64,000 bases of DNA from Phycisphaerae bacterium (GCA_022072085.1 JAJVII010000046.1:6597-70596); one strand, 5' to 3'. Counted from the stretch's first letter, positions 1 through 64,000 are shown. Translations and numbers: made by a program. The notes: generated by a model from the sequence alone, not told the origin.

Positions 1-2
1 GG

Positions 3-677
3 ATGAGCCAACTGGCCTGCCAGATGATGCTGATGGCGATGGCCATGGAACTGCTGGCTGTGCGGGACGACCCGCGCGTGCGGCAGGCGCTGGCCGGCGC
101 GGTCCGCGACACGAAGCTGCACTATGACGCGTCGCGCCGCGTGTTCATGGAGAACGCGGCGCTGGACGGGACGAGCCTGCGGGCGAGCCCGGATGGGCGG
201 CTGTGCAGCCCGGGGCATTCGATCGAGATGGCATGGCACCTGTTGCACGCGCTGGAGTTCCTGCCGCCGGACGAGGCGGCCGCCGCGATGGCGCTCGAGG
301 CGATCGAGGGGTCGATGCAGTTCGGCTGGGACGAGCAATACGGCGGGCTGCTCTACTTCCGGGACGTCGAGGGCCGGCCGGTGCTGTTCCCCGAGCACTT
401 CATGAAGCTCTGGTGGGTGCACACCGAGGCCAGCTACGCCCTGGTGCTGGCCCACCTGCGGACGGGCGAGGAACGCTGGCTGACGTGGCTGGAGAAGCTG
501 AGCGACTACGCGTGGCGGCTGTTCCCGGACCCGCAGCACGGCGAATGGTTCGGATACTGCGACCGCCAGGGCAACCGAACGCACGACTGCAAGGGGGGCA
601 GCTACAAGGGCTTCTTCCACGTGCCGCGGTTCCTGATGACCACGGCCCAGTTGATCGAGCGCAACTCAGGCCGGTAG
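3..677 (+). CDS. N-acylglucosamine 2-epimerase (AGE) family protein, C-terminal fragment (5' end outside window)
   Basis: ORF open at window edge; AGE-family motifs GHSIEMAWHLL, KLWWVHTEASYAL, GEWFGYCDRQG and KGFFHVPRFL. Confidence 0.75.
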   Translation: MSQLACQMMLMAMAMELLAVRDDPRVRQALAGAVRDTKLHYDASRRVFMENAALDGTSLRASPDGRLCSPGHSIEMAWHLLHALEFLPPDEAAAAMALEAIEGSMQFGWDEQYGGLLYFRDVEGRPVLFPEHFMKLWWVHTEASYALVLAHLRTGEERWLTWLEKLSDYAWRLFPDPQHGEWFGYCDRQGNRTHDCKGGSYKGFFHVPRFLMTTAQLIERNSGR

Positions 678-696
678 CCGCCGCGACCGGAAGCGG

Positions 697-3591
697 TCAC
701 GGCCTGGAAATGTCAGCCAGCTTCAGCGTCGCGGTCTTGTGGTAGTCGAGCTTCACGCTGACGATCCGGGCGTTGCCCAGGTCGGAGATGAACAGGCGGT
801 GATCGGTGTCGGTGGCCATGTTCGACGGATGGACCAGGGCCACCTCGTCGCCGCCGATCTGGCGTGTCGATGCGGGCCCGCCGTCGGCCACCAGCGGCCG
901 GCCGTCGTCGACGCTGCCCCATCGGCCGATGCGGCAGATCGTGTTGCCGTTGCTGTCCAGGACGACGACGTCGCAGCGGTTGATCTCCGGGGCGAAGGTG
1001 CGGGCGAAGGCGTCGAAGGCCGGTTTGGAGATCGCCTCGCAGTGGCAGGCGCGGATCTGGGCGACGATCGAGTGCGAGTCCAGCCCGACGCCGCCGTAGA
1101 ACCACTTGGCGCCCTCGACCCAGGCCGGCCCCAGGCCGGACCGCCAGTTGGACAGGTCCGGCGGGCGCTCGGGCTTGGCGCCCAGCGGAACCGCGCCGGC
1201 GTTGCAGAGCACCTTGGCGCCGATCATCGGCGTCTTGAGCAGCGTGCAGGCGGCGTCGTTGGCGAAGCTCTTGCCGTCCAGAAGCCGCCGGGCCGACGCC
1301 ATCATGTAGAGGTTGTCGTCCTTGTCGATGCTGATGCCCGAGCAGATGCCCATGCCCGGCAGCAGGTCGTCCTGGATGAGCTGGCCGTGCTGGTCCCACA
1401 GGTGAACGACCCACTGGACCGCACGGCCGGGGTAGATCCGCGGCTCATAGGGGATCACGCCGGCGACCTGGATGTTCGGCTCCCCCTCGCGCGTCTGGAG
1501 CTTGCCCTCGATGTCCAGCGTCAGGGCGATGTGGCCGCGCGGCGAGACGGCCATGCCGCCTTCCTGGGCCGAGACGAAGTTATGCCCGCGGGCCACGACG
1601 CCCGACATGATGTCCGTCGTTCGGAAGCCCTGGTTGCCGATGCGATGGCGCTCCTCGCCGTAGTCGAAGGGAACCTCGCGCCAGGGGGCCCTGCCCTCGG
1701 CGCCGCCGGTGAACCGGGCGATGACATTGGTCGTCCGCACGTAAAGCAGGCCCTGCTGGTCGAACGCGAGATCCTCGCCGTCGAAGGGCATCGGGACGAC
1801 CTTGACACGGCCGGTCGCCGGGTCGATGCCGATCAGCTCGCTGATGCTCTTGGAAAGGACGTTGGAAGGCTGGTGCTGCTCGCCGGCGTAGACCCAGCCG
1901 TTTTGCGGGTTGCAGTAGAGCCGCTGTCGGCCGAAATGCGGAGCGCGGACCCAGGTGACGGCCTTGGCCGCGTCGCGGGCGAAGTCGCGGGCCGGCGTCC
2001 ACCGGTCGCCTTGGAGCTGGTAGATGCGGATCTGCTCGCCCGCCCACGAGCTCTCCGCGCCGGCCACCCACAGCCGCAGCGGGTCGGCCCAGGTGTCCAG
2101 CGCGACGCGGACCTGCGTGCCGCCGAAGTGGTCCCAGGTGTTCCAGACCGTGTCGAGTCGGAACGGCAGGCCGACGGGCGAGCCGGAGGGCTTCGGGGCG
2201 TCCAGCGGCGCCAGCTTCGTCATCGTCAGCTCGACCTTGACCTTCGGGCTGGTGTACTCCAGGTGGGAGTTGATCAGCAGCCAGGAGAAGACGTAGAGCG
2301 CGTCGCCCTTGTCGTCGACGACGAGCTTGACCGGCTTGGCGGCCTTGACGCTCCGCAGCAGCTTGCCCGCGTCGTCGAAGACCTGGACGCGGTCGTTCAT
2401 GTAGTCGGCGACGTAGATGCGGCCCTTCGCGTCGATGGCGACGCTGCACGGCGTGCGGAAGCTGTCGTCGGCGGCCGTGCCGACGCGGTCGTCCATCCGG
2501 CCTTTGAAGATCTCGGGCGCCGCGTCGAGTTGGCCGCCGTAGGGGACGCGGACGACGCCGTCCAGCCAGCGGTGGCGCGACCCGCCGGTGCCCCAGGACT
2601 CGCCCCAGCGGAACCCGGTCATGTAGACCCACTTGCCGTCCGGGCTGATGGCCGCGCTGCGCGGGCCGACCTGGCGGTCGCCCGTGTAGCCGAGGTAGTT
2701 CCGCACCTTCACGGTGAACGAGGTCACCGGTCCGCCCAGCGGCAGGCCGCCCGTCGTGCCGTCGGTCGCCAGCCGATTCAGCCGGGCGTTGGCCAGCGCG
2801 ATGCGGCCGCCGCGGACCGCCATCGCCGTCGCCGCCGGACTGACCGCGTTGCTCCCGCCGCAGGGCCACGCCCGGCCGAAGCGCAGGTCAGCCGATGTCA
2901 GCAGCGTCGTCTGCGGCAGCGTCCACTTGACCGGATAGGCCTTGCCGCCCGGCCACAGTTCGACCGTCTTGAGCCCGAGAATCTTGCCGCCGGCCATCGC
3001 GTCGGCCGGAAAGGGGTAGATCGTCCGCACGTAGTTGCCGTCGTGGTCGTAGAGGCAGAGCCGGTCGCCCCCGCCGCCCTCGCAGACATAGACGCCGTCG
3101 GCGGTGGGGACCATCACCGGCAGCAACGACGCCAGCGCCGTCGGCGGTGCGATGCGCTTCTGCGGCGACCAGAAGAGCGTCCGCTCCAGACGCGGCGCCA
3201 GTCCGAGCGAGACGCGAATGCGGCAGGCGTCGGGCGCCTCGACATAGCGGCCCATGTCGTCCTTGCCGTCCCAGACGATCGTCTGCCGGAGCGAGTTGGC
3301 CTGGAACGGCGCCGGGGCGTTGGCCCCCAGCACGCCGCAGGCCAGGTGGCGGAGGATCATCGGCTCGCCGCCCGGGCCCGCCCCGGGACGCTCCACCGCC
3401 ACCGTCGCGTCGCACCAGGCCTTGCTCGTGAAGGTGATCGTGACGCGGTCGCCGTCGCGCGTCGCGGCCGGGGCAGCCGTGAAGTCGAAGACCTCCTGGC
3501 GGCTGATGCTCAGCTCGTCGCCGCCGGCAGCCGGCACGGCCGCGGGCGTCAGGGCCAGAAAGATCGCGAAAGCGTGCCGGGCGATGGGCAT
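697..3591 (-). CDS. secreted NHL-repeat / beta-propeller protein, function unknown
   Basis: 964-aa ORF; signal peptide MPIARHAFAIFLALTPAAVPAAG; NHL-like repeats (GRIYVADYMNDRVQVFD, RLFISDLGNARIVSV). Confidence 0.7.
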   Translation of the reverse strand: MPIARHAFAIFLALTPAAVPAAGGDELSISRQEVFDFTAAPAATRDGDRVTITFTSKAWCDATVAVERPGAGPGGEPMILRHLACGVLGANAPAPFQANSLRQTIVWDGKDDMGRYVEAPDACRIRVSLGLAPRLERTLFWSPQKRIAPPTALASLLPVMVPTADGVYVCEGGGGDRLCLYDHDGNYVRTIYPFPADAMAGGKILGLKTVELWPGGKAYPVKWTLPQTTLLTSADLRFGRAWPCGGSNAVSPAATAMAVRGGRIALANARLNRLATDGTTGGLPLGGPVTSFTVKVRNYLGYTGDRQVGPRSAAISPDGKWVYMTGFRWGESWGTGGSRHRWLDGVVRVPYGGQLDAAPEIFKGRMDDRVGTAADDSFRTPCSVAIDAKGRIYVADYMNDRVQVFDDAGKLLRSVKAAKPVKLVVDDKGDALYVFSWLLINSHLEYTSPKVKVELTMTKLAPLDAPKPSGSPVGLPFRLDTVWNTWDHFGGTQVRVALDTWADPLRLWVAGAESSWAGEQIRIYQLQGDRWTPARDFARDAAKAVTWVRAPHFGRQRLYCNPQNGWVYAGEQHQPSNVLSKSISELIGIDPATGRVKVVPMPFDGEDLAFDQQGLLYVRTTNVIARFTGGAEGRAPWREVPFDYGEERHRIGNQGFRTTDIMSGVVARGHNFVSAQEGGMAVSPRGHIALTLDIEGKLQTREGEPNIQVAGVIPYEPRIYPGRAVQWVVHLWDQHGQLIQDDLLPGMGICSGISIDKDDNLYMMASARRLLDGKSFANDAACTLLKTPMIGAKVLCNAGAVPLGAKPERPPDLSNWRSGLGPAWVEGAKWFYGGVGLDSHSIVAQIRACHCEAISKPAFDAFARTFAPEINRCDVVVLDSNGNTICRIGRWGSVDDGRPLVADGGPASTRQIGGDEVALVHPSNMATDTDHRLFISDLGNARIVSVKLDYHKTATLKLADISRP

Positions 3592-3815
3592 CGTTTCACC
3601 TGCCGATTGAACACGGCCGATCCGCCGGGGTTGCCCGGGTTTCTCCCGACGCGACGACGACCGAAAGGATCGAAACCTATCATAGGGCCTGCCCGGCGGC
3701 GGGTGCGGTCCGATTCACGTTGACTTGCTCGCCGGTGCAGAATATCGATATGGGGAGTCGATTTCGGACAGACCGGCCCGCGGCGTGCCGCCCGGCTGAC
3801 CGTCGGATATCCACC

Positions 3816-6620
<2,805 letters not shown>

Positions 6621-6654
6621 CGGAAGATGTCGAATTCCTTGTCCGGAAACCACC

Positions 6655-7893
<1,239 letters not shown>

Positions 7894-7895
7894 GC

Positions 7896-9299
<1,404 letters not shown>

Positions 9300-9307
9300 C
9301 TGCAACC

Positions 9308-9988
9308 ATGACCGACGCGAACCATGTGCCGACCGAGTTTCTCCAGCGCTGCGGGGTGGACCTGACCGCCAGGCCGATTGACACGCTGCGCCGTCTGCAC
9401 GCCAACCTCGTCGCAGCCAACCAGCAAGCCAACCTGACGCGGATCACCGACGAGCGCGACTACTGGATTCGTCATGTGGCTGACAGCCTGGCGATCGGGC
9501 TGGCCTGGCCGGCGGCGATGACCGACGCCCTGCGCGTCGCGGACGTGGGCTGCGGAGCGGGCTTTCCGGCGCTGCCGCTGGCCTGGGCGAACCCGAGGCT
9601 GGAGGTGGTCGGCATCGAGTCGCACCGCCGCAAGGCCGACTTCGTTGCCGCGCAGGCGGCAGAGCTGGGGCTGGCCAACTGCCGCGTCATCGCCCGCCAG
9701 GCCCGCGAGGCCGCCCGGATGCCCGAGGCGTCGCAGCGGTTCGACGCCGTGCTGTTGCGGGCGGTCGCCGAGGCCGGCCGAATGATCCGCGACTGCCGCG
9801 AGCTGCTGCGCCCGGGCGTCGGGGCGCGGATCGTACACTACAAGACGCCGGTCGCCGTCGCGGAGGAGATGCCCCTGGCCCGCCGCGAGGCCGACAAGTT
9901 CGGATTCTCGCTGGAGACGTCGGACGTGATCGCGCTGCCCGGCGGCGCCGGCGAGCGGCAGTTCCTGATCTGCATGCGGCGCGATTGA
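9308..9988 (+). CDS. rsmG: 16S rRNA (guanine527-N7)-methyltransferase
   Basis: ATG at 9308 inside the listed 8888-9988 ORF; RsmG/GidB pattern NLTRITDERDYWIRHVADSL and SAM motif DVGCGAGFPALPLA. Confidence 0.85.
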   Translation: MTDANHVPTEFLQRCGVDLTARPIDTLRRLHANLVAANQQANLTRITDERDYWIRHVADSLAIGLAWPAAMTDALRVADVGCGAGFPALPLAWANPRLEVVGIESHRRKADFVAAQAAELGLANCRVIARQAREAARMPEASQRFDAVLLRAVAEAGRMIRDCRELLRPGVGARIVHYKTPVAVAEEMPLARREADKFGFSLETSDVIALPGGAGERQFLICMRRD

Positions 9989-10007
9989 AACGCCCGCCGG
10001 ACGCGCC

Positions 10008-11402
10008 TCAACTCTTGGGATAATCCTTCCCGGCCAGGCTGTCGCGGACGGAGTCCTGCCACTGGCGGGCGATGGCGCTCATTCGCTCGACGCGAGCCGG
10101 TTCCTTGTCGGCCAGATTGGTTGTCTCGCGGGCGTCCTTGGTCAGGTCGAAGAGCATCACCGGGGCAAGGGCCTCCTTGCCGCCGCTCCTGGGCGAGAGA
10201 TGCAGTTTGTAGTCCCCGTCGATGAGCGTCACCCAGTCGTCCTTCTTGCCCTGGTAGACCCAGAAGGGCATCGGCTTGGGGCGTCGATCCATCTTGCCGG
10301 CCAGCAGCGGCGCGAGGCTGACGCCGTCGATAGGCAGCGGCTGGTCAGGCGCCTTAAGGCCCAGCAGGTCCACGATCGTCGGGTAGATGTCCAGAGTCGA
10401 GGCGGGCAGGCCGGTGACGGTCGGCCTGGTCAGACGCCCCGGCCACTCGATGATGCCGGGCACGCGGACGCCGCCCTCCCACAACGTGGCCTTCCTGCCG
10501 CGCAGGTCGCCCGTCGAGCGGGCGTCGAAGTTCGCGCCGTTGTCGCTGCAGAACCAGACCAGCGTGTTGTCGGCGATACCGAGGCGGCGCAACTCGGACC
10601 GCAGTCGGCCCATGCTGCGGTCGACGGCCGACAGTTCGCCGTAGTAGTTTTGCTCCTTGAGCGGGCGGCCGGCGTAGAGGGCGCGGTCCTTTTCCTGGGC
10701 CTGGTGCGGCAGGTGCGGCGAGCCATACCAGATCACGGCCAGGAACGGCTTCTTCTCCCTGTCGGCGGCGGCAGTCGAAATGAACTTGAGGGCCTCATCG
10801 ACGATGATGTCGGACCCGTCGCCGTGGAACTGCTCGGTGACGCCGTTGCGGCTCATCTTCGGATCGAGGTCAAAGTAGTTGGTGACCGAGACCCACTGGT
10901 CGAAGCCGCACCGTCCTGGATTCAGCGGGTCGGCGGCCGGGATCGGGCGACCCGCCCCCGAGTGCCCGTCCAGGTGCCACTTGCCGAAGTGCCCTGTGAC
11001 GTAGCCCGCGGCCTTGAGCGCCTGGGCAATGGTCCTCTCCTGCGGGCGGATCGGCTTGCCGTGGGTGAAGCAGCCGAAGCGGTTGGGATGCCGGCCGGTC
11101 ATCACGCTGCCGCGCGTCGGCGAACAGACGGGGTGGGCCGCATAGAAGCAATCGAAGCGCAGACCAGCCGACGCCATTGCGTCAAGCACCGGCGTCTTGA
11201 GCACCGGATGCCCGTTGTAGCTCGTGTCGCCCCAGCCCTGGTCGTCGGTCATGCACAGGACGATGTTCGGCCGCGCCGGTAGTTGCGGCGCCGCGTCTTC
11301 GCCCCTCAACACCAACGGCATCGCTCCGAGCAAGGGGATGGCGGCCGCCGATCCCGCCACCGTTCGAATGAACTCGCGCCGGCCGAGGCTTGTCCCACGC
11401 AT
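10008..11402 (-). CDS. sulfatase (formylglycine-dependent, arylsulfatase A family), Tat-exported
   Basis: Twin-arginine signal GRREFIRTVAGSAAA; sulfatase signature CSPTRGSVMTGR; MTDDQGWGD metal-binding start. Confidence 0.9.
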   Translation of the reverse strand: MRGTSLGRREFIRTVAGSAAAIPLLGAMPLVLRGEDAAPQLPARPNIVLCMTDDQGWGDTSYNGHPVLKTPVLDAMASAGLRFDCFYAAHPVCSPTRGSVMTGRHPNRFGCFTHGKPIRPQERTIAQALKAAGYVTGHFGKWHLDGHSGAGRPIPAADPLNPGRCGFDQWVSVTNYFDLDPKMSRNGVTEQFHGDGSDIIVDEALKFISTAAADREKKPFLAVIWYGSPHLPHQAQEKDRALYAGRPLKEQNYYGELSAVDRSMGRLRSELRRLGIADNTLVWFCSDNGANFDARSTGDLRGRKATLWEGGVRVPGIIEWPGRLTRPTVTGLPASTLDIYPTIVDLLGLKAPDQPLPIDGVSLAPLLAGKMDRRPKPMPFWVYQGKKDDWVTLIDGDYKLHLSPRSGGKEALAPVMLFDLTKDARETTNLADKEPARVERMSAIARQWQDSVRDSLAGKDYPKS

Positions 11403-11423
11403 GGTCGCATCTCCGGTCAGTGG

Positions 11424-14090
11424 CTACTTGCCGCCGATCGTCGCGGCGGCTTCAGCGGCCAGATCGAACAACTCCCCGTCACGCTTCTGCCAGTCCGAGG
11501 ACTCCAGCGCCAGCCAGTTGGCTTCCCAGCCCGGGCGGACGTTGGTCCGCAGGTAGTAGCGGGCCCGCTCGTCCAGCAGCTTGGCCAGCCGGGCGGCGAA
11601 GTCCGCGTCCACCTTCTTGTCGATGACGGCCTTCTGACAGTAGGCAATGGCCTCGGCCACCTGAACCCCCTCGCGGAACATTTCGTAGCGCGTGCTGGCG
11701 ATCGGCCCATCGGGTCCGGGCGCGACCAATGAGGTCACGCTGTTGGGCATGCCGACGGCGAACTGCGTGTTGCACATGACCTCCAGGCGGCCGCGCGGGC
11801 CGATGGGAACCGGCCAGAAGTCGCCGCCGACGTGCCCGATGCCGCGCAGGTTGCCCTGCATCGCCCCTTCGCTGATGAAGCGGAAGCATATCAACGGCGA
11901 GGTCTCGCTCAGCCGCGAGATGATGCCCTGGCCGACGCGCGGGTTGGCCATCTCGATCCGCTTGGCCCCGGCGGTCCAGGCGGCCGGATAGCCGCCGCCT
12001 TTGCCGGAGTCGGGGTTGTAGAGCCCGCCGCAGCCCCAGACCCATTCGCTGTAGGGGACCGGCATGCCGCCCCAGACGCTCGGATTGCCGTGGCTGCAAT
12101 TCATCCACTTGCCGTCGGGCCAGATCGCCTTGTATTCGTCCACGAGATCCTTGGCCGGGAAGTAGCAGTAGCTGGTGAACGCGACGGCCGTCACATCAAA
12201 CCAGCCGAGCTTTTCGAGCCGCTTGCGCACCTCGCCGAGCACGGGCTTCCAGAAGTCCTGGTTTTCCTGCGTGCCGTAGGGCGGCTGGAGCATCGACTCG
12301 GTCTTGCCGGTCTCGGGGTCGAGCGCCGTCACCGGCAGCACCTTGACCTCCTTGTCGCCCTCCTTGTAGTAGCTCCAGACGTAGAGGGCGACGATGTCGG
12401 GCCTGCCCGCAGCCGCCTTGTAGGTCTCCAGGTAGCGGTCGAGGATCGTGTAGTCGTGCTTGAACGAGCCGTCCTTCTGGCGGACCCAGCGGACCATCGA
12501 CTCGCGGTTGCCCAGGTTGCTGCCCTGCTCCACCAGCGGCAGGACGCACAGGCCGTTGCCCACCTCGCCAAGCAGCTTGAGCGATTGGCCGACCAGCGCG
12601 AAGTGCCTGTCGCTCCACAGGTCCGCCTTGTACCAGCGGGCCACGGATTCGGGCGACTCGAACCAGTCGTGGTGCGTGACGAAATCGCCGCTGTCCGGCA
12701 GTGTCCAGGCAAATACCTTCAGCCTGATCGGCACGGCGAATTGCGCCGGCCCGGCCGCCCCGTCGGCCGACACGTTCAGCGTGCCCTCGTATTCGCCCGC
12801 AGCCGCGCCGCGCGGCACGCGGACCGTCGCCCAGACCGGCACGACGGCCGCCGGCGCCGGCTGCGCCTTGCGGTTGCGGATCGACACCTTGACCGGTGCG
12901 ACCTCCGCCGGCATCTGCGGAAGCAGCCGCTCGAAGCGCTGCTCGCCGTTGCGGGTGCTGTCGGGCTTAGACTGCTCGGCCCAGCGGATCTCGATGGCCG
13001 AGGCGGGGATCTTCGCCCCGCCCGCGCCGACCAGGTCCGTCGCGGAGGCCTTGAGATTCCGGATCGCCGCGCCGCTGCTGAGCACGACCTTGCCGGAGAA
13101 CGTACCGTTGGGCAGCCCCAGCAGGCGGATCGGGCGAACGGCCTCCTGCGGCATCGCGAAGTCCCAGGCCAGCACCGATTCCAGCGCCTCGCTGTTGGTC
13201 AGTCGGACGCCTTCGCCGGGCGCAGCCGCCGAGCCCAGCCCGGCCGGCGAGTCGGCCGACAGCAACGCGTTAATCACGCCGGCGTGCGGCCAGGGCGTCG
13301 GCTCGCCGCGCCAGGTGCGGTTGGCCAGCGGCGTCTCGACGATCAGCGTGCTCAGCGGGGCAGCCAGCGACTGGATCGCGATGACGTTGACGCCCTTGCG
13401 GAGCATCGACGACGGGACAGCCACGCCCGCGGCGCCCCCATTGGCGGCCAGGTGGCGGGTGCGGACCTTCACGCGCTCAGCCAGTTCCTTGTTCTTCTCG
13501 TCGCCCTCGCTGTATCGCTTGCCGTCGGGGCGGATGTAGGCCTCGGGGGGATAGGGGTCAGCCAGCGTGTCGCCGCTCAGTTCGCCGGCCGGCAGATGCT
13601 GGCGGGTCAGCTCGACGCCGTTGACATAGACCACCAGGCCGCCGTAGTAGTCGGCCGACAGCGTCAGGGCGCCGACCTTCTGCGGGTCGTCGACGACGAA
13701 CGTGCCGCGCAGGCAGATGCGGTTCCAGTCGGCCGGCGTGCCGATGGTGTAGATGTTCTCACCGACCCATTCGCCGACGACGGCGTCGCCGTGGACCCGG
13801 GGCCAGACCGTGCCGTCGAAGTCCACGCCCGCCCAGCCGGCCGGCGGCGGGGCGGACCGGACCATCGGCACCGGCTTGCGGTCCTCTTCCTTCTGGTTGG
13901 GCGTCTTGGGATACAGCAGCGGGACGAGCTTGCCGTCGGCGTTCCGCAGCGGGGGCGTCTTGAACCCGAGGAACACGCGGAACGAACCGTTGTCCTGGTC
14001 CAGGACGGTCACGGGATCAGCCGACGCCGTCGCGGCGGCGATCAGGCCGGCAACCCCGACCATCAGCGAAATCCGGCGGAAGCGCGTCAT
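11424..14090 (-). CDS. large secreted hypothetical protein (possible glycoside-hydrolase-like / DUF4091-like C-terminal half)
   Basis: 888-aa ORF with signal peptide (MTRFRRISLMVGVAGLIAAATASA); 22 nt from the sulfatase start, same strand; function assignment is weak. Confidence 0.6.
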   Translation of the reverse strand: MTRFRRISLMVGVAGLIAAATASADPVTVLDQDNGSFRVFLGFKTPPLRNADGKLVPLLYPKTPNQKEEDRKPVPMVRSAPPPAGWAGVDFDGTVWPRVHGDAVVGEWVGENIYTIGTPADWNRICLRGTFVVDDPQKVGALTLSADYYGGLVVYVNGVELTRQHLPAGELSGDTLADPYPPEAYIRPDGKRYSEGDEKNKELAERVKVRTRHLAANGGAAGVAVPSSMLRKGVNVIAIQSLAAPLSTLIVETPLANRTWRGEPTPWPHAGVINALLSADSPAGLGSAAAPGEGVRLTNSEALESVLAWDFAMPQEAVRPIRLLGLPNGTFSGKVVLSSGAAIRNLKASATDLVGAGGAKIPASAIEIRWAEQSKPDSTRNGEQRFERLLPQMPAEVAPVKVSIRNRKAQPAPAAVVPVWATVRVPRGAAAGEYEGTLNVSADGAAGPAQFAVPIRLKVFAWTLPDSGDFVTHHDWFESPESVARWYKADLWSDRHFALVGQSLKLLGEVGNGLCVLPLVEQGSNLGNRESMVRWVRQKDGSFKHDYTILDRYLETYKAAAGRPDIVALYVWSYYKEGDKEVKVLPVTALDPETGKTESMLQPPYGTQENQDFWKPVLGEVRKRLEKLGWFDVTAVAFTSYCYFPAKDLVDEYKAIWPDGKWMNCSHGNPSVWGGMPVPYSEWVWGCGGLYNPDSGKGGGYPAAWTAGAKRIEMANPRVGQGIISRLSETSPLICFRFISEGAMQGNLRGIGHVGGDFWPVPIGPRGRLEVMCNTQFAVGMPNSVTSLVAPGPDGPIASTRYEMFREGVQVAEAIAYCQKAVIDKKVDADFAARLAKLLDERARYYLRTNVRPGWEANWLALESSDWQKRDGELFDLAAEAAATIGGK

Positions 14091-14217
14091 CGTCGTCTCC
14101 TTGTAAGTTACCTTCTATTAACCAACGCCGTCCGGGCAGGTTCTGGCTGCCGTGGCCGCTCTCGAAAGGACTTTTCAACAGGCCGCGGGGGACCTAGACT
14201 TCAGTTACAGGTAACCC

Positions 14218-15669
14218 GTGCAGCAGACGAAACGGGCGGCCGGTCGCCGTCCACATGCGAGCCGCAACATGCAAGACTCCCACGAACAGTGCCGCAGAAT
14301 ACACGCATCCAGACGCAGGGGCAAAGCCCGCATCATCCTGATCGTCGTCGTCGCTGTGGCCGTCGTCGCGGCCGCCGCGTGGTGGATGCACCGCCGCAGC
14401 CGCCGGGTCCCGCCGCCGGCCGCCGCCGCGCCCACGGTCGTCGTCGAACACGGTGACCTTCTGCTGACGGTCGAGGCCACCGGCTCGGTCGCCAGCAACC
14501 TGGACGTGGAGATCAAGTCGAAGGCCAGCGGCCGCGTCGTCGCCCTGCCCTACGATGTCAGCGACCACGTGCCCGCGCACGTGCCGGGCGCCAACGACGG
14601 CAAGGCCCTGGTCGTGGCGCTGGACCCGATCGATGAGCAGAAGCTCGTTCAGCGGGCCCAGGCCCAGCGCGACGCCGCCAAGGCCCGCCTCGACCAGGCC
14701 GACGACAGCCTGAAGATCGCCAGGGCCGACCTGGAGTCGGCCGCCCTCCGCGCCAAGGCCAACCTGGCCTCGGCCCAGGCCCGCGCCGAACTGGCCGACA
14801 TCAAGCTGGACAAGATCAAGGGCCTCTACGCCGACCAGCGCGCCAGCAAGGACGAGTTCGACAACGCCAACGCCGACCAGAAGGTTGCCCACGCCCAGGT
14901 CGACGCCGCCCAGGCGGACACCCTCGCCCTCGAGGGGCTGAAGGACACCGTCGCACTGCGGGGAGCCGAGGTCGACCTGGCCAACGCCAACCTCAAGGCC
15001 GCCCTGGTCGATCTGGCCGACGCCGAGCAGCGGCTGGCCGACACGCGCATCTTCAGCCCCATCGACGGCGTCGTCACCGACCGCAAGGTGAACATCGGGC
15101 AGATCGTCGCCAGCGGCATCGTCAACGTCGGCGGCGGCACGGCGATGATGGTCATCAGCGACCTGTCGCGCGTCTTCGTCGTTGCGTCGGTCGACGAGAG
15201 CGACATCGGCCGACTCATCGAGACCGAGAAGGTCGGCCAGGACGTGGACATCACCGTGGACGCCTACCCCGGCCGCCACTTCAGCGGGCAGGTCGAGCGG
15301 ATCACTCCGCTGGGCGTGACCGAGGCCAAGGTCGTCAGCTTCATCGTCAAGATCGAGGTCACCGGCGGCGGCAAGGAACTGCTCAAGCCGCGGATGACCG
15401 CGAATGTGACCATCCTGGCCAACCGCCGCAGCCGCGTTCTGCTGGCGCCCAATTCGGCGATCAGCTTCGACGGGCCGCAGGCCTGGGTGAACCTTCTCCA
15501 GGACGGCCGATTCGTGCGACGGAACATCACGCTGGGGCTCAACGACGGCCTGCGGGCCGAAGTCGTCAGCGGTCTGAGCGAGGGCGACGCGATCGAGGCC
15601 GGCGTCGGCCAGAAGACGCGATGGAGCAACGTCGGCAAGACCCGGGCGCCCGAGTCACAGCCGGACTGA
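14218..15669 (+). CDS. efflux transporter periplasmic adaptor subunit (HlyD/MacA family)
   Basis: N-terminal TM anchor, long coiled-coil (AKARLDQADDSLKIARADLESAALRAKANLASAQ...), beta-barrel IFSPIDGVVTDRKVNIGQ; start uncertain (GTG 14218 or ATG 14269). Confidence 0.85.
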   Translation: MQQTKRAAGRRPHASRNMQDSHEQCRRIHASRRRGKARIILIVVVAVAVVAAAAWWMHRRSRRVPPPAAAAPTVVVEHGDLLLTVEATGSVASNLDVEIKSKASGRVVALPYDVSDHVPAHVPGANDGKALVVALDPIDEQKLVQRAQAQRDAAKARLDQADDSLKIARADLESAALRAKANLASAQARAELADIKLDKIKGLYADQRASKDEFDNANADQKVAHAQVDAAQADTLALEGLKDTVALRGAEVDLANANLKAALVDLADAEQRLADTRIFSPIDGVVTDRKVNIGQIVASGIVNVGGGTAMMVISDLSRVFVVASVDESDIGRLIETEKVGQDVDITVDAYPGRHFSGQVERITPLGVTEAKVVSFIVKIEVTGGGKELLKPRMTANVTILANRRSRVLLAPNSAISFDGPQAWVNLLQDGRFVRRNITLGLNDGLRAEVVSGLSEGDAIEAGVGQKTRWSNVGKTRAPESQPD

Positions 15670-15690
15670 GGGCCCTCCGCAACCAACGCC

Positions 15691-16347
15691 ATGATCAGAC
15701 TCACGGACATCTCCAAGAGCTACGAACTGGGCGAGAACGTCGTGCACGCCCTGCGCGGCGTCAACCTGGAGATCGGCGCCGGCGAGATGGTCGCCGTCGT
15801 CGGCTCCTCCGGCAGCGGCAAGAGCACGCTGATGCAGATACTCGGCTGCCTCGATCGGCCGGACAACGGGCAGTACTTCCTGGAGGACGAGGACGTCTCG
15901 CGGCTGAGCAAGAACAGGCTGGCCGAGATCCGCAACCGCCGCATCGGGTTCGTCTTCCAGAACTTCAGCCTGCTGCCTCGGCTGACGGCGCTGGAGAACG
16001 TCGAACTGCCGCTGCTCTACGGCGGGGCGTCGTCGGCCAAGCGGCGGGCCGGGCTGACGCTCGAACGGGTCGGGCTGGGGGACCGCACGGACCATCGGCC
16101 CAGTCAGATGTCCGGCGGCCAGGCCCAGCGCGTCGCCATCGCCCGGGCGCTGGTGACCGACCCGGCGATCCTGCTGGCTGACGAGCCGACTGGCAACCTG
16201 GACACCGCGACCAGCAACGAGATCATGGAGCTGTTCGCCGCCCTGCACGCCGAGGGCCGCACGATCCTGGTGGTCACGCACGAGCCCGACGTGGCCGCCC
16301 GCTGCCCGAGGCAGATCCACTTACGCGACGGGCGAGTGGTGGAGTGA
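15691..16347 (+). CDS. ABC transporter ATP-binding protein (MacB/LolD-type)
   Basis: Walker A GSSGSGKST, signature MSGGQAQR, Walker B LLADEPT. Confidence 0.9.
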   Translation: MIRLTDISKSYELGENVVHALRGVNLEIGAGEMVAVVGSSGSGKSTLMQILGCLDRPDNGQYFLEDEDVSRLSKNRLAEIRNRRIGFVFQNFSLLPRLTALENVELPLLYGGASSAKRRAGLTLERVGLGDRTDHRPSQMSGGQAQRVAIARALVTDPAILLADEPTGNLDTATSNEIMELFAALHAEGRTILVVTHEPDVAARCPRQIHLRDGRVVE

Positions 16348-16353
16348 ACGACA

Positions 16354-16433
16354 GAGGTCAGGGGCCAGAGGTCAGGGATCAGTGGAAGACCGATCAGTCA
16401 CCCGCTCCTGCCTGACCCCTGGTCCCTGACCTC
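16354..16433. repeat. inverted repeat built from GGTCAGG units (stem-loop) between ATPase and permease genes
   Basis: 16354-16377 GAGGTCAGGGGCCAGAGGTCAGGG pairs with 16411-16433 CCTGACCCCTGGTCCCTGACCTC (21/23, one mismatch is G-U compatible). Confidence 0.7.
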
Positions 16434-16450
16434 TGACCCCCGGAGCTCCC

Positions 16451-17668
16451 ATGCTCATCTGGACGACCATCAAGATCGCGCTGGCGTCGCTGACGACCAA
16501 CAAGCTGCGCAGCTTCCTGACGATGCTGGGCGTGGTCATCGGCGTGGGCGCGGTGATCGCGATGCTCAGCCTGGGCTCGGCGTTCGGCGACGTCATCAGC
16601 GGGTTCATCGGCAAGCTGGGGACCAACGTGCTGTTCATCCGCCCGGGCCAGAAGGGCATCGGCGCGGTGACGATGGTCCAGACGCTGACCCCCGAGGACG
16701 GCGAGGCCATCCTCTCCATCCGCGGCGTCAAGGCCGTCAGCCCCTGGGCCCTGGGCTCCGGCCAAGTCGAGGCGGGCAACAAGAACACCAACTCGGCCAT
16801 CATCACCGGCGCGTCGCCGCCGTTCCTCTCGATCCAGAACTACGAGGTCAGCTACGGCCGCATGTTCGACGACTCGGAGGTCCGCCGCCAGGCCCGCGTC
16901 GCGGTGCTCGGGCCCAAGGTGGCCGACGACCTGTTCGGCCGGCGCGACCCCGTCGGCGAGGACCTCAAGATCAACGGCCTGCTCTTCCACGTCATCGGGC
17001 AGTTCAAGGCCAAAGGCGAGATGGGACGGTTCAACCCCGACGACCAGATCATCATCCCCTACACCACGGCCATGCACCAGCTCCCGCCGCGGCGGGACTA
17101 CGTGCAGTCGCTGGTCATCGAGACCTTCAACCGCAACCAGCTCGACCAGGCGACCGAGGACATCCGCGCCCTGCTGCGCAAGCGACACCGCCTCCAGAGC
17201 GACCAGGACGACGACTTCGACATCCAGAACATGGCCCAGCTCCTGGAGACGTTCCACGCCGTCAACCTCGGCCTGACCATGTTCCTGGGCACGGTCGCCG
17301 CGATCAGCCTGGTCGTCGGCGGCATCGGCATCATGAACATCATGCTTGCGACGGTGGCCGAGCGCACCCGCGAGATCGGCATCCGCAAGGCCATCGGCGC
17401 CAAGGACCGCGACATCCTGCGGCAGTTCCTCGTCGAGGCCCTCGTGCTCACGCTGGGCGGCGGGATCATCGGCCTGGTGCTCGGCTGGCTGCTCATGGTG
17501 GGCGTGGCAGCCGGCGTGCAGAAGTGGCTCGCGATCAGCCCCTCGCTTCAGTGGTGGGTCGTGGGCATGTCGATCGCGATTTCGACGCTGGTCGGACTGG
17601 CCAGCGGCCTCTACCCCGCCCTCCGCGCCAGCCGACTGAACCCCGTCCAGGCGCTGCGCTACGAATGA
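16451..17668 (+). CDS. ABC transporter permease (MacB/FtsX family)
   Basis: 405 aa; N-terminal TM, large periplasmic domain, C-terminal FtsX-like TM bundle (ERTREIGIRKAIGAKDRDILRQFLVEA). Confidence 0.9.
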   Translation: MLIWTTIKIALASLTTNKLRSFLTMLGVVIGVGAVIAMLSLGSAFGDVISGFIGKLGTNVLFIRPGQKGIGAVTMVQTLTPEDGEAILSIRGVKAVSPWALGSGQVEAGNKNTNSAIITGASPPFLSIQNYEVSYGRMFDDSEVRRQARVAVLGPKVADDLFGRRDPVGEDLKINGLLFHVIGQFKAKGEMGRFNPDDQIIIPYTTAMHQLPPRRDYVQSLVIETFNRNQLDQATEDIRALLRKRHRLQSDQDDDFDIQNMAQLLETFHAVNLGLTMFLGTVAAISLVVGGIGIMNIMLATVAERTREIGIRKAIGAKDRDILRQFLVEALVLTLGGGIIGLVLGWLLMVGVAAGVQKWLAISPSLQWWVVGMSIAISTLVGLASGLYPALRASRLNPVQALRYE

Positions 17669-17672
17669 ACGG

Positions 17673-19157
17673 TCAGCGGCCCTCGCCCGGCGTGGCCGTG
17701 AACAGATCGCGCCGGTGCCAGGTCTCCCATATCTCCAGGCCCATCGACCGCACGCCGGCCCAGTAGGCGGCGTCCTCCAGCGTGTGCTCCTTCAGCAGTT
17801 CGGCGATCCGCCCGGCGATGCGGCGGCGGTATTCGTCTTTCAGCGTCAGCGTCACCGATCGGCCGTTGTAGCTGAAGGTCACGCTCACGCGTCCGGCGGC
17901 CGGAGTGCCCTGCGCGAACAGCGCCCGGCCCGGCGTCGAGCCGGTGGCGACGATCACGCCGTCGTTCAGGCAACTCACCGGCGGGCCCGGCGGCACGTGC
18001 GTCACGACCTTCATGCCGTGCTGCGGCGCGTTGAGCAGCTCGGCTGCTCGCAGCCCCATCTTCACGCCGATGATCGAGTAGGCCCCGAGGTGCTCGTGCA
18101 GTTCGTTCATCACGAGCTGGGCGAACCACTCGGCTCGCCCGTTGGCTGCGATGATGCGGGCCATCCGCTCCCGCACGTCCGGCTGAAGCGACGCCGCCGG
18201 CAGGACCGGATCAACCAGCAGGACCGGGTCGCGGTGCTGGCGGCCTTCGCAGAGTTCGTGGACGAACAGGGCGGCGATGTCCGCGTCCGCCCGCGGCGTC
18301 GCCACCTGGACCCCGTCGCGCGTCTGCACGTCGAAGCGGCCCGGCGCGACCAGGTACAGCCAGGCCAACTCGTCGTAGAACTGCGCCAGGCCCGTGACGT
18401 AGTGCTTGCGAACCTCAGCCTCGCCGAGCAGGTCGCGCAGAAAGCACTCGCCCGCCGACGTGAGTGGGCCAAGCGTCCACTCGCCGGCCGCCCAGGCCTG
18501 CGGCTTGACGGCCTGGCTGTTGGGTTCGATGAAGACGATCGGGGCCTTCGACTCGCGGACCACGGCCCACGCGGCTGCGTCGCGGGCGATGTTCCAGTTC
18601 CGCACCGGGTCGGGCGGGCCGGGGATGACGATCCGTTCGATGCGGGCCGCCATCGCCGGCTGAGCCTTCAGCGCCGCCGCCAGGTTGGTCAGCGGGCCCA
18701 GCGCCAGCACGACGCTCTTGCCGTCGGGGTCAAGGTAGGAATCGGGGCGGATCGGCCTGGCCCGCACATCATCGGGCCGGCTGGTCGGCCCGGACGCGTC
18801 GAGCGCCGCCGCCAGAGCACGCTCGACGAAGGGGCGGAACTTCGGCGCCGCCGCCCTGTCTCCCATCGCCGCGGCGTAGAGCGGCACGTCGCCGCGGTTG
18901 AACCGGTCGAGCAGACGCGCCAGCAGGCGGGCCGCCTGCTCGGCCGAGCAGGCGCCGTCGGCAGCCACCACGCCGGCTAACTCCATGTCCGGGCTCTGCA
19001 ACGCCAACGCCAGCGTGGCCGCGTCGTCCAGCCCCAGGTCGGTGTCGATGACGACGGCAGGACGGGCCGGGCCCTCCGCGCCCTCGTGGGCCAGCGCCGC
19101 GCCGCCGCCAGCCGACATCAACAGAACCACCGCCAACAACCAGTTGAACCTGGGCAT
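17673..19157 (-). CDS. secreted fusion protein: inosine/uridine-preferring nucleoside hydrolase-like domain plus FmdE-like domain
   Basis: Signal peptide; IUNH start VVIDTDLGLDDAATLALAL; C-terminal third resembles FmdE (HEHLGAYSIIGVKMGLRAAELL ... VSVTFSYNGRSVTLTLK) but lacks the usual Cys ligands. Confidence 0.65.
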   Translation of the reverse strand: MPRFNWLLAVVLLMSAGGGAALAHEGAEGPARPAVVIDTDLGLDDAATLALALQSPDMELAGVVAADGACSAEQAARLLARLLDRFNRGDVPLYAAAMGDRAAAPKFRPFVERALAAALDASGPTSRPDDVRARPIRPDSYLDPDGKSVVLALGPLTNLAAALKAQPAMAARIERIVIPGPPDPVRNWNIARDAAAWAVVRESKAPIVFIEPNSQAVKPQAWAAGEWTLGPLTSAGECFLRDLLGEAEVRKHYVTGLAQFYDELAWLYLVAPGRFDVQTRDGVQVATPRADADIAALFVHELCEGRQHRDPVLLVDPVLPAASLQPDVRERMARIIAANGRAEWFAQLVMNELHEHLGAYSIIGVKMGLRAAELLNAPQHGMKVVTHVPPGPPVSCLNDGVIVATGSTPGRALFAQGTPAAGRVSVTFSYNGRSVTLTLKDEYRRRIAGRIAELLKEHTLEDAAYWAGVRSMGLEIWETWHRRDLFTATPGEGR

Positions 19158-19181
19158 GGAAAACCTCCTTCGATCAGAGAG

Positions 19182-19880
19182 CTACTGCGAACAGACGAAC
19201 CGCCCGTCGCGACAGCGTATCAGGGCGATCAGGCCGCCCGTGCCGAAGCCGCGATACCAGCTCCGCCGGGCCACCGGCCCGTACGGATCGACGTCGGCCG
19301 TCGCGTCGTAGCGCGGGCCGACGCTGTAGACGACCCAGGCGACCGGGCAGGGAATCACCTCGCCCGCGTCGCTGCGCGGCCGCGTGGCGTTGTTGTAGAT
19401 CGCGCCGGCCGGCTCGCCGCCGTCGCAGGCGTCGTGCGGAAACGCGTCGGGCACGAACAGGCTCTTGTTGACCGGCGCGTCGTTGTGGAAGCCCGGCCCG
19501 GGGCAGGCGTACTTGTAGGCGTGGCCGGGGCTGTAACGGTCCGGCAGGCCACAGGCCACGGACGACCCCTCGTCGCCGGCCGGCAGGTATCGCCCCCGGG
19601 CCAGTTCGACGGGCAACTGGCCAGAGTCGGCCAGGTTCCAGGCGTCGCACGAGGTCCGCATGGGTGGCCAGCGGTCGCGGTTGTCCAGCCCGTAATTCTC
19701 CAGGGCGTCGGCGGCCTTACGCAGCTCGCAACGGACCGTCGTCACGCGCGCCGCCTCGCGGGCCGCCGACAGCGACGGCAGCAGAATGCCCATCAGCAGG
19801 GCGAGCACCGCCACGGTCACCATCAACTCGATGAGGGTGAAGCCGTGGCGGCGCCCGCCGATGAATCGTCGGCCGATCAC
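19182..19880 (-). CDS. prepilin-type N-terminal cleavage/methylation domain protein (DUF1559-like)
   Basis: GFTLIELMVTVAVLALLMGILLPSL class III signal peptide motif near N-terminus. Confidence 0.8.
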   Translation of the reverse strand: MIGRRFIGGRRHGFTLIELMVTVAVLALLMGILLPSLSAAREAARVTTVRCELRKAADALENYGLDNRDRWPPMRTSCDAWNLADSGQLPVELARGRYLPAGDEGSSVACGLPDRYSPGHAYKYACPGPGFHNDAPVNKSLFVPDAFPHDACDGGEPAGAIYNNATRPRSDAGEVIPCPVAWVVYSVGPRYDATADVDPYGPVARRSWYRGFGTGGLIALIRCRDGRFVCSQ

Positions 19881-19895
19881 GTCAGGTTCCCCGCG

Positions 19896-20894
19896 TCACC
19901 CGGCCCGGCCGCGGCGGCGGACCGCCGCCAGCCCGCCGAGGCCCAGGCCGACCAGCAGCAGCGTCGCCGGCTCGGGCACGACGCCCAGCGTCTGCGTCCC
20001 GCCGTCGTAGCCCATCACCCAGACCCGGTAGTCGGTCGTCAGGTCGCTGCTCTGGCACTCCTGGTCGAAGATGCCGATCAGGTCGAACGTCTCACCCAGA
20101 GCCAGCGCCTGGGTGAAGTCGTCACTGACGCCCAACTTCACCGCGATGGTCCGGCCGAGCCCGTCGGTGACCTCAAGATCCCCGTAGACGCCCCAGCCGT
20201 CGGCGCCGGTGTCGGTGAACCGGACGCCGTTGATGCGAACCATGCAACCCTGGTAATACTCGGGCCCGCCGGTCGGCTGCTCGTCGAACAGCCAGTCGCC
20301 GGACGAGTCCTGCACGTCTGCCAGCGTGATCACTTCCGGCGTCACCACGCCGGGATGGCCGAGCCAGGTGATGGTGAAATCCATCGCCGGATCGCTGTCG
20401 TGCCGCTCGTTGATGTTGGTCTTGCCGGCGTGGGCGCCGCTGTAGCCCTCGACACGGATCAGGTCGCCGGCCTGAAGCTTGTGCAGCACGCCGTATTCGT
20501 CGTAGACGTAGCTCAGGCGGTTCAACTCGGCCTGCCACTCGGCCTGCGTGTAGCTGACCCCGCCCATGTTGGCGTACTTCTGGCCCATCCACAGGGCCGT
20601 GCCGGCGTGGTCGCCGCCCGTGCCCTGGATGTAGACCTGCCACTGGCCGCCAATCCATCCGGCGGCGTTCCAGGCGGCGTTCAACATGTCCTCGGCGTCG
20701 TTCAGCACCACGCCCTCAATGACCACGCGCGTGCCGCTGTTGACGTAGCCGGCCGGGTCGCCGTAGAGCGGGTTGCCGGCGGCATCGACCGCCTGGAGAT
20801 AGGAATTGGTGACCTCGGCTGCCGCGTGCAGGGCCCCGGGCCCAGCCACGACCGCCATCACCGCGAACGCGAACCCCGCAACGAACTTCCGCAT
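19896..20894 (-). CDS. secreted PEP-CTERM sorting-domain protein
   Basis: Signal peptide; C-terminal VPEPATLLLVGLGLGGLAAVRRRGR (PEP motif, TM helix, basic tail). Confidence 0.75.
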   Translation of the reverse strand: MRKFVAGFAFAVMAVVAGPGALHAAAEVTNSYLQAVDAAGNPLYGDPAGYVNSGTRVVIEGVVLNDAEDMLNAAWNAAGWIGGQWQVYIQGTGGDHAGTALWMGQKYANMGGVSYTQAEWQAELNRLSYVYDEYGVLHKLQAGDLIRVEGYSGAHAGKTNINERHDSDPAMDFTITWLGHPGVVTPEVITLADVQDSSGDWLFDEQPTGGPEYYQGCMVRINGVRFTDTGADGWGVYGDLEVTDGLGRTIAVKLGVSDDFTQALALGETFDLIGIFDQECQSSDLTTDYRVWVMGYDGGTQTLGVVPEPATLLLVGLGLGGLAAVRRRGRAG

Positions 20895-21076
20895 GGCCCT
20901 TCTCCTCTCTCAGATGCCCGCGGCGGATCCCGGCCAACCCCTCCGGCCGGCCGAGCCCGCCGCAAATATTACGATTTGGACAATTGTAATACAGCGCCCG
21001 CGAGTACTACGCAATAGAAAAATGTAGTACGGCTGGAGACGGGCTCAGACAGGCCGCTGTGGGGAAACCGGGCGGA

Positions 21077-22216
21077 TCACTGATTGATGTGAATCACCTT
21101 GGCCGGGGGGAAGCCGTTGAACCAGGTGCTGCTGGCCTGGGAGTAGGCGCCGATGTTCTCGCTGTAGACCAGGTCGCCCAGCTCCAGGTCGGGCAGGTCC
21201 TCGGCCAGCGAGATGGTGTCCAGCGCGTCGCAGGTCGGGCCGAAGACGGCGCTGATCTTCGTCAGGCCCTTCTTGAACGCCTTCACGTGATACTTCAGGT
21301 GGTCGAAGATGATGCCGCTGTAGGTGTGGTAGACCCCGTCGTCGATGTAGTAGCAGGTCTTGCCGTCGCGGACGGCTTTGCCGATGACCTTGGCCACCAG
21401 CGTCGCCGCCGTCGCGACCATGAACCGCCCGGGCTCAGCCAGGATTTCCATCTCCTTGGGGAACAGCCGGTCGAACTCGCTGTTGAGCTTGCGGGCCAGA
21501 TCGCGGAAGGGCTTGACGTGCGCGTCGTAGGGGGCGGGGAAGCCGCCGCCGATATCCAGTATCTTCACCTGAGGCCAGCCGCGGTCCCAGGCTTCGTGGA
21601 AAATCGACGCCGCCAGTTGCAGCGCCTGGACGTAGTTCTCGAAGTTGGTCGTCTGGCTGCCGACGTGGAAGCTGAGGCCCTCGACGACCAGGCCGGCGTC
21701 GAACGCCGCGGCGATGAGATCGACGGCTTCGCCCGGGGCGGCGCCGAACTTGCTGGACAGCTCGACCATCGCCCCGGTGTTGGGGACCTTGATGCGCAAC
21801 GCCAGGCCGGCGTGCGGGGCGTACTTGCGGACCTTGCGGACCTCTTCGATGTTGTCGTAGGTGACCAGCGGCTTGTACTGGTCGAGCTGTTCGAGGGTCT
21901 CGTTGGCCTTGATCGGGTTGGCGTAGATGATCTTGTCCCAGATCCAGTCCTGGCGCTGCTTGGCCGGCAGATCTTTGATGTTCTCGTGGACGATGTCGAA
22001 TTCGGGCATGCTGGCGACATCGAAGCTGGCGCCGGCCTCGTAGAGCGTCTTGACGATGGCCGGGTCGGGGTTGGCCTTGACGGCGTAGTAAGCCTGCACG
22101 CGCGGCAGGTATTTCTTGAACCGCGCGTAGTTGGCCCGCAGCACCTTGTGGTCCACGACAAACAGCGGCGTGCCGTGCCGGCGCGCCATGCTCTGGAGCA
22201 GTCGCTGATTCACCAT
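21077..22216 (-). CDS. ornithine decarboxylase-type (fold-type III PLP, group IV) decarboxylase
   Basis: ATG at 22216 (MVNQRLL..); GTPLFVVDHKVLRANY, YAVKANPDPAIVKTL (PLP lysine), FDVASMPEF; listed 770-aa ORF is an upstream read-through. Confidence 0.85.
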   Translation of the reverse strand: MVNQRLLQSMARRHGTPLFVVDHKVLRANYARFKKYLPRVQAYYAVKANPDPAIVKTLYEAGASFDVASMPEFDIVHENIKDLPAKQRQDWIWDKIIYANPIKANETLEQLDQYKPLVTYDNIEEVRKVRKYAPHAGLALRIKVPNTGAMVELSSKFGAAPGEAVDLIAAAFDAGLVVEGLSFHVGSQTTNFENYVQALQLAASIFHEAWDRGWPQVKILDIGGGFPAPYDAHVKPFRDLARKLNSEFDRLFPKEMEILAEPGRFMVATAATLVAKVIGKAVRDGKTCYYIDDGVYHTYSGIIFDHLKYHVKAFKKGLTKISAVFGPTCDALDTISLAEDLPDLELGDLVYSENIGAYSQASSTWFNGFPPAKVIHINQ

Positions 22217-22263
22217 GTCAATCTCCCCCGGCCGACGTCCGGACCGGGCAAACCCGCGGCGGT

Positions 22264-23721
22264 TCAATCGCCGTCGGTCACCAGGAAGTTCTTGAACTGC
22301 CAGGGGTCGTCCCGGTCGATGGCCGGCTTGTTGAACCCCTCGAACGCGCTGGCGTAGTGCTTCAGCGGCGTCCAGTCCGACGGGGTCGAAATGAACCGGC
22401 CGAGGTACGGCCTGGAAACCTTTAGGATGTACTCGTGCGGCAGGTCGTCGGGAACCAGCACGCCCCGGGCCGGGTTCTGGATCATCCACATCGACGCCGC
22501 CACGACGCTGATGGCCACCTGCATGGTCGTCGCGTTCTGGTGCGGCACCAGGCGGCGCGATTCCTCGATCGACAGGTCGCTGCCGGTCCACCACGAGTTG
22601 TACGGATGGCCCATCAGCAGCGCGCCCAGGATGTCCGACCCGCTGACGATCTCGTCGTTGACGATCCGCACGCGCTCGGGCAGTTCGTAGTTGTAGCCGC
22701 GCAGCTCGTTGAGGCTGGCAATAGCCACGTCCGCGGGGCAATAGGCGTAGTGCATCGTCGGCCGATAGACCGCCTTGCCGTTCTCCCACACGGTCAGCCG
22801 ATCGGAAATCGTGAACGCCTCGCCGTGGCGGACGATCATGCCCTGGATGCGGTAGTTGGGAACCCAGGAGACGACCCAGGTGTTGATGCCCATGCGGGCC
22901 AGGCATATCTGGTTGCGCGGGCCCTCGCTGTGCTCGTAGGCCAGCGCGGGCAGTTCCTTCTCGTGCGTGCCCCAGCCCATCTCGGCGGTCGTGGTGCCCT
23001 CCTCCCGGAAGCCCTCGACGCTCCAGGTGTTGACGAACTCGTCGACCTCCTTGGGCTTGTCGGTGATCTGCGTGTCGCGCTCCGAGCAGTGGATGACCTT
23101 CACGCCCAGCGCCATCGCCAGCCGATTGAACGTGCGGTCCTTGGCGTACTGGGCGATCCGCTCGGCAGCCTGGCCGGCGAACTTCCTGTCGGCCAGCGCC
23201 CGCTCGGCAATGTCCAGCAGGCCCTGCTTGGTGAAGTGCGAGATCAGCCCCGGGTTGGCGCCGTGCTCCAGGACGGCCGTGGGCCCGGGCGAGGCCCATT
23301 TGGCCGTCATCTCGCGGATCCGCATGTGCCGCCAGTAGAGCGTCCGCTCGGTCGGGTGCTTGCGCTCGGCGCCGGCGTATGGGTCCCACAGTTCAACGGA
23401 GGTGTTGATGTAGAGCACGCCGCGGTCGTGGCACCACTGGAGGATCTCGGTGGCCTCGATGTTCCAGGCCAGGTCGATCAGCAGGTCGCCGGCCGACACG
23501 CGCTTGCCCAGCAGCGCGCCCATGTTTTCCTTCGTCACGCGGTCGCGCACGAAGGTGACGCCCTTGTCGGTCCACTCCTTCAGTTCGCCGCTGCGGTCCT
23601 CGAAGTCCATCACGGTGATATTCTTCATCGGGACCTTGAGGTGCTTGGCCAGGATGGGCAGCGTGCACTGGGCCACCGCGCCATAGCCGACGAACAGGAC
23701 CTTGTTGCCGAACTCGAGCAT
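22264..23721 (-). CDS. hss: homospermidine synthase
   Basis: ATG at 23721; 485 aa; NAD fold KVLFVGYGAVAQCTLPIL and overall resemblance to bacterial HSS; 47 nt upstream of the decarboxylase gene. Confidence 0.8.
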   Translation of the reverse strand: MLEFGNKVLFVGYGAVAQCTLPILAKHLKVPMKNITVMDFEDRSGELKEWTDKGVTFVRDRVTKENMGALLGKRVSAGDLLIDLAWNIEATEILQWCHDRGVLYINTSVELWDPYAGAERKHPTERTLYWRHMRIREMTAKWASPGPTAVLEHGANPGLISHFTKQGLLDIAERALADRKFAGQAAERIAQYAKDRTFNRLAMALGVKVIHCSERDTQITDKPKEVDEFVNTWSVEGFREEGTTTAEMGWGTHEKELPALAYEHSEGPRNQICLARMGINTWVVSWVPNYRIQGMIVRHGEAFTISDRLTVWENGKAVYRPTMHYAYCPADVAIASLNELRGYNYELPERVRIVNDEIVSGSDILGALLMGHPYNSWWTGSDLSIEESRRLVPHQNATTMQVAISVVAASMWMIQNPARGVLVPDDLPHEYILKVSRPYLGRFISTPSDWTPLKHYASAFEGFNKPAIDRDDPWQFKNFLVTDGD

Positions 23722-23879
23722 CTCCGACGTTCTCCTTTCGCGCCGCGGCCGGGCCGGGCGGCCTGGTTGGGATTTCACGGCAAGGATTCTCTTCACCCAG
23801 CCGCCCGGGGTCAAGTCATCTCTGCGATGGAGGCGGACTTTTCGCGCGACGGTCCGGGTCTTCCCCCCCCGGGGCGGGC

Positions 23880-24935
23880 TCACTGGGCCTTGATCCGCGT
23901 CCAGACCTCGTCGTACAGACGCGTGTCGGCGCCGACGTCGCGGAGGTATTCCAGCTTCTTCATCTGCTCGGGGCCGGGGTAGATCGCCGGGTTCTCGCGG
24001 TCGGAAGCGTGGATCATCGGCAGCGACGCCTTGTTGGGCGAGGCGTAGCGGATGAAGTTGGAAAGCTGCGCCCCGGCCTTCGCGTCCAGGAGGAAGTTGA
24101 TCCACTTGTGGGCGTTGGCGACGTGCGGGGCGTCGGCCGGTATCGTCATCGCGTCCACCCAGATGACCGCCCCTTCGCGCGGCAGCAGGTAGCCGACGTG
24201 GGGATCCTCCAGCCGGACCGCGTCGCCGTTGTAGACCATGCCGATCAGCGCCTGGCCGGCCTGCACCTTGTTCAGCGCCGCCACGCCGCCGTCGAAGGCC
24301 GTCACCTGGCCGCCCTTGGCCGCCAGGATCGCGTCAGCCGCCTCCTTGAGCTGCCCGGGGTCGGTGCTGTTGATGTCGCATCCCTTGTACGCCAGCGCCG
24401 CCGCCATCATGTCGCGCATCGAGTCCATCAGCACGACCGGGCCCGGCTGCCGCGCCGGGTCCAGGATCATCGCCCAGGTCGGCTCCATGTTGGGCAGCTT
24501 GTCGGTGCGGTAGGCCAGCCCCACCGTGCCCCACTGGTAGGGCAGGCTGTACTTGCCCTCGGGGTCGTAGGGCGGGTTGACGAACTTGTCGGCAACGTTG
24601 GCGGCGTTGGGAATCTGCTTCATGTCCAGCGGCCGGATCATGCCCTTCTTGGCCATCACGCTGATCGCGTGGTCCGAGACGACCACGACGTCATACTGCC
24701 GCGGTGCCCGCTCCAGGGTCGCCAGCATCTCCTCAGTCGTCTCGTAGACGTCCAGCTTCACCTTGATGCCGGTCTCCTGCTCGAACTCCTCCGGCAGCTT
24801 GGGGTCGATGTATTCGCTGTACATGTAGACGGTGACGACCTTCTCGGCCGACGGGTCGGCCTTGCGGTGACACCCGGCTGCCGGCAGGCAGACCGCCGCC
24901 AGCAGCAACGCCGTCGCGAGCACCCGTCGAGTCAT
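23880..24935 (-). CDS. potD: spermidine/putrescine ABC transporter substrate-binding protein
   Basis: ATG at 24935; signal/lipoprotein-like N-terminus (LLLAAVCLPAAGC); PotD-like VVTVYMYSEYIDPKLPEEFEQETGIKV. Confidence 0.85.
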   Translation of the reverse strand: MTRRVLATALLLAAVCLPAAGCHRKADPSAEKVVTVYMYSEYIDPKLPEEFEQETGIKVKLDVYETTEEMLATLERAPRQYDVVVVSDHAISVMAKKGMIRPLDMKQIPNAANVADKFVNPPYDPEGKYSLPYQWGTVGLAYRTDKLPNMEPTWAMILDPARQPGPVVLMDSMRDMMAAALAYKGCDINSTDPGQLKEAADAILAAKGGQVTAFDGGVAALNKVQAGQALIGMVYNGDAVRLEDPHVGYLLPREGAVIWVDAMTIPADAPHVANAHKWINFLLDAKAGAQLSNFIRYASPNKASLPMIHASDRENPAIYPGPEQMKKLEYLRDVGADTRLYDEVWTRIKAQ

Positions 24936-25738
24936 GTCGCGGCTCCCTTCCGTCGCCGGCCGAGCACCTGGAGGCCCAGCACCAGCAGGATCGTGAACAG
25001 GAATATCAGGGTCGACAGGGCGTGGATTTCCGGGCTGACGCCCCGCCGCACGGACGCATAGATGTAGATGGGAAGCGTAACCGAGTCCGGCCCGTGGGTG
25101 AAGAAGCTGATGACGAAATCGTCGAGGCTGAGGATGAACGCCAGCATCGCCCCGGCTGCGATTCCCGGCGCCAGCAGCGGCAGCATCACCCGCCGCAGCA
25201 CGTACCAGCCCGAGGCGTAGAGGTCGCGGGCCGCCTCCTCGACGACCGATCCGATGATCGCCAGGCGGCTGGAGACCACCAGCGTCACGAACGCCACCTG
25301 GAAAGTCACGTGGGCGACGATCATCGCCGTCAGGCCGGGCTCGAAGATCATCCAGACGGTCCGCAGCAGGCCGAACATGACCACCACCGCGACGGCAAAG
25401 ATGATGTCCGGCGTGACGACCGGCAGGTAGATCAGCAGGTCCATCAGGCGGCGGACGGCCCGCGGCCAGGGCGCTTTGCGCATGCCCAGCGCCAGCAGCG
25501 TGCCCAGCACCGTGGCGATGAGCGTCGAGACGGCCGCCAGCGCCAGCGTGTTCCACGCCGCGTCTCGGACCTGCTCGTTGTTCAGCAGGCGGCGATACCA
25601 GTCCAGCGTGAACCCGCCCCAGCGGGCGCCGAAGCGCGACGCGTTCACACTGTAGGCCGCCACCGCCGCCATCGGCAGATACATCAGCCCCAGACACGCC
25701 CAGGCCAGCGCCGAGATGCCCCGCCCGCTCCGCCTCAC
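24932..25738 (-). CDS. potC: spermidine/putrescine ABC transporter permease
   Basis: GTG at 25738 overlaps potB stop (GTGA); 6-TM BPD permease; stop overlaps potD start. Confidence 0.8.
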   Translation of the reverse strand: MRRSGRGISALAWACLGLMYLPMAAVAAYSVNASRFGARWGGFTLDWYRRLLNNEQVRDAAWNTLALAAVSTLIATVLGTLLALGMRKAPWPRAVRRLMDLLIYLPVVTPDIIFAVAVVVMFGLLRTVWMIFEPGLTAMIVAHVTFQVAFVTLVVSSRLAIIGSVVEEAARDLYASGWYVLRRVMLPLLAPGIAAGAMLAFILSLDDFVISFFTHGPDSVTLPIYIYASVRRGVSPEIHALSTLIFLFTILLVLGLQVLGRRRKGAAT

Positions 25739-26635
25739 GCCGCCTCCCCCCGCCCGCGGCGGCAAAGCAGGAACAGGCCGCCCAGCATCAGCACCATCAG
25801 CGCCAGGCTGACCGCCGCCCCGAAGGGCCAGTCGCGGCTGGCGCCGAACTGCTGCTGGATCAGGTTGCCGACCATCCAGACTTTCGCCCCGCCCAGCAGG
25901 TCGGGCACGACGAACGCCCCCATCGTCGGGATGAACGTCAGCACGATCGCCGCCGCCAGCCCCGGCCGCGTCTGCGGCAGGATCGCGTGGCGGAACACAC
26001 GCCATCGCCCGCCGTAGAGGTCGCGGCAGGCCTCGACCAGCGACCAGTCCAGCCGCTCAACGTTGGTGTAGAGCGGCAGCACGGCGAACGGCAGGGCGCT
26101 GCTGACCAGCCCGAGGTAGACCGCCAGCGAACCGGGGAAGAGCGCCTGGGACGGGCCGATCCACCCGAGCCACTGGGCCAGCCTCGCCGGCGGCATGCGG
26201 TTGTCCAGGATCAGCATCCACGCGTAGGTGCGGATGACCAGGTTGGTGCACAGCGGGATGACCACCAGGGCCATCCACAGATAGCGCGTCCGCGCCGGCC
26301 GGGCGGCGATGAAGAACGACAGCGGATAGCTGGCCGCCACCGCCAGCAGCGTCGTCACCGCCGACATCAGCAGCGTCCGCCCGAGGATCGCCAGGTAGGC
26401 GCTCGACCAGCCGAATCGGCCGTAGCCCATCAGCCGCCGCAGGTTCTCCAGGCCCAGTTCCCACTCGACCCCGCCATAGGGGCCGCGCCGGGCGAACGCC
26501 ATCGCGACCATCACGCACAGCGGGACCACCAGGAACGTCGCCACCCACGCCGCCGGGACGCCCATCATCGCCAGCCCGCGCAGCCGCAGCGTCCGCCGCG
26601 TCGCCAGGTGGCCGCCCCACACGATGATCGGGCGC

Positions 26636-26643
<8 letters not shown>
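25735..26643 (-). CDS. potB: spermidine/putrescine ABC transporter permease
   Basis: 302-aa BPD-type permease, GTG start overlapping potA 3' end by 8 nt. Confidence 0.85.
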
Positions 26644-27694
<1,051 letters not shown>

Positions 27695-27867
27695 CGGCCA
27701 ACCCTTTCGATTGCGGTTTCGTTTCCGGTCGGCGCCCGGCCGGGCAGGACGCCCGCGTGATTCTGCCCAATCGCGAGACGCGAATCAACAGGTTCGCCAG
27801 CCGAGCGGCGTGCTGGCCGCCTCATGTGGCGCACGGCCCGGAACCAAACTCTGACTGGGGGGAGATT

Positions 27868-28308
27868 TCAGATGCAGAAGTCGGCGACGAACTCCGCGCT
27901 GTCCTGCGCCGCCAAGTCGGCAAAGTTGGCCGAGTCCAGGACGTTGCTGACGGCGTCCCGGGCGCGACGCCACGTGCCGACCAGGGCGCAGCGATGGCTC
28001 CGCGGACACTCGCGTCCGCGTCGGCCGGTCTCGCATCGCACCATGTCCAGCGGACCGTCGATGAAGCGGACGATCTGCCCGACGTTGATTTCCCGCGGGT
28101 CGATCGCCAGGAAGAAACCGCCCTGCACGCCGCGGCGGGAGCCGACGAACCCGCCCTTCTTGAGTTGATTGAGGATGACCTCGAGAAACCTGGCCGAGAT
28201 GCTGTAGGCGCGGGCGATCTCGCTGATGGGAACGGCCCTGCGGCCGGAGCGCTTGGCCAACTCCAGGACCGCTCGAATCGCGTACTGGCATTTCAGCGAG
28301 ATGGTCAT
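27868..28308 (-). CDS. Rrf2 family transcriptional regulator
   Basis: MTISLKCQYAIRAVLELAK.., wHTH ISEIARAYSISARFLEVILNQLKKGGFV, three spaced Cys (C..x8..C..x5..C) typical of Fe-S Rrf2 members. Confidence 0.85.
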   Translation of the reverse strand: MTISLKCQYAIRAVLELAKRSGRRAVPISEIARAYSISARFLEVILNQLKKGGFVGSRRGVQGGFFLAIDPREINVGQIVRFIDGPLDMVRCETGRRGRECPRSHRCALVGTWRRARDAVSNVLDSANFADLAAQDSAEFVADFCI

Positions 28309-28487
28309 CCCGGATGTCCCGAAAAGTTCCAGGGTGGTCTTCGGGTTGAATTATCAGTGGTACGATCAGGTTTGTCAACGGTGCAACGCGCTACATTTCG
28401 TCAGAAATAGCGTGAATCTATTTAGCACCGCAACACTCCTATTGCAAATTGCCAGGCCTAATCATCACAATTCCAATTGACATTCAC

Positions 28488-28515
28488 CCGCGAAGATTTA
28501 TAGTCGGCGACAGGC
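28488..28515 (+). promoter_or_regulatory. candidate sigma70-type promoter for the radical SAM gene
   Basis: TTGACA (28488-28493), 16-nt spacer, TATAGT (28510-28515) in an AT-rich divergent intergenic region, about 115 nt upstream of ATG 28632. Confidence 0.4.
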
Positions 28516-28631
28516 ATTGGGTTCACGGATGTCGAATTCTTTGTTACAACAGTGGCCATAATTGGCGGGCCAATCCGCCTGCCCCGGCGGAGGAAGCCGG
28601 CGAGCGAACCGCCAGAAAGGACCTGGGCGTC

Positions 28632-30236
28632 ATGAAGAATACGAACATCGGCCTGTGCAACGAGTGCCGCGGGCGCGTCCCGTCCGAGTTCTTTACCAAG
28701 AACGGACAGACCTGGATCCGCAAGACCTGCCCCAAGTGCGGCGTAACCGAGTCGCTGGTCAGCGGCGACGCCGAGGCCTGGACGACCAAGCGCCAGATGT
28801 GGGACTACGTCAGCCTCGACCGCAAGTCCTGCGCGATGCACTGCGACAAGTGCCACAATCACGCCAATCCGAACATCGTCTTTCTCGACGTCACCAACCG
28901 CTGCAACATGAACTGTCCGATCTGCATCGCCACGATCAAGGGCATGGGCTTCGACTTCAACCCGCCCATGGAATACTTCCATCGCGTCTTCTCCGAGGTC
29001 TCCAAGCTCAAGCCCAACCCGGTCATCCTGCTGTTCGGCGGCGAGCCGACCGTCCGCGACGACCTGCCTGAGATCATCGGCATCGCCCGCAGCTACGGCC
29101 TCAAGCCGCACATCGTCACCAACGGCATCCGCCTGGCCGACGAGGAGTACGCCAAGAAGATCTGCGAGATCAACGTCGGCATGCGCTTCGGGTTCGACGG
29201 CCGCAACCGGGAGATCTACGAGAAACTCCGCCATCAGCCCAGCGCCTATGACAAGAAGATGAAGGCGTTGGAGAACCTCATCAAGTACAGCCGCCGCAAG
29301 CACACAATCATCGTGACCGCGGGCAAGGGCTTCAACGACAAGTATCTGCCCGACCTGTTCCAGTACTGCCACGACAACCGGGACCTCGTCTCCGACATCG
29401 GCCTGATCCCCCTGACGGAGAACTGGGAGCCTGGCGCGTTCGACGCCGGCGTCCACACGACCATGGAGGACGTCGAGAAGATGGTCGCCGCCTCCATCAC
29501 CGGCGGCAACGTCGAGTTCATCCCGGCCGGCCTCTCCTATGCCCTCAAGAAGCCGCGGCTGTTCTTCCGCCACAAGAACCCGCGATCCGAGGTGCTCCTG
29601 CTGGCCGGCGTGCACCCCAACTGCGAATCCATGACCCTGCTGATCTCCGACGGCAAGACCTATCGCAGCCTCAGCAACTACCTCCGCAAGCCGCTCAGCC
29701 AGGTGGCCGTCGAGTTCGCTGCCATCGGCAAGAAGATCGAGCCCAAGCTCGACAAACTCGACCCCCAGAAGTTCTTCCAGCGGCAGCGCGGACGGCTGAT
29801 CGTACTCTCGGCGTTCGTGCCCTGGGCGTTCCGCCGCATCCGTCTGTTCAAGCTGATGGGCAACCCGCTCACCGCCTTGTGGAGGACGTTCTTCGGCCGC
29901 CCCGGCCGCCGGTCGCAGGGCACCAAGAAGACGCTGCGTCGCTCGCGGCGGATCATCCGCGTCGCCATGCTGCCCTTCGAGGAAGAGCACTCGATCGACG
30001 CGGCCCGTCTGGAGAAGTGCCGCGGCCTGTTCGCTTACGAGGACACCGCGGACGGCCAGGTCAAGTACATCCCTGCCTGCCTGTGGTATCCGTACCGCAA
30101 CGCGTTCCTGGAGAAGCTCTCCAACAAGTACGGGGTGGTCAACAAGAAGGGCCAGATGATGACCTGCGGCACCGCGGCCGACGGCGCCAATGCCGACTCG
30201 TCCGATACGCCGGCTGAGGCGACCGCCCAGGCCTGA
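28632..30236 (+). CDS. radical SAM protein with N-terminal zinc ribbon, COG1964/MJ0619 (GDGT-MAS/Tes)-like
   Basis: ATG at 28632 (MKNTNIGLCNECRGR..); CxxC...CPKC ribbon; rSAM cluster VFLDVTNRCNMNCPIC; about 534 aa. Confidence 0.75.
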   Translation: MKNTNIGLCNECRGRVPSEFFTKNGQTWIRKTCPKCGVTESLVSGDAEAWTTKRQMWDYVSLDRKSCAMHCDKCHNHANPNIVFLDVTNRCNMNCPICIATIKGMGFDFNPPMEYFHRVFSEVSKLKPNPVILLFGGEPTVRDDLPEIIGIARSYGLKPHIVTNGIRLADEEYAKKICEINVGMRFGFDGRNREIYEKLRHQPSAYDKKMKALENLIKYSRRKHTIIVTAGKGFNDKYLPDLFQYCHDNRDLVSDIGLIPLTENWEPGAFDAGVHTTMEDVEKMVAASITGGNVEFIPAGLSYALKKPRLFFRHKNPRSEVLLLAGVHPNCESMTLLISDGKTYRSLSNYLRKPLSQVAVEFAAIGKKIEPKLDKLDPQKFFQRQRGRLIVLSAFVPWAFRRIRLFKLMGNPLTALWRTFFGRPGRRSQGTKKTLRRSRRIIRVAMLPFEEEHSIDAARLEKCRGLFAYEDTADGQVKYIPACLWYPYRNAFLEKLSNKYGVVNKKGQMMTCGTAADGANADSSDTPAEATAQA

Positions 30237-30382
30237 CCGCCTCGCCACGACACCCACCGGGCCGGGACTGCCGCATGCGACAGATTCCCGGCCCGCTGTC
30301 TGTACTGACACGGGCGACCGCCGGAAGCGCACGGGCAAGGCCACGCCCCGCCGACTTGACTTTGGCCCTGGATCATCTATAT

Positions 30383-30400
30383 TGTGAATGGACGTTCACA
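30383..30400. promoter_or_regulatory. candidate TetR operator 1 (TGTGAA-N6-TTCACA)
   Basis: Perfect 6-bp inverted arms just upstream of tetR ATG 30414; same half-sites recur at 31028-31045. Confidence 0.5.
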
Positions 30401-30413
30401 TGGAGGCCTCGTC

Positions 30414-31013
30414 ATGGCCGCCCTTAAGATGGACACCCGCTCCCGCCGCCGCCAGATCACCCAGGCGGCCCTGGGCCTGCTGGCCGAGCAGGGCTTCCGC
30501 GGACTGAGCATGTCGGCCGTCGCCCGGCGCGTCGGCCTGGTGCCGTCGGCGATTTATCGCCATTTTTCCGGCAAGGATGCGCTGCTCGACGAGATTCCCG
30601 ACCTGATCCGGGAGAAGTTGCACGGCCACGTAGCCGCGGTCTGCGAGCAAATCGCAGACGCGATGGGGCGCCTGGAGCAACTGGCAGCGATCCACGCCGA
30701 AATGCTGAAGGAGAATCAGGTTGTCCCCCGCCTGCTGTTCGCGGAGGACTTCTACATCGGCCATCCCGAACGCAAGGAGCGGATCTACGCGGTGGTCCGC
30801 GGCTACCTGTCGCGGCTGGGCGAGTTGTTCGCCGACGCCCAGAGGGCCGGCCAGGTCCGCCGCAATCTCGAACCGGCCCTGCTGGCGACGATGTTCCTCG
30901 GCGTCTTTCAGCCGGCCGCGGTGCTCTGGTTCGCCAGCGGCGGGCATTTCGACGCCGTAGGGCACACGCGAAAGGCCTGGAAACTGTATCGCGACGCGAT
31001 CGCGACCAAGTGA
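30414..31013 (+). CDS. TetR/AcrR family transcriptional regulator
   Basis: HTH region RRRQITQAALGLLAEQGFRGLSMSAVARRVGLVPSAIYRHF; ATG 30414 preferred because the listed GTG 30384 lies inside the operator palindrome. Confidence 0.85.
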   Translation: MAALKMDTRSRRRQITQAALGLLAEQGFRGLSMSAVARRVGLVPSAIYRHFSGKDALLDEIPDLIREKLHGHVAAVCEQIADAMGRLEQLAAIHAEMLKENQVVPRLLFAEDFYIGHPERKERIYAVVRGYLSRLGELFADAQRAGQVRRNLEPALLATMFLGVFQPAAVLWFASGGHFDAVGHTRKAWKLYRDAIATK

Positions 31014-31027
31014 CCACAAACGCAGAC

Positions 31028-31045
31028 TGTGAATTCTCATTCACA
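31028..31045. promoter_or_regulatory. candidate TetR operator 2 (TGTGAA-N6-TTCACA)
   Basis: Same palindrome as 30383-30400, 12 nt upstream of the HlyD-family gene start. Confidence 0.5.
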
Positions 31046-31056
31046 CGGGTGTTGCG

Positions 31057-32208
31057 ATGAAGCGAAAAGTCCTGCTGCCGATACTCGTGGCCATGGTCCT
31101 GGCCGGCATCGTGACAACGGTGCTCTACCTTCGTCACAACGGCGGCGAGGAAGGCGTCATCGTCCTGTCCGGCAACATCGAGGTGGACGACGTGGAATTG
31201 AGCTTCCGCATCGCCGGCCGGGTCGACCGCCGCCTGGTCGACGAGGGGGAGGCCGTCAAGGCGCTCCAGCCCGTCGCCCTGCTCGACCGGCACGACCAGG
31301 AACAGGCCGTCGCCATGCGACAGGCGGACCTGGACGCCGCCGCCGGGGCGCTGGCGGAACTGGAAGCCGGGTCGCGGCCGCAGGAGATCGCGGCGGCCAA
31401 GGCGGCCGTCGGCGAAGCCCAGGCGGCGCTGGCGGCGTTGCAGGCCGGCTCACGCCCGCAGGAGAAGGCCGCCGCCCACGCCGCGATCGACCAGGCCAAA
31501 GCCAGCCTGGAGCAACGGCAGATCGAGTATGATCGCCTGACCCGGCTCCAGGCCGACGGCAAGACGACGACGATCGAGTTCACCGCCGGCAAGACCGCAC
31601 TGGAAGCCGCCAAGGCCGCCCTGGTCCAGGCGCAGCAGCAGGCCGCCCTGGTCGACGAGGGGCCTCGCAAGGAGGACATCGACCGTGCCCAGGCCGCTCT
31701 GGCCCGGGCCCAGGCCAACCACGACCTGGTCCTCGCGGGCCCGCGCAAGGAGGACATCGACCAGGCCAAGGCCCGCGTTCAGGCCGCCCAGGCTGCCCGG
31801 GCGATGGCCCAACTTCAGCTCGACTACACGACGCTCGCGTCGCCCATCGACGGCATCGTCCTGAGCAAGAGCGTCGAGTCCGGCGAGTTCGTCGCCCCGG
31901 GCACGACGGTGGTCACGGTCGGCAACATGGCCCACGTCTACCTGCGGCTGTACCTGGCCGAGGGCGACCTTGGCCGCGTGAAGATCGGCCAGCCGGTCCG
32001 CATCACGACCGACAGCTATCCCGACCGGACCTACGAGGGCCGCGTGTCGTTCATCTCCCAGCAGGCCGAGTTCACGCCCAAGAGCGTCCAGACGGCTGAG
32101 CAGCGGGTCAAGCTGGTCTACCGCATCAAGGTGGACGCCGAGAACCCGAAGATGGAACTGAAGCCCGGCATGCCGGCTGACGCGCGGATCGAAGTCGGGA
32201 AAGAGTAA
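31057..32208 (+). CDS. HlyD-family membrane fusion protein (YbhG-like)
   Basis: N-terminal TM, repeated coiled-coil with GSRPQE / GPRKEDID repeats, beta-barrel LASPIDGIVLSKSVESGE. Confidence 0.85.
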   Translation: MKRKVLLPILVAMVLAGIVTTVLYLRHNGGEEGVIVLSGNIEVDDVELSFRIAGRVDRRLVDEGEAVKALQPVALLDRHDQEQAVAMRQADLDAAAGALAELEAGSRPQEIAAAKAAVGEAQAALAALQAGSRPQEKAAAHAAIDQAKASLEQRQIEYDRLTRLQADGKTTTIEFTAGKTALEAAKAALVQAQQQAALVDEGPRKEDIDRAQAALARAQANHDLVLAGPRKEDIDQAKARVQAAQAARAMAQLQLDYTTLASPIDGIVLSKSVESGEFVAPGTTVVTVGNMAHVYLRLYLAEGDLGRVKIGQPVRITTDSYPDRTYEGRVSFISQQAEFTPKSVQTAEQRVKLVYRIKVDAENPKMELKPGMPADARIEVGKE

Positions 32209-32334
32209 GCCACAGATGAACACAGATGACACAGATGGGATCGGCCGCCGAGACGCTGAGAAGAGAGTTCCCACGAAGGGCCCCGCTCCCCTCTGCGTCT
32301 CGGCGGCGGAACCTCTTCGGTTCGGAGCGACCTC

Positions 32335-33288
32335 ATGCCCGCGATACAGACCGACAAGCTGACGCGCGCGTTCAGCGGCGTGCGGGCCGTCGACGGGCTG
32401 ACGTTGCAGGTCGAGCCGGGCGAGATATTCGGCCTGGTCGGGCCCGACGGCGCCGGCAAGACGACGACAATGCGGCTGCTCACGGCGATCATGACCCCCT
32501 CCGACGGCCGGGCATGGGTGAACGGCCGCGACGTCGTGAAGGACGCCGAGGCGCTCAAGGCCGACATCGGCTACATGAGCCAGCGATTCGGGCTCTACGA
32601 AGACCTGACCGTGATCGAGAACCTGCGATTCTACGCCGACATCTACCTCGTGCCGCGGCAGGGGCTGGACGCGCGGATGGAAGAACTGCTGGGCTTCTCG
32701 AACCTCACGCCGTTCAGGAACCGGCTGGCCGGCAACCTCTCGGGCGGCATGAAACAGAAGCTCGGCCTGGCCTGCTCGCTGATCCACACGCCCAAGGTGC
32801 TTTTCCTGGACGAGCCGACCAACGGCGTGGACCCGGTCAGTCGGCGCGACTTCTGGCGGATTCTCTACCGCCTGCTCCGCCAGGGCGTGACGATCTTCGT
32901 CTCGACGGCCTACCTCGACGAGGCCGAGCGGTGCAGCCGCGTCGGGCTGATCGACCGCGGGCGGCTGCTGGCGTGCGGCAGGCCTGACGAAGTGAAGCGG
33001 CTGATGACCGGCAGCATCCTGTCGGTCGGGCCGGCTGATCCGCGCCGGGCGGTGGACCTGCTGCGAAAGGACGAGTCGCTGCACGCGCTGGCCGTGGGGC
33101 TGTTTGGCGAGCAGGTTCACGTCGTGACCCGCGACGCCGAGTCGGCGGAGCGGCAAATCCGCGCTCTACTCGCGTCGGCCGCCATCGACCCCGGGCAGAT
33201 CGAGCCGGTCGAGCCGACCCTTGAGGACGTTTTCGTGTCGGTGCTGGCGCACGTCGAGGAGGGCCTCCGGCCGGAGGGGTCGCCGTGA
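32335..33288 (+). CDS. ABC transporter ATP-binding protein (ABC-2 type, YbhF half)
   Basis: Walker A GPDGAGKTT, signature LSGGMKQK, Walker B LFLDEPT. Confidence 0.9.
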   Translation: MPAIQTDKLTRAFSGVRAVDGLTLQVEPGEIFGLVGPDGAGKTTTMRLLTAIMTPSDGRAWVNGRDVVKDAEALKADIGYMSQRFGLYEDLTVIENLRFYADIYLVPRQGLDARMEELLGFSNLTPFRNRLAGNLSGGMKQKLGLACSLIHTPKVLFLDEPTNGVDPVSRRDFWRILYRLLRQGVTIFVSTAYLDEAERCSRVGLIDRGRLLACGRPDEVKRLMTGSILSVGPADPRRAVDLLRKDESLHALAVGLFGEQVHVVTRDAESAERQIRALLASAAIDPGQIEPVEPTLEDVFVSVLAHVEEGLRPEGSP

Positions 33289-34268
33289 CGCAGACGCCGC
33301 GTCAGGACAGGCAGCCGGCGGTCGTCGTCCGCGACCTGGAGCGTCGGTTCGGCGATTTCGTCGCGGTCAACCGCGTCAGCTTCGAGGTGGCCCGCGGGGA
33401 AATCTTCGGCTTCCTCGGGCCCAACGGCGCGGGCAAGAGCACGACGATCCGCATGCTCTGCGGCATCCTGTCGCCGTCGGGCGGAACGGGCAGCGTCGCC
33501 GGGCTGGACATCCGCACGCAGCCGGAGCGCATCAAGGAACACATCGGCTACATGAGCCAGCGGTTCTCGCTCTACGAGGACCTGACGGTCGAGGAGAACA
33601 TCGACTTCTACAGCGGCATCTACCGCATCCCGCGTCAGAAGAAGCGGGACCGCAAGGAATGGGTGATCGAGATGGCCGGCCTGGCCGACCACCGCCGCAG
33701 CCGGGCCTCGGTGCTCTCGGGCGGGTGGAAGCAGCGGCTGGCGCTGGGCTGCGCGATCCTGCACGAGCCGCCGATCCTGTTCCTGGACGAGCCGACCAGC
33801 GGCGTGGACCCGATCAGCCGACGGGCGTTCTGGGACCTCATCTACGACCTGGCCGGCGGCGGCGTCACCGTCTTCGTCACCACGCACTACATGGACGAGG
33901 CGGAGTACTGCGACCGCGTCGGCCTGATCTACCGCGGGGAACTTATCGCCCTGGGCTCGCCGCGGCAGCTCAAGCAGGAGGTGATGACCGAGCAGGTGCT
34001 GGAGGTGACCTGCGATCGGCCGCAGGACCTGCTGGACCCCGTCGCGGCGCTGCCGACGGTGAATGAGGCGGCGCTGTTCGGCCGCGGCATCCATGTCGTA
34101 ACGACGCATGCGGACGAGGCCCGCCGGCGGATCGCCGGGCTGCTCGCCGACGCCGGCCAGCCGCAGGCCCGCGTCGAACCGATCACGCCGTCGCTGGAGG
34201 ACGTGTTCGTCTCGCTGATCGAGGCCCGTGACCGCGCCGGCCGGCCGCAGGCGGAGGTGAAGGCATGA
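33285..34268 (+). CDS. ABC transporter ATP-binding protein (ABC-2 type, second YbhF half)
   Basis: GTGA overlap with preceding gene; Walker A GPNGAGKST, signature LSGGWKQR, Walker B LFLDEPT. Confidence 0.9.
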   Translation: MTQTPRQDRQPAVVVRDLERRFGDFVAVNRVSFEVARGEIFGFLGPNGAGKSTTIRMLCGILSPSGGTGSVAGLDIRTQPERIKEHIGYMSQRFSLYEDLTVEENIDFYSGIYRIPRQKKRDRKEWVIEMAGLADHRRSRASVLSGGWKQRLALGCAILHEPPILFLDEPTSGVDPISRRAFWDLIYDLAGGGVTVFVTTHYMDEAEYCDRVGLIYRGELIALGSPRQLKQEVMTEQVLEVTCDRPQDLLDPVAALPTVNEAALFGRGIHVVTTHADEARRRIAGLLADAGQPQARVEPITPSLEDVFVSLIEARDRAGRPQAEVKA

Positions 34269-35434
34269 AGCTTCGCCGCGTGCGGGCCATCGCCGTGAAG
34301 GAGTTCATCCAGGTCATCCGCGACCCGCGCAGCCTGGGCATGGCCATCGCCATGCCGATGGTCCTGCTGATGCTCTTCGGCTACGCCCTGACGCTGGACG
34401 TGGACCGCGTGCCGATGGTGGTCTGGGACCAGAGCGGCACGGTGCGCAGCCGCGAGTTCATCGCGCGTTTCACCGGCTCGCGATACTTCGCGCTGCACGC
34501 CAGCGTGACCGACTACCGCGACATGGAATACGAGATCGACAGCGGCCGGGCCCTGGTCGGGCTGGTCGTGCCGCGCGACTTCGCCGACCGCGTCCAGCGA
34601 GGCCGTTCGGCGCCGGTGCAGTTCATCGTCGACGGCAGCGACTCGAACACCGCGACGATCGCCATCGGCTACGCCGACTCGGTCGCCCGGGAGTATTCGC
34701 TGGACGTCACGATCCAGCGCACGCTGCGCAACGAGCGGAACGCAGCAACGGCCTCGCCCGACGCACAGGCCGGCGGCAGCGTCGGCCAGCCGCTGGAGCT
34801 CCGCCCGCGCGTCTGGTTCAACCCGGAGCTGGAGTCGCGCAACTTCATCATCCCCGGGCTGATCGCCGTTATCATGATGGTCATCGCCGCACTGCTGACC
34901 TCGCTGACGATCGCCCGCGAGTGGGAGCGCGGCACGATGGAGCAGCTCATCAGCACACCGGTGAAGACGACCGAGCTGATCCTCGGCAAACTGGCGCCAT
35001 ACTTCGCCATCGGCATGCTCGACGTGACGGTGGCCGTGCTGATGGGCCAGTTCCTCTTCGCCGTGCCCCTGCGCGGCAGCGCGGCCCTGCTGTTCGCGAC
35101 TTCGGCCGTCTTCATGGCCGGCGCCCTGTCGATGGGCATGCTCATCAGCATCGTGACGCGCAGCCAGCTCCTGGCCAGCCAGTTCGCGCTCGTCTCCTCG
35201 TTCCTGCCGGCGTTCCTGCTCAGCGGGTTCATGTTCGCGATCGACAACATGCCCCGCCCGATCCAGATCGTGACCTACGCCATCCCGACGCGGTACTTCG
35301 TGACGCTGCTGAAATCCATCTACCTCAAGGGCGTCGGGCTGGAGCTGCTGTGGGTCGAGGCCCTGCTGCTGGTTTTCTTCGGCGCGATCATGGTCCTGCT
35401 GGCCAACCTGAAGTTCAGGAAGAAGCTGATGTGA
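34265..35434 (+). CDS. ABC-2 family transporter permease (YbhS-like)
   Basis: ATGA overlap with ATPase gene; N-terminal KEFIQVIRDPRSL, large external loop, C-terminal multi-TM. Confidence 0.85.
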   Translation: MKLRRVRAIAVKEFIQVIRDPRSLGMAIAMPMVLLMLFGYALTLDVDRVPMVVWDQSGTVRSREFIARFTGSRYFALHASVTDYRDMEYEIDSGRALVGLVVPRDFADRVQRGRSAPVQFIVDGSDSNTATIAIGYADSVAREYSLDVTIQRTLRNERNAATASPDAQAGGSVGQPLELRPRVWFNPELESRNFIIPGLIAVIMMVIAALLTSLTIAREWERGTMEQLISTPVKTTELILGKLAPYFAIGMLDVTVAVLMGQFLFAVPLRGSAALLFATSAVFMAGALSMGMLISIVTRSQLLASQFALVSSFLPAFLLSGFMFAIDNMPRPIQIVTYAIPTRYFVTLLKSIYLKGVGLELLWVEALLLVFFGAIMVLLANLKFRKKLM

Positions 35435-36564
35435 TGTTCGACCGCATCCGGCACATGCTGATCAAGGAGTTCATCCAGGTCTTCCGCGACCCGCGGACGC
35501 GGTTCGTCATCTTCGCCATCCCGGTGATCCAGACCATCGTGTTCAGTTACGCCGTCACAACCGACGTCAAGCACATCAAGCTGGCGATCCTCGACCGCGA
35601 CAACAGCGTGGCCAGCCGCGAGCTGGCGGCCCGGTTCGTGGAGTCCGGCTATTTCGACCCGGTCGCCCGCCCGTCCGACGAGCGCGAGGTCCGCGACCTG
35701 GTCGACCGCGGCGACGCCCAGGCCGTGCTCGAGATCGACGCCGGCTTCCAGGGCGATCTGCAATCCGGGCGGACGGCCGTCGTGCAGCTTGTCGTGGACG
35801 GCACGGACTCGAACACCGCCGGCATCATCGCCAGCTACGCCGGGCGGATCGCGACCGACTACGCCGGTCGGCTGATGATCCAGCGGCTGGCGCGGCTGGG
35901 GCAACTGACCGGTCCGCCGGCCCAGGTGGAGCTGGACACGCGGGCGTGGTTCAACGAGAACCTCGAGAGCCGCAACTACTTTGTGCCCGGCGTGATCGTG
36001 CTCATCATCACGCTGGTGACGCTGCTGCTGACGGCCATGTCGATCGTCCGCGAGAAGGAGGTGGGCACGATCGAGCAGATCATGGTCGCACCGATCCGCC
36101 GCATCGAATTCATCCTGGGCAAGACGGCGCCGTTCGTGCTGATCGCGTTCCTGGACGTGACGATCATCTCGCTGGTGGCGGTGCTCTGGTTCGGCGTGCC
36201 GATCCGCGGCAGCATTCCGCTGCTGTTCCTGGCCACCGCGGTCTACCTGCTGACCACGCTGAGCCTGGGCCTGCTCATCTCGACGGTCAGCCGAACCCAG
36301 CAGCAGGCAATGATGAGCGTCTTCTTCTTCTTCATGCCGGCGGTTCTGCTCAGCGGGTTCGTCTTCCCGATCGCCAACATGCCCGTGCCGGTGCAGTGGC
36401 TGACCTACCTCAACCCGCTGCGTTACGTCATCACCATCGTGCGAGGCATCTTCCTCAAGGGCATCGGCCTGGCCATCCTCTGGCCGCAGTTCGTCGCGCT
36501 GGTCGGAATGGGCGCCGCCCTGCTGGCGCTGGCGTCGCGGCGGTTCCACAAGTCGATGGGCTGA
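35434..36564 (+). CDS. ABC-2 family transporter permease (YbhR-like)
   Basis: ATG 35434 overlaps previous stop (TGATG); paralogous N-terminus MLIKEFIQVFRDPRTR. Confidence 0.85.
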   Translation: MFDRIRHMLIKEFIQVFRDPRTRFVIFAIPVIQTIVFSYAVTTDVKHIKLAILDRDNSVASRELAARFVESGYFDPVARPSDEREVRDLVDRGDAQAVLEIDAGFQGDLQSGRTAVVQLVVDGTDSNTAGIIASYAGRIATDYAGRLMIQRLARLGQLTGPPAQVELDTRAWFNENLESRNYFVPGVIVLIITLVTLLLTAMSIVREKEVGTIEQIMVAPIRRIEFILGKTAPFVLIAFLDVTIISLVAVLWFGVPIRGSIPLLFLATAVYLLTTLSLGLLISTVSRTQQQAMMSVFFFFMPAVLLSGFVFPIANMPVPVQWLTYLNPLRYVITIVRGIFLKGIGLAILWPQFVALVGMGAALLALASRRFHKSMG

Positions 36565-36580
36565 TCCCCGGCGGCGACGC

Positions 36581-38332
36581 CTACGGGCCGCTGCCGATCC
36601 AGTCGCGAATCTTGCGGAACGGCTCGACGCGGACCTTCGGCTCACCGGCCGTGCCGGAGACGACGACCGTGTAGACCTGGGCCAGCACTTCCTTGGCCAC
36701 CTGGCTGGCGATCTTGCCGCCCTCCGCGCCGATCTTGCCAAGGACGTCCAGAACCGGGCTGCCGCTGCTGGTCTTCTCGCCCCCCTCCTCGCTGGCGAGC
36801 ACCGTCGCCACCTTCTCGATCGGCCCGCCGTTGAGCAGCAGGTTCAGGCGGCTGTCGAACCACGCGTCGCCGTAGCCGGTGACCGCGTAGGTCGGCGCCT
36901 GGGCGAGAATCTTCGTGAAGTGAACCTTGTCCCCGGCGAACCGGAACCGCAGGTCCGCGCTGTCGCTGTCGGCGGCGCCGGGCGGGCGGCCGGTGATGAC
37001 CGACTGGACCTTCTCGGCCAGCGCCTGGCCGATCTGGGCGAGCACCGGCAACTGCGTCACGCGGCCCTCGCTCAGCGTCAGCCACCCGTCGCCGCCGGCC
37101 TGCGTCGTGATCTGCGCCATCGGGCCCGTCAGCGTCACCTCGGCGTTGACCAGCCCCTTATACTTTGCCTGGCCCTGCCCGCCGCCCGCCGCCCGCAGCG
37201 TGTCCTCGATGCGGATGTTGTCGGCCTTGAGGTAGACGCGTCCCGGCAGATCGCCGCCGAGCGTCACGTCCGCCGTCGCGTGCACCGCGCCGCGCAGCGT
37301 CTGCGCGTCCAGCGACTGCACGATCGCGTGGCCGCCCTTCAGCTGCGCCACGGCCTTGAGGTCCTGGGCCTCGCCCTTGTATTCGCCCGCGACGAAGTGG
37401 CACTGCTCCATGCCCAGGTTCACCGACAGGTCGGCAGCCGTCGGATCGCCCAGGGGCAGCCGCCCCGACGCCGTCAGCTTCAACTCGCCGGTCACCTCGT
37501 GCTCGCGCAGCAGGGACTGAAGCTGCGGCGGGAGCTTCTCGTATTGCGACGGGCCGAGTTGGATGTTCAGCCCCAGCGTGTCCAGCGCCAGCACGATGTG
37601 GTCCAGGTCCAACCGACCCTTGCCGTCCACCTCGAAGACCGGCTTGCGGTCCATCGCCAGGGCCAGTTGATACCACCCCTGCTCGTCCTTCTGGATGTCC
37701 ATGCGGCTGTTGATGCCGTCCAGCTTCATCGGCGGCTGGCCGTCGGCCCGCGATTCGTAGTCCACTTCCCCCTCGATGATCTGGAGCAGGACGATCTGGA
37801 ACACGTCGCTGAGGCGGACCTCCTGGCCCGGCTCGGGCTGGCCGGACGTCTCGCCGCCCCCACCCGACGGGGCAGGCACCGGCGGCCGCCCGCGTTCCTC
37901 CTTCTTCTTCACGAAGTTCGCGAAGCCGATGAACTGGCCGTCGCCGCGGGCCGCGATCGCGTTGATGTGCGGATGGTCGAGAATCAGTTGCTTGATCCGG
38001 ATGGGCTTGTCCTTGCTGGGAATCTCCGCCAGCTCCAGCCGCAGCTTGTCAACCTTGACCACGTCGAGGGTCTTGCCCGGGTTGTCCGGGTCGTCAGCCG
38101 TCAGGCGGAAGTTGGTCAGCAGGACCGTATACGGCCGCTGGTAGTCGATGTCGTCGAACTCGACCTTCGGGTTCAGGTAGGCGCCTGCGATGGACTTGAT
38201 CTGGTTGCCGATCCATCGCTCCAGCGGCGACGTGCCGGCCATCCCCATCCACCACCACGCCCCCACGACCGCCGCCGCAAGGACAACCAGGCCGATCAGA
38301 GAATAGCGAACGATCTTGAACTTGGCTGCCAA
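36581..38332 (-). CDS. AsmA-like / DUF748-like membrane-anchored protein
   Basis: 583 aa; single N-terminal TM (SLIGLVVLAAAVVGAWWWMG), then long beta-rich region; family assignment tentative. Confidence 0.55.
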   Translation of the reverse strand: MAAKFKIVRYSLIGLVVLAAAVVGAWWWMGMAGTSPLERWIGNQIKSIAGAYLNPKVEFDDIDYQRPYTVLLTNFRLTADDPDNPGKTLDVVKVDKLRLELAEIPSKDKPIRIKQLILDHPHINAIAARGDGQFIGFANFVKKKEERGRPPVPAPSGGGGETSGQPEPGQEVRLSDVFQIVLLQIIEGEVDYESRADGQPPMKLDGINSRMDIQKDEQGWYQLALAMDRKPVFEVDGKGRLDLDHIVLALDTLGLNIQLGPSQYEKLPPQLQSLLREHEVTGELKLTASGRLPLGDPTAADLSVNLGMEQCHFVAGEYKGEAQDLKAVAQLKGGHAIVQSLDAQTLRGAVHATADVTLGGDLPGRVYLKADNIRIEDTLRAAGGGQGQAKYKGLVNAEVTLTGPMAQITTQAGGDGWLTLSEGRVTQLPVLAQIGQALAEKVQSVITGRPPGAADSDSADLRFRFAGDKVHFTKILAQAPTYAVTGYGDAWFDSRLNLLLNGGPIEKVATVLASEEGGEKTSSGSPVLDVLGKIGAEGGKIASQVAKEVLAQVYTVVVSGTAGEPKVRVEPFRKIRDWIGSGP

Positions 38333-38403
38333 GGTGCATGATCCTCTCTGCCCCCATGAACGAGCGGGACGCTCAATTATAGACCCTGCGCGACGCCGGC
38401 CCA

Positions 38404-38543
38404 GGGGTCAGGGGTCAGGCGTCAGGGGTCAGGCGTCAGGGATCAGGGGTCAGGGGTCAGAGATCAGGGGTCAGGGGTCAAGGATCAGGGGTCAGAGATC
38501 AGGGGTCAGGGAACAGAGGCTCGGGGACAGAGGCTGGAGGTCA
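38404..38543. repeat. heptanucleotide tandem array, consensus GGGGTCA, about 20 units (first 15 well conserved)
   Basis: Read directly: GGGGTCA GGGGTCA GGCGTCA GGGGTCA GGCGTCA GGGATCA ... decaying toward 38543. Confidence 0.9.
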
Positions 38544-38553
38544 GGAGCGGCGA

Positions 38554-38606
38554 TTCTTCTCCCTCTCCCTCGTCCCCGAGGGAGAGGGCCGGGGTGAGGG
38601 TTCTTC
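38554..38606. repeat. REP-like hairpin element copy B (intergenic)
   Basis: 11-bp perfect stem CCCTCTCCCTC (38561-38571) / GAGGGAGAGGG (38578-38588); 26-nt tail identical to 7008-7033. Confidence 0.8.
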
Positions 38607-38703
38607 ACTCCGCACTCCGCACTCCGCATTCCGCATTCCGCACTTCGCATTCCGCTCTCCGCACTCCTCCGTCCGCACTCTTCACTCAGCACTCGCCACT
38701 CTG
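38606..38703. repeat. heptanucleotide tandem array, consensus CACTCCG, about 14 units
   Basis: CACTCCG x3, CATTCCG x2, CACTTCG, CATTCCG, CTCTCCG ... read directly from sequence. Confidence 0.9.
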
Positions 38704-38889
38704 TATTCGCCTGCATTGGCCTGTGATGGCCTGTATCTGCGCCGGCCGAGCCCGGCCAACGCGATTGGCCGCGTCCGACCGCGTCGGGGGTATCCGGGGT
38801 AGGGGCAGGTCGGCCGATCGCCTGCCAGACCCCTTGGCCCCCGGCCAAACGCATTCTGTGAGGTGTCCCGGCCCCAAGCGTGGGAGTCT

Positions 38890-39723
38890 CTACTCACACT
38901 GAGGCGGCGGGCCGGCGTAGGCGTAGGCGGCGACGGCCGGGGGGCCGGTCAGCCAGCCCAGCGATGCCAGGAACCCGTCAACCGCCTCCAGCGTGGAGGT
39001 GAACATGCGATTCTTCCCGTCGAAGTAGTTGAAGAAGCCGTGGCCCTGGCCGGGATACTCGATCAGGTCGCAGCGGTTGCCCAGGCGGGTCATCGCTTCG
39101 CGGAACCGGCGCGACTCGTCCACGCTGACGACCTTGTCGTCCACGCCGTGCATCAGCAGCGCGGGCGGCAGCCCCGGCCGCACGTGCTCCATCGGCGACA
39201 GCGCCCGGGCCGGACCGTGCCCGCCGAACAGTCCGATCCGGCGCGTCGAGGCCGTCAGATCCAGCGCGGGGTTGAACAGCACCAGCGCGTCGGCGGCGCA
39301 ACTGACGGCCAGGTTCTCGCCGGGCTCGTCGAACCCCTCGATCAGCGTGGTGGCCGACGCCACCTGCGCGCCGGCAGACCCGCCCGCGGCCGCGATCCGC
39401 TGCGGGTCGATCCCCAGTTCGTCCGCGTGGGTCCGGACCCAGCGGAGAGCCGAGCGGGCGTCGGTCGTGCAGAACGCCGGCGAATCCACGTGCCGTTCCA
39501 GGACGCGGACCTCGACAGTCATGGCGACCATGCCGCGCTGGGCCAGGTAGGCGCACTGCGGATAGAACTTTGCAGGGTTGAAGCCCCGCCAGCCGCCGCA
39601 GACAACGAAGAGGATGCCCGGGCTGGGGCGCGAGGCCGTCGCAGGATCGAACACGTGCAACTGAAGCGACACCTGCGGCGTAACTTTATAGACGACCAAC
39701 CGAGGACGTGCCATGATGATCAA
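38890..39723 (-). CDS. alpha/beta hydrolase (esterase/lipase-like)
   Basis: Oxyanion-type FVVCGGWRG, nucleophile elbow GGSAG (IAAAGGSAGAQ), C-terminal His in GQGHGFF. Confidence 0.8.
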   Translation of the reverse strand: MIIMARPRLVVYKVTPQVSLQLHVFDPATASRPSPGILFVVCGGWRGFNPAKFYPQCAYLAQRGMVAMTVEVRVLERHVDSPAFCTTDARSALRWVRTHADELGIDPQRIAAAGGSAGAQVASATTLIEGFDEPGENLAVSCAADALVLFNPALDLTASTRRIGLFGGHGPARALSPMEHVRPGLPPALLMHGVDDKVVSVDESRRFREAMTRLGNRCDLIEYPGQGHGFFNYFDGKNRMFTSTLEAVDGFLASLGWLTGPPAVAAYAYAGPPPQCE

Positions 39724-39844
39724 TTCCGCGGCCGTTGAGAGATGACGTTCGGCCGCTAACGAGGCATTCTAGCACCGCCGGGGGCCGGCTGTCCAGAAGC
39801 TGTCTCAAGACCTACGCGGGATCGCGCAGGTCTTGAAACAGTTT

Positions 39845-40777
39845 CTACTGCCTCATGAGGGTGCAGGCGGCGCAGGCGGGCCAATCGCGGAAGTCGCCCC
39901 GGCCGGCTGCCTCGCGCAGGCGGCGGTAGGGCTCGTCATTCCAGACCTCGGACAGCGTCCGATCCTTCACGTTGCCCAGGACGATCTGGTGGTCGGAGAC
40001 CACGCAGCAGGGGCACACGTCGCCGTTGTGCTTGATGACCGCGAAGCCAAATGGGAAGCGGCAGGGCCGGGGGGCCGGCGTCGGCGGCGGAGGCACAGGC
40101 ACGACCCGGCCGTCGCGGCCGACGTACTGGATGCCGTCCAGCCGCGTCAGCGGCGCGACGGTGATGACGTCGCACCAGGGCCGCCAGAACCGGGCGTACT
40201 CCTTTACGAACTGCTCGTCCTCCTGGTAACGCTCCCAGTGCAGCTCGATCTGCATGGGCGAACCGGCTTCGTCGCGCAGGCGGTGCAGCGTGCGGATGTT
40301 CTGCACGACCGTCTCGAACCGCGCCCCGCGGCGGATTTGCTCGTAACGCTCCCGGGTATATGCCTCGACCGAGAAGGCGATGCGCTGGAGGCCCGACGCG
40401 ATCAGCCCGCGGGCCGTCTCCTCGTCCACCAGCGTGCCGTTGGTGACCATCCGGACCTGGATGCCGCGCTCGACCGCGTGGGCGATCAATTCGACCAGCC
40501 GCGGGTGGAGGAACGACTCGCCCATGTTCTGGAGGCTGATGCTGTCGCCCGGCTGGTCGGCGATCTCGTCAAGCAGCCGCGCCGCCATCTCGAACGGCAT
40601 GTCGCCGCGCGGGGCGGTCAGGCGGTCGTGGTTGCACATGATGCAGCGGAGGTTGCACCGGCTGGTGAGCTGGATGTTGATCGACCGCGGGAACGGCGGA
40701 GCCGGCCGCACGCGCGCCGGCGGCGGAACCCGCCGGGCCGACACGACCGGCGACGGTAGCGTTCGAGGAAGCGCCAT
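39845..40777 (-). CDS. radical SAM / SPASM domain protein
   Basis: ATG 40777 preferred over TTG 40876; cluster QLTSRCNLRCIMC; SPASM-like CRFPFGFAVIKHNGDVCPCC ... WPACAAC. Confidence 0.8.
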   Translation of the reverse strand: MALPRTLPSPVVSARRVPPPARVRPAPPFPRSINIQLTSRCNLRCIMCNHDRLTAPRGDMPFEMAARLLDEIADQPGDSISLQNMGESFLHPRLVELIAHAVERGIQVRMVTNGTLVDEETARGLIASGLQRIAFSVEAYTRERYEQIRRGARFETVVQNIRTLHRLRDEAGSPMQIELHWERYQEDEQFVKEYARFWRPWCDVITVAPLTRLDGIQYVGRDGRVVPVPPPPTPAPRPCRFPFGFAVIKHNGDVCPCCVVSDHQIVLGNVKDRTLSEVWNDEPYRRLREAAGRGDFRDWPACAACTLMRQ

Positions 40778-40872
40778 CGCTGCGGACTCCTGACCCGGGC
40801 ACGGCTGACGGACTCGCCGCCGATGCCCCCTTGGTATCGGCTGGTTCCGGCTTCGGAATTGAGAGTTGTCCG

Positions 40873-42183
40873 TCAAGATCCCCGCGGGTCGGCGACGCGG
40901 CCCATGAACAGGATCGTGCCGGTCGCGCGGTGGCGGATCAGGAAGATGAAGGGGTGGTCGGCTCGGAAAACCTTGGGGTGCTCGGGCTCGACGGGCATGG
41001 CCGTCCCGACCATCATCACGGCCGTCGCGGCGGCGGCCTCGGTGCCCTCCTCGTCCACGGCGACGAAGGCCTTGTGGATCACCTCGCTGATGCAGAGCTT
41101 CTCGTGCGTGGCCATGCCGGAGAAGTCGGCTTTGTCCATATCGAACGCGTCGGTCATGCCCATGGCCTTGAGCGTGTCAGCCAGGGCGAACTCGGCGGCG
41201 AACTTGAACTTCGGCAGCGAGAGCTCGACTTCCTCGTGCCGCATCGCGGCCAGCCAGCCGTTCAGCTTGCCCGCCTGGATCGACTTTTCCACGTCGGCCA
41301 GCCCGTCGGCCTTCTTCGGCAGCAGCACGACCATGTCCAGGTCGCCGAGTTTGTAGGGCAACGACAGCATCTGAACCTGTTCGTTCTCGCCGTAGGCAAA
41401 CCGGTGCTGCTTGTGCATCATCGGGACCTTCGCGGTCTTGTCGGCTGACAGCTTGAAATCCTCGTCGCGGGTCAGTTCCTTGACGAACTTGTCCTGCCAG
41501 TTGCTCTTGAAGTAGATCGCGTTGGTGAGCACCAGCCGCGTGTCGGGCGTCAGGGCGCCGGGGGGGATCAGGTCCTTGATCTTCTCGCGGGTCTGGTCGG
41601 AGACCCAGTCGTTGATGGTCTTGCGGGCCGCATCGGGCTGGGCGAACTCGACCTGCTCCAGCCCCGCCCGGTAGGACTTCTTCAGGAGGCCCAGGAACTC
41701 CGGCACGAAGGCGTAGCCCTTCTGGCCCCACAGGGCGTTGGCGACGCTCAACTGGTAGGCCGGCTTTTTCACCGGCTTGGGCTGCCCGCCGTCCGGCGGG
41801 AACTCATACTCGGTCGCCTGGCCCGGCGTGTTCAGCGAGGTCACCAGCCGGGCGAACGCGTCGCTCAGCCGATCGCGCGGCAGGTCGTAGTGCAGCGTCG
41901 CAGCCATCTGATCGGCGGTCCGGCCTTTGGCCCCGGCCCAGGTCATCGCCAGGGCCGTGTCGATGGACGCCGGCGAGAAGAAGAGGTTGCCTTCCTTCGC
42001 GGCCGCCAACCTGGCGTAGAGGTCCGCGGCCAGTGCGTTGCAGCCCTGGGCCAGTTTCTGCGAGTCGGCCTTGACCGGCTCATCGGGCGCGGCCTCTGTC
42101 GGCTCGGGCGCCCCGGCCCGGGCGACCAGGGCCAGCCCCATCAGGATCACGGCGACTTCGACGGTCGTTGCGGCCATCTTCAT
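40873..42183 (-). CDS. serpin family protease inhibitor, secreted
   Basis: ATG 42183 with AAGGAG 6 nt upstream; signal peptide; serpin motifs FFSPASIDTALAMTWAGA, NAIYFKSNWQDKF, inhibitory hinge EEGTEAAAATA, FRADHPFIFLIRH. Confidence 0.9.
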   Translation of the reverse strand: MKMAATTVEVAVILMGLALVARAGAPEPTEAAPDEPVKADSQKLAQGCNALAADLYARLAAAKEGNLFFSPASIDTALAMTWAGAKGRTADQMAATLHYDLPRDRLSDAFARLVTSLNTPGQATEYEFPPDGGQPKPVKKPAYQLSVANALWGQKGYAFVPEFLGLLKKSYRAGLEQVEFAQPDAARKTINDWVSDQTREKIKDLIPPGALTPDTRLVLTNAIYFKSNWQDKFVKELTRDEDFKLSADKTAKVPMMHKQHRFAYGENEQVQMLSLPYKLGDLDMVVLLPKKADGLADVEKSIQAGKLNGWLAAMRHEEVELSLPKFKFAAEFALADTLKAMGMTDAFDMDKADFSGMATHEKLCISEVIHKAFVAVDEEGTEAAAATAVMMVGTAMPVEPEHPKVFRADHPFIFLIRHRATGTILFMGRVADPRGS

Positions 42184-42399
42184 GTGCGGCTCCTTGGGTT
42201 GTCCGACGCCTCGCTTATCCATGCACGTTCCTATCATACCCGATGGCGGGGTTGCGCGGGCGGTCCCGCGGCCCGGCACAAGCCAACGGAAGTGGCGACG
42301 GCGGGCAGCCGATAGGGTATAATAGGGGCCCGGCCGATGGAGCCGGCAACGTTCTTTGACAGATCGGCCGACGCTGTCTGCGGACGCGTCGTGCCTGTC

Positions 42400-42748
42400 G
42401 GGGGCGACAGGTTTCGACCGGACGAGTGACGGTGAAGGTGGCGTGCCCAGGTTGTCAGGAGGCCTGGTAAAACACCTGGCAATTTAAATTTACTTGCCAA
42501 TTCCAATTTGGCTCTGGCTGCGTAACACGTAGCCCGTCTGCCCGGTCTTGCCCGCGAGGCTGGAGCAGGCGAAAAACAGCGGGCTGGCTGGCGTGATGCC
42601 CGGTAAACGCCGGCGAGACTAATCGGGCTGGTCCGATGCGGATCCTGTCGACCGGAGCCGCAAAGGGCGAGACTCAAACGACCGACTACGCACGTAGAAG
42701 CCTCACTGCTGCCGTTACGGGACCGGGGTTCAATTCCCCGCGCCTCCA
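42400..42748 (+). ncRNA. ssrA: tmRNA (transfer-messenger RNA)
   Basis: 5' GGGGGCGACAGGTTTCGAC; 3' tRNA-like end GGACCGGGGTTCAATTCCCCGCGCCTCCA. The 7-bp acceptor stem has G3-U pairing. Internal tag frame ends ..ANSNLALAA-TAA (stop 42523-42525). CCA is not encoded. Confidence 0.9.
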
Positions 42749-42779
42749 GTTTCGAGTGGTTCTCGAAACCGTCTCTATC

Positions 42780-42817
42780 GTAGCAGGCCGTCCCGGAACA
42801 CCGGGACGGCCTGCTAC
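42780..42817 (+). terminator. hairpin terminator downstream of ssrA
   Basis: Perfect 17-bp stem GTAGCAGGCCGTCCCGG / CCGGGACGGCCTGCTAC with AACA loop, followed by GTTTCT; a smaller 8-bp hairpin lies at 42749-42769. Confidence 0.65.
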
Positions 42818-43092
42818 GTTTCTGGGCCCATTTCGCAGGGGTTTTCGCAAGGTGGACCGCGCCTGCGGGCTGCCCCTCGTCGGACTCGCTCGCCCTGTCT
42901 CGGCCCCGTTTTCGCCCTTTTCGTCTCTGTTTGGCCGAGATATCTCTGTTTCGTCGGACACGGCCCCAACGAGTCCGATGAGACGTAAGCAGCTTGTCCG
43001 TCGCGAGTTGCCAAAAAACGCTCATCGGACCCGAGCAAAGTTCGATGCCGGGCGCAGGGAGTAGCAAGCGTTCCATCGAAATTGGAGACGGC

Positions 43093-44943
43093 TCAGCCGG
43101 GAATTCCTTCGTCGTTGCTTGTGCGTTCGTCGAAGTCGTCGAACTGGCTGTACAACTTCTGGCCTCGCTTCATCCTTCCCAAGCGGGTGTTCTCGATCCG
43201 CTGTTGCAGGAACCTCGCCCCTTGCTCGAACAGGGAAACTGGCGTGTGGATCACCTTGTAATGCAGTTCGTCCTCGTAGGCATTGCGGATCACCCCGTAG
43301 CCCATCCGTGTGCCGCTACGATCACAGTCCCACTTCTTGAACTTCTCGTAGCGCCGGACGAGGTAGTTCAGATACCCGACCATCCGTGCATCTTCCGAGA
43401 CCGTTCCTGGGATTATCGGGGGCCGGGTCGCCGAACGTCCCTTGCCTCTCTTTGGCCTGGGCATGTTCACGGTGTAGTTCACGTCGCCCCCGGCCACGAC
43501 GTTGTTGTCGCCGCTGACGCTCAACGGGCCAGCCCGTCCAGCCGGGAATCTGAGGATGGCGGGGGCCTGCCGCAAGGGCACTTCTCCTCGTGCTACGGCG
43601 TCGTGCAGCTTCTGCCGATAGAGCCGCACCTCGTCCTCGGTAAGGTTCTTGGTCTGGCTCGTTTTGGAGTCGTATGTGTCGTGATGGAGTTGGCAGAGGT
43701 AGACGAAGTTGTCGATTTCATTATTGGAGCGATCATGGTCAAGGTGGGCGAGTTGTCCCTTCTTCTCCGATGCGTCGTGATCCAACGCCAGGCAGACGCA
43801 GCAGCGTCGCCGACACTTGGCGAGCAGTTCCGCTTCATCGGCACGAGATAGGGACCGACGATTCGGCCTGTTCATCGCTTTCTCCTGGCTCTTGCCAAGT
43901 CCCCCGCCGCGGGGCTTCGGCGTTCGGGTTCGTGATGCTGGTCCGCCCTTGCCTCGTCGTGTCCTGGCGGCAACGGTCATACGTCTGGCTTCGGCGAGCA
44001 GGCCAAGAAGCACGGGGCCTTCCATTTTCGCCAACGAATCGGGAGCGTGCCCACCGCAGACCAGATCCCGCTTGACGTTCAGCCAGTTCGGATTGTTGGG
44101 GTCACTGCCCGGGTAGACAGCAGCCAGGATTGACAAGTCGTCGTCAGATGGGCGGTAGTATCGATGCCAGACGCACCAACCGCTGTCAGGCGTTTTGCCA
44201 TCCCGCAGTTCTGCCAGTGTTGGAGCCAGCGGCTTCCGATTGACTGGTGTGCCATCTGGCATCAGGCCGGCGGGGATGGCCGCCCCGGTTCGCTCGCTAT
44301 GAACCATCTGCACGACACAGCCGGGGGACTCATCGATGGAGCAGCACATGTTCGGCGTGTGGTCACGTTCCAGTGGCCGAAGCGCCCATATCCAGACTCG
44401 CTCACCCACTGCCGGAGCGGCCGCCTCGGACTTGACGTTCCGGCGCGGCCATACTGGTCGCCTTGCGCGCGGTCGCGAGACGCTGGGCAGTTCCTTGCGC
44501 AAGAATGATTCCCACTTGCGAGCCTGGTCGTAATGCCGAACCAGCAGGACCGTTCGCGGATCGTTTGGAAAACCCAACAGTTCCCAGCCGTCGGGATCGA
44601 GGAAACTGCTCGGTGCGATCTCCGCGAGCTGCCGCACCTCCTGGTGGAAACGAACGCATTCGGTAGGGCCGTGATCTGCCCCGTCCACTACCTCGAAGAT
44701 GGGCGGCGATAGTGGATTGGGGCCGGATCTGGACGCCTGCTTATAGGCAGCTCGTTGCCAAGCAGCGTCCGGCTCCTCCTGCCGGAACAGGTCAACCAGT
44801 CTGTCGGCAATGGCCCGTAGGTCGGTCAAGAAGAAGACGTGTGAATCCTGTTCGTGCTCAGGCGCAGATGGGGCGGTGCGATCAGGGGGAGCATTGCCCA
44901 GCACCTCCAGTGGAAAACGCACTGCCAGGAAGTAGGTTGACAT
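43093..44943 (-). CDS. hypothetical protein with central HNH-like nuclease motif; unknown N-terminal domain of about 356 aa
   Basis: ATG 44943 overlaps stop of upstream gene (TAATG). HNH-like CCVCLALDHD..AHLDHDRSNNEIDNFVYLCQLHHDTYD. An in-frame internal ATG at 43875 is preceded by AGGAG. Confidence 0.7.
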   Translation of the reverse strand: MSTYFLAVRFPLEVLGNAPPDRTAPSAPEHEQDSHVFFLTDLRAIADRLVDLFRQEEPDAAWQRAAYKQASRSGPNPLSPPIFEVVDGADHGPTECVRFHQEVRQLAEIAPSSFLDPDGWELLGFPNDPRTVLLVRHYDQARKWESFLRKELPSVSRPRARRPVWPRRNVKSEAAAPAVGERVWIWALRPLERDHTPNMCCSIDESPGCVVQMVHSERTGAAIPAGLMPDGTPVNRKPLAPTLAELRDGKTPDSGWCVWHRYYRPSDDDLSILAAVYPGSDPNNPNWLNVKRDLVCGGHAPDSLAKMEGPVLLGLLAEARRMTVAARTRRGKGGPASRTRTPKPRGGGLGKSQEKAMNRPNRRSLSRADEAELLAKCRRRCCVCLALDHDASEKKGQLAHLDHDRSNNEIDNFVYLCQLHHDTYDSKTSQTKNLTEDEVRLYRQKLHDAVARGEVPLRQAPAILRFPAGRAGPLSVSGDNNVVAGGDVNYTVNMPRPKRGKGRSATRPPIIPGTVSEDARMVGYLNYLVRRYEKFKKWDCDRSGTRMGYGVIRNAYEDELHYKVIHTPVSLFEQGARFLQQRIENTRLGRMKRGQKLYSQFDDFDERTSNDEGIPG

Positions 44944-47900
44944 TATCCGCCCGCCCTTGGGTTCACCGCCGGCGCGGCGCAAGCGTCCTTCGCGGCCGTG
45001 TAATTCGTGTCCAGCGTCGGCTGTACGAGCAGCGTACAAGCGAGGCGGCGTGCTACATCGGCCAAGTACCGCGCCTCGTCGGCCGTCAGGCCGCGGGCGA
45101 GGATCGCGGCGTCGCGGTAGCTCAGCCACTTCTTGAGCACCTGGAAACCGCCAATACAGTAGTCCCACACGTTGGCCGGGACGTTCTTCCAGTAGGCCGT
45201 CTCGTTCAGGTAGATGTCGCGGGTGTCCGGGCCGAGCAGGTCGAGAGCCTGCTTCTCGGACAGGCTGCGGGCCTTGGCGGCCTCGGCAACGGCGGCCCGC
45301 TCGGTCTTCTCGTAGTCTCGCGTGACCACTCGACCCTGCCCCGGCATAGTTACACCGTCCTGGCCGAGGTAGCCCCAGCCGGTCAGCTTCAGGTCGCCAG
45401 CCTCCGGGTCCAGGCTGCCGCCGCCGACCTTCGAAACCGCGCCGAGCGTCTTGAACAGCGGCTCGATCCGGCCGGCGGTCACGCCCGGCACCGGGGCCTC
45501 CGGGTCCAGCAGCGCCGCCAGTTGCCGGCCGAGTTGAACCGACTTTTCAAACTGCCGGCGGTCCTTCGGCAGCGGAATCCGAGGCCAGTCCCGGCGGATG
45601 CCGTCGGCGTTCTCGGCAAGGTAAGCGGGACTGTAGCCGATGGCCAGGGCGTGCATCCAGATCATCGCCGCCGATTCCTCGTTGGCATCGAGGTCGGCGA
45701 TGCCGATGCTGACCAGGTATTCGCGGGCGCGGGCTGACAGGTTTGCTCGGCAGTGGTCCGGCCCGGCGAAGAGGTGTCCGCCATCGACGCTCTGACGAAG
45801 CCGGAGCGGGATGAAGTAGGCGTCCTTGTGCATCACGTGCTGATCGCCGAGGAACCGGCCGAAGTAGAGGCTGGCCCCGTCGATGGATTTGGGAGCGTGG
45901 CAGCGGACCAGCAGGAACCGGCTGTCTTCCGAGTAATCCTCGACGAGCCTACGCCGGACCTCATTCCAAAGCTTCGCCCTTGTTTCAACGTAGGCCCATC
46001 GCACGTCGAATGGTCGGAAGAAGAACTTGACGAGCTTGGACTCCTCGAAGCCGCCGAGCCGCAGTAGTTCCTGGCGGGTCCCCGCCGCATCGAACCGGGC
46101 GGCGTCCGTGGCGAGGCCAGGATGAATGTCGGCAAGCTGGGCAAGGCTGACCTTCGGATCGAAATATGTCCGCATTCGGTCGGCGATGACTTCTCGGTCG
46201 ATAGCGTGGACCCCCTGCTTACGATTGTCGTTCAGACCAAGCGACGGGTCCGCCTCGGCCAGTTCAGGGATCGTCGGCCAGTCATAGTAACCTTCGGCGA
46301 CCGAATCGGGCCGGTAGGAGAATTGGTTCTCCGTCGCCGGGTGAACCGGCTTGTACTGGCCGTTGAAGTCTGACGATTGTAGGCTGGCGAGCAATTCCCC
46401 GCGTTTCTCAGCACCCCAGAAATGTCGGAACCGAACGACGGGCTTCGCGTCCCGATTATCTCGTTGGACGATAACGCACACTGCCGTGCCGACGCGGATT
46501 CCCTCGCGGTTGTATTCGGTGGAGAAGACTGACGGATCGGGCTTGCCGTCGGGCGTAACCTTGCCCGTCTCCCGGCTGTCGCCGTTCATGCAGTCGAACC
46601 AGAGCCGGTCGAACTCGCCCAGGAATCGCTGCCGGACCACCACGAACGACGGCTCGGTCATGTACGAGAAGTTGGAGATGAACGAGACGACACCCTTGCC
46701 GGACATCTCGGCGATCCGTCGCTCCGCCAGCCGGAAGAACCGAACGTAGAGGTCGTCCAGGTAGTTCTTGTTGATGCCCCATTCCTTCAGCCCGGCCTTG
46801 TAGGGCTCGATCAACTTGGCCTCTTCGTCCACGGCCACGCCGGCGAAGCCGTTATATGGCGGGTTGCCGATGACGACCAGAATCTTTGCGTCGCGCTTCA
46901 CCTTCTCGGCTGCGTCCCGTTCGGCCTCCAGCTCGGGGAACAGCAGTTTCTTCGGCTCCTTCGGCGGCTCCCAGCCAGTCAAGGCGTTGGTCAGGTAGAC
47001 GCCCACCCGCTCGCTCTTCTTCGCGTTCAGCGGCACGCCGGCCCGTTGAAGCATCAGCCCGAGTTGGAGGTGCGAGACGACGAACGGGGCCGGCAGAATC
47101 TCGAAGCCGAACACCCGCGTCATCGCGGCTTTCTTCAGGTCGGAGGCGACCAGGGCGTCGCCGCCCTTGTCCTTCAGCGTGCCGGCGATGTGCCGGAGAA
47201 CCTCGACCAGGTAGGCCCCGGTCCCGCAGCAAGGGTCGAGCACTACGACGTTCGGGTCGGCCAGGCCATCGGGCAGGCCCAGTTCCTCTCGCAGCACGGT
47301 GTCGACGCGAGCGACCTGATACTGCACGATCTCCGGCGGGGTGTACCAGACGCCGAGTTCTTTCCGCAACTCCGGGTCGAATGCCTCCAGGAACGGCTCG
47401 TAGAAGTACTGCACGGCGTGCTCGTCCTGGAACTGCTGGAAGAACTCCCGGCGGTCCACGCGATTGAGCACGGCGGCGGTCCAGTCCAGCACCTCGACCA
47501 GGCCGAGCGGCCCGAGCTTGGTGGGCGTGGCCACTTCGTCGTACAGCGCCCGGATGAACGGAACGCGGAGCGTCCACGGGGCGACGCGCCAGTCGAAGGC
47601 GTCGCGGCGGGTGGGTTTCTCGCGATGCCAGAGCACCCAGGCGGAGAAGACGCCGTAGAACAGCGTCTGCACCAGCGTGGAGCGGAAGAAATGCTCGCCC
47701 CGGTCGCCTGTGAACTTCATGCCAAGGGCGTTTTCCAACGCCTCGCGAACCGCCGCCAGCGCCGGCAGATCGCTGTCGGTGATCCGGGCCAGCGCGTCGC
47801 GGGCGTAAGACGCCAAGAACCAGGCCACATCCTTCGGGTCTGCCAGCGGGGCGTTGTGCTGCATGACACGGGCGAGGTATTCGACAAACCGCTGGCCGTG

Positions 47901-48386
47901 CCGGTCGGCCAGCTTGCGGGGGTGAGCGGCGACTGACCAGAAATCGGCCTCGCTGTCGGCCAGGCGGTAAGCCTCCAGCGGCGTCGGCTTGCCCGACCCG
48001 TCCTGGCCGACCAGCACGAAATCGCGGTAATTGGTAACGAGCACCACGCCGTACTTCTTGCAGTACCTGGCGACCTGATCGGTTTCAGACACGTCGGCAG
48101 CGGCGACGGATGTCGATTTGACCTCCATCGCCCCACGGGCGGGCAGTTGGCCGGGCAGCGGCTCAGCCGCCGACCGTTGGAACTGGTCCGGCAGGAACAG
48201 CCCGCCGTCAGGGATGCCGGCGCCGCGGTTGGCGATGTTGATGACGCAGCGAACCTTGGGCTTGAGCCGCTTGCCGACCTCGTTGAGCAGGTTGGCCAGC
48301 GGCGGGTAATAGGATGTCTCGGGAACAGCGGCCCCCAGAGAACGAATATCGCGCATGGCGATCAGGTAGGTTTCCAGCGGATTCAT
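44943..48386 (-). CDS. Type IIG-like fused restriction-modification protein (PD-ExK nuclease, gamma-class N6-adenine methyltransferase, Type ISP-like C-terminal specificity domain)
   Basis: ATG 48386 (MNPLETYL..). Nuclease motif GIPDGG...GAMEVKS, SAM motif VVLDPCCGTGAYL, catalytic GNPPYNG, C-terminal NVWDYCIGGFQVLKKWLSYR. No Walker A ATPase seen. Confidence 0.8.
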   Translation of the reverse strand: MNPLETYLIAMRDIRSLGAAVPETSYYPPLANLLNEVGKRLKPKVRCVINIANRGAGIPDGGLFLPDQFQRSAAEPLPGQLPARGAMEVKSTSVAAADVSETDQVARYCKKYGVVLVTNYRDFVLVGQDGSGKPTPLEAYRLADSEADFWSVAAHPRKLADRHGQRFVEYLARVMQHNAPLADPKDVAWFLASYARDALARITDSDLPALAAVREALENALGMKFTGDRGEHFFRSTLVQTLFYGVFSAWVLWHREKPTRRDAFDWRVAPWTLRVPFIRALYDEVATPTKLGPLGLVEVLDWTAAVLNRVDRREFFQQFQDEHAVQYFYEPFLEAFDPELRKELGVWYTPPEIVQYQVARVDTVLREELGLPDGLADPNVVVLDPCCGTGAYLVEVLRHIAGTLKDKGGDALVASDLKKAAMTRVFGFEILPAPFVVSHLQLGLMLQRAGVPLNAKKSERVGVYLTNALTGWEPPKEPKKLLFPELEAERDAAEKVKRDAKILVVIGNPPYNGFAGVAVDEEAKLIEPYKAGLKEWGINKNYLDDLYVRFFRLAERRIAEMSGKGVVSFISNFSYMTEPSFVVVRQRFLGEFDRLWFDCMNGDSRETGKVTPDGKPDPSVFSTEYNREGIRVGTAVCVIVQRDNRDAKPVVRFRHFWGAEKRGELLASLQSSDFNGQYKPVHPATENQFSYRPDSVAEGYYDWPTIPELAEADPSLGLNDNRKQGVHAIDREVIADRMRTYFDPKVSLAQLADIHPGLATDAARFDAAGTRQELLRLGGFEESKLVKFFFRPFDVRWAYVETRAKLWNEVRRRLVEDYSEDSRFLLVRCHAPKSIDGASLYFGRFLGDQHVMHKDAYFIPLRLRQSVDGGHLFAGPDHCRANLSARAREYLVSIGIADLDANEESAAMIWMHALAIGYSPAYLAENADGIRRDWPRIPLPKDRRQFEKSVQLGRQLAALLDPEAPVPGVTAGRIEPLFKTLGAVSKVGGGSLDPEAGDLKLTGWGYLGQDGVTMPGQGRVVTRDYEKTERAAVAEAAKARSLSEKQALDLLGPDTRDIYLNETAYWKNVPANVWDYCIGGFQVLKKWLSYRDAAILARGLTADEARYLADVARRLACTLLVQPTLDTNYTAAKDACAAPAVNPRAGG

Positions 48387-48888
48387 GAGTGATGGTTGTA
48401 CCCGGAGGGCGACGTGACTGCAAGGTTTCGGGGATTCGGTTGAGCGTGGGCGGGCTGCCAGTCCGCCGCGGTCTCCGGGTTCCAATCCTTGAACCGCCGC
48501 CCGTCGCCTTGGCCGTCTGACCTGTAGTACCCGCCCCTGATACACCCGACTTTCGCAAATCTTATGCGCCCCTAACTCCTTATGGCAGCAGGGCCCGCCC
48601 CCGGTATGCGCGGCCGCTGGCGCATATGCGCCGGGGATAAGGGGAGAGCAAGTGTGGCCGGACGGAACGTGGCAGGAGGTTGGCCTGAGGCAAAAGACGC
48701 GACCTTAGCGTGTCACGTTTGGAGCGGAGGACGACTTACATCGGGGAGCGAGATGAAACGCAATCGGCCAAGGCGGGCCCGCGGCCCCCCGGCCTGCGAG
48801 AGAACGTGACACAGCAGATAGTGCCCCGTCGGGTGTTCCGGCCGGGCGGACGAGGCGAGCGGAATCTTCATCGGAAAGGACAGCAGTC

Positions 48889-50313
48889 ATGAACGCACGA
48901 AGAGTGATGCAGTCGGTGTTGGTGGCGGCCCTGGCCGCCGCCATGGCGGTCCCGGCCCTGGGCGCCGAGACCAGCAACGTGATTGATCTGAAGGCGGTGG
49001 ACGCCCAGATCACTGCCGCCCAGGGCCAGGTGGTCGCCGGCAACGTCGACGCCGCCCTGAAGGCCATCCAGGACGCGCGGGCCAAGGCGGTGACGGCGGA
49101 ACTGGCGGCGCGGGTCGCCTTCGTCAGCAAGTTGGCCGAGGTCCGCCTGGCCGAGAAGCTGGCCGACCCGGCCAAGGTGGTCACCGCCTTGACCGAGGCC
49201 AACGGTCAGGCCAAGCAGCCTGACCAAGTCGTTGCCGTCTGGCAGACGGCGGTGTCGGTGACGCGAGCGATGATGGCCGCCAAGGCCGACGCCGTGCCGG
49301 TGATCGACTTTATGGCCAAGGTCGCCCCGGGGATCAAGCAGTTCTCGGCCTGCATGGAGGTGGCCAACCTTCGGCTGGCCACCGGCAACCTGGGTGCGGC
49401 GGAGGCGGAACTCCGCAATGCGGCCGCACGGGCCGGTTCCGTCGGTGACTGGGCCGCCTGGGTGGCCGCCGTGTCTCGGTTGGCCACGCAGGTGGAGGCA
49501 CAGCTTCCTCGTGCCGGGGCGGACGTGTTCGATCGGCTGGCCGAGGTGGGCAAGCCGGCCGCGGCGGCGATGGGCATTGCCAAGGGCCGGTTCCTGCTGG
49601 CCCGCGGTGTGACTGACGGTGTCGGTGCGTTGGCCGAGCAAGCCATCGCAGCGGCCACGTCCGATGGTGAAGTCCTGGCCGGCATCTCCCTGACCTACGA
49701 CCTGGCGGGGGCGTTGCGTAAGGCCGGTAAGGCCGAGCAGGCCAGTCAGACGCTGGCCAAGGCCGAGGCCCTGGCCCAGTCGCGTTCGGCAAGCGTCGCC
49801 TTGGCCAACATCCGCGGCGCCGCCCTGGCCGCGTTCGGACAGCCCGAGAAGGCCTCCGAGGTCTTCGCGGCCACCGCCCAGGCGGTCAAGACGCCGGCGG
49901 AGCGCGACCAGATGTTGTCGGCCTGCGGGTCGGCGATGGTCGCGGCGGGCAACTCGGCTGACGTTCCCGGCAAGCTCCAGGCCGCCAAGGCCGGGCCGGC
50001 GGTGTATGTCGCCGTCGCCGGTGCGATGGCCAGGGCCGGGGACTCGACCGGCGCCCTGAAGCTGCTGGCGGCCGTGCCGCCGACGGCGTTCGCCGCCGAG
50101 CCGCAGTCGGTCGCAGGTGTTGCCCCGCTGATGCAGCAGATTCAGGCCCAGCGGCAGCAGGTCGCCCGCGAGCAGGCCGCTCGCGTCAAGGCGATTGCCG
50201 CGGCGTTCGACGCCGCCGCCAAGGCGGCCCAGGCCAAGGACCCCAAGGCCGCCGCGGCGCTGACCAAGCAGGCCGCCGCCATGACGGCCCTGGCCGGGCA
50301 GGTGGAGAAGTAA
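48889..50313 (+). CDS. secreted Ala-rich all-helical (TPR-like) protein, function unknown
   Basis: GAAAGGA 9 nt upstream of ATG; signal peptide VLVAALAAAMAVPALGA; 474 aa of low-complexity helical repeat; immediately upstream of the Rhs gene. Confidence 0.65.
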   Translation: MNARRVMQSVLVAALAAAMAVPALGAETSNVIDLKAVDAQITAAQGQVVAGNVDAALKAIQDARAKAVTAELAARVAFVSKLAEVRLAEKLADPAKVVTALTEANGQAKQPDQVVAVWQTAVSVTRAMMAAKADAVPVIDFMAKVAPGIKQFSACMEVANLRLATGNLGAAEAELRNAAARAGSVGDWAAWVAAVSRLATQVEAQLPRAGADVFDRLAEVGKPAAAAMGIAKGRFLLARGVTDGVGALAEQAIAAATSDGEVLAGISLTYDLAGALRKAGKAEQASQTLAKAEALAQSRSASVALANIRGAALAAFGQPEKASEVFAATAQAVKTPAERDQMLSACGSAMVAAGNSADVPGKLQAAKAGPAVYVAVAGAMARAGDSTGALKLLAAVPPTAFAAEPQSVAGVAPLMQQIQAQRQQVAREQAARVKAIAAAFDAAAKAAQAKDPKAAAALTKQAAAMTALAGQVEK

Positions 50314-50322
50314 CCGTGATCG

Positions 50323-50362
50323 GAGGATTGGTGATCCGGGGGCCGGGCCTCGTCGGTCCGGC
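50323..50362 (+). terminator. GC-rich hairpin between the Ala-rich protein gene and the Rhs gene (possible attenuator/terminator)
   Basis: GATCCGGGGGCCGG ... CCGGCCTCCCGGATC near-perfect inverted repeat; no T-tract. Confidence 0.3.
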
Positions 50363-50419
50363 CTCCCGGATCTGTTCCCGCTACCAACAGGAACCAACGC
50401 AGTATAGGGAGTGCAAACC

Positions 50420-53400
50420 ATGTTCAGCAAGCAATCATACCGTAGCTACATCGGCTTCTCTCTGACAGTTGTCTTGGTGCTGGCACTGTCCCTGCCGGCA
50501 ATGGCCTGCCCTCAGGCCGGCAGTCCCGTGAAACCCGACAACACGCCGAATACCAAGACTCGATGTGAATGCCCTTGCGAAGGTGACGCGGGCAGCGGCA
50601 CTGGCTGTGGAGGCTCCAGGTCCGGACCCAACGCGGAGCCAGCCGACAGGGCTGCCGGGGACGTGACCATGCGTCAGACGGACGTTGCCCTTCCGGCCTC
50701 TTCACCTTCATGGTTGCAGGTTCGCGGCTATTCCAGCAGCTTGGCGGGCGGCACCTATATCCAGGGCACTAAGTGGAGGGCCGACGTGTTGACGGCGTTC
50801 CTGGCACCGGGCGATTCGGGCAGCGTGGAGTTGTACCGCAGCCACGTCAGCAAGCGGGTCTTCACGTTCAGTGGCGGCAGCTATATGCCCCCCGATGACT
50901 TCCATGCCAACTTGACGCACGACACCGGCAACAAGGTCTTCCTGCTCAAAATGACCGACAGCGGCGAGCAGTTCATGTTCCGCGACTTCGACGCTAGTTG
51001 GCCGGCCAACAGTCGGGGTATTATCCAGTCACAGACCGATCGTAACGGACAGGAGAGCATTCAGTATCTCTATGACACGGCCGCGCCCGGGGGCCGGATC
51101 ACGTCGGTGACGACCGCCCAGGGCTGGACGGTCGACTACGGCTACGTTCCCTCGGGGACCAACGTGGGGCAGATCGACACGATCGAGGTCCACAACGGCG
51201 CCGGCCAGGTCATTCAGCGGGTCCGCTACACCTACTACAAGGACGGGGGCGGGTATTCGACCGACTGCGGGAGCAACGGGGACCTGATCATGGTTCAGAC
51301 GTTCAGGCGGGGGACGGGGGACGACCTGAACCAATCGTCCGACGCCCACTTCTCGGTGCAGCGGACCACGATGTACCGCTACTACCGCGACGGGTCGGCC
51401 GACGGGGCCGCCGGCCAACTGAAGATGCAGATCAACCCGGCGGCGGTGGCCAAGGCGATGGCCGACGGGGACAAGACGGCGGGCGAACTGCTGGCCACCG
51501 CCGACAGCGGGATCGTGACCGGCAGCACGACGCTGGGCGACTACGCCGCGGCGACCTACCGCTACTACACCAGCAACTTGGACACCACCGACGTGGACAC
51601 GGCCGAGGGCGGGGTCGGCGGCGACAACGAGGACCTCCAGGACGCCTACGGCGGGACGAACGTCGACGAGACCGGCTACCTGCGGTCCGAGACCATCCGC
51701 AGCGTCACGGCGGGGGCGCTGGGCACGCGGACCTACTTCTACATGGACAAGTACGACCCGGCCACGTCGGGGCCCAACGCGGTGACCCGGATCCTCGTCG
51801 AGGACACCGCCGACGACGGCACGCGGCGGATCACGGCGGTCAACAAGGACCGCATCCCGCTGCGGCAGATCACCGTGGACGACCCGGATGGGGCGACGCC
51901 GAAGTACTGGTGCAGTTCGTCGGTGCTGGGCGAGACCAAGGATACCTCCACCAACGACGTCAACCAGGTGGTCGAGAGCCGGCCCCCGTCGGCCCACACC
52001 TGCATCGACAGCCTGGCCAAGGTCCGCACGTTCCTGGCCGCCAAGACAGCCACCGACTGGACCAACACGGACATCCTGAACGCCTCGGCCGGGCGGATCT
52101 CCCTTTACGCCTACAACGCCCAGGGCTACCAGATCGAGGAGCGGATCAAGCAGGGCCGCACCGGCGACGCCTACTACCTGCACGTCACCGAATACGGCGA
52201 CGGCTCAGCCAACCAGCCCACCTATCTGCCGGTGACTGACTACGCCTACCCGGTGGAGACAACCTCCAAGACCGACGCCAGCCGACTGACGACCAGCTAC
52301 GCCTACACCTTCTGGGACACCGCCGGCAACAGCAACCAGCAGCTGAAGACCCGCACGACGACCTACCCGATCGTGACGACCGACCGCAACGGCCCGGGCA
52401 CGGCGGTGACCGGTGCCGAGTATTACGACGATAGCGGCCACCTCCGCTGGACGCAGGACGGCGACGGGCACGTCAACTACTACGCCCACAACGCCCACAC
52501 CGGCGGGACGGGCTACATGATGGTGGACGTCAAGACCGACAGCCTGCCGGCCCATATCACCAACGGCTCGGACCCGGACTGGGTGGCCTGGAGCGGGACG
52601 CCCCCGTTCAGCTATACCGCCGGCGACGCCCTCCAGTTGGTCAGCAAGTACACTTATGACGACCAGGGCCGCCAGGTGAGCGTCCAGGACCCCGAGGGGC
52701 TGGTCACCGCCACCGCCTACGGTGACAACCAGACCCGGGTCTACCCGGCCTGGGACGCCACGAATCACACCTGCGCCCTGCCCATCGAGATCAGCAAGAC
52801 CGACGATGACGGCCGGACGACCGACGCCTATTCGGTCGACCCGACGGGGGTGACCATCGGCACCAGTGGCTCCCTGCCCACCGGCAGCGACGGGGGCGAG
52901 ACGCAGGACGACTACACCGCTTGGACCCGCTACGCCTACAACGCTGTCTCAGGGATGCTGGAGATCACGGACCGCTACCACACCATTCCCAGTTCCGGCT
53001 TCGGCAGCCTGGGCGCCAATTTCCAGCGGACCTTCTACCGCTACGACTCCCTGGGGCGGACCATCCGCACCATCGGGGTCGTCAGCGGCACCGACGCGGC
53101 CGGCCTGACTGGCTGCGTCGAACAGGTCACCCGCACCGACTACGACTCCCTCGGCCGGGTCAAGGCGGTCTACCGCGGCGTCAGCAGCGCCAGCCACGTC
53201 ATGAAGACCACTACGATCTACGACACCGACCCGACGATGTACAAGGTGGCCGAGAACTTCTACGACGAGACCTCCCCCGGCAGCGGCACCGAGGCCGTCG
53301 GCGACGGCAACCTCACTGCCAGCCGCACCTACTTCGACAGCGGGGCCAACGACTACCTGACTGAACTGAACCAGTACGACTGGCGCGACCGGCTGGAGCA

Positions 53401-56400
53401 GACCCGCGTACCGGGCGACATCACCGCCCGGTACACCTACTGCAACCTCGACCGGCTGCTCAAGACCGAGACCTACGCCGACGCCGACGAGGACTGGACC
53501 ATCGACGGCGGGGGCAACTACGAACTGCGGGCCGTCCAGGAAACCAGCTACGATCAGCAGGGGCGAACCTGCCGTCAGTCGACCTACGACGTCACTTCCG
53601 ATGCCCCCACCGTCAAGCTGACCACCAACTACTGGTACGGCGCCCGGGGCAACCAAGTCAAGACCAAGGACCCCGCCGGCCTGTTCAGCAAGATCGTCTA
53701 CGACGGGGCCGGACGGGCCGTCGCCGACTACGTCTGCTACGACCCCGACGAGGCGGACACCGATTACGCCCAGGCCCTAACCGTCGACGCCGTCGGCGGC
53801 AGCGGGGCCGACACCGTCGTCAACGTCACTGCCAGCGTCTACGACTCCGATGGCCGGGTCACCCAGGTCAAACGGGGCACCTCCCTGGCGAACGCCGTCA
53901 CCGTCCGCAAGGACTGGTACGACACCGCCTGCGACGGCAGCGGGACCCAGCGGCCCTACCTGACCGGCACCAGCGTCCTTAAGGCCACCGACAGCACCTC
54001 CGCCTTCGCCCTGACCACCTACGAGTACGACCGCGCCGGGCGGCAGTCGGCCGCCGTCCTGCCCGACCCCGACGGCGCCGGCGACCTGGTCCAGACCAAA
54101 TCCGAGCAGACCTTCGACGCCCTCGGCCGGGTCCTGACCGCCACCACCAGCAAGAAGGACGGGGCCAACTGGGACCTGCTGACCCGGAGCGAAACCCTCT
54201 ACGGCGACTCGATCTACCCCACCACCAGCCGGACCTACAAGGCCGACACCAGCGTCTACCTCCAGACCGCCTACGACTACGACGGCTACGGCCAACTCCG
54301 CAGGACCACCGGCCCGAACGGGGCGTTCACCAAGGCCGTCTACAACGACTACGGCCGGCTGACCGGCTCCTACGTCGGCACCGACGAGGGCGACACTGAC
54401 GACCCGCTGAGCGTCACCGACGACACCGTCGTCCAGCAGACCGTCCCCTCCTACGACCCGGCCACCGGGCGGGTCTGGATGACCGCCTCCTACCAGCGCA
54501 ACGACGGGGCCGCCGGCACGGGCGCCCTGACCCCCTCCAACGCCCGCGTCTCCTACGCCGTCACCTGGTTCGACGACGTCGGCCGGGTCAAGTGGGCCGC
54601 CGACTACGGCACCAACGGCGGGACGGCCATCACCAGCCGGTCCTATGACTTCGACGGCGCCGGGGCGGGCAGCGACTATGCCACCGCCGCCATGGCCGCC
54701 GGGACCAGCGACTACATCCTGACCGCCCTCCAGTACGACGGCTACGGCCGCAACGACCGGGTCACCGACAACAAGGGGCACAAGACCCGGACCTTCTACG
54801 ACACCAAGGGCCGGCGGACCCACGTCGCCGAGAACTGGGACGACTTTGCCGCCACCGACGGCGGCAGCGAGTCCGGCTCCGGCGATGCCACCGACACCTC
54901 CAAGGACCGCGTTACCAAGTACGTCTACAACGACGCCGGACAGGTCACCCAGTTGATCGCCTTCGATCCCAACGGCGACGGCAACTCGGCCGACAACCAG
55001 GTCACCCGCTACGTCTACGCCGCCGAATTGACCGACAAGGGCTGCCCCGTCCCCGACAACGCTCGCCTCCGCGGGGTCATCTACCCCGACAGCGCCGATA
55101 CGGTCACCAGTAACGCCATGACCGGCGCCGACCACGTCGAGGTCACCTACTACGCCGACGGCTCGGCCGCCACACGCACCGACCAGCGCGGCGTCGAGCA
55201 CACCTACGCCTACGACGACCTGGCCCGGCCGCTCACCGACGCCCTGACCGCCGTGCCGGCCAATGACGTCCACTTCGACGGAGCGATCCGCCGGATCGGA
55301 AGGACTTACGACCAGCTCGGCCGGCTGGCCAGCGTCTCCAGCTACGACGCCGCCACCGGCGGCAACGTCAAAAACCAGGTCGCCTTCGCCTATGACGACT
55401 GGGGCCCGGTGATGACCTCCTGGCAGGCCCACGCCGGCTCAGCAGTCATCAGCGGCGGCAGCCAGTCCCCTCACGTCGACTACGCCTACGCCGACGGGGC
55501 CTCTGGCGACATGGCTAGTTACCTCAGATTGAGTAGCGTGACCTACCCCGGACCGTCTACCCAGCGGGCGGTATACTACAACTACCCGGCCAGCGGGTCG
55601 ATCGGGGGTCGGCTGAACCGGCTGGACAACATCGCCACCAGCGCCAGCCCGAGCAGTTCGGACAAGTATGCCAGTTACACGTATTTGGGGGCCAGCGCCA
55701 TCGTCCAGGTCGCACATCCCGCGGTGACCAACGGGCTGACGCTCACCTACGGCTCAGGCGGCAGCTACACCGGGCTCGACCGCTTCGGGCGGGTCATCGA
55801 CCAGACCTGGCGGGACACCCAGGGCACGCCGGTCACCAAGGACCGCTTCCGCTACGGCTACGACGCTGCGAGCAACCGGGTCTGGAAAGAGAACAAGCTG
55901 GCCTCGGACAGCTCCAAGGCCCTCGACGAGTTCTACCTCTACGACGGCCTGGACCGGCTGGCTGACAGCAAGCGCGGCCATCTGGCCGGCACCTATCCTT
56001 CCTACACCGGCATCGCCAACACCCCAGCCGACCAGCAGACCTGGACCCTCGATCAGTTGGGCAACTGGGGGGGCTTGGTGGTCAAGGCCACCGGGGCGAC
56101 GACGTTGGATCAGTCCCGCACCAACAACCCCGTCAACGAGATCACCGACATCGCCGGCAACAACGGCACGCCGACCTGGGTCACCCCTGCCTACGACGCC
56201 GCGGGCAACATGACATACGGCCCGAAGCCCGGCGACGAGGCCACCGCCACCTCGGCCCTGCTGTGCGTCTGGGACGGCTGGAACCGCCTGGTCAAGGTCT
56301 ACAAAGATGACGGCACGGGCGACGGCAACGCCGGCGCGCTGGTCACGGACCCCGACGAGGGCCAGACGGCTGACAGCCTGGTGGCCGAATACCAGTACGA

Positions 56401-57919
56401 CGGCCGCGGCTACCGCATCGCCAAGATCGTGCCCAACGGCGAAGACTGGGACCGCACCGACTACTACTACAACGAGTCCTGGCAGTGCCTGGAGGAACGC
56501 TTCGCCGCGGCCACCGCCGACAAGACCGCCGTGGCCACCGCCCCCAAGGTCCAGTGGTTGTGGGACATCCGCTACATAGACGCCCCCGTCTGCCGCTGGC
56601 GCGACGAGGACGACGACGGAGACTTCACAGACAGTGGCGAGGAGTTGTACTATTGCAACCACGCCAACATGAACGTCTCTGCCCTCGTCAACGCCTCAGG
56701 CTCGGTGGTCGAACGATACGTCTACGGCCCCTACGGCCGAACCACCATTTACGATGGGACTTGGACCAATACCCGCTCAACCTCCAACTACCACAACGAA
56801 ATCCTTTACTGCGGCTACCGTTTTGATCCCGAAACAGGGCTCAACTACGTTCGGGCACGATACTATGCTGTTAGTCTAGGCTCGTGGATCAATCGAGACC
56901 CACTCGGTTACATCAGCGGATCCGACCTCTACCAATATGTACGTTCTCGTCCAACGACTGCGATTGATCCTCTCGGCCTAAATGATGATTCTCTTGAGGC
57001 AAGAGTTAAAGCTGCTACCAGGGAACTCGCGAGAGATATCCGCAATCAGCTGTTCGACTACATCAACGCTGCCGCAAAGACCGATCGGCAATTCGGGCTT
57101 GAGACTCAGCCGAATCGTCTGAAAGCCCTGCAGGATGTCTACAAAACTCTGTTTGCCGGAGGGGCCTTGGCCACCGAATCGCTCCCGCCTGACATATGGA
57201 CCGAGGCGATGCATATCTATGCAGATGCCCGTTCTAACGCTCCTGCGTCTATGCCGTACGTGGACAACACCGTCCTTCTTGCTGAATTGCAGCCAAGTTT
57301 CAAGTATATATCCCAATCCATCGCCCGCATGATGAAGGATCGCTGCTATGACAAGGAGGGAAGGCTTCGAGTAATAGGCGGCGATATTGCCAAGACTAAG
57401 AGCGGCGAGTGTTGCACCAAGTCGGATTGCAGCGTCTGGGTATGGCGGAGGCCGGGCTATCTCGGTTTGACCAACAAGGATGCCAAGTGCCGTCTGTCCG
57501 GGCATTCCATTATTGAGGTGCAAGGACGGAAGGGGGCGTACGCTGCCATTGACGCCGCGCCTGCGGGAATCGGATGGGTCGGGTTATTGGGGAACGTGAA
57601 GGGTCAAGTCAGGTTCCGGACCGCGCCCCTATGGCAGGATAAGCCCCAAGGCGGCCCAGGCACCGACTACGTTGAGCAGCACGGCTTCGTCAAGATCCCA
57701 TGCCAGGTTGCGGACGCTGCCGGGGAGGCGTGGAATAGAGTGCTGAAGAAGTGTGAACCCGGCCCCTTGATGAGTTCGTTCTTTCGTGATTGCCGCTGGT
57801 ACGCTCGTGATATGTTCGTCCATTTGACCAAGGTTTCGCTTGAGCTTGAGGTCAGTCCCTGCAATGCAGACCAAATCAAGCAAGCTCCATCGACCGTCCC
57901 AGAAGGCGGCTTCCTATGA
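50420..57919 (+). CDS. Rhs/YD-repeat toxin with signal peptide and polymorphic C-terminal domain
   Basis: GGGAG 8 nt upstream of ATG 50420 (GTG 50411 also possible). Dozens of YD repeats (YxYDxxGR). Rhs core end motif RPTTAIDPLGL at 56966-56980, followed by about 313 aa of unrelated low-GC sequence. Confidence 0.9.
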   Translation: MFSKQSYRSYIGFSLTVVLVLALSLPAMACPQAGSPVKPDNTPNTKTRCECPCEGDAGSGTGCGGSRSGPNAEPADRAAGDVTMRQTDVALPASSPSWLQVRGYSSSLAGGTYIQGTKWRADVLTAFLAPGDSGSVELYRSHVSKRVFTFSGGSYMPPDDFHANLTHDTGNKVFLLKMTDSGEQFMFRDFDASWPANSRGIIQSQTDRNGQESIQYLYDTAAPGGRITSVTTAQGWTVDYGYVPSGTNVGQIDTIEVHNGAGQVIQRVRYTYYKDGGGYSTDCGSNGDLIMVQTFRRGTGDDLNQSSDAHFSVQRTTMYRYYRDGSADGAAGQLKMQINPAAVAKAMADGDKTAGELLATADSGIVTGSTTLGDYAAATYRYYTSNLDTTDVDTAEGGVGGDNEDLQDAYGGTNVDETGYLRSETIRSVTAGALGTRTYFYMDKYDPATSGPNAVTRILVEDTADDGTRRITAVNKDRIPLRQITVDDPDGATPKYWCSSSVLGETKDTSTNDVNQVVESRPPSAHTCIDSLAKVRTFLAAKTATDWTNTDILNASAGRISLYAYNAQGYQIEERIKQGRTGDAYYLHVTEYGDGSANQPTYLPVTDYAYPVETTSKTDASRLTTSYAYTFWDTAGNSNQQLKTRTTTYPIVTTDRNGPGTAVTGAEYYDDSGHLRWTQDGDGHVNYYAHNAHTGGTGYMMVDVKTDSLPAHITNGSDPDWVAWSGTPPFSYTAGDALQLVSKYTYDDQGRQVSVQDPEGLVTATAYGDNQTRVYPAWDATNHTCALPIEISKTDDDGRTTDAYSVDPTGVTIGTSGSLPTGSDGGETQDDYTAWTRYAYNAVSGMLEITDRYHTIPSSGFGSLGANFQRTFYRYDSLGRTIRTIGVVSGTDAAGLTGCVEQVTRTDYDSLGRVKAVYRGVSSASHVMKTTTIYDTDPTMYKVAENFYDETSPGSGTEAVGDGNLTASRTYFDSGANDYLTELNQYDWRDRLEQTRVPGDITARYTYCNLDRLLKTETYADADEDWTIDGGGNYELRAVQETSYDQQGRTCRQSTYDVTSDAPTVKLTTNYWYGARGNQVKTKDPAGLFSKIVYDGAGRAVADYVCYDPDEADTDYAQALTVDAVGGSGADTVVNVTASVYDSDGRVTQVKRGTSLANAVTVRKDWYDTACDGSGTQRPYLTGTSVLKATDSTSAFALTTYEYDRAGRQSAAVLPDPDGAGDLVQTKSEQTFDALGRVLTATTSKKDGANWDLLTRSETLYGDSIYPTTSRTYKADTSVYLQTAYDYDGYGQLRRTTGPNGAFTKAVYNDYGRLTGSYVGTDEGDTDDPLSVTDDTVVQQTVPSYDPATGRVWMTASYQRNDGAAGTGALTPSNARVSYAVTWFDDVGRVKWAADYGTNGGTAITSRSYDFDGAGAGSDYATAAMAAGTSDYILTALQYDGYGRNDRVTDNKGHKTRTFYDTKGRRTHVAENWDDFAATDGGSESGSGDATDTSKDRVTKYVYNDAGQVTQLIAFDPNGDGNSADNQVTRYVYAAELTDKGCPVPDNARLRGVIYPDSADTVTSNAMTGADHVEVTYYADGSAATRTDQRGVEHTYAYDDLARPLTDALTAVPANDVHFDGAIRRIGRTYDQLGRLASVSSYDAATGGNVKNQVAFAYDDWGPVMTSWQAHAGSAVISGGSQSPHVDYAYADGASGDMASYLRLSSVTYPGPSTQRAVYYNYPASGSIGGRLNRLDNIATSASPSSSDKYASYTYLGASAIVQVAHPAVTNGLTLTYGSGGSYTGLDRFGRVIDQTWRDTQGTPVTKDRFRYGYDAASNRVWKENKLASDSSKALDEFYLYDGLDRLADSKRGHLAGTYPSYTGIANTPADQQTWTLDQLGNWGGLVVKATGATTLDQSRTNNPVNEITDIAGNNGTPTWVTPAYDAAGNMTYGPKPGDEATATSALLCVWDGWNRLVKVYKDDGTGDGNAGALVTDPDEGQTADSLVAEYQYDGRGYRIAKIVPNGEDWDRTDYYYNESWQCLEERFAAATADKTAVATAPKVQWLWDIRYIDAPVCRWRDEDDDGDFTDSGEELYYCNHANMNVSALVNASGSVVERYVYGPYGRTTIYDGTWTNTRSTSNYHNEILYCGYRFDPETGLNYVRARYYAVSLGSWINRDPLGYISGSDLYQYVRSRPTTAIDPLGLNDDSLEARVKAATRELARDIRNQLFDYINAAAKTDRQFGLETQPNRLKALQDVYKTLFAGGALATESLPPDIWTEAMHIYADARSNAPASMPYVDNTVLLAELQPSFKYISQSIARMMKDRCYDKEGRLRVIGGDIAKTKSGECCTKSDCSVWVWRRPGYLGLTNKDAKCRLSGHSIIEVQGRKGAYAAIDAAPAGIGWVGLLGNVKGQVRFRTAPLWQDKPQGGPGTDYVEQHGFVKIPCQVADAAGEAWNRVLKKCEPGPLMSSFFRDCRWYARDMFVHLTKVSLELEVSPCNADQIKQAPSTVPEGGFL

Positions 57920-57998
57920 GTTTGAGGTACTGCCGCAGTCAAAGGACGTTGCCGCGTTGTGAGAAGGCTGGATTCTGCCTTGGGTCAGTGGTAACACT

Positions 57999-58530
57999 TC
58001 ACCCGCCTGCAATGACTGGGGCGGGTAAGGGCGGGAGTTGGCCGGTGGTCAGGTAGGTTCGCAGGGCGGCGACCATGGTGTCGGTGGGGTCGTGGCCGCG
58101 GAGTCGGAGCGTGCGGTAAATGCTCATCAGCACCGCCTGCGTCGCGGCGCCCTTCTCGGAGCGGTTGGACTGGCTGTTCTTGCGGATCAGGACGGCTGGG
58201 CGAATCATCCGCTCAGCCAGGTTGTTCTCGAAGGGAACCGCCGGGTGATCCAGGAACGTGAACAGGCTGTCGCAGTATTTCAGCAGCCGCTTGGCCAACC
58301 GGCTGGCGTCGCCGTCGCCATACTCGCCCTGGGCCAACGCCATCAGCCGACGGGTTCGGCCAGCCCGGCGGCAGGACGGCCGCCAGCTTGCCCAGCCGCA
58401 GCAGCTTGGCATAACGCCGCACCGCGTCCCGGTTTATGCCCAGCTCGCTGGCGATCCGACGCTGCGGCCAGTTGGCCAGCAGCAACGACACAATGGCTTG
58501 AACGGCCACCATCTTGAGTCGATTGGCCAT
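57999..58530 (-). pseudogene. transposase debris: HTH N-terminal fragment joined out of frame to an IS66-family transposase C-terminal fragment
   Basis: 57999-58412 encodes FLDHPAVPFENNLAERMIRPAVLIRKNS..GAATQAVLMSIYRTLRLRGHDP (IS66 C-terminus). 58530 downward encodes MANRLKMVAVQAIVSLLLANWPQRRIASELGINRDAVRRYAK in another frame. No DDE core is present. Confidence 0.6.
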
Positions 58531-58707
58531 GCCACCCGACCCTCCGGCCCCGCGACATTGCGGTCCGAAGAGCCTACATGACCCAACCGCCGACTCCTCA
58601 TGGGGCCGGTTCTGGGCTTTACAGGTGGTAGGTCTGGGTGGTAGGGTTTGGGCGCCCCCTGACAACAACCCGGCCTCGAGCATGATCCGCCCGCCGGCAA
58701 AATGGGC

Positions 58708-58851
58708 CAGGGCAATCGCATCTAAAATTTTTTTCCGCGTTTCCAAGTTGGAAACGCCGTTCGGCTTCCACCCGATCCGCTGTCCGCGCTCCGCAGATCC
58801 GCGTTTCTGAGGAGCCAGGCAAGGGTGGCTATTTTAGATGCGATTGCCCTG
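58708..58851. mobile_element. MITE-like element, 144 bp, 21-bp perfect terminal inverted repeats, 10-bp target-site duplication
   Basis: TIR-L CAGGGCAATCGCATCTAAAAT (58708-58728), TIR-R ATTTTAGATGCGATTGCCCTG (58831-58851). Flanking direct repeats CAAAATGGGC at 58698-58707 and 58852-58861. Confidence 0.65.
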
Positions 58852-59018
58852 CAAAATGGGCGACGATGGCTTTACAGCCGTGGAGGGAGAAGGTAAGTTG
58901 CTAGCGACAGTCTGTCATGGAACGGCCTCCCTTCCCGGTATATGCGGGCGTTTCAGGCACCCGCATTATGCAGGACTTCGGAGGACGCTCTTATGAAAAA
59001 ACAGCGTAAAACTCGTGA

Positions 59019-59591
59019 ATGAGCAGGGCTAGGATGCTGCGGCACAACTACCTGACAATGGCGCTATCGTTGGTTTCCCTAGTGCCTCCTGTTTTGGCGG
59101 CGATCATTATCATGGAATTGGGTGTAGCTCGATCGTTTCCGATCAGCCTGCTCCTGTGTGCTGGCGCGGGTCTCTCTTTTGGGGTGATCGTCATGCGGCC
59201 CCTTACGCTGATGCGAGGCTCGCACCGCTTTTGGGGAGCAATTCCAGTTGTCGCCAGCATTTGTGGGTACGTCGTTGCCTTCAGGTTAGTCGTCATGGGT
59301 CAACATCTGATGCTGCCCGTGTTGGAAGTTGCCGCAGCACCGTGTGCTATAGTGACAGGCGGACTCGTTCTGATGTGCGATGCAGCGTGGCCAATACGGA
59401 TTGTGGTCAAAGTGATGGGCCGTGCCCTGATCTCCTTGATGATTTCGCTCATGTGTGGCATGGCTGCAACAGGCCTCATTGGGGCGGATGATCATCTCGG
59501 CTGGATCCCAGTATGTGTATTCCTCTTGGTTTCCTACGCACTTTTTGGATTCCTGCTCGGTGGCTGTAGTCGTACGCATGACGGAGTGTAG
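59019..59591 (+). CDS. hypothetical polytopic membrane protein (candidate displaced Rhs immunity protein)
   Basis: 190 aa, about 5-6 hydrophobic helices, GC clearly below backbone and similar to the Rhs C-terminal domain. Confidence 0.55.
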   Translation: MSRARMLRHNYLTMALSLVSLVPPVLAAIIIMELGVARSFPISLLLCAGAGLSFGVIVMRPLTLMRGSHRFWGAIPVVASICGYVVAFRLVVMGQHLMLPVLEVAAAPCAIVTGGLVLMCDAAWPIRIVVKVMGRALISLMISLMCGMAATGLIGADDHLGWIPVCVFLLVSYALFGFLLGGCSRTHDGV

Positions 59592-59749
59592 TGGATGAGG
59601 TAGGCAGCTGCCTGCACGACTCGGTCGAACAACACTTGGCCAACGACCGCCCGGCCGGTTTTGTGCAGGCAAGTCCGCCAGGGGGTAAGGGACCTATTCT
59701 TCTGAGGCGGCTCGGCCATCCGCCGAGTTAAGCCTCTTGCGTGTTTTCG

Positions 59750-60214
59750 TCACCGTTGCTTTTCCCTGAAGCGGAGCCGTTTGCGCTGCTCTGGCCACGC
59801 CATGGGCGGGTTGGACAGGTTCCGGAGGGCCAGACCCTCGGGCTCCTGGCCAGCCAGGATCATGTCGATGATGTCCGGGGCCAAGGTCGCCAGCCGCAGG
59901 ATGCGGCCGATGTAGGAGGCGTCAACGCCGTTCATCGCCGCCAGTTCCTTGATCGAGCCGACCTGGCCGGTCTCCATCATGGTTTGCCACTTGAACGCCT
60001 TGGCCAGGGCGACGACCAGTGGGCGGCGAGGCGTGGGCTTGGGCGTCTCGGTCGCGCCCGTGCCCTCCGGCAATATGATCTCTTTCCGGCCGCCGCGCTT
60101 TCGCAGGGCCATCGGCAACTGGATAACAATGGCGTCGCCATCAACCCAGACCTTGCGGCCGGGGTACTTGCGGTTCAACTCGGCCCCCAGGTTCACGTCC
60201 GCTTTGCGAATCAT
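59750..60214 (-). CDS. hypothetical protein with ParB/HTH-like LRLATLAPDII motif, recombinase-associated
   Basis: ATG 60214 overlaps recombinase stop (ATGA); motif SIKELAAMNGVDASYIGRILRLATLAPDIIDMILAG. Confidence 0.6.
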   Translation of the reverse strand: MIRKADVNLGAELNRKYPGRKVWVDGDAIVIQLPMALRKRGGRKEIILPEGTGATETPKPTPRRPLVVALAKAFKWQTMMETGQVGSIKELAAMNGVDASYIGRILRLATLAPDIIDMILAGQEPEGLALRNLSNPPMAWPEQRKRLRFREKQR

Positions 60215-61824
60215 GCCGTCACCAGCCTTTCCACAACGTCTGCCGCGTCCTCGTCCATGACACCGCCATCCGCGACACCGGCCATCTCGCCGACCAGTTC
60301 GCCCACGCCGGCCGGACGCAGGCGCACCGTCAAGCAGTCCGGCTCCATCACCACCTGCTCGACCAGCAGCCGGAAAATCCGCCCTTGCTCGGCTGGATAC
60401 AGGTCGGCCCACAGCGGGTCAATGTCCCGCAGGGCCTCGGCCACCTGCCGCTCGCCGGGCAACGCCGCCTGTTCCTGGGCAAGTTGGGCGTTCAGTTCGG
60501 CCAGACGGGACTCGGCGGCGGCGCACTCGTCGTTGACCTTCCGCAGTTCGTCCGACACCGCGGCCGCGGGGCCGTCGGCTGTGACCTTCGCCAGGTTGCG
60601 GACCATCTTCTTCAACTCGACCAGGCGGCGATCCAGGGCGTCCTTCTCACGACGTAGGCCCTCCTGCTGCTGGCCGGCCTGCTCGACGAACGACCGGTAG
60701 GTCGCGGCGATGACCTCGGGCGAACGAAAGATGCCGCGGAGTTGGTCGACCACCGCCGCCTCGATCTGGTCGGCCGCCACGGACCCAATCGGGCAACTGT
60801 CGTAGCCCGACTTCCCGGCGTGATTGCACAGGTAATAGCGGTAGCGTCGGCCGCGGCGTTTTGTGAACGTCGCGCCCATCGCCTTGCCGCAACGGCCACA
60901 CCGCAGGATGCCCTTCAGCAGCGCTGGCGTGGTTCGGCGAGTCTCGCTGGCCCGATTGCGGGCATTCTTCGCCAGCAGGGCCTGCACCTTATCCCAGGTC
61001 GCCTGGTCGATGATCGCCTCGTGCTGGCCGGCGTAGTGCTGGCCTTTGTAGTCGATCACCCCGATGTACTTCGGGTTGGTCAGGATGCGATGGACGTTGA
61101 CCTCGTGCCACTCGCCGCCGCCGTTGGACTTGCCCTTGGATGTGGTCCAGACCTTTGTGCGGTAGCCCTGGCCATTGATCTCGCGGCCGACCTTCTTGCA
61201 CGAGCCGAGTTTGAGGAACCGCTGGAAGATGAGTCTCGCCAGTTTGGCCTCCTCGGCGTTGACCACGAGCTTCTTCGCGGTATGGTCGATGTCGTAGCCA
61301 AGGAAGGGGTGGCCGCCGATCCACTGGCCCCGCCGCTTGGCAGCGCTGATCTTGTCGCGGATGCGTTCGGCGATGACCTCCCGCTCGAACTGGGCGAACG
61401 ACAACAGTACGTTCAACGTCAGCCGGCCCATGCTGGTGGACGTGTCGAACCGCTGGGTGACCGAGACGAACGAGACGTTGTGCTGGTCGAACAGGCCGAT
61501 CAGCTTGGCGAAGTCCATCAGCGACCGGGACAATCTGTCCACCTTGTAGACGAGCACCACATCGACGCGGCCGGCCTGGATGTCCTTGAGCAACTGCTGC
61601 ACGGCCGGCCGGTCCATGTTGCCGCCGGTGAACCCGCCATCGTCGTACCGGGTGGGCAGGACCTGCCAGCCCTCGTGGCGCTGGGCGGCAACGTACGCCT
61701 CGCAGGCTTCGCGCTGGGCATCCAGCGAATTGAACTCCTGGTCCAAGCCTTCCTCGTGCGATTTTCTGCAATAGACCGCGCACCGCACGGGGCGCGGCCC
61801 GGTCGATGTTGCTGTCTGGATCAC
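60211..61824 (-). CDS. large serine recombinase
   Basis: Resolvase catalytic domain (CAVYCRKSHEE with Ser nucleophile, VYKVDRLSRS), recombinase domain, zinc ribbon (CGRCGKAM..YYLC) and C-terminal coiled coil. Confidence 0.9.
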   Translation of the reverse strand: MIQTATSTGPRPVRCAVYCRKSHEEGLDQEFNSLDAQREACEAYVAAQRHEGWQVLPTRYDDGGFTGGNMDRPAVQQLLKDIQAGRVDVVLVYKVDRLSRSLMDFAKLIGLFDQHNVSFVSVTQRFDTSTSMGRLTLNVLLSFAQFEREVIAERIRDKISAAKRRGQWIGGHPFLGYDIDHTAKKLVVNAEEAKLARLIFQRFLKLGSCKKVGREINGQGYRTKVWTTSKGKSNGGGEWHEVNVHRILTNPKYIGVIDYKGQHYAGQHEAIIDQATWDKVQALLAKNARNRASETRRTTPALLKGILRCGRCGKAMGATFTKRRGRRYRYYLCNHAGKSGYDSCPIGSVAADQIEAAVVDQLRGIFRSPEVIAATYRSFVEQAGQQQEGLRREKDALDRRLVELKKMVRNLAKVTADGPAAAVSDELRKVNDECAAAESRLAELNAQLAQEQAALPGERQVAEALRDIDPLWADLYPAEQGRIFRLLVEQVVMEPDCLTVRLRPAGVGELVGEMAGVADGGVMDEDAADVVERLVTA

Positions 61825-62288
61825 TTGGCCACCTCCTTGTTGCCGCCCGTCAAGCCGAAGAACCGCGGGCCGCTGTGGTGGGCGCCGGTGATCACCTTGG
61901 CGATCATGGTCAGGGACCGATACCGCCGGCCGGCGTACTCGAACGTGCCGTCGGTGCCGACCGTGACCTCATGCCGCCGCCCGCCCCACAGGCGGACCAG
62001 CCGGGTGCCGGGCACCAGCCCTGGCTTGGCCTGCCGCCTGCCCCGTCCCGCGCGCCGGGCGGCGCCGGCCGGCGCTATCTCCGCGGCGACCTGCGCCAGC
62101 GTCCGCTGGGCCTGCTCGCTCAACCCGCCGCTGTTCAGTTCCTGGACCCGCCAGGCCAGCCGCCGGGCCATCTGCTCGGCGCTATACGCTGGGGCGTCGG
62201 TGCCGAACAAGGCACGCCACTTGTCCCGCAGCCGGACCAGCGGCATCCGCTGGATGGCTGCAACTTGTTGTAGGACAGTCAGTTCCAT
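61821..62288 (-). CDS. DUF2924-like protein
   Basis: Stop overlaps recombinase start; LRDKWRALFGTDAPAYSAEQMARRLAWRVQE and C-terminal GRRYRSLTMIAKVITGAHHSGPRFFGL pattern. Confidence 0.7.
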   Translation of the reverse strand: MELTVLQQVAAIQRMPLVRLRDKWRALFGTDAPAYSAEQMARRLAWRVQELNSGGLSEQAQRTLAQVAAEIAPAGAARRAGRGRRQAKPGLVPGTRLVRLWGGRRHEVTVGTDGTFEYAGRRYRSLTMIAKVITGAHHSGPRFFGLTGGNKEVAK

Positions 62289-62467
62289 ACATGAGCCTCC
62301 TTTCTTGACTCAGAGACAGTCAGCCTCGAATCCGCCGGAAGCTCAAGGGGATTCTGCGTCGAAAAGCGTCTCTGTTCCGACAGCGAACACTGCCTCATCC
62401 GCAGCCGGCGGACCAGGCCGCCGGCCAGGATTTCGCTGACCTCGGCGAGGCGTTCGGCGGCCGACAT
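62279..62467 (-). CDS. small hypothetical protein (62 aa)
   Basis: ATG 62467; overlaps the DUF2924 gene start by 10 nt; support is positional only. Confidence 0.3.
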   Translation of the reverse strand: MSAAERLAEVSEILAGGLVRRLRMRQCSLSEQRRFSTQNPLELPADSRLTVSESRKEAHVWN

Positions 62468-62576
62468 GGTTTCGATGGGATCGACGAGATTACGCACATC
62501 ATCCTCCTTGACGGTGGCCCGGCCGTGCCGGGCGCTTCGACATGAACAGGATCAACACGATGTTGCAGCCAGACGG

Positions 62577-63092
62577 TCAGACCGGCTGGTCGGCGGGCGC
62601 CTCGATCAGCGCCGTTATCGACGACCAATCGATGCCGTCCACATCGATAGGCTCGGCCAGATCATCCGCTCTCTCGACGCGGCTCGAAGATTCTGTTTTC
62701 CGGGCCGCCGTTTGGTTGCCGGCGTCAGCCCGTTCCTCAGCCAGCAGCCTCTCAGCCACTTCCAGACCCGTGGCCGTCAACCTGACGTGCGAGGCCCGGC
62801 GCATTGTCCGCCGGTCGGTGTAGAAATTGAGTCGTCTCAGGAGGCCCATGATTTCCAGCCGGTCAAGTTCGCGGCAGTACATCACCCTGTCGCTGGCGGT
62901 CGGCTGACGGCCGAGCCACCCCTCCAGGTTGATGGGAACCGCGCCGTCGCGGGCCCGGACGATTGCCAGGCGGTACTGGCCGCGCCGAATGCTCGTCGCG
63001 TAGTCGGCGGCGTGGTAGTCCATGCCGGCCAGCGCCCGCTGGCTCCGCAGCACGCCGGCCAGCACGATCTTCTGCTTTGCGTTGAGTTTCAT
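62577..63092 (-). CDS. hypothetical protein (possible winged-helix)
   Basis: 171-aa ORF in the same-strand gene train; no recognised motif. Confidence 0.45.
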   Translation of the reverse strand: MKLNAKQKIVLAGVLRSQRALAGMDYHAADYATSIRRGQYRLAIVRARDGAVPINLEGWLGRQPTASDRVMYCRELDRLEIMGLLRRLNFYTDRRTMRRASHVRLTATGLEVAERLLAEERADAGNQTAARKTESSSRVERADDLAEPIDVDGIDWSSITALIEAPADQPV

Positions 63093-63230
63093 GGCGTCTC
63101 CAAGCGTTCGCCGAGTTAATAAAGAAAGTGAAACTAATAACGCGACTGCTCCCCCGGGCCTCAGGAAGAATCATCGCCAGGTAGGACCCGTAACGGATAA
63201 TGGCGACAGATAGCCCTGCCGCCCTTGCCG

Positions 63231-63560
63231 TCATGCGACCGCACCGTCGAGCCGGGCACGCCGACGGTGCATGGCCTGGCGGCAGGCGTTGGAGCAGTAG
63301 ACACCGTCTGTGCGGGCGGCAACGAAGATGCGCCCGCACCGCGGGCAGCGACGGCGACGCGATTGCTGAACGCCGTCGGATCGCTGCCTTCGCCAGGCGG
63401 CCTGTCGGCAACGCCGGCTACAGTGGCGGGCGTCGGACCGCACCGCCACAAAGGGTCTGCCGCAGGTAGTGCAGACCGCATCGCCATGCCGTTGGAGGGC
63501 GAGTCGTCCGTTGCTGCCCTCGCCAGACACACCATTGCTCAGTTCCGCGGTTCCGTTCAT
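63231..63560 (-). CDS. small protein with two tandem zinc-ribbon motifs
   Basis: Two copies of C-x2-CG-x-F-x3-R-x-D-x3-CS-x2-CRQ-x3-RR (CTTCGRPFVAVRSDARHCSRRCRQAAWRR and CPRCGRIFVAARTDGVYCSNACRQAMHRR). Confidence 0.55.
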   Translation of the reverse strand: MNGTAELSNGVSGEGSNGRLALQRHGDAVCTTCGRPFVAVRSDARHCSRRCRQAAWRRQRSDGVQQSRRRRCPRCGRIFVAARTDGVYCSNACRQAMHRRRARLDGAVA

Positions 63561-63955
63561 CTGTCGGTTCCTCCCGTCATGCCCGAACGAATCGGGACTT
63601 GTCCCAATCTTGTCAGCAACCAGTGGTAGGCCAGGCGGCCGGCGGTGTCGTCGTCCAGTCCGCCCTCGACGCTGGCGATCGCTTCGCGTTCGGCAAACAG
63701 GTCGAGAAGGTCGGCTCGGTCGATGTCAATGTGCTCTGCCAGCACCGTCTCGGCCTGGGTTCGCCAGCGCGTTCGCGGATCAGCCAGGAGGACGATCAAC
63801 TCGGGCTTCTGTTCGCGGACGGCTTCCAGCAGGTCGGCCGGCACGACGCTCCCCGGGCGGAGGCTGAGCCGCTCGCCGCGAAGCGTTACGGTCACGCCCA
63901 GGCGTTCCAGTTCGACGAGCAGTTCGGCGGGCGATACGGTCGTCGTGCCGGTCAT
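63557..63955 (-). CDS. hypothetical protein with TubC_N-like N-terminal motif
   Basis: SPAELLVELERLGVTVTLRGERLSLRPGSVVPADLLEAVREQKPELIVLL; stop overlaps next gene start (ATGA). Confidence 0.5.
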   Translation of the reverse strand: MTGTTTVSPAELLVELERLGVTVTLRGERLSLRPGSVVPADLLEAVREQKPELIVLLADPRTRWRTQAETVLAEHIDIDRADLLDLFAEREAIASVEGGLDDDTAGRLAYHWLLTRLGQVPIRSGMTGGTDR

Positions 63956-64000
63956 ACGAGCACCTCGTCTTCCTCGGCGACGGTGGCCGGATCTGCGCCT

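Follow-up and report, generated by a model that had tools for sequence, protein, structure and literature searches.

Two overlapping genes, g1 and g2, lie on the minus strand of a 64,000-nt stretch of DNA from a Phycisphaerae bacterium (the window; Table 1). One encodes a protein that resembles Type IIG restriction enzymes, and the other a protein with an HNH-like nuclease core. What does a second nuclease do when its gene is joined to that of a restriction enzyme? From the analysis below, g2 looks like an undescribed accessory effector, an add-on to an ordinary DNA-restriction system.

Table 1. Features of the g1-g2 locus, in window coordinates
Feature	Position	Strand	Remarks
tmRNA (ssrA)	42400..42748	+	ARAGORN
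Terminator-like hairpin and T run	43019..43037	-	56 nt past g2 stop; consensus scan only
g2	43093..44943	-	616-aa modular partner; full-length homologue P0001
C-terminal domain of g2, aa 510-616	43096..43416	-	All-helical orphan; PGTVSED ... YLNYLVRRY ... TRLGRMK; pLDDT >90
HNH module of g2, aa 360-460	43564..43866	-	pLDDT >90; Foldseek, motif conservation
Basic low-complexity linker of g2, aa 333-359	43867..43947	-	pLDDT <50
Module N2 of g2, aa 180-332	43948..44406	-	Orphan, mixed beta/alpha; pLDDT 60-90
Module N1 of g2, aa 1-170	44434..44943	-	Orphan; AlphaFold pLDDT about 45 (low confidence)
TAATG junction	44941..44945	-	g1 stop overlaps g2 start by one base; read from sequence
g1	44943..48386	-	1147 aa; nuclease, gamma-class N6-adenine methyltransferase and target recognition in a single chain
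Target-recognition domain of g1, Type_ISP_C, aa 715-1094	45105..46244	-	Pfam PF18135
Methyltransferase region of g1, aa ~300-640	46467..47489	-	Motif I DPCCGTG at aa 384; motif IV NPPY at aa 508
PD-(D/E)xK nuclease motif of g1, aa 57-91	48114..48218	-	GIPDGG ... RGAMEVKS; translation

g1 as a Type IIG enzyme

Judged by its motifs, g1 appears to encode a complete Type IIG restriction-modification enzyme, with those for nuclease, methyltransferase and recognition all intact. It matched REase_MTase_IIG in PADLOC (6.9e-85, also 4.4e-68), Type_ISP_C (2.1e-31) and N6_Mtase (1.5e-8) in Pfam and, in the methyltransferase region, the Pfam families Eco57I and MmeI_Mtase. Sequence matches in the PDB were LlaGI (5ffj), DrdV (7lo5) and LlaBIII (4xqk). 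These results agree with a preliminary description of the locus, which had called the protein Type IIG-like. The motifs that it had listed are all present in the translation: PD-ExK (GIPDGG at aa 57, GAMEVKS at aa 85), DPCCGTGAY, NPPY, and IGGFQVLKKWL at aa 1078, inside Type_ISP_C. Among 63 aligned members of the g1 family, the nuclease pattern G.G.PD.G...P.RG..E.K was >90% conserved. Divergence within the family is greatest in Type_ISP_C (33-57% identity). The open frame extends upstream to a GTG at 48545, but alignments with homologues begin at the ATG at 48386.

As had also been claimed, the protein has no Walker A ATPase: the motif was not found in the g1 translation, and no helicase or ATPase family of Pfam matched. 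A Type ISP enzyme was ruled out because there is no SF2 helicase-like ATPase between nuclease and methyltransferase. Scores against the NCBIfam models for BREX PglX (BREX_2_MTaseX, 19.3 bits vs a cut-off of 400) and for MADS MAD2 (24.6 bits vs a cut-off of 720) led us to reject both assignments. Nor did the flanks contain PglZ, BrxC or any further MADS gene.

The 616-aa partner gene

The TAA of g1 (44945-44943) shares one base with the ATG of g2 (44943-44941). This is the TAATG junction of the preliminary description, and reading the sequence confirmed both it and the 616-aa open frame with CCVC (381-384), HLDH (400-403) and LCQLHH (416-421).

We found that g2 does not behave as a spurious long open frame of a 67% G+C genome. 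Its codon-position G+C pattern is of the coding type, and its N-terminal region is conserved at the protein level in P0001, P0002 and P0007. The dN/dS ratio was 0.12-0.25 along the whole of g2. Compared with locus L011, the g2 N-domain gave 0.25 and the g1 C-terminus 0.16; compared with L001, modules N1 and N2 gave 0.14-0.25. By these ratios g2 is under purifying selection.

The source annotation calls only the last 260 aa of g2 (P0157, from Met357, 100% identical). This could mean that only the HNH and C-terminal product is made and that the 356 codons upstream are untranslated or decaying. A product of this kind is also on record for L017 (P0160, 261 aa), and third-position G+C is lower in g2 (0.70) than in g1 (0.84). 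We consider such a truncated product highly improbable. An in-frame ATG sits exactly at the g1 stop, the dN/dS values of the N-domain, N1 and N2 indicate constraint, and P0001, which is likewise coupled to a g1 homologue, is 59% identical to g2 over all 616 aa. Moreover, the position matching Met357 is not a Met in P0001, P0005 or P0006, which indicates that the fusion of the N-terminal region to HNH is real.

Domains of g2

From its N-terminus, g2 comprises an orphan region (aa 1-332), a basic linker, an HNH module (360-460) and an orphan helical C-terminal domain (510-616). The whole protein matched no family above threshold in Pfam, NCBIfam or PADLOC, in line with the earlier statement that about 356 N-terminal aa carry no recognisable motif. 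Its only match in PADLOC-DB v2.0.0 was to PDC-M68A (E 0.0059, 47 residues), and the partners P0001, P0003, P0005, P0006, P0011, P0159 and P0036 had no match in that database. A search of PDB and BFVD structures gave no match for N1, N2 or the helical C-terminal domain. No NTPase was found in g2; the sole 'AELRDGKT' match lies outside a P-loop context.

N1, which has no Pfam match, was found only in the Type IIG-linked P0001, P0002 and P0007, plus P0033 and P0076 (gene context of the last two not seen). N2 contains, in order, VWIWALRPLERDH ... YYRPSDDDLSIL ... NPNWLNVKRDL ... LLGLL, and is common to P0003, P0028, P0036, P0189-P0193 and the L017 partner. We also considered that the partner N-domain might be an effector-associated domain shared with the enzyme, and found no sequence similarity between it and g1.

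The HNH module has the core CCVC ... AH400LD ... N408 ... N413 ... LC..H420H421, which fits the catalytic His, structural Asn and metal-binding His/Asn of the zinc-stabilised beta-beta-alpha-Me (HNH) fold. Among 164 relatives, conservation reaches >=90% at H400, N, H420 and H421. Its best Foldseek match was the HNH domain of CBASS Cap5 (8fm1; prob 1.0, E 8.5e-3). The match to Pfam HNH_3 (PF13392) was sub-threshold (18.3 bits vs a cut-off of 24.8; E 0.0019), and 25 of 146 relatives matched HNH_3 at E <=1e-3. We therefore predict that aa 360-460 form a divergent HNH_3/Cap5-like HNH nuclease that falls outside curated HNH_3. The module is part of a large HNH_3-like family that is uncharacterised (2032 representative hits), some of whose members are fused to NACHT/NB-ARC (STAND) NTPases, TIR, LRR or TRADD-N; by their domain content these are immune-type architectures. 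The C-terminal domain also occurs in proteins of ~250 aa, with this type of HNH or a classical one. The basic linker of the preliminary description is present, and the HNH-like core was borne out by motif conservation and by fold. The phrase 'HNH protein of unknown family' holds for the orphan N- and C-terminal parts, but not for the HNH module.

Linkage of partners to Type IIG genes

We found 11 distinct partner proteins encoded directly downstream of Type IIG genes and on the same strand: window g2, P0001, P0002, P0007, P0003, the L017 partner, P0006, P0159, P0005, P0011 and P0036. They have at least six N-terminal types. Eight of the 11 have a stop/start overlap of 1-19 nt. Overlaps in this range, equivalent to that of the window, occur at L001, L011, L012, L013, L014, L017, L100 and L113. 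P0005 and P0036 have no overlap and are separated from the Type IIG gene by gaps of 108-240 nt; P0036 adjoins a different Type IIG enzyme, of the MmeI/TaqI_C type. For P0004 and P0009, no Type IIG gene was found in the short contigs at hand. The preliminary description had suggested looking for this linkage across genomes, and these partners supply it.

Among species-representative genomes, the partner was present beside one of 72 evaluable g1 relatives and absent in the other 71. The partner is therefore an optional add-on, and the enzyme clearly works without it. Stand-alone HNH and C-terminal proteins that lack the N-terminal extension were not linked to Type IIG genes; among their neighbours were OLD/UvrD genes and other HNH genes. 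This indicates that the N-terminal extension carries the association with Type IIG. Identity in the C-terminal tail of g1 did not clearly follow partner type: it was slightly higher in some A-B loci, and unlinked homologues scored equally.

Exchange of modules between loci

The partner is a mosaic in which effector and adaptor have been exchanged at domain boundaries. L011 matches the window with 87.6% DNA identity as far as about aa 327 of g2, and the recombination breakpoint (window 43962/43963) is at the start of the linker (blastn). Beyond it, a Thoeris-like TIR domain and a HEPN gene replace the HNH module and C-terminal domain, and homology resumes downstream. The N1-N2 region carries TIR, not HNH, in L011, L012 and P0033, and N1 is joined to TIR in P0007 and P0033. 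Conversely, other loci keep the HNH and C-terminal domains behind unrelated N-domains. L017 has, downstream of its partner gene, a second, orphan g1 C-terminus, which is the footprint of cassette replacement.

The best matches of the TIR domains of P0002, P0007 and P0033 were to Thoeris ThsB models (PDLC00420, 1e-17 to 2e-25). A TIR of the ThsB kind may generate a signal and not kill, in which case other components would be needed too.

Genomic surroundings

L011 positions 3901-4240 match window 43081-42742 (blastn). The match ends within 6 nt of the tmRNA 3' end and thereby marks the island boundary. No tmRNA was found in the L011 locus, and no direct repeat of the tmRNA 3' end within the window. 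The hairpin past g2 is likely the end of a two-gene operon. An Rhs protein with an Rhs_assc_core domain is encoded at 50411-57919 on the plus strand, so that both ssrA and the Rhs toxin of the preliminary description were found where it had placed them, beside the pair and in the island. Small open frames downstream of the partner (L004, L005, L097, L099; window 42234-43076) were rejected as spurious: they are arginine-rich and unconserved between loci, and those of the window overlap the tmRNA.

Proposed mechanism and alternatives

We propose that g1 and g2 form a two-gene operon in which a self-sufficient Type IIG enzyme is co-translated with an adaptor-effector, and we give this proposal, with the activation set out here, an even chance of being right. 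The variable N-terminal region of the partner (N1 and N2 in g2) would be what ties it to the restriction enzyme, most likely by docking. The C-terminal block would be an exchangeable effector: in g2 an HNH DNase with a helical domain, in other loci a TIR. The restriction enzyme, as sensor, would recognise unmethylated sites on incoming DNA. DNA-bound enzyme molecules would assemble into a higher-order complex, as DrdV does, and the assembly would gather the attached effector domains and switch them on. Site-specific restriction would then be supplemented by the effectors, HNH by cutting DNA indiscriminately and TIR through NAD+-based signalling or depletion. In DrdV, cleavage is licensed by oligomerisation of DNA-bound enzymes (bioRxiv 10.1101/2021.01.06.425610), and the methyltransferase and target-recognition region of DrdV matches that of g1. 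Physical binding of g1 to g2, the trigger for activation and a defence phenotype are what we infer, the defence function from architecture and context. The effector swap, the linkage, the Cap5-like HNH, the immune-type fusions, the L017 footprint, the dN/dS values and the DrdV precedent together make this our best explanation. Counting against it are the rarity of partners beside g1 relatives, the gaps at P0005 and P0036, the short contigs of P0004 and P0009 in which no Type IIG gene appeared, a g1 tail that does not clearly follow partner type, the dissimilarity of the N-domain and g1, a TIR that may only signal, and a low-confidence N1 model that lends docking no structural support. More tentatively, Type IIG enzymes may serve as a sensor arm into which fast-evolving adaptors plug suicide or amplifier effectors (HNH or TIR), with unmethylated DNA, or phage inhibitors that sabotage the enzyme, leading to abortive infection.

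The same anatomy, a linked and co-translated effector with a variable adaptor, would also suit a partner that guards the enzyme. The bound partner would be latent until an anti-restriction protein (a DNA mimic or inhibitor) frees or activates the effector, which kills the cell via DNA degradation or NAD+ loss. PrrC offers a precedent, being latent with EcoprrI and activated by T4 Stp (PMC1484252), and the quick turnover of N-terminal modules fits an arms race with inhibitors. We regard this as unlikely: g2 has neither sequence nor domain similarity to PrrC and has no NTPase, and the data do not separate an inhibitor trigger from activation by foreign DNA. It is quite unlikely, in our view, that the two are independent defence genes sharing an island operon, with the partner sensing infection alone through its N-terminal region and the enzyme a mere neighbour. 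Defence genes do cluster, and among the genes that follow other g1 homologues are unrelated ones, of which several look defence-related from motifs read in their sequences (a P-loop NTPase, L033; an Mrr-like protein, L080; a possible SIR2-like protein, L057/L058; a NERD-like protein, L084). The partner is also missing from most g1 relatives, and stand-alone HNH and C-terminal proteins adjoin OLD/UvrD and HNH genes. However, each of the 11 partners, whose N-domains are mutually unrelated, directly follows a Type IIG gene on its own strand, and in eight the stop and start codons overlap. Such order, orientation and coupling argue against a random island neighbourhood, as does the lack of linkage of forms without the extension.

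Several observations could be read to mean that the HNH and C-terminal block is a selfish, homing-type or mobile cassette, fused in frame downstream and with no role in restriction. HNH_3 domains are typical of homing endonucleases. The block is ~70-78% identical in aa between loci vs ~50% for the adjoining g1 genes, it occurs behind many N-termini, it is annotated at source as a gene of its own (260 aa), and L017 contains an orphan fragment. We nevertheless think a selfish cassette very unlikely. TIR, which has no homing function, replaces HNH behind N1-N2 (L011, L012, P0033), and the preliminary description's own alternative, a homing-type HNH insertion, is unlikely for this reason. In addition, the N-terminal region is under purifying selection, several homologues have no internal start, no intein, intron or target-site context was seen, and HNH relatives are fused to STAND NTPases, LRR and TRADD-N.

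Novelty and implications

The pair had been put forward as undescribed, and it is not described in PADLOC, Pfam or NCBIfam; the literature searched for a Type IIG enzyme paired with HNH or TIR held nothing relevant. Defence-system catalogues list such loci as a plain Type IIG enzyme, and current genome annotation splits or shortens the partner gene. The usual view of restriction-modification is of a self-contained barrier in the first line. To our knowledge, PrrC with EcoprrI is the one classic attached suicide effector, usually regarded as a curiosity. If our proposal is correct, coupling of restriction to an abortive-infection-type output would be a general design, linking restriction-modification to effector-based immunity in a way that had gone unrecognised. 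N1, N2 and the helical C-terminal domain, all three orphans, would gain a function, and the very large HNH family, so far uncharacterised (about 2000 representative clusters), would gain a context. The pair would also be a simple two-gene system in which to study the step from DNA recognition to effector activation.

Comparison with known systems

g1 has the layout of Type IIG/IIL enzymes (DrdV, MmeI family), with PD-(D/E)xK, a gamma-class methyltransferase and a C-terminal Type_ISP_C. The described enzymes act alone, whereas g1 is coupled to a second protein with a second nuclease. Of the Type ISP enzymes LlaGI and LlaBIII, g1 matches only the methyltransferase-TRD half, and it is without their helicase-like ATPase.

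CBASS Cap5 (HNH-SAVED) is the nearest structure to the g2 HNH, over about 100 residues and with a sequence identity of only 14-20%. Cap5 is a DNase activated by ligand-induced tetramerisation. We rejected g2 as a Cap5, since it has no SAVED domain match and no cyclase nearby; only the HNH fold agrees. The likeness to Thoeris ThsB concerns the TIR of the variant partners P0002, P0007 and P0033, not window g2. No ThsA was seen, and the TIR of the variant partners follows a Type IIG-linked N-domain.

In short Argonaute systems, target recognition leads to oligomerisation and effector activation. Short prokaryotic Argonautes (SPARTA and relatives) pair a sensor that recognises nucleic acid with an adjacently encoded effector-APAZ partner, an adaptor joined to an effector that can be exchanged, TIR among the options (PMC9097488). 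The parallel is no more than an analogy: our sensor is a restriction-modification enzyme, and its adaptor sits at the N-terminus of the partner and has no relation to APAZ.

The PrrC anticodon nuclease sets the clearest precedent for joining a suicide effector to a restriction enzyme: it is an abortive-infection-type effector tied genetically and physically to the Type Ic enzyme EcoprrI (PMC1484252). We rejected g2 as a PrrC or RloC protein: ABC-ATPase and anticodon-nuclease domains are absent, and the neighbour is Type IIG, not Type I hsd. The PrrC system differs in being built on a multi-subunit Type I enzyme with an ABC-ATPase and tRNA nuclease, and has no domain in common with g2. Unlike the effector of PrrC, that of g2-type partners is swappable between HNH and TIR.

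A Type IIG gene and an overlapping partner

The first gene of the pair, g1, is predicted from its sequence to encode an ordinary, complete Type IIG enzyme. Its product matched the PADLOC Type IIG models (7e-85 and 4e-68) and, in Pfam, Type_ISP_C (2e-31), N6_Mtase, Eco57I and MmeI_Mtase, and the methyltransferase-recognition half resembled in sequence the solved structures LlaGI, DrdV and LlaBIII. The BREX PglX and MADS MAD2 models scored far under their cut-offs. All of the motifs named in the preliminary description were present: GIPDGG (aa 57), GAMEVKS (85), DPCCGTGAY (384), NPPY (508) and IGGFQVLKKWL (1078). The translation lacked a Walker A motif, as had been claimed, and g1 is not a Type ISP enzyme because it has no ATPase. 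The overlap of its stop codon with the start of the partner gene, g2, was read directly in the sequence, and the described context, with ssrA beyond g2 and an Rhs protein in the flank, was as reported.

A scan of species-representative genomes found g1 homologues (45-73% identity) at 80 loci from Planctomycetota, Acidobacteriota, Cyanobacteria, Chloroflexota and other phyla. The nuclease motif G.G.PD.G...P.RG..E.K was >90% conserved when 63 full-length family members were aligned. The recognition domain was the most divergent part of the family (33-57% identity), which is expected because the enzymes differ in specificity.

The G+C content of the window is 67%. On the chromosomal side of ssrA, the serpin has a radical SAM/SPASM protein as its neighbour. 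A search of the window for a direct repeat of the tmRNA 3' end gave none. The inverted repeat near the tmRNA gene is also kept in L011, a related locus without a tmRNA. In the Rhs gene, YD-type repeats were seen at the DNA level (53.0-56.7 kb); the C-terminal ~310 residues of the protein, a putative toxin tip, had no family match, and the ORF preceding the gene is an orphan as well. The tRNA-Trp call is much longer than is usual among bacterial tRNAs and may reflect an insertion, an intron or a miscall.

Features of the locus and modules of g2 (window positions, or residues where marked aa)
Feature	Position	Strand	Remarks
g1	44943-48386	-	1147 aa
g2	43093-44943	-	616 aa
TAATG junction	44941-44945	-	final A of g1 TAA (44945-44943) is first A of g2 ATG (44943-41)
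Terminator-like hairpin and T run	43037-43019	-	directly after g2
Inverted repeat	42781-42818	+	perfect, 16 bp (GTAGCAGGCCGTCCCG ... CGGGACGGCCTGCTAC); 33 nt past tmRNA gene
tmRNA gene	42400-42748	+	345 nt past g2 end
Serpin, next to radical SAM/SPASM protein	39845-42279	-	serpin Pfam 1.5e-125; abuts ssrA, chromosomal side
ORF preceding Rhs gene	48889-50313		474 aa
Rhs protein	50411-57919	+	2502 aa; Rhs_assc_core at aa 2118-2190
IS66 transposase fragment	57999-58433	-	deeper in island
Large serine recombinase	60211-61968	-	Resolvase, Recombinase, Zn_ribbon_recom; deeper in island
tRNA-Trp (CCA)	14674-14769	-	ARAGORN; 96 nt
g2 module N1	aa 1-170		AlphaFold, low confidence (pLDDT ~45)
g2 module N2	aa 180-332		AlphaFold, moderate confidence
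g2 basic linker	aa 333-359		AlphaFold, disordered
g2 HNH	aa 360-460		AlphaFold, pLDDT >90
g2 helical C-terminal domain	aa 510-616		AlphaFold, pLDDT >90

The partner is a modular protein

Profile searches placed g2 in no Pfam or NCBIfam family, and its PADLOC match was insignificant. Ten relatives were found in a large protein collection, and alignment showed that each had different pieces in common with g2. P0001 (612 aa) was collinear over the full length (59% identity). P0002 and P0007 shared only the first ~320-330 residues and ended in a TIR domain, P0003 to P0006 shared only the last ~260 residues, and P0008 to P0010 only the HNH part. We modeled g2 with AlphaFold from an alignment of 58 sequences. 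The sole Foldseek match in the PDB was to Cap5, a CBASS effector, in its HNH domain (prob 1.0, E 8.5e-3), and comparison with BFVD gave weak HNH proteins only. N1, N2 and the C-terminal domain had no structural match in PDB or BFVD.

The source annotation of the window gives only the last 260 aa of g2 (P0157), and that of L017, a locus in a reference genome, only a 261-aa HNH and C-terminal product (P0160). Since annotations give this part only, public protein sets lack the partner's N-terminal two thirds. These records present the HNH and C-terminal part as a separate gene, and there is a small probability that initiation occurs inside g2, at Met357 (window 43867-43875). However, P0001, P0005 and P0006 have no methionine at the equivalent position, and dN/dS in the N-terminal part of g2 was 0.25 against the close relative L011 and 0.14-0.25 against the distant L001. 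Based on the missing methionines and both dN/dS results, we conclude that the N-terminal 356 codons are coding.

An exhaustive phmmer search of 1.84 billion representatives gave 2032 matches, nearly all to g2 residues 360-458. The consensus of 164 of them was RRCC.C...GQiAHlD....N....Nl..LC..HHd.YD, in which His400, the asparagines, His420 and His421 were conserved and His403 was not. The HNH motifs of the preliminary description (CCVC at 381, HLDH at 400, LCQLHH at 416) were found where expected. The H-x-D-...-N-N-...-N-L pattern is presumably that of the HNH_3 (I-HmuI-like) branch. Pfam HNH_3 scored 18.3 bits on g2, below its threshold of 24.8, and matched 25 of 146 relatives. The module is a member of the HNH superfamily and of no curated Pfam family. 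The helical C-terminal domain accompanies the g2-type HNH in ~250-aa proteins and in some proteins pairs instead with a classical IHHI...LC..CH HNH, which supports the view that the module is a nuclease.

Among these HNH relatives, the module occurs in fusions with NACHT/NB-ARC/AAA_16 NTPases, TIR, LRR and TRADD-N domains, all of them architectures of immune type. This HNH_3-like module is present in ~2000 representative clusters with no curated family covering it; in P0094, P0100, P0108 and P0153 it is N-terminal in LRR, TIR and STAND-NTPase proteins.

Partners are linked to Type IIG genes

We inspected the DNA around every reachable partner relative. Eleven distinct partners, including g2, were found, and every one was 3' of a Type IIG gene on the same strand; the adjacency raised in the preliminary description therefore holds across loci. 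These partners have at least six mutually unrelated N-terminal architectures. Extension-less proteins, with HNH and C-terminal domain only, were beside OLD/TOPRIM, UvrD-like or other HNH genes, or alone. No Type IIG gene was seen in the short contigs of P0004 and P0009. The Type IIG association is therefore carried by the N-terminal region of the partner.

Partners other than g2 and the Type IIG genes preceding them
Partner	Loci	Preceding gene	Junction
P0001	L001-L003, L005-L010, L108, L109	1206-aa g1 homologue (49-52% identity)	19-nt overlap
P0002	L011	g1-like stop	1-nt overlap
P0007	L012	g1-like stop	1-nt overlap
P0003	L013	Type_ISP_C gene	4-nt overlap
P0006	L014	Type_ISP_C gene	4-nt overlap
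P0159	L100, L101	Type_ISP_C gene	4-nt overlap
P0011	L113	g1-like gene	4-nt overlap
L017 partner	L017	68%-identical g1 homologue	ATGA overlap at partner start
P0005	L111	g1-like gene	108-nt gap
P0036		different Type IIG gene, MmeI/Eco57I/TaqI_C-type	240-nt gap

The g1-partner system is rare. Among g1 homologues in reference genomes with a visible 3' end, a partner followed in only one (1/72, at L017). The other 71 had unrelated genes next, or nothing, so the partner is an optional accessory. Evidence for the pair came mostly from environmental metagenomes, largely Planctomycetota-like.

Modules have been exchanged between loci

The DNA of L011 is 87.6% identical to window positions 45659-43963, covering the end of g1 and g2 to ~aa 327. 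Past this point, 2.2 kb encoding a TIR and a TPR-HEPN_LA2681 protein replaces the 0.88-kb HNH and C-terminal block of the window, with the breakpoint exactly between N2 and the linker. Homology then returns at 81% and stops no more than 6 nt from the 3' end of the tmRNA. Since L011 lacks a tmRNA gene, the tmRNA-proximal end belongs to a mobile island. The TIR domains of variant partners best matched Thoeris ThsB models. The effector end of the partner can be either HNH or TIR. The TPR and HEPN_LA2681 gene of L011 (2263-3825; Pfam 1.9e-74) follows the TIR-bearing partner, and its product may cooperate with the ThsB-like TIR as a second component.

In L017, the partner gene is directly followed by a second copy (7387-7692), an orphan, of the enzyme's C-terminal ~100 residues, 55-58% identical to g1 aa 1042-1143. 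It is the sort of footprint that an incoming cassette leaves on displacing a resident 3' end, and resembles the displaced 'orphan' C-termini of polymorphic toxin loci. The enzyme of L100, a P0159 locus, is 74% identical to g1 over its first 432 residues and only 48% over the remainder, another sign of mosaic evolution. The Type IIG gene there (L100:3397-6995) is called as two ORFs (444 and 754 aa) meeting at one base, for which a frameshift, phase variation or misassembly could account.

A possible mechanism and comparison with known systems

The pair comprises what is predicted to be a complete restriction enzyme and a co-translated partner; their order and coupling are conserved across diverged loci, and they are under purifying selection. 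In DrdV-type enzymes, cleavage is licensed by oligomerisation (bioRxiv 10.1101/2021.01.06.425610). We suggest that the N-terminal region of the partner would bind the restriction enzyme, which would serve as the sensor. Oligomerisation is the usual way in which Cap5-type HNH and TIR effectors become active. Because of this mode of activation and the licensing of DrdV, our preferred trigger is assembly of the enzyme on unmethylated DNA, which would activate the effector. Alternatively, phage inhibitors might cause loss of enzyme function and so activate the effector that guards it, for which PrrC offers a parallel (PMC1484252). We found neither co-variation nor similarity that would place the g1-g2 interface.

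The pair had no match in PADLOC v2, Pfam or NCBIfam, and our literature searches found no paper describing one of this type. The preliminary description had proposed g1 and g2 as a candidate undescribed defence module; the observation is confirmed and the interpretation supported. The description that fits the pair best is that of a restriction-modification system to which a modular effector is attached, with a putative role in defence. It would be like short Argonautes with effector-APAZ proteins, and like CBASS effectors, in joining a sensor to a swappable effector, and like the PrrC-EcoprrI pairing in its working, but it has none of the defining components of any of these systems.
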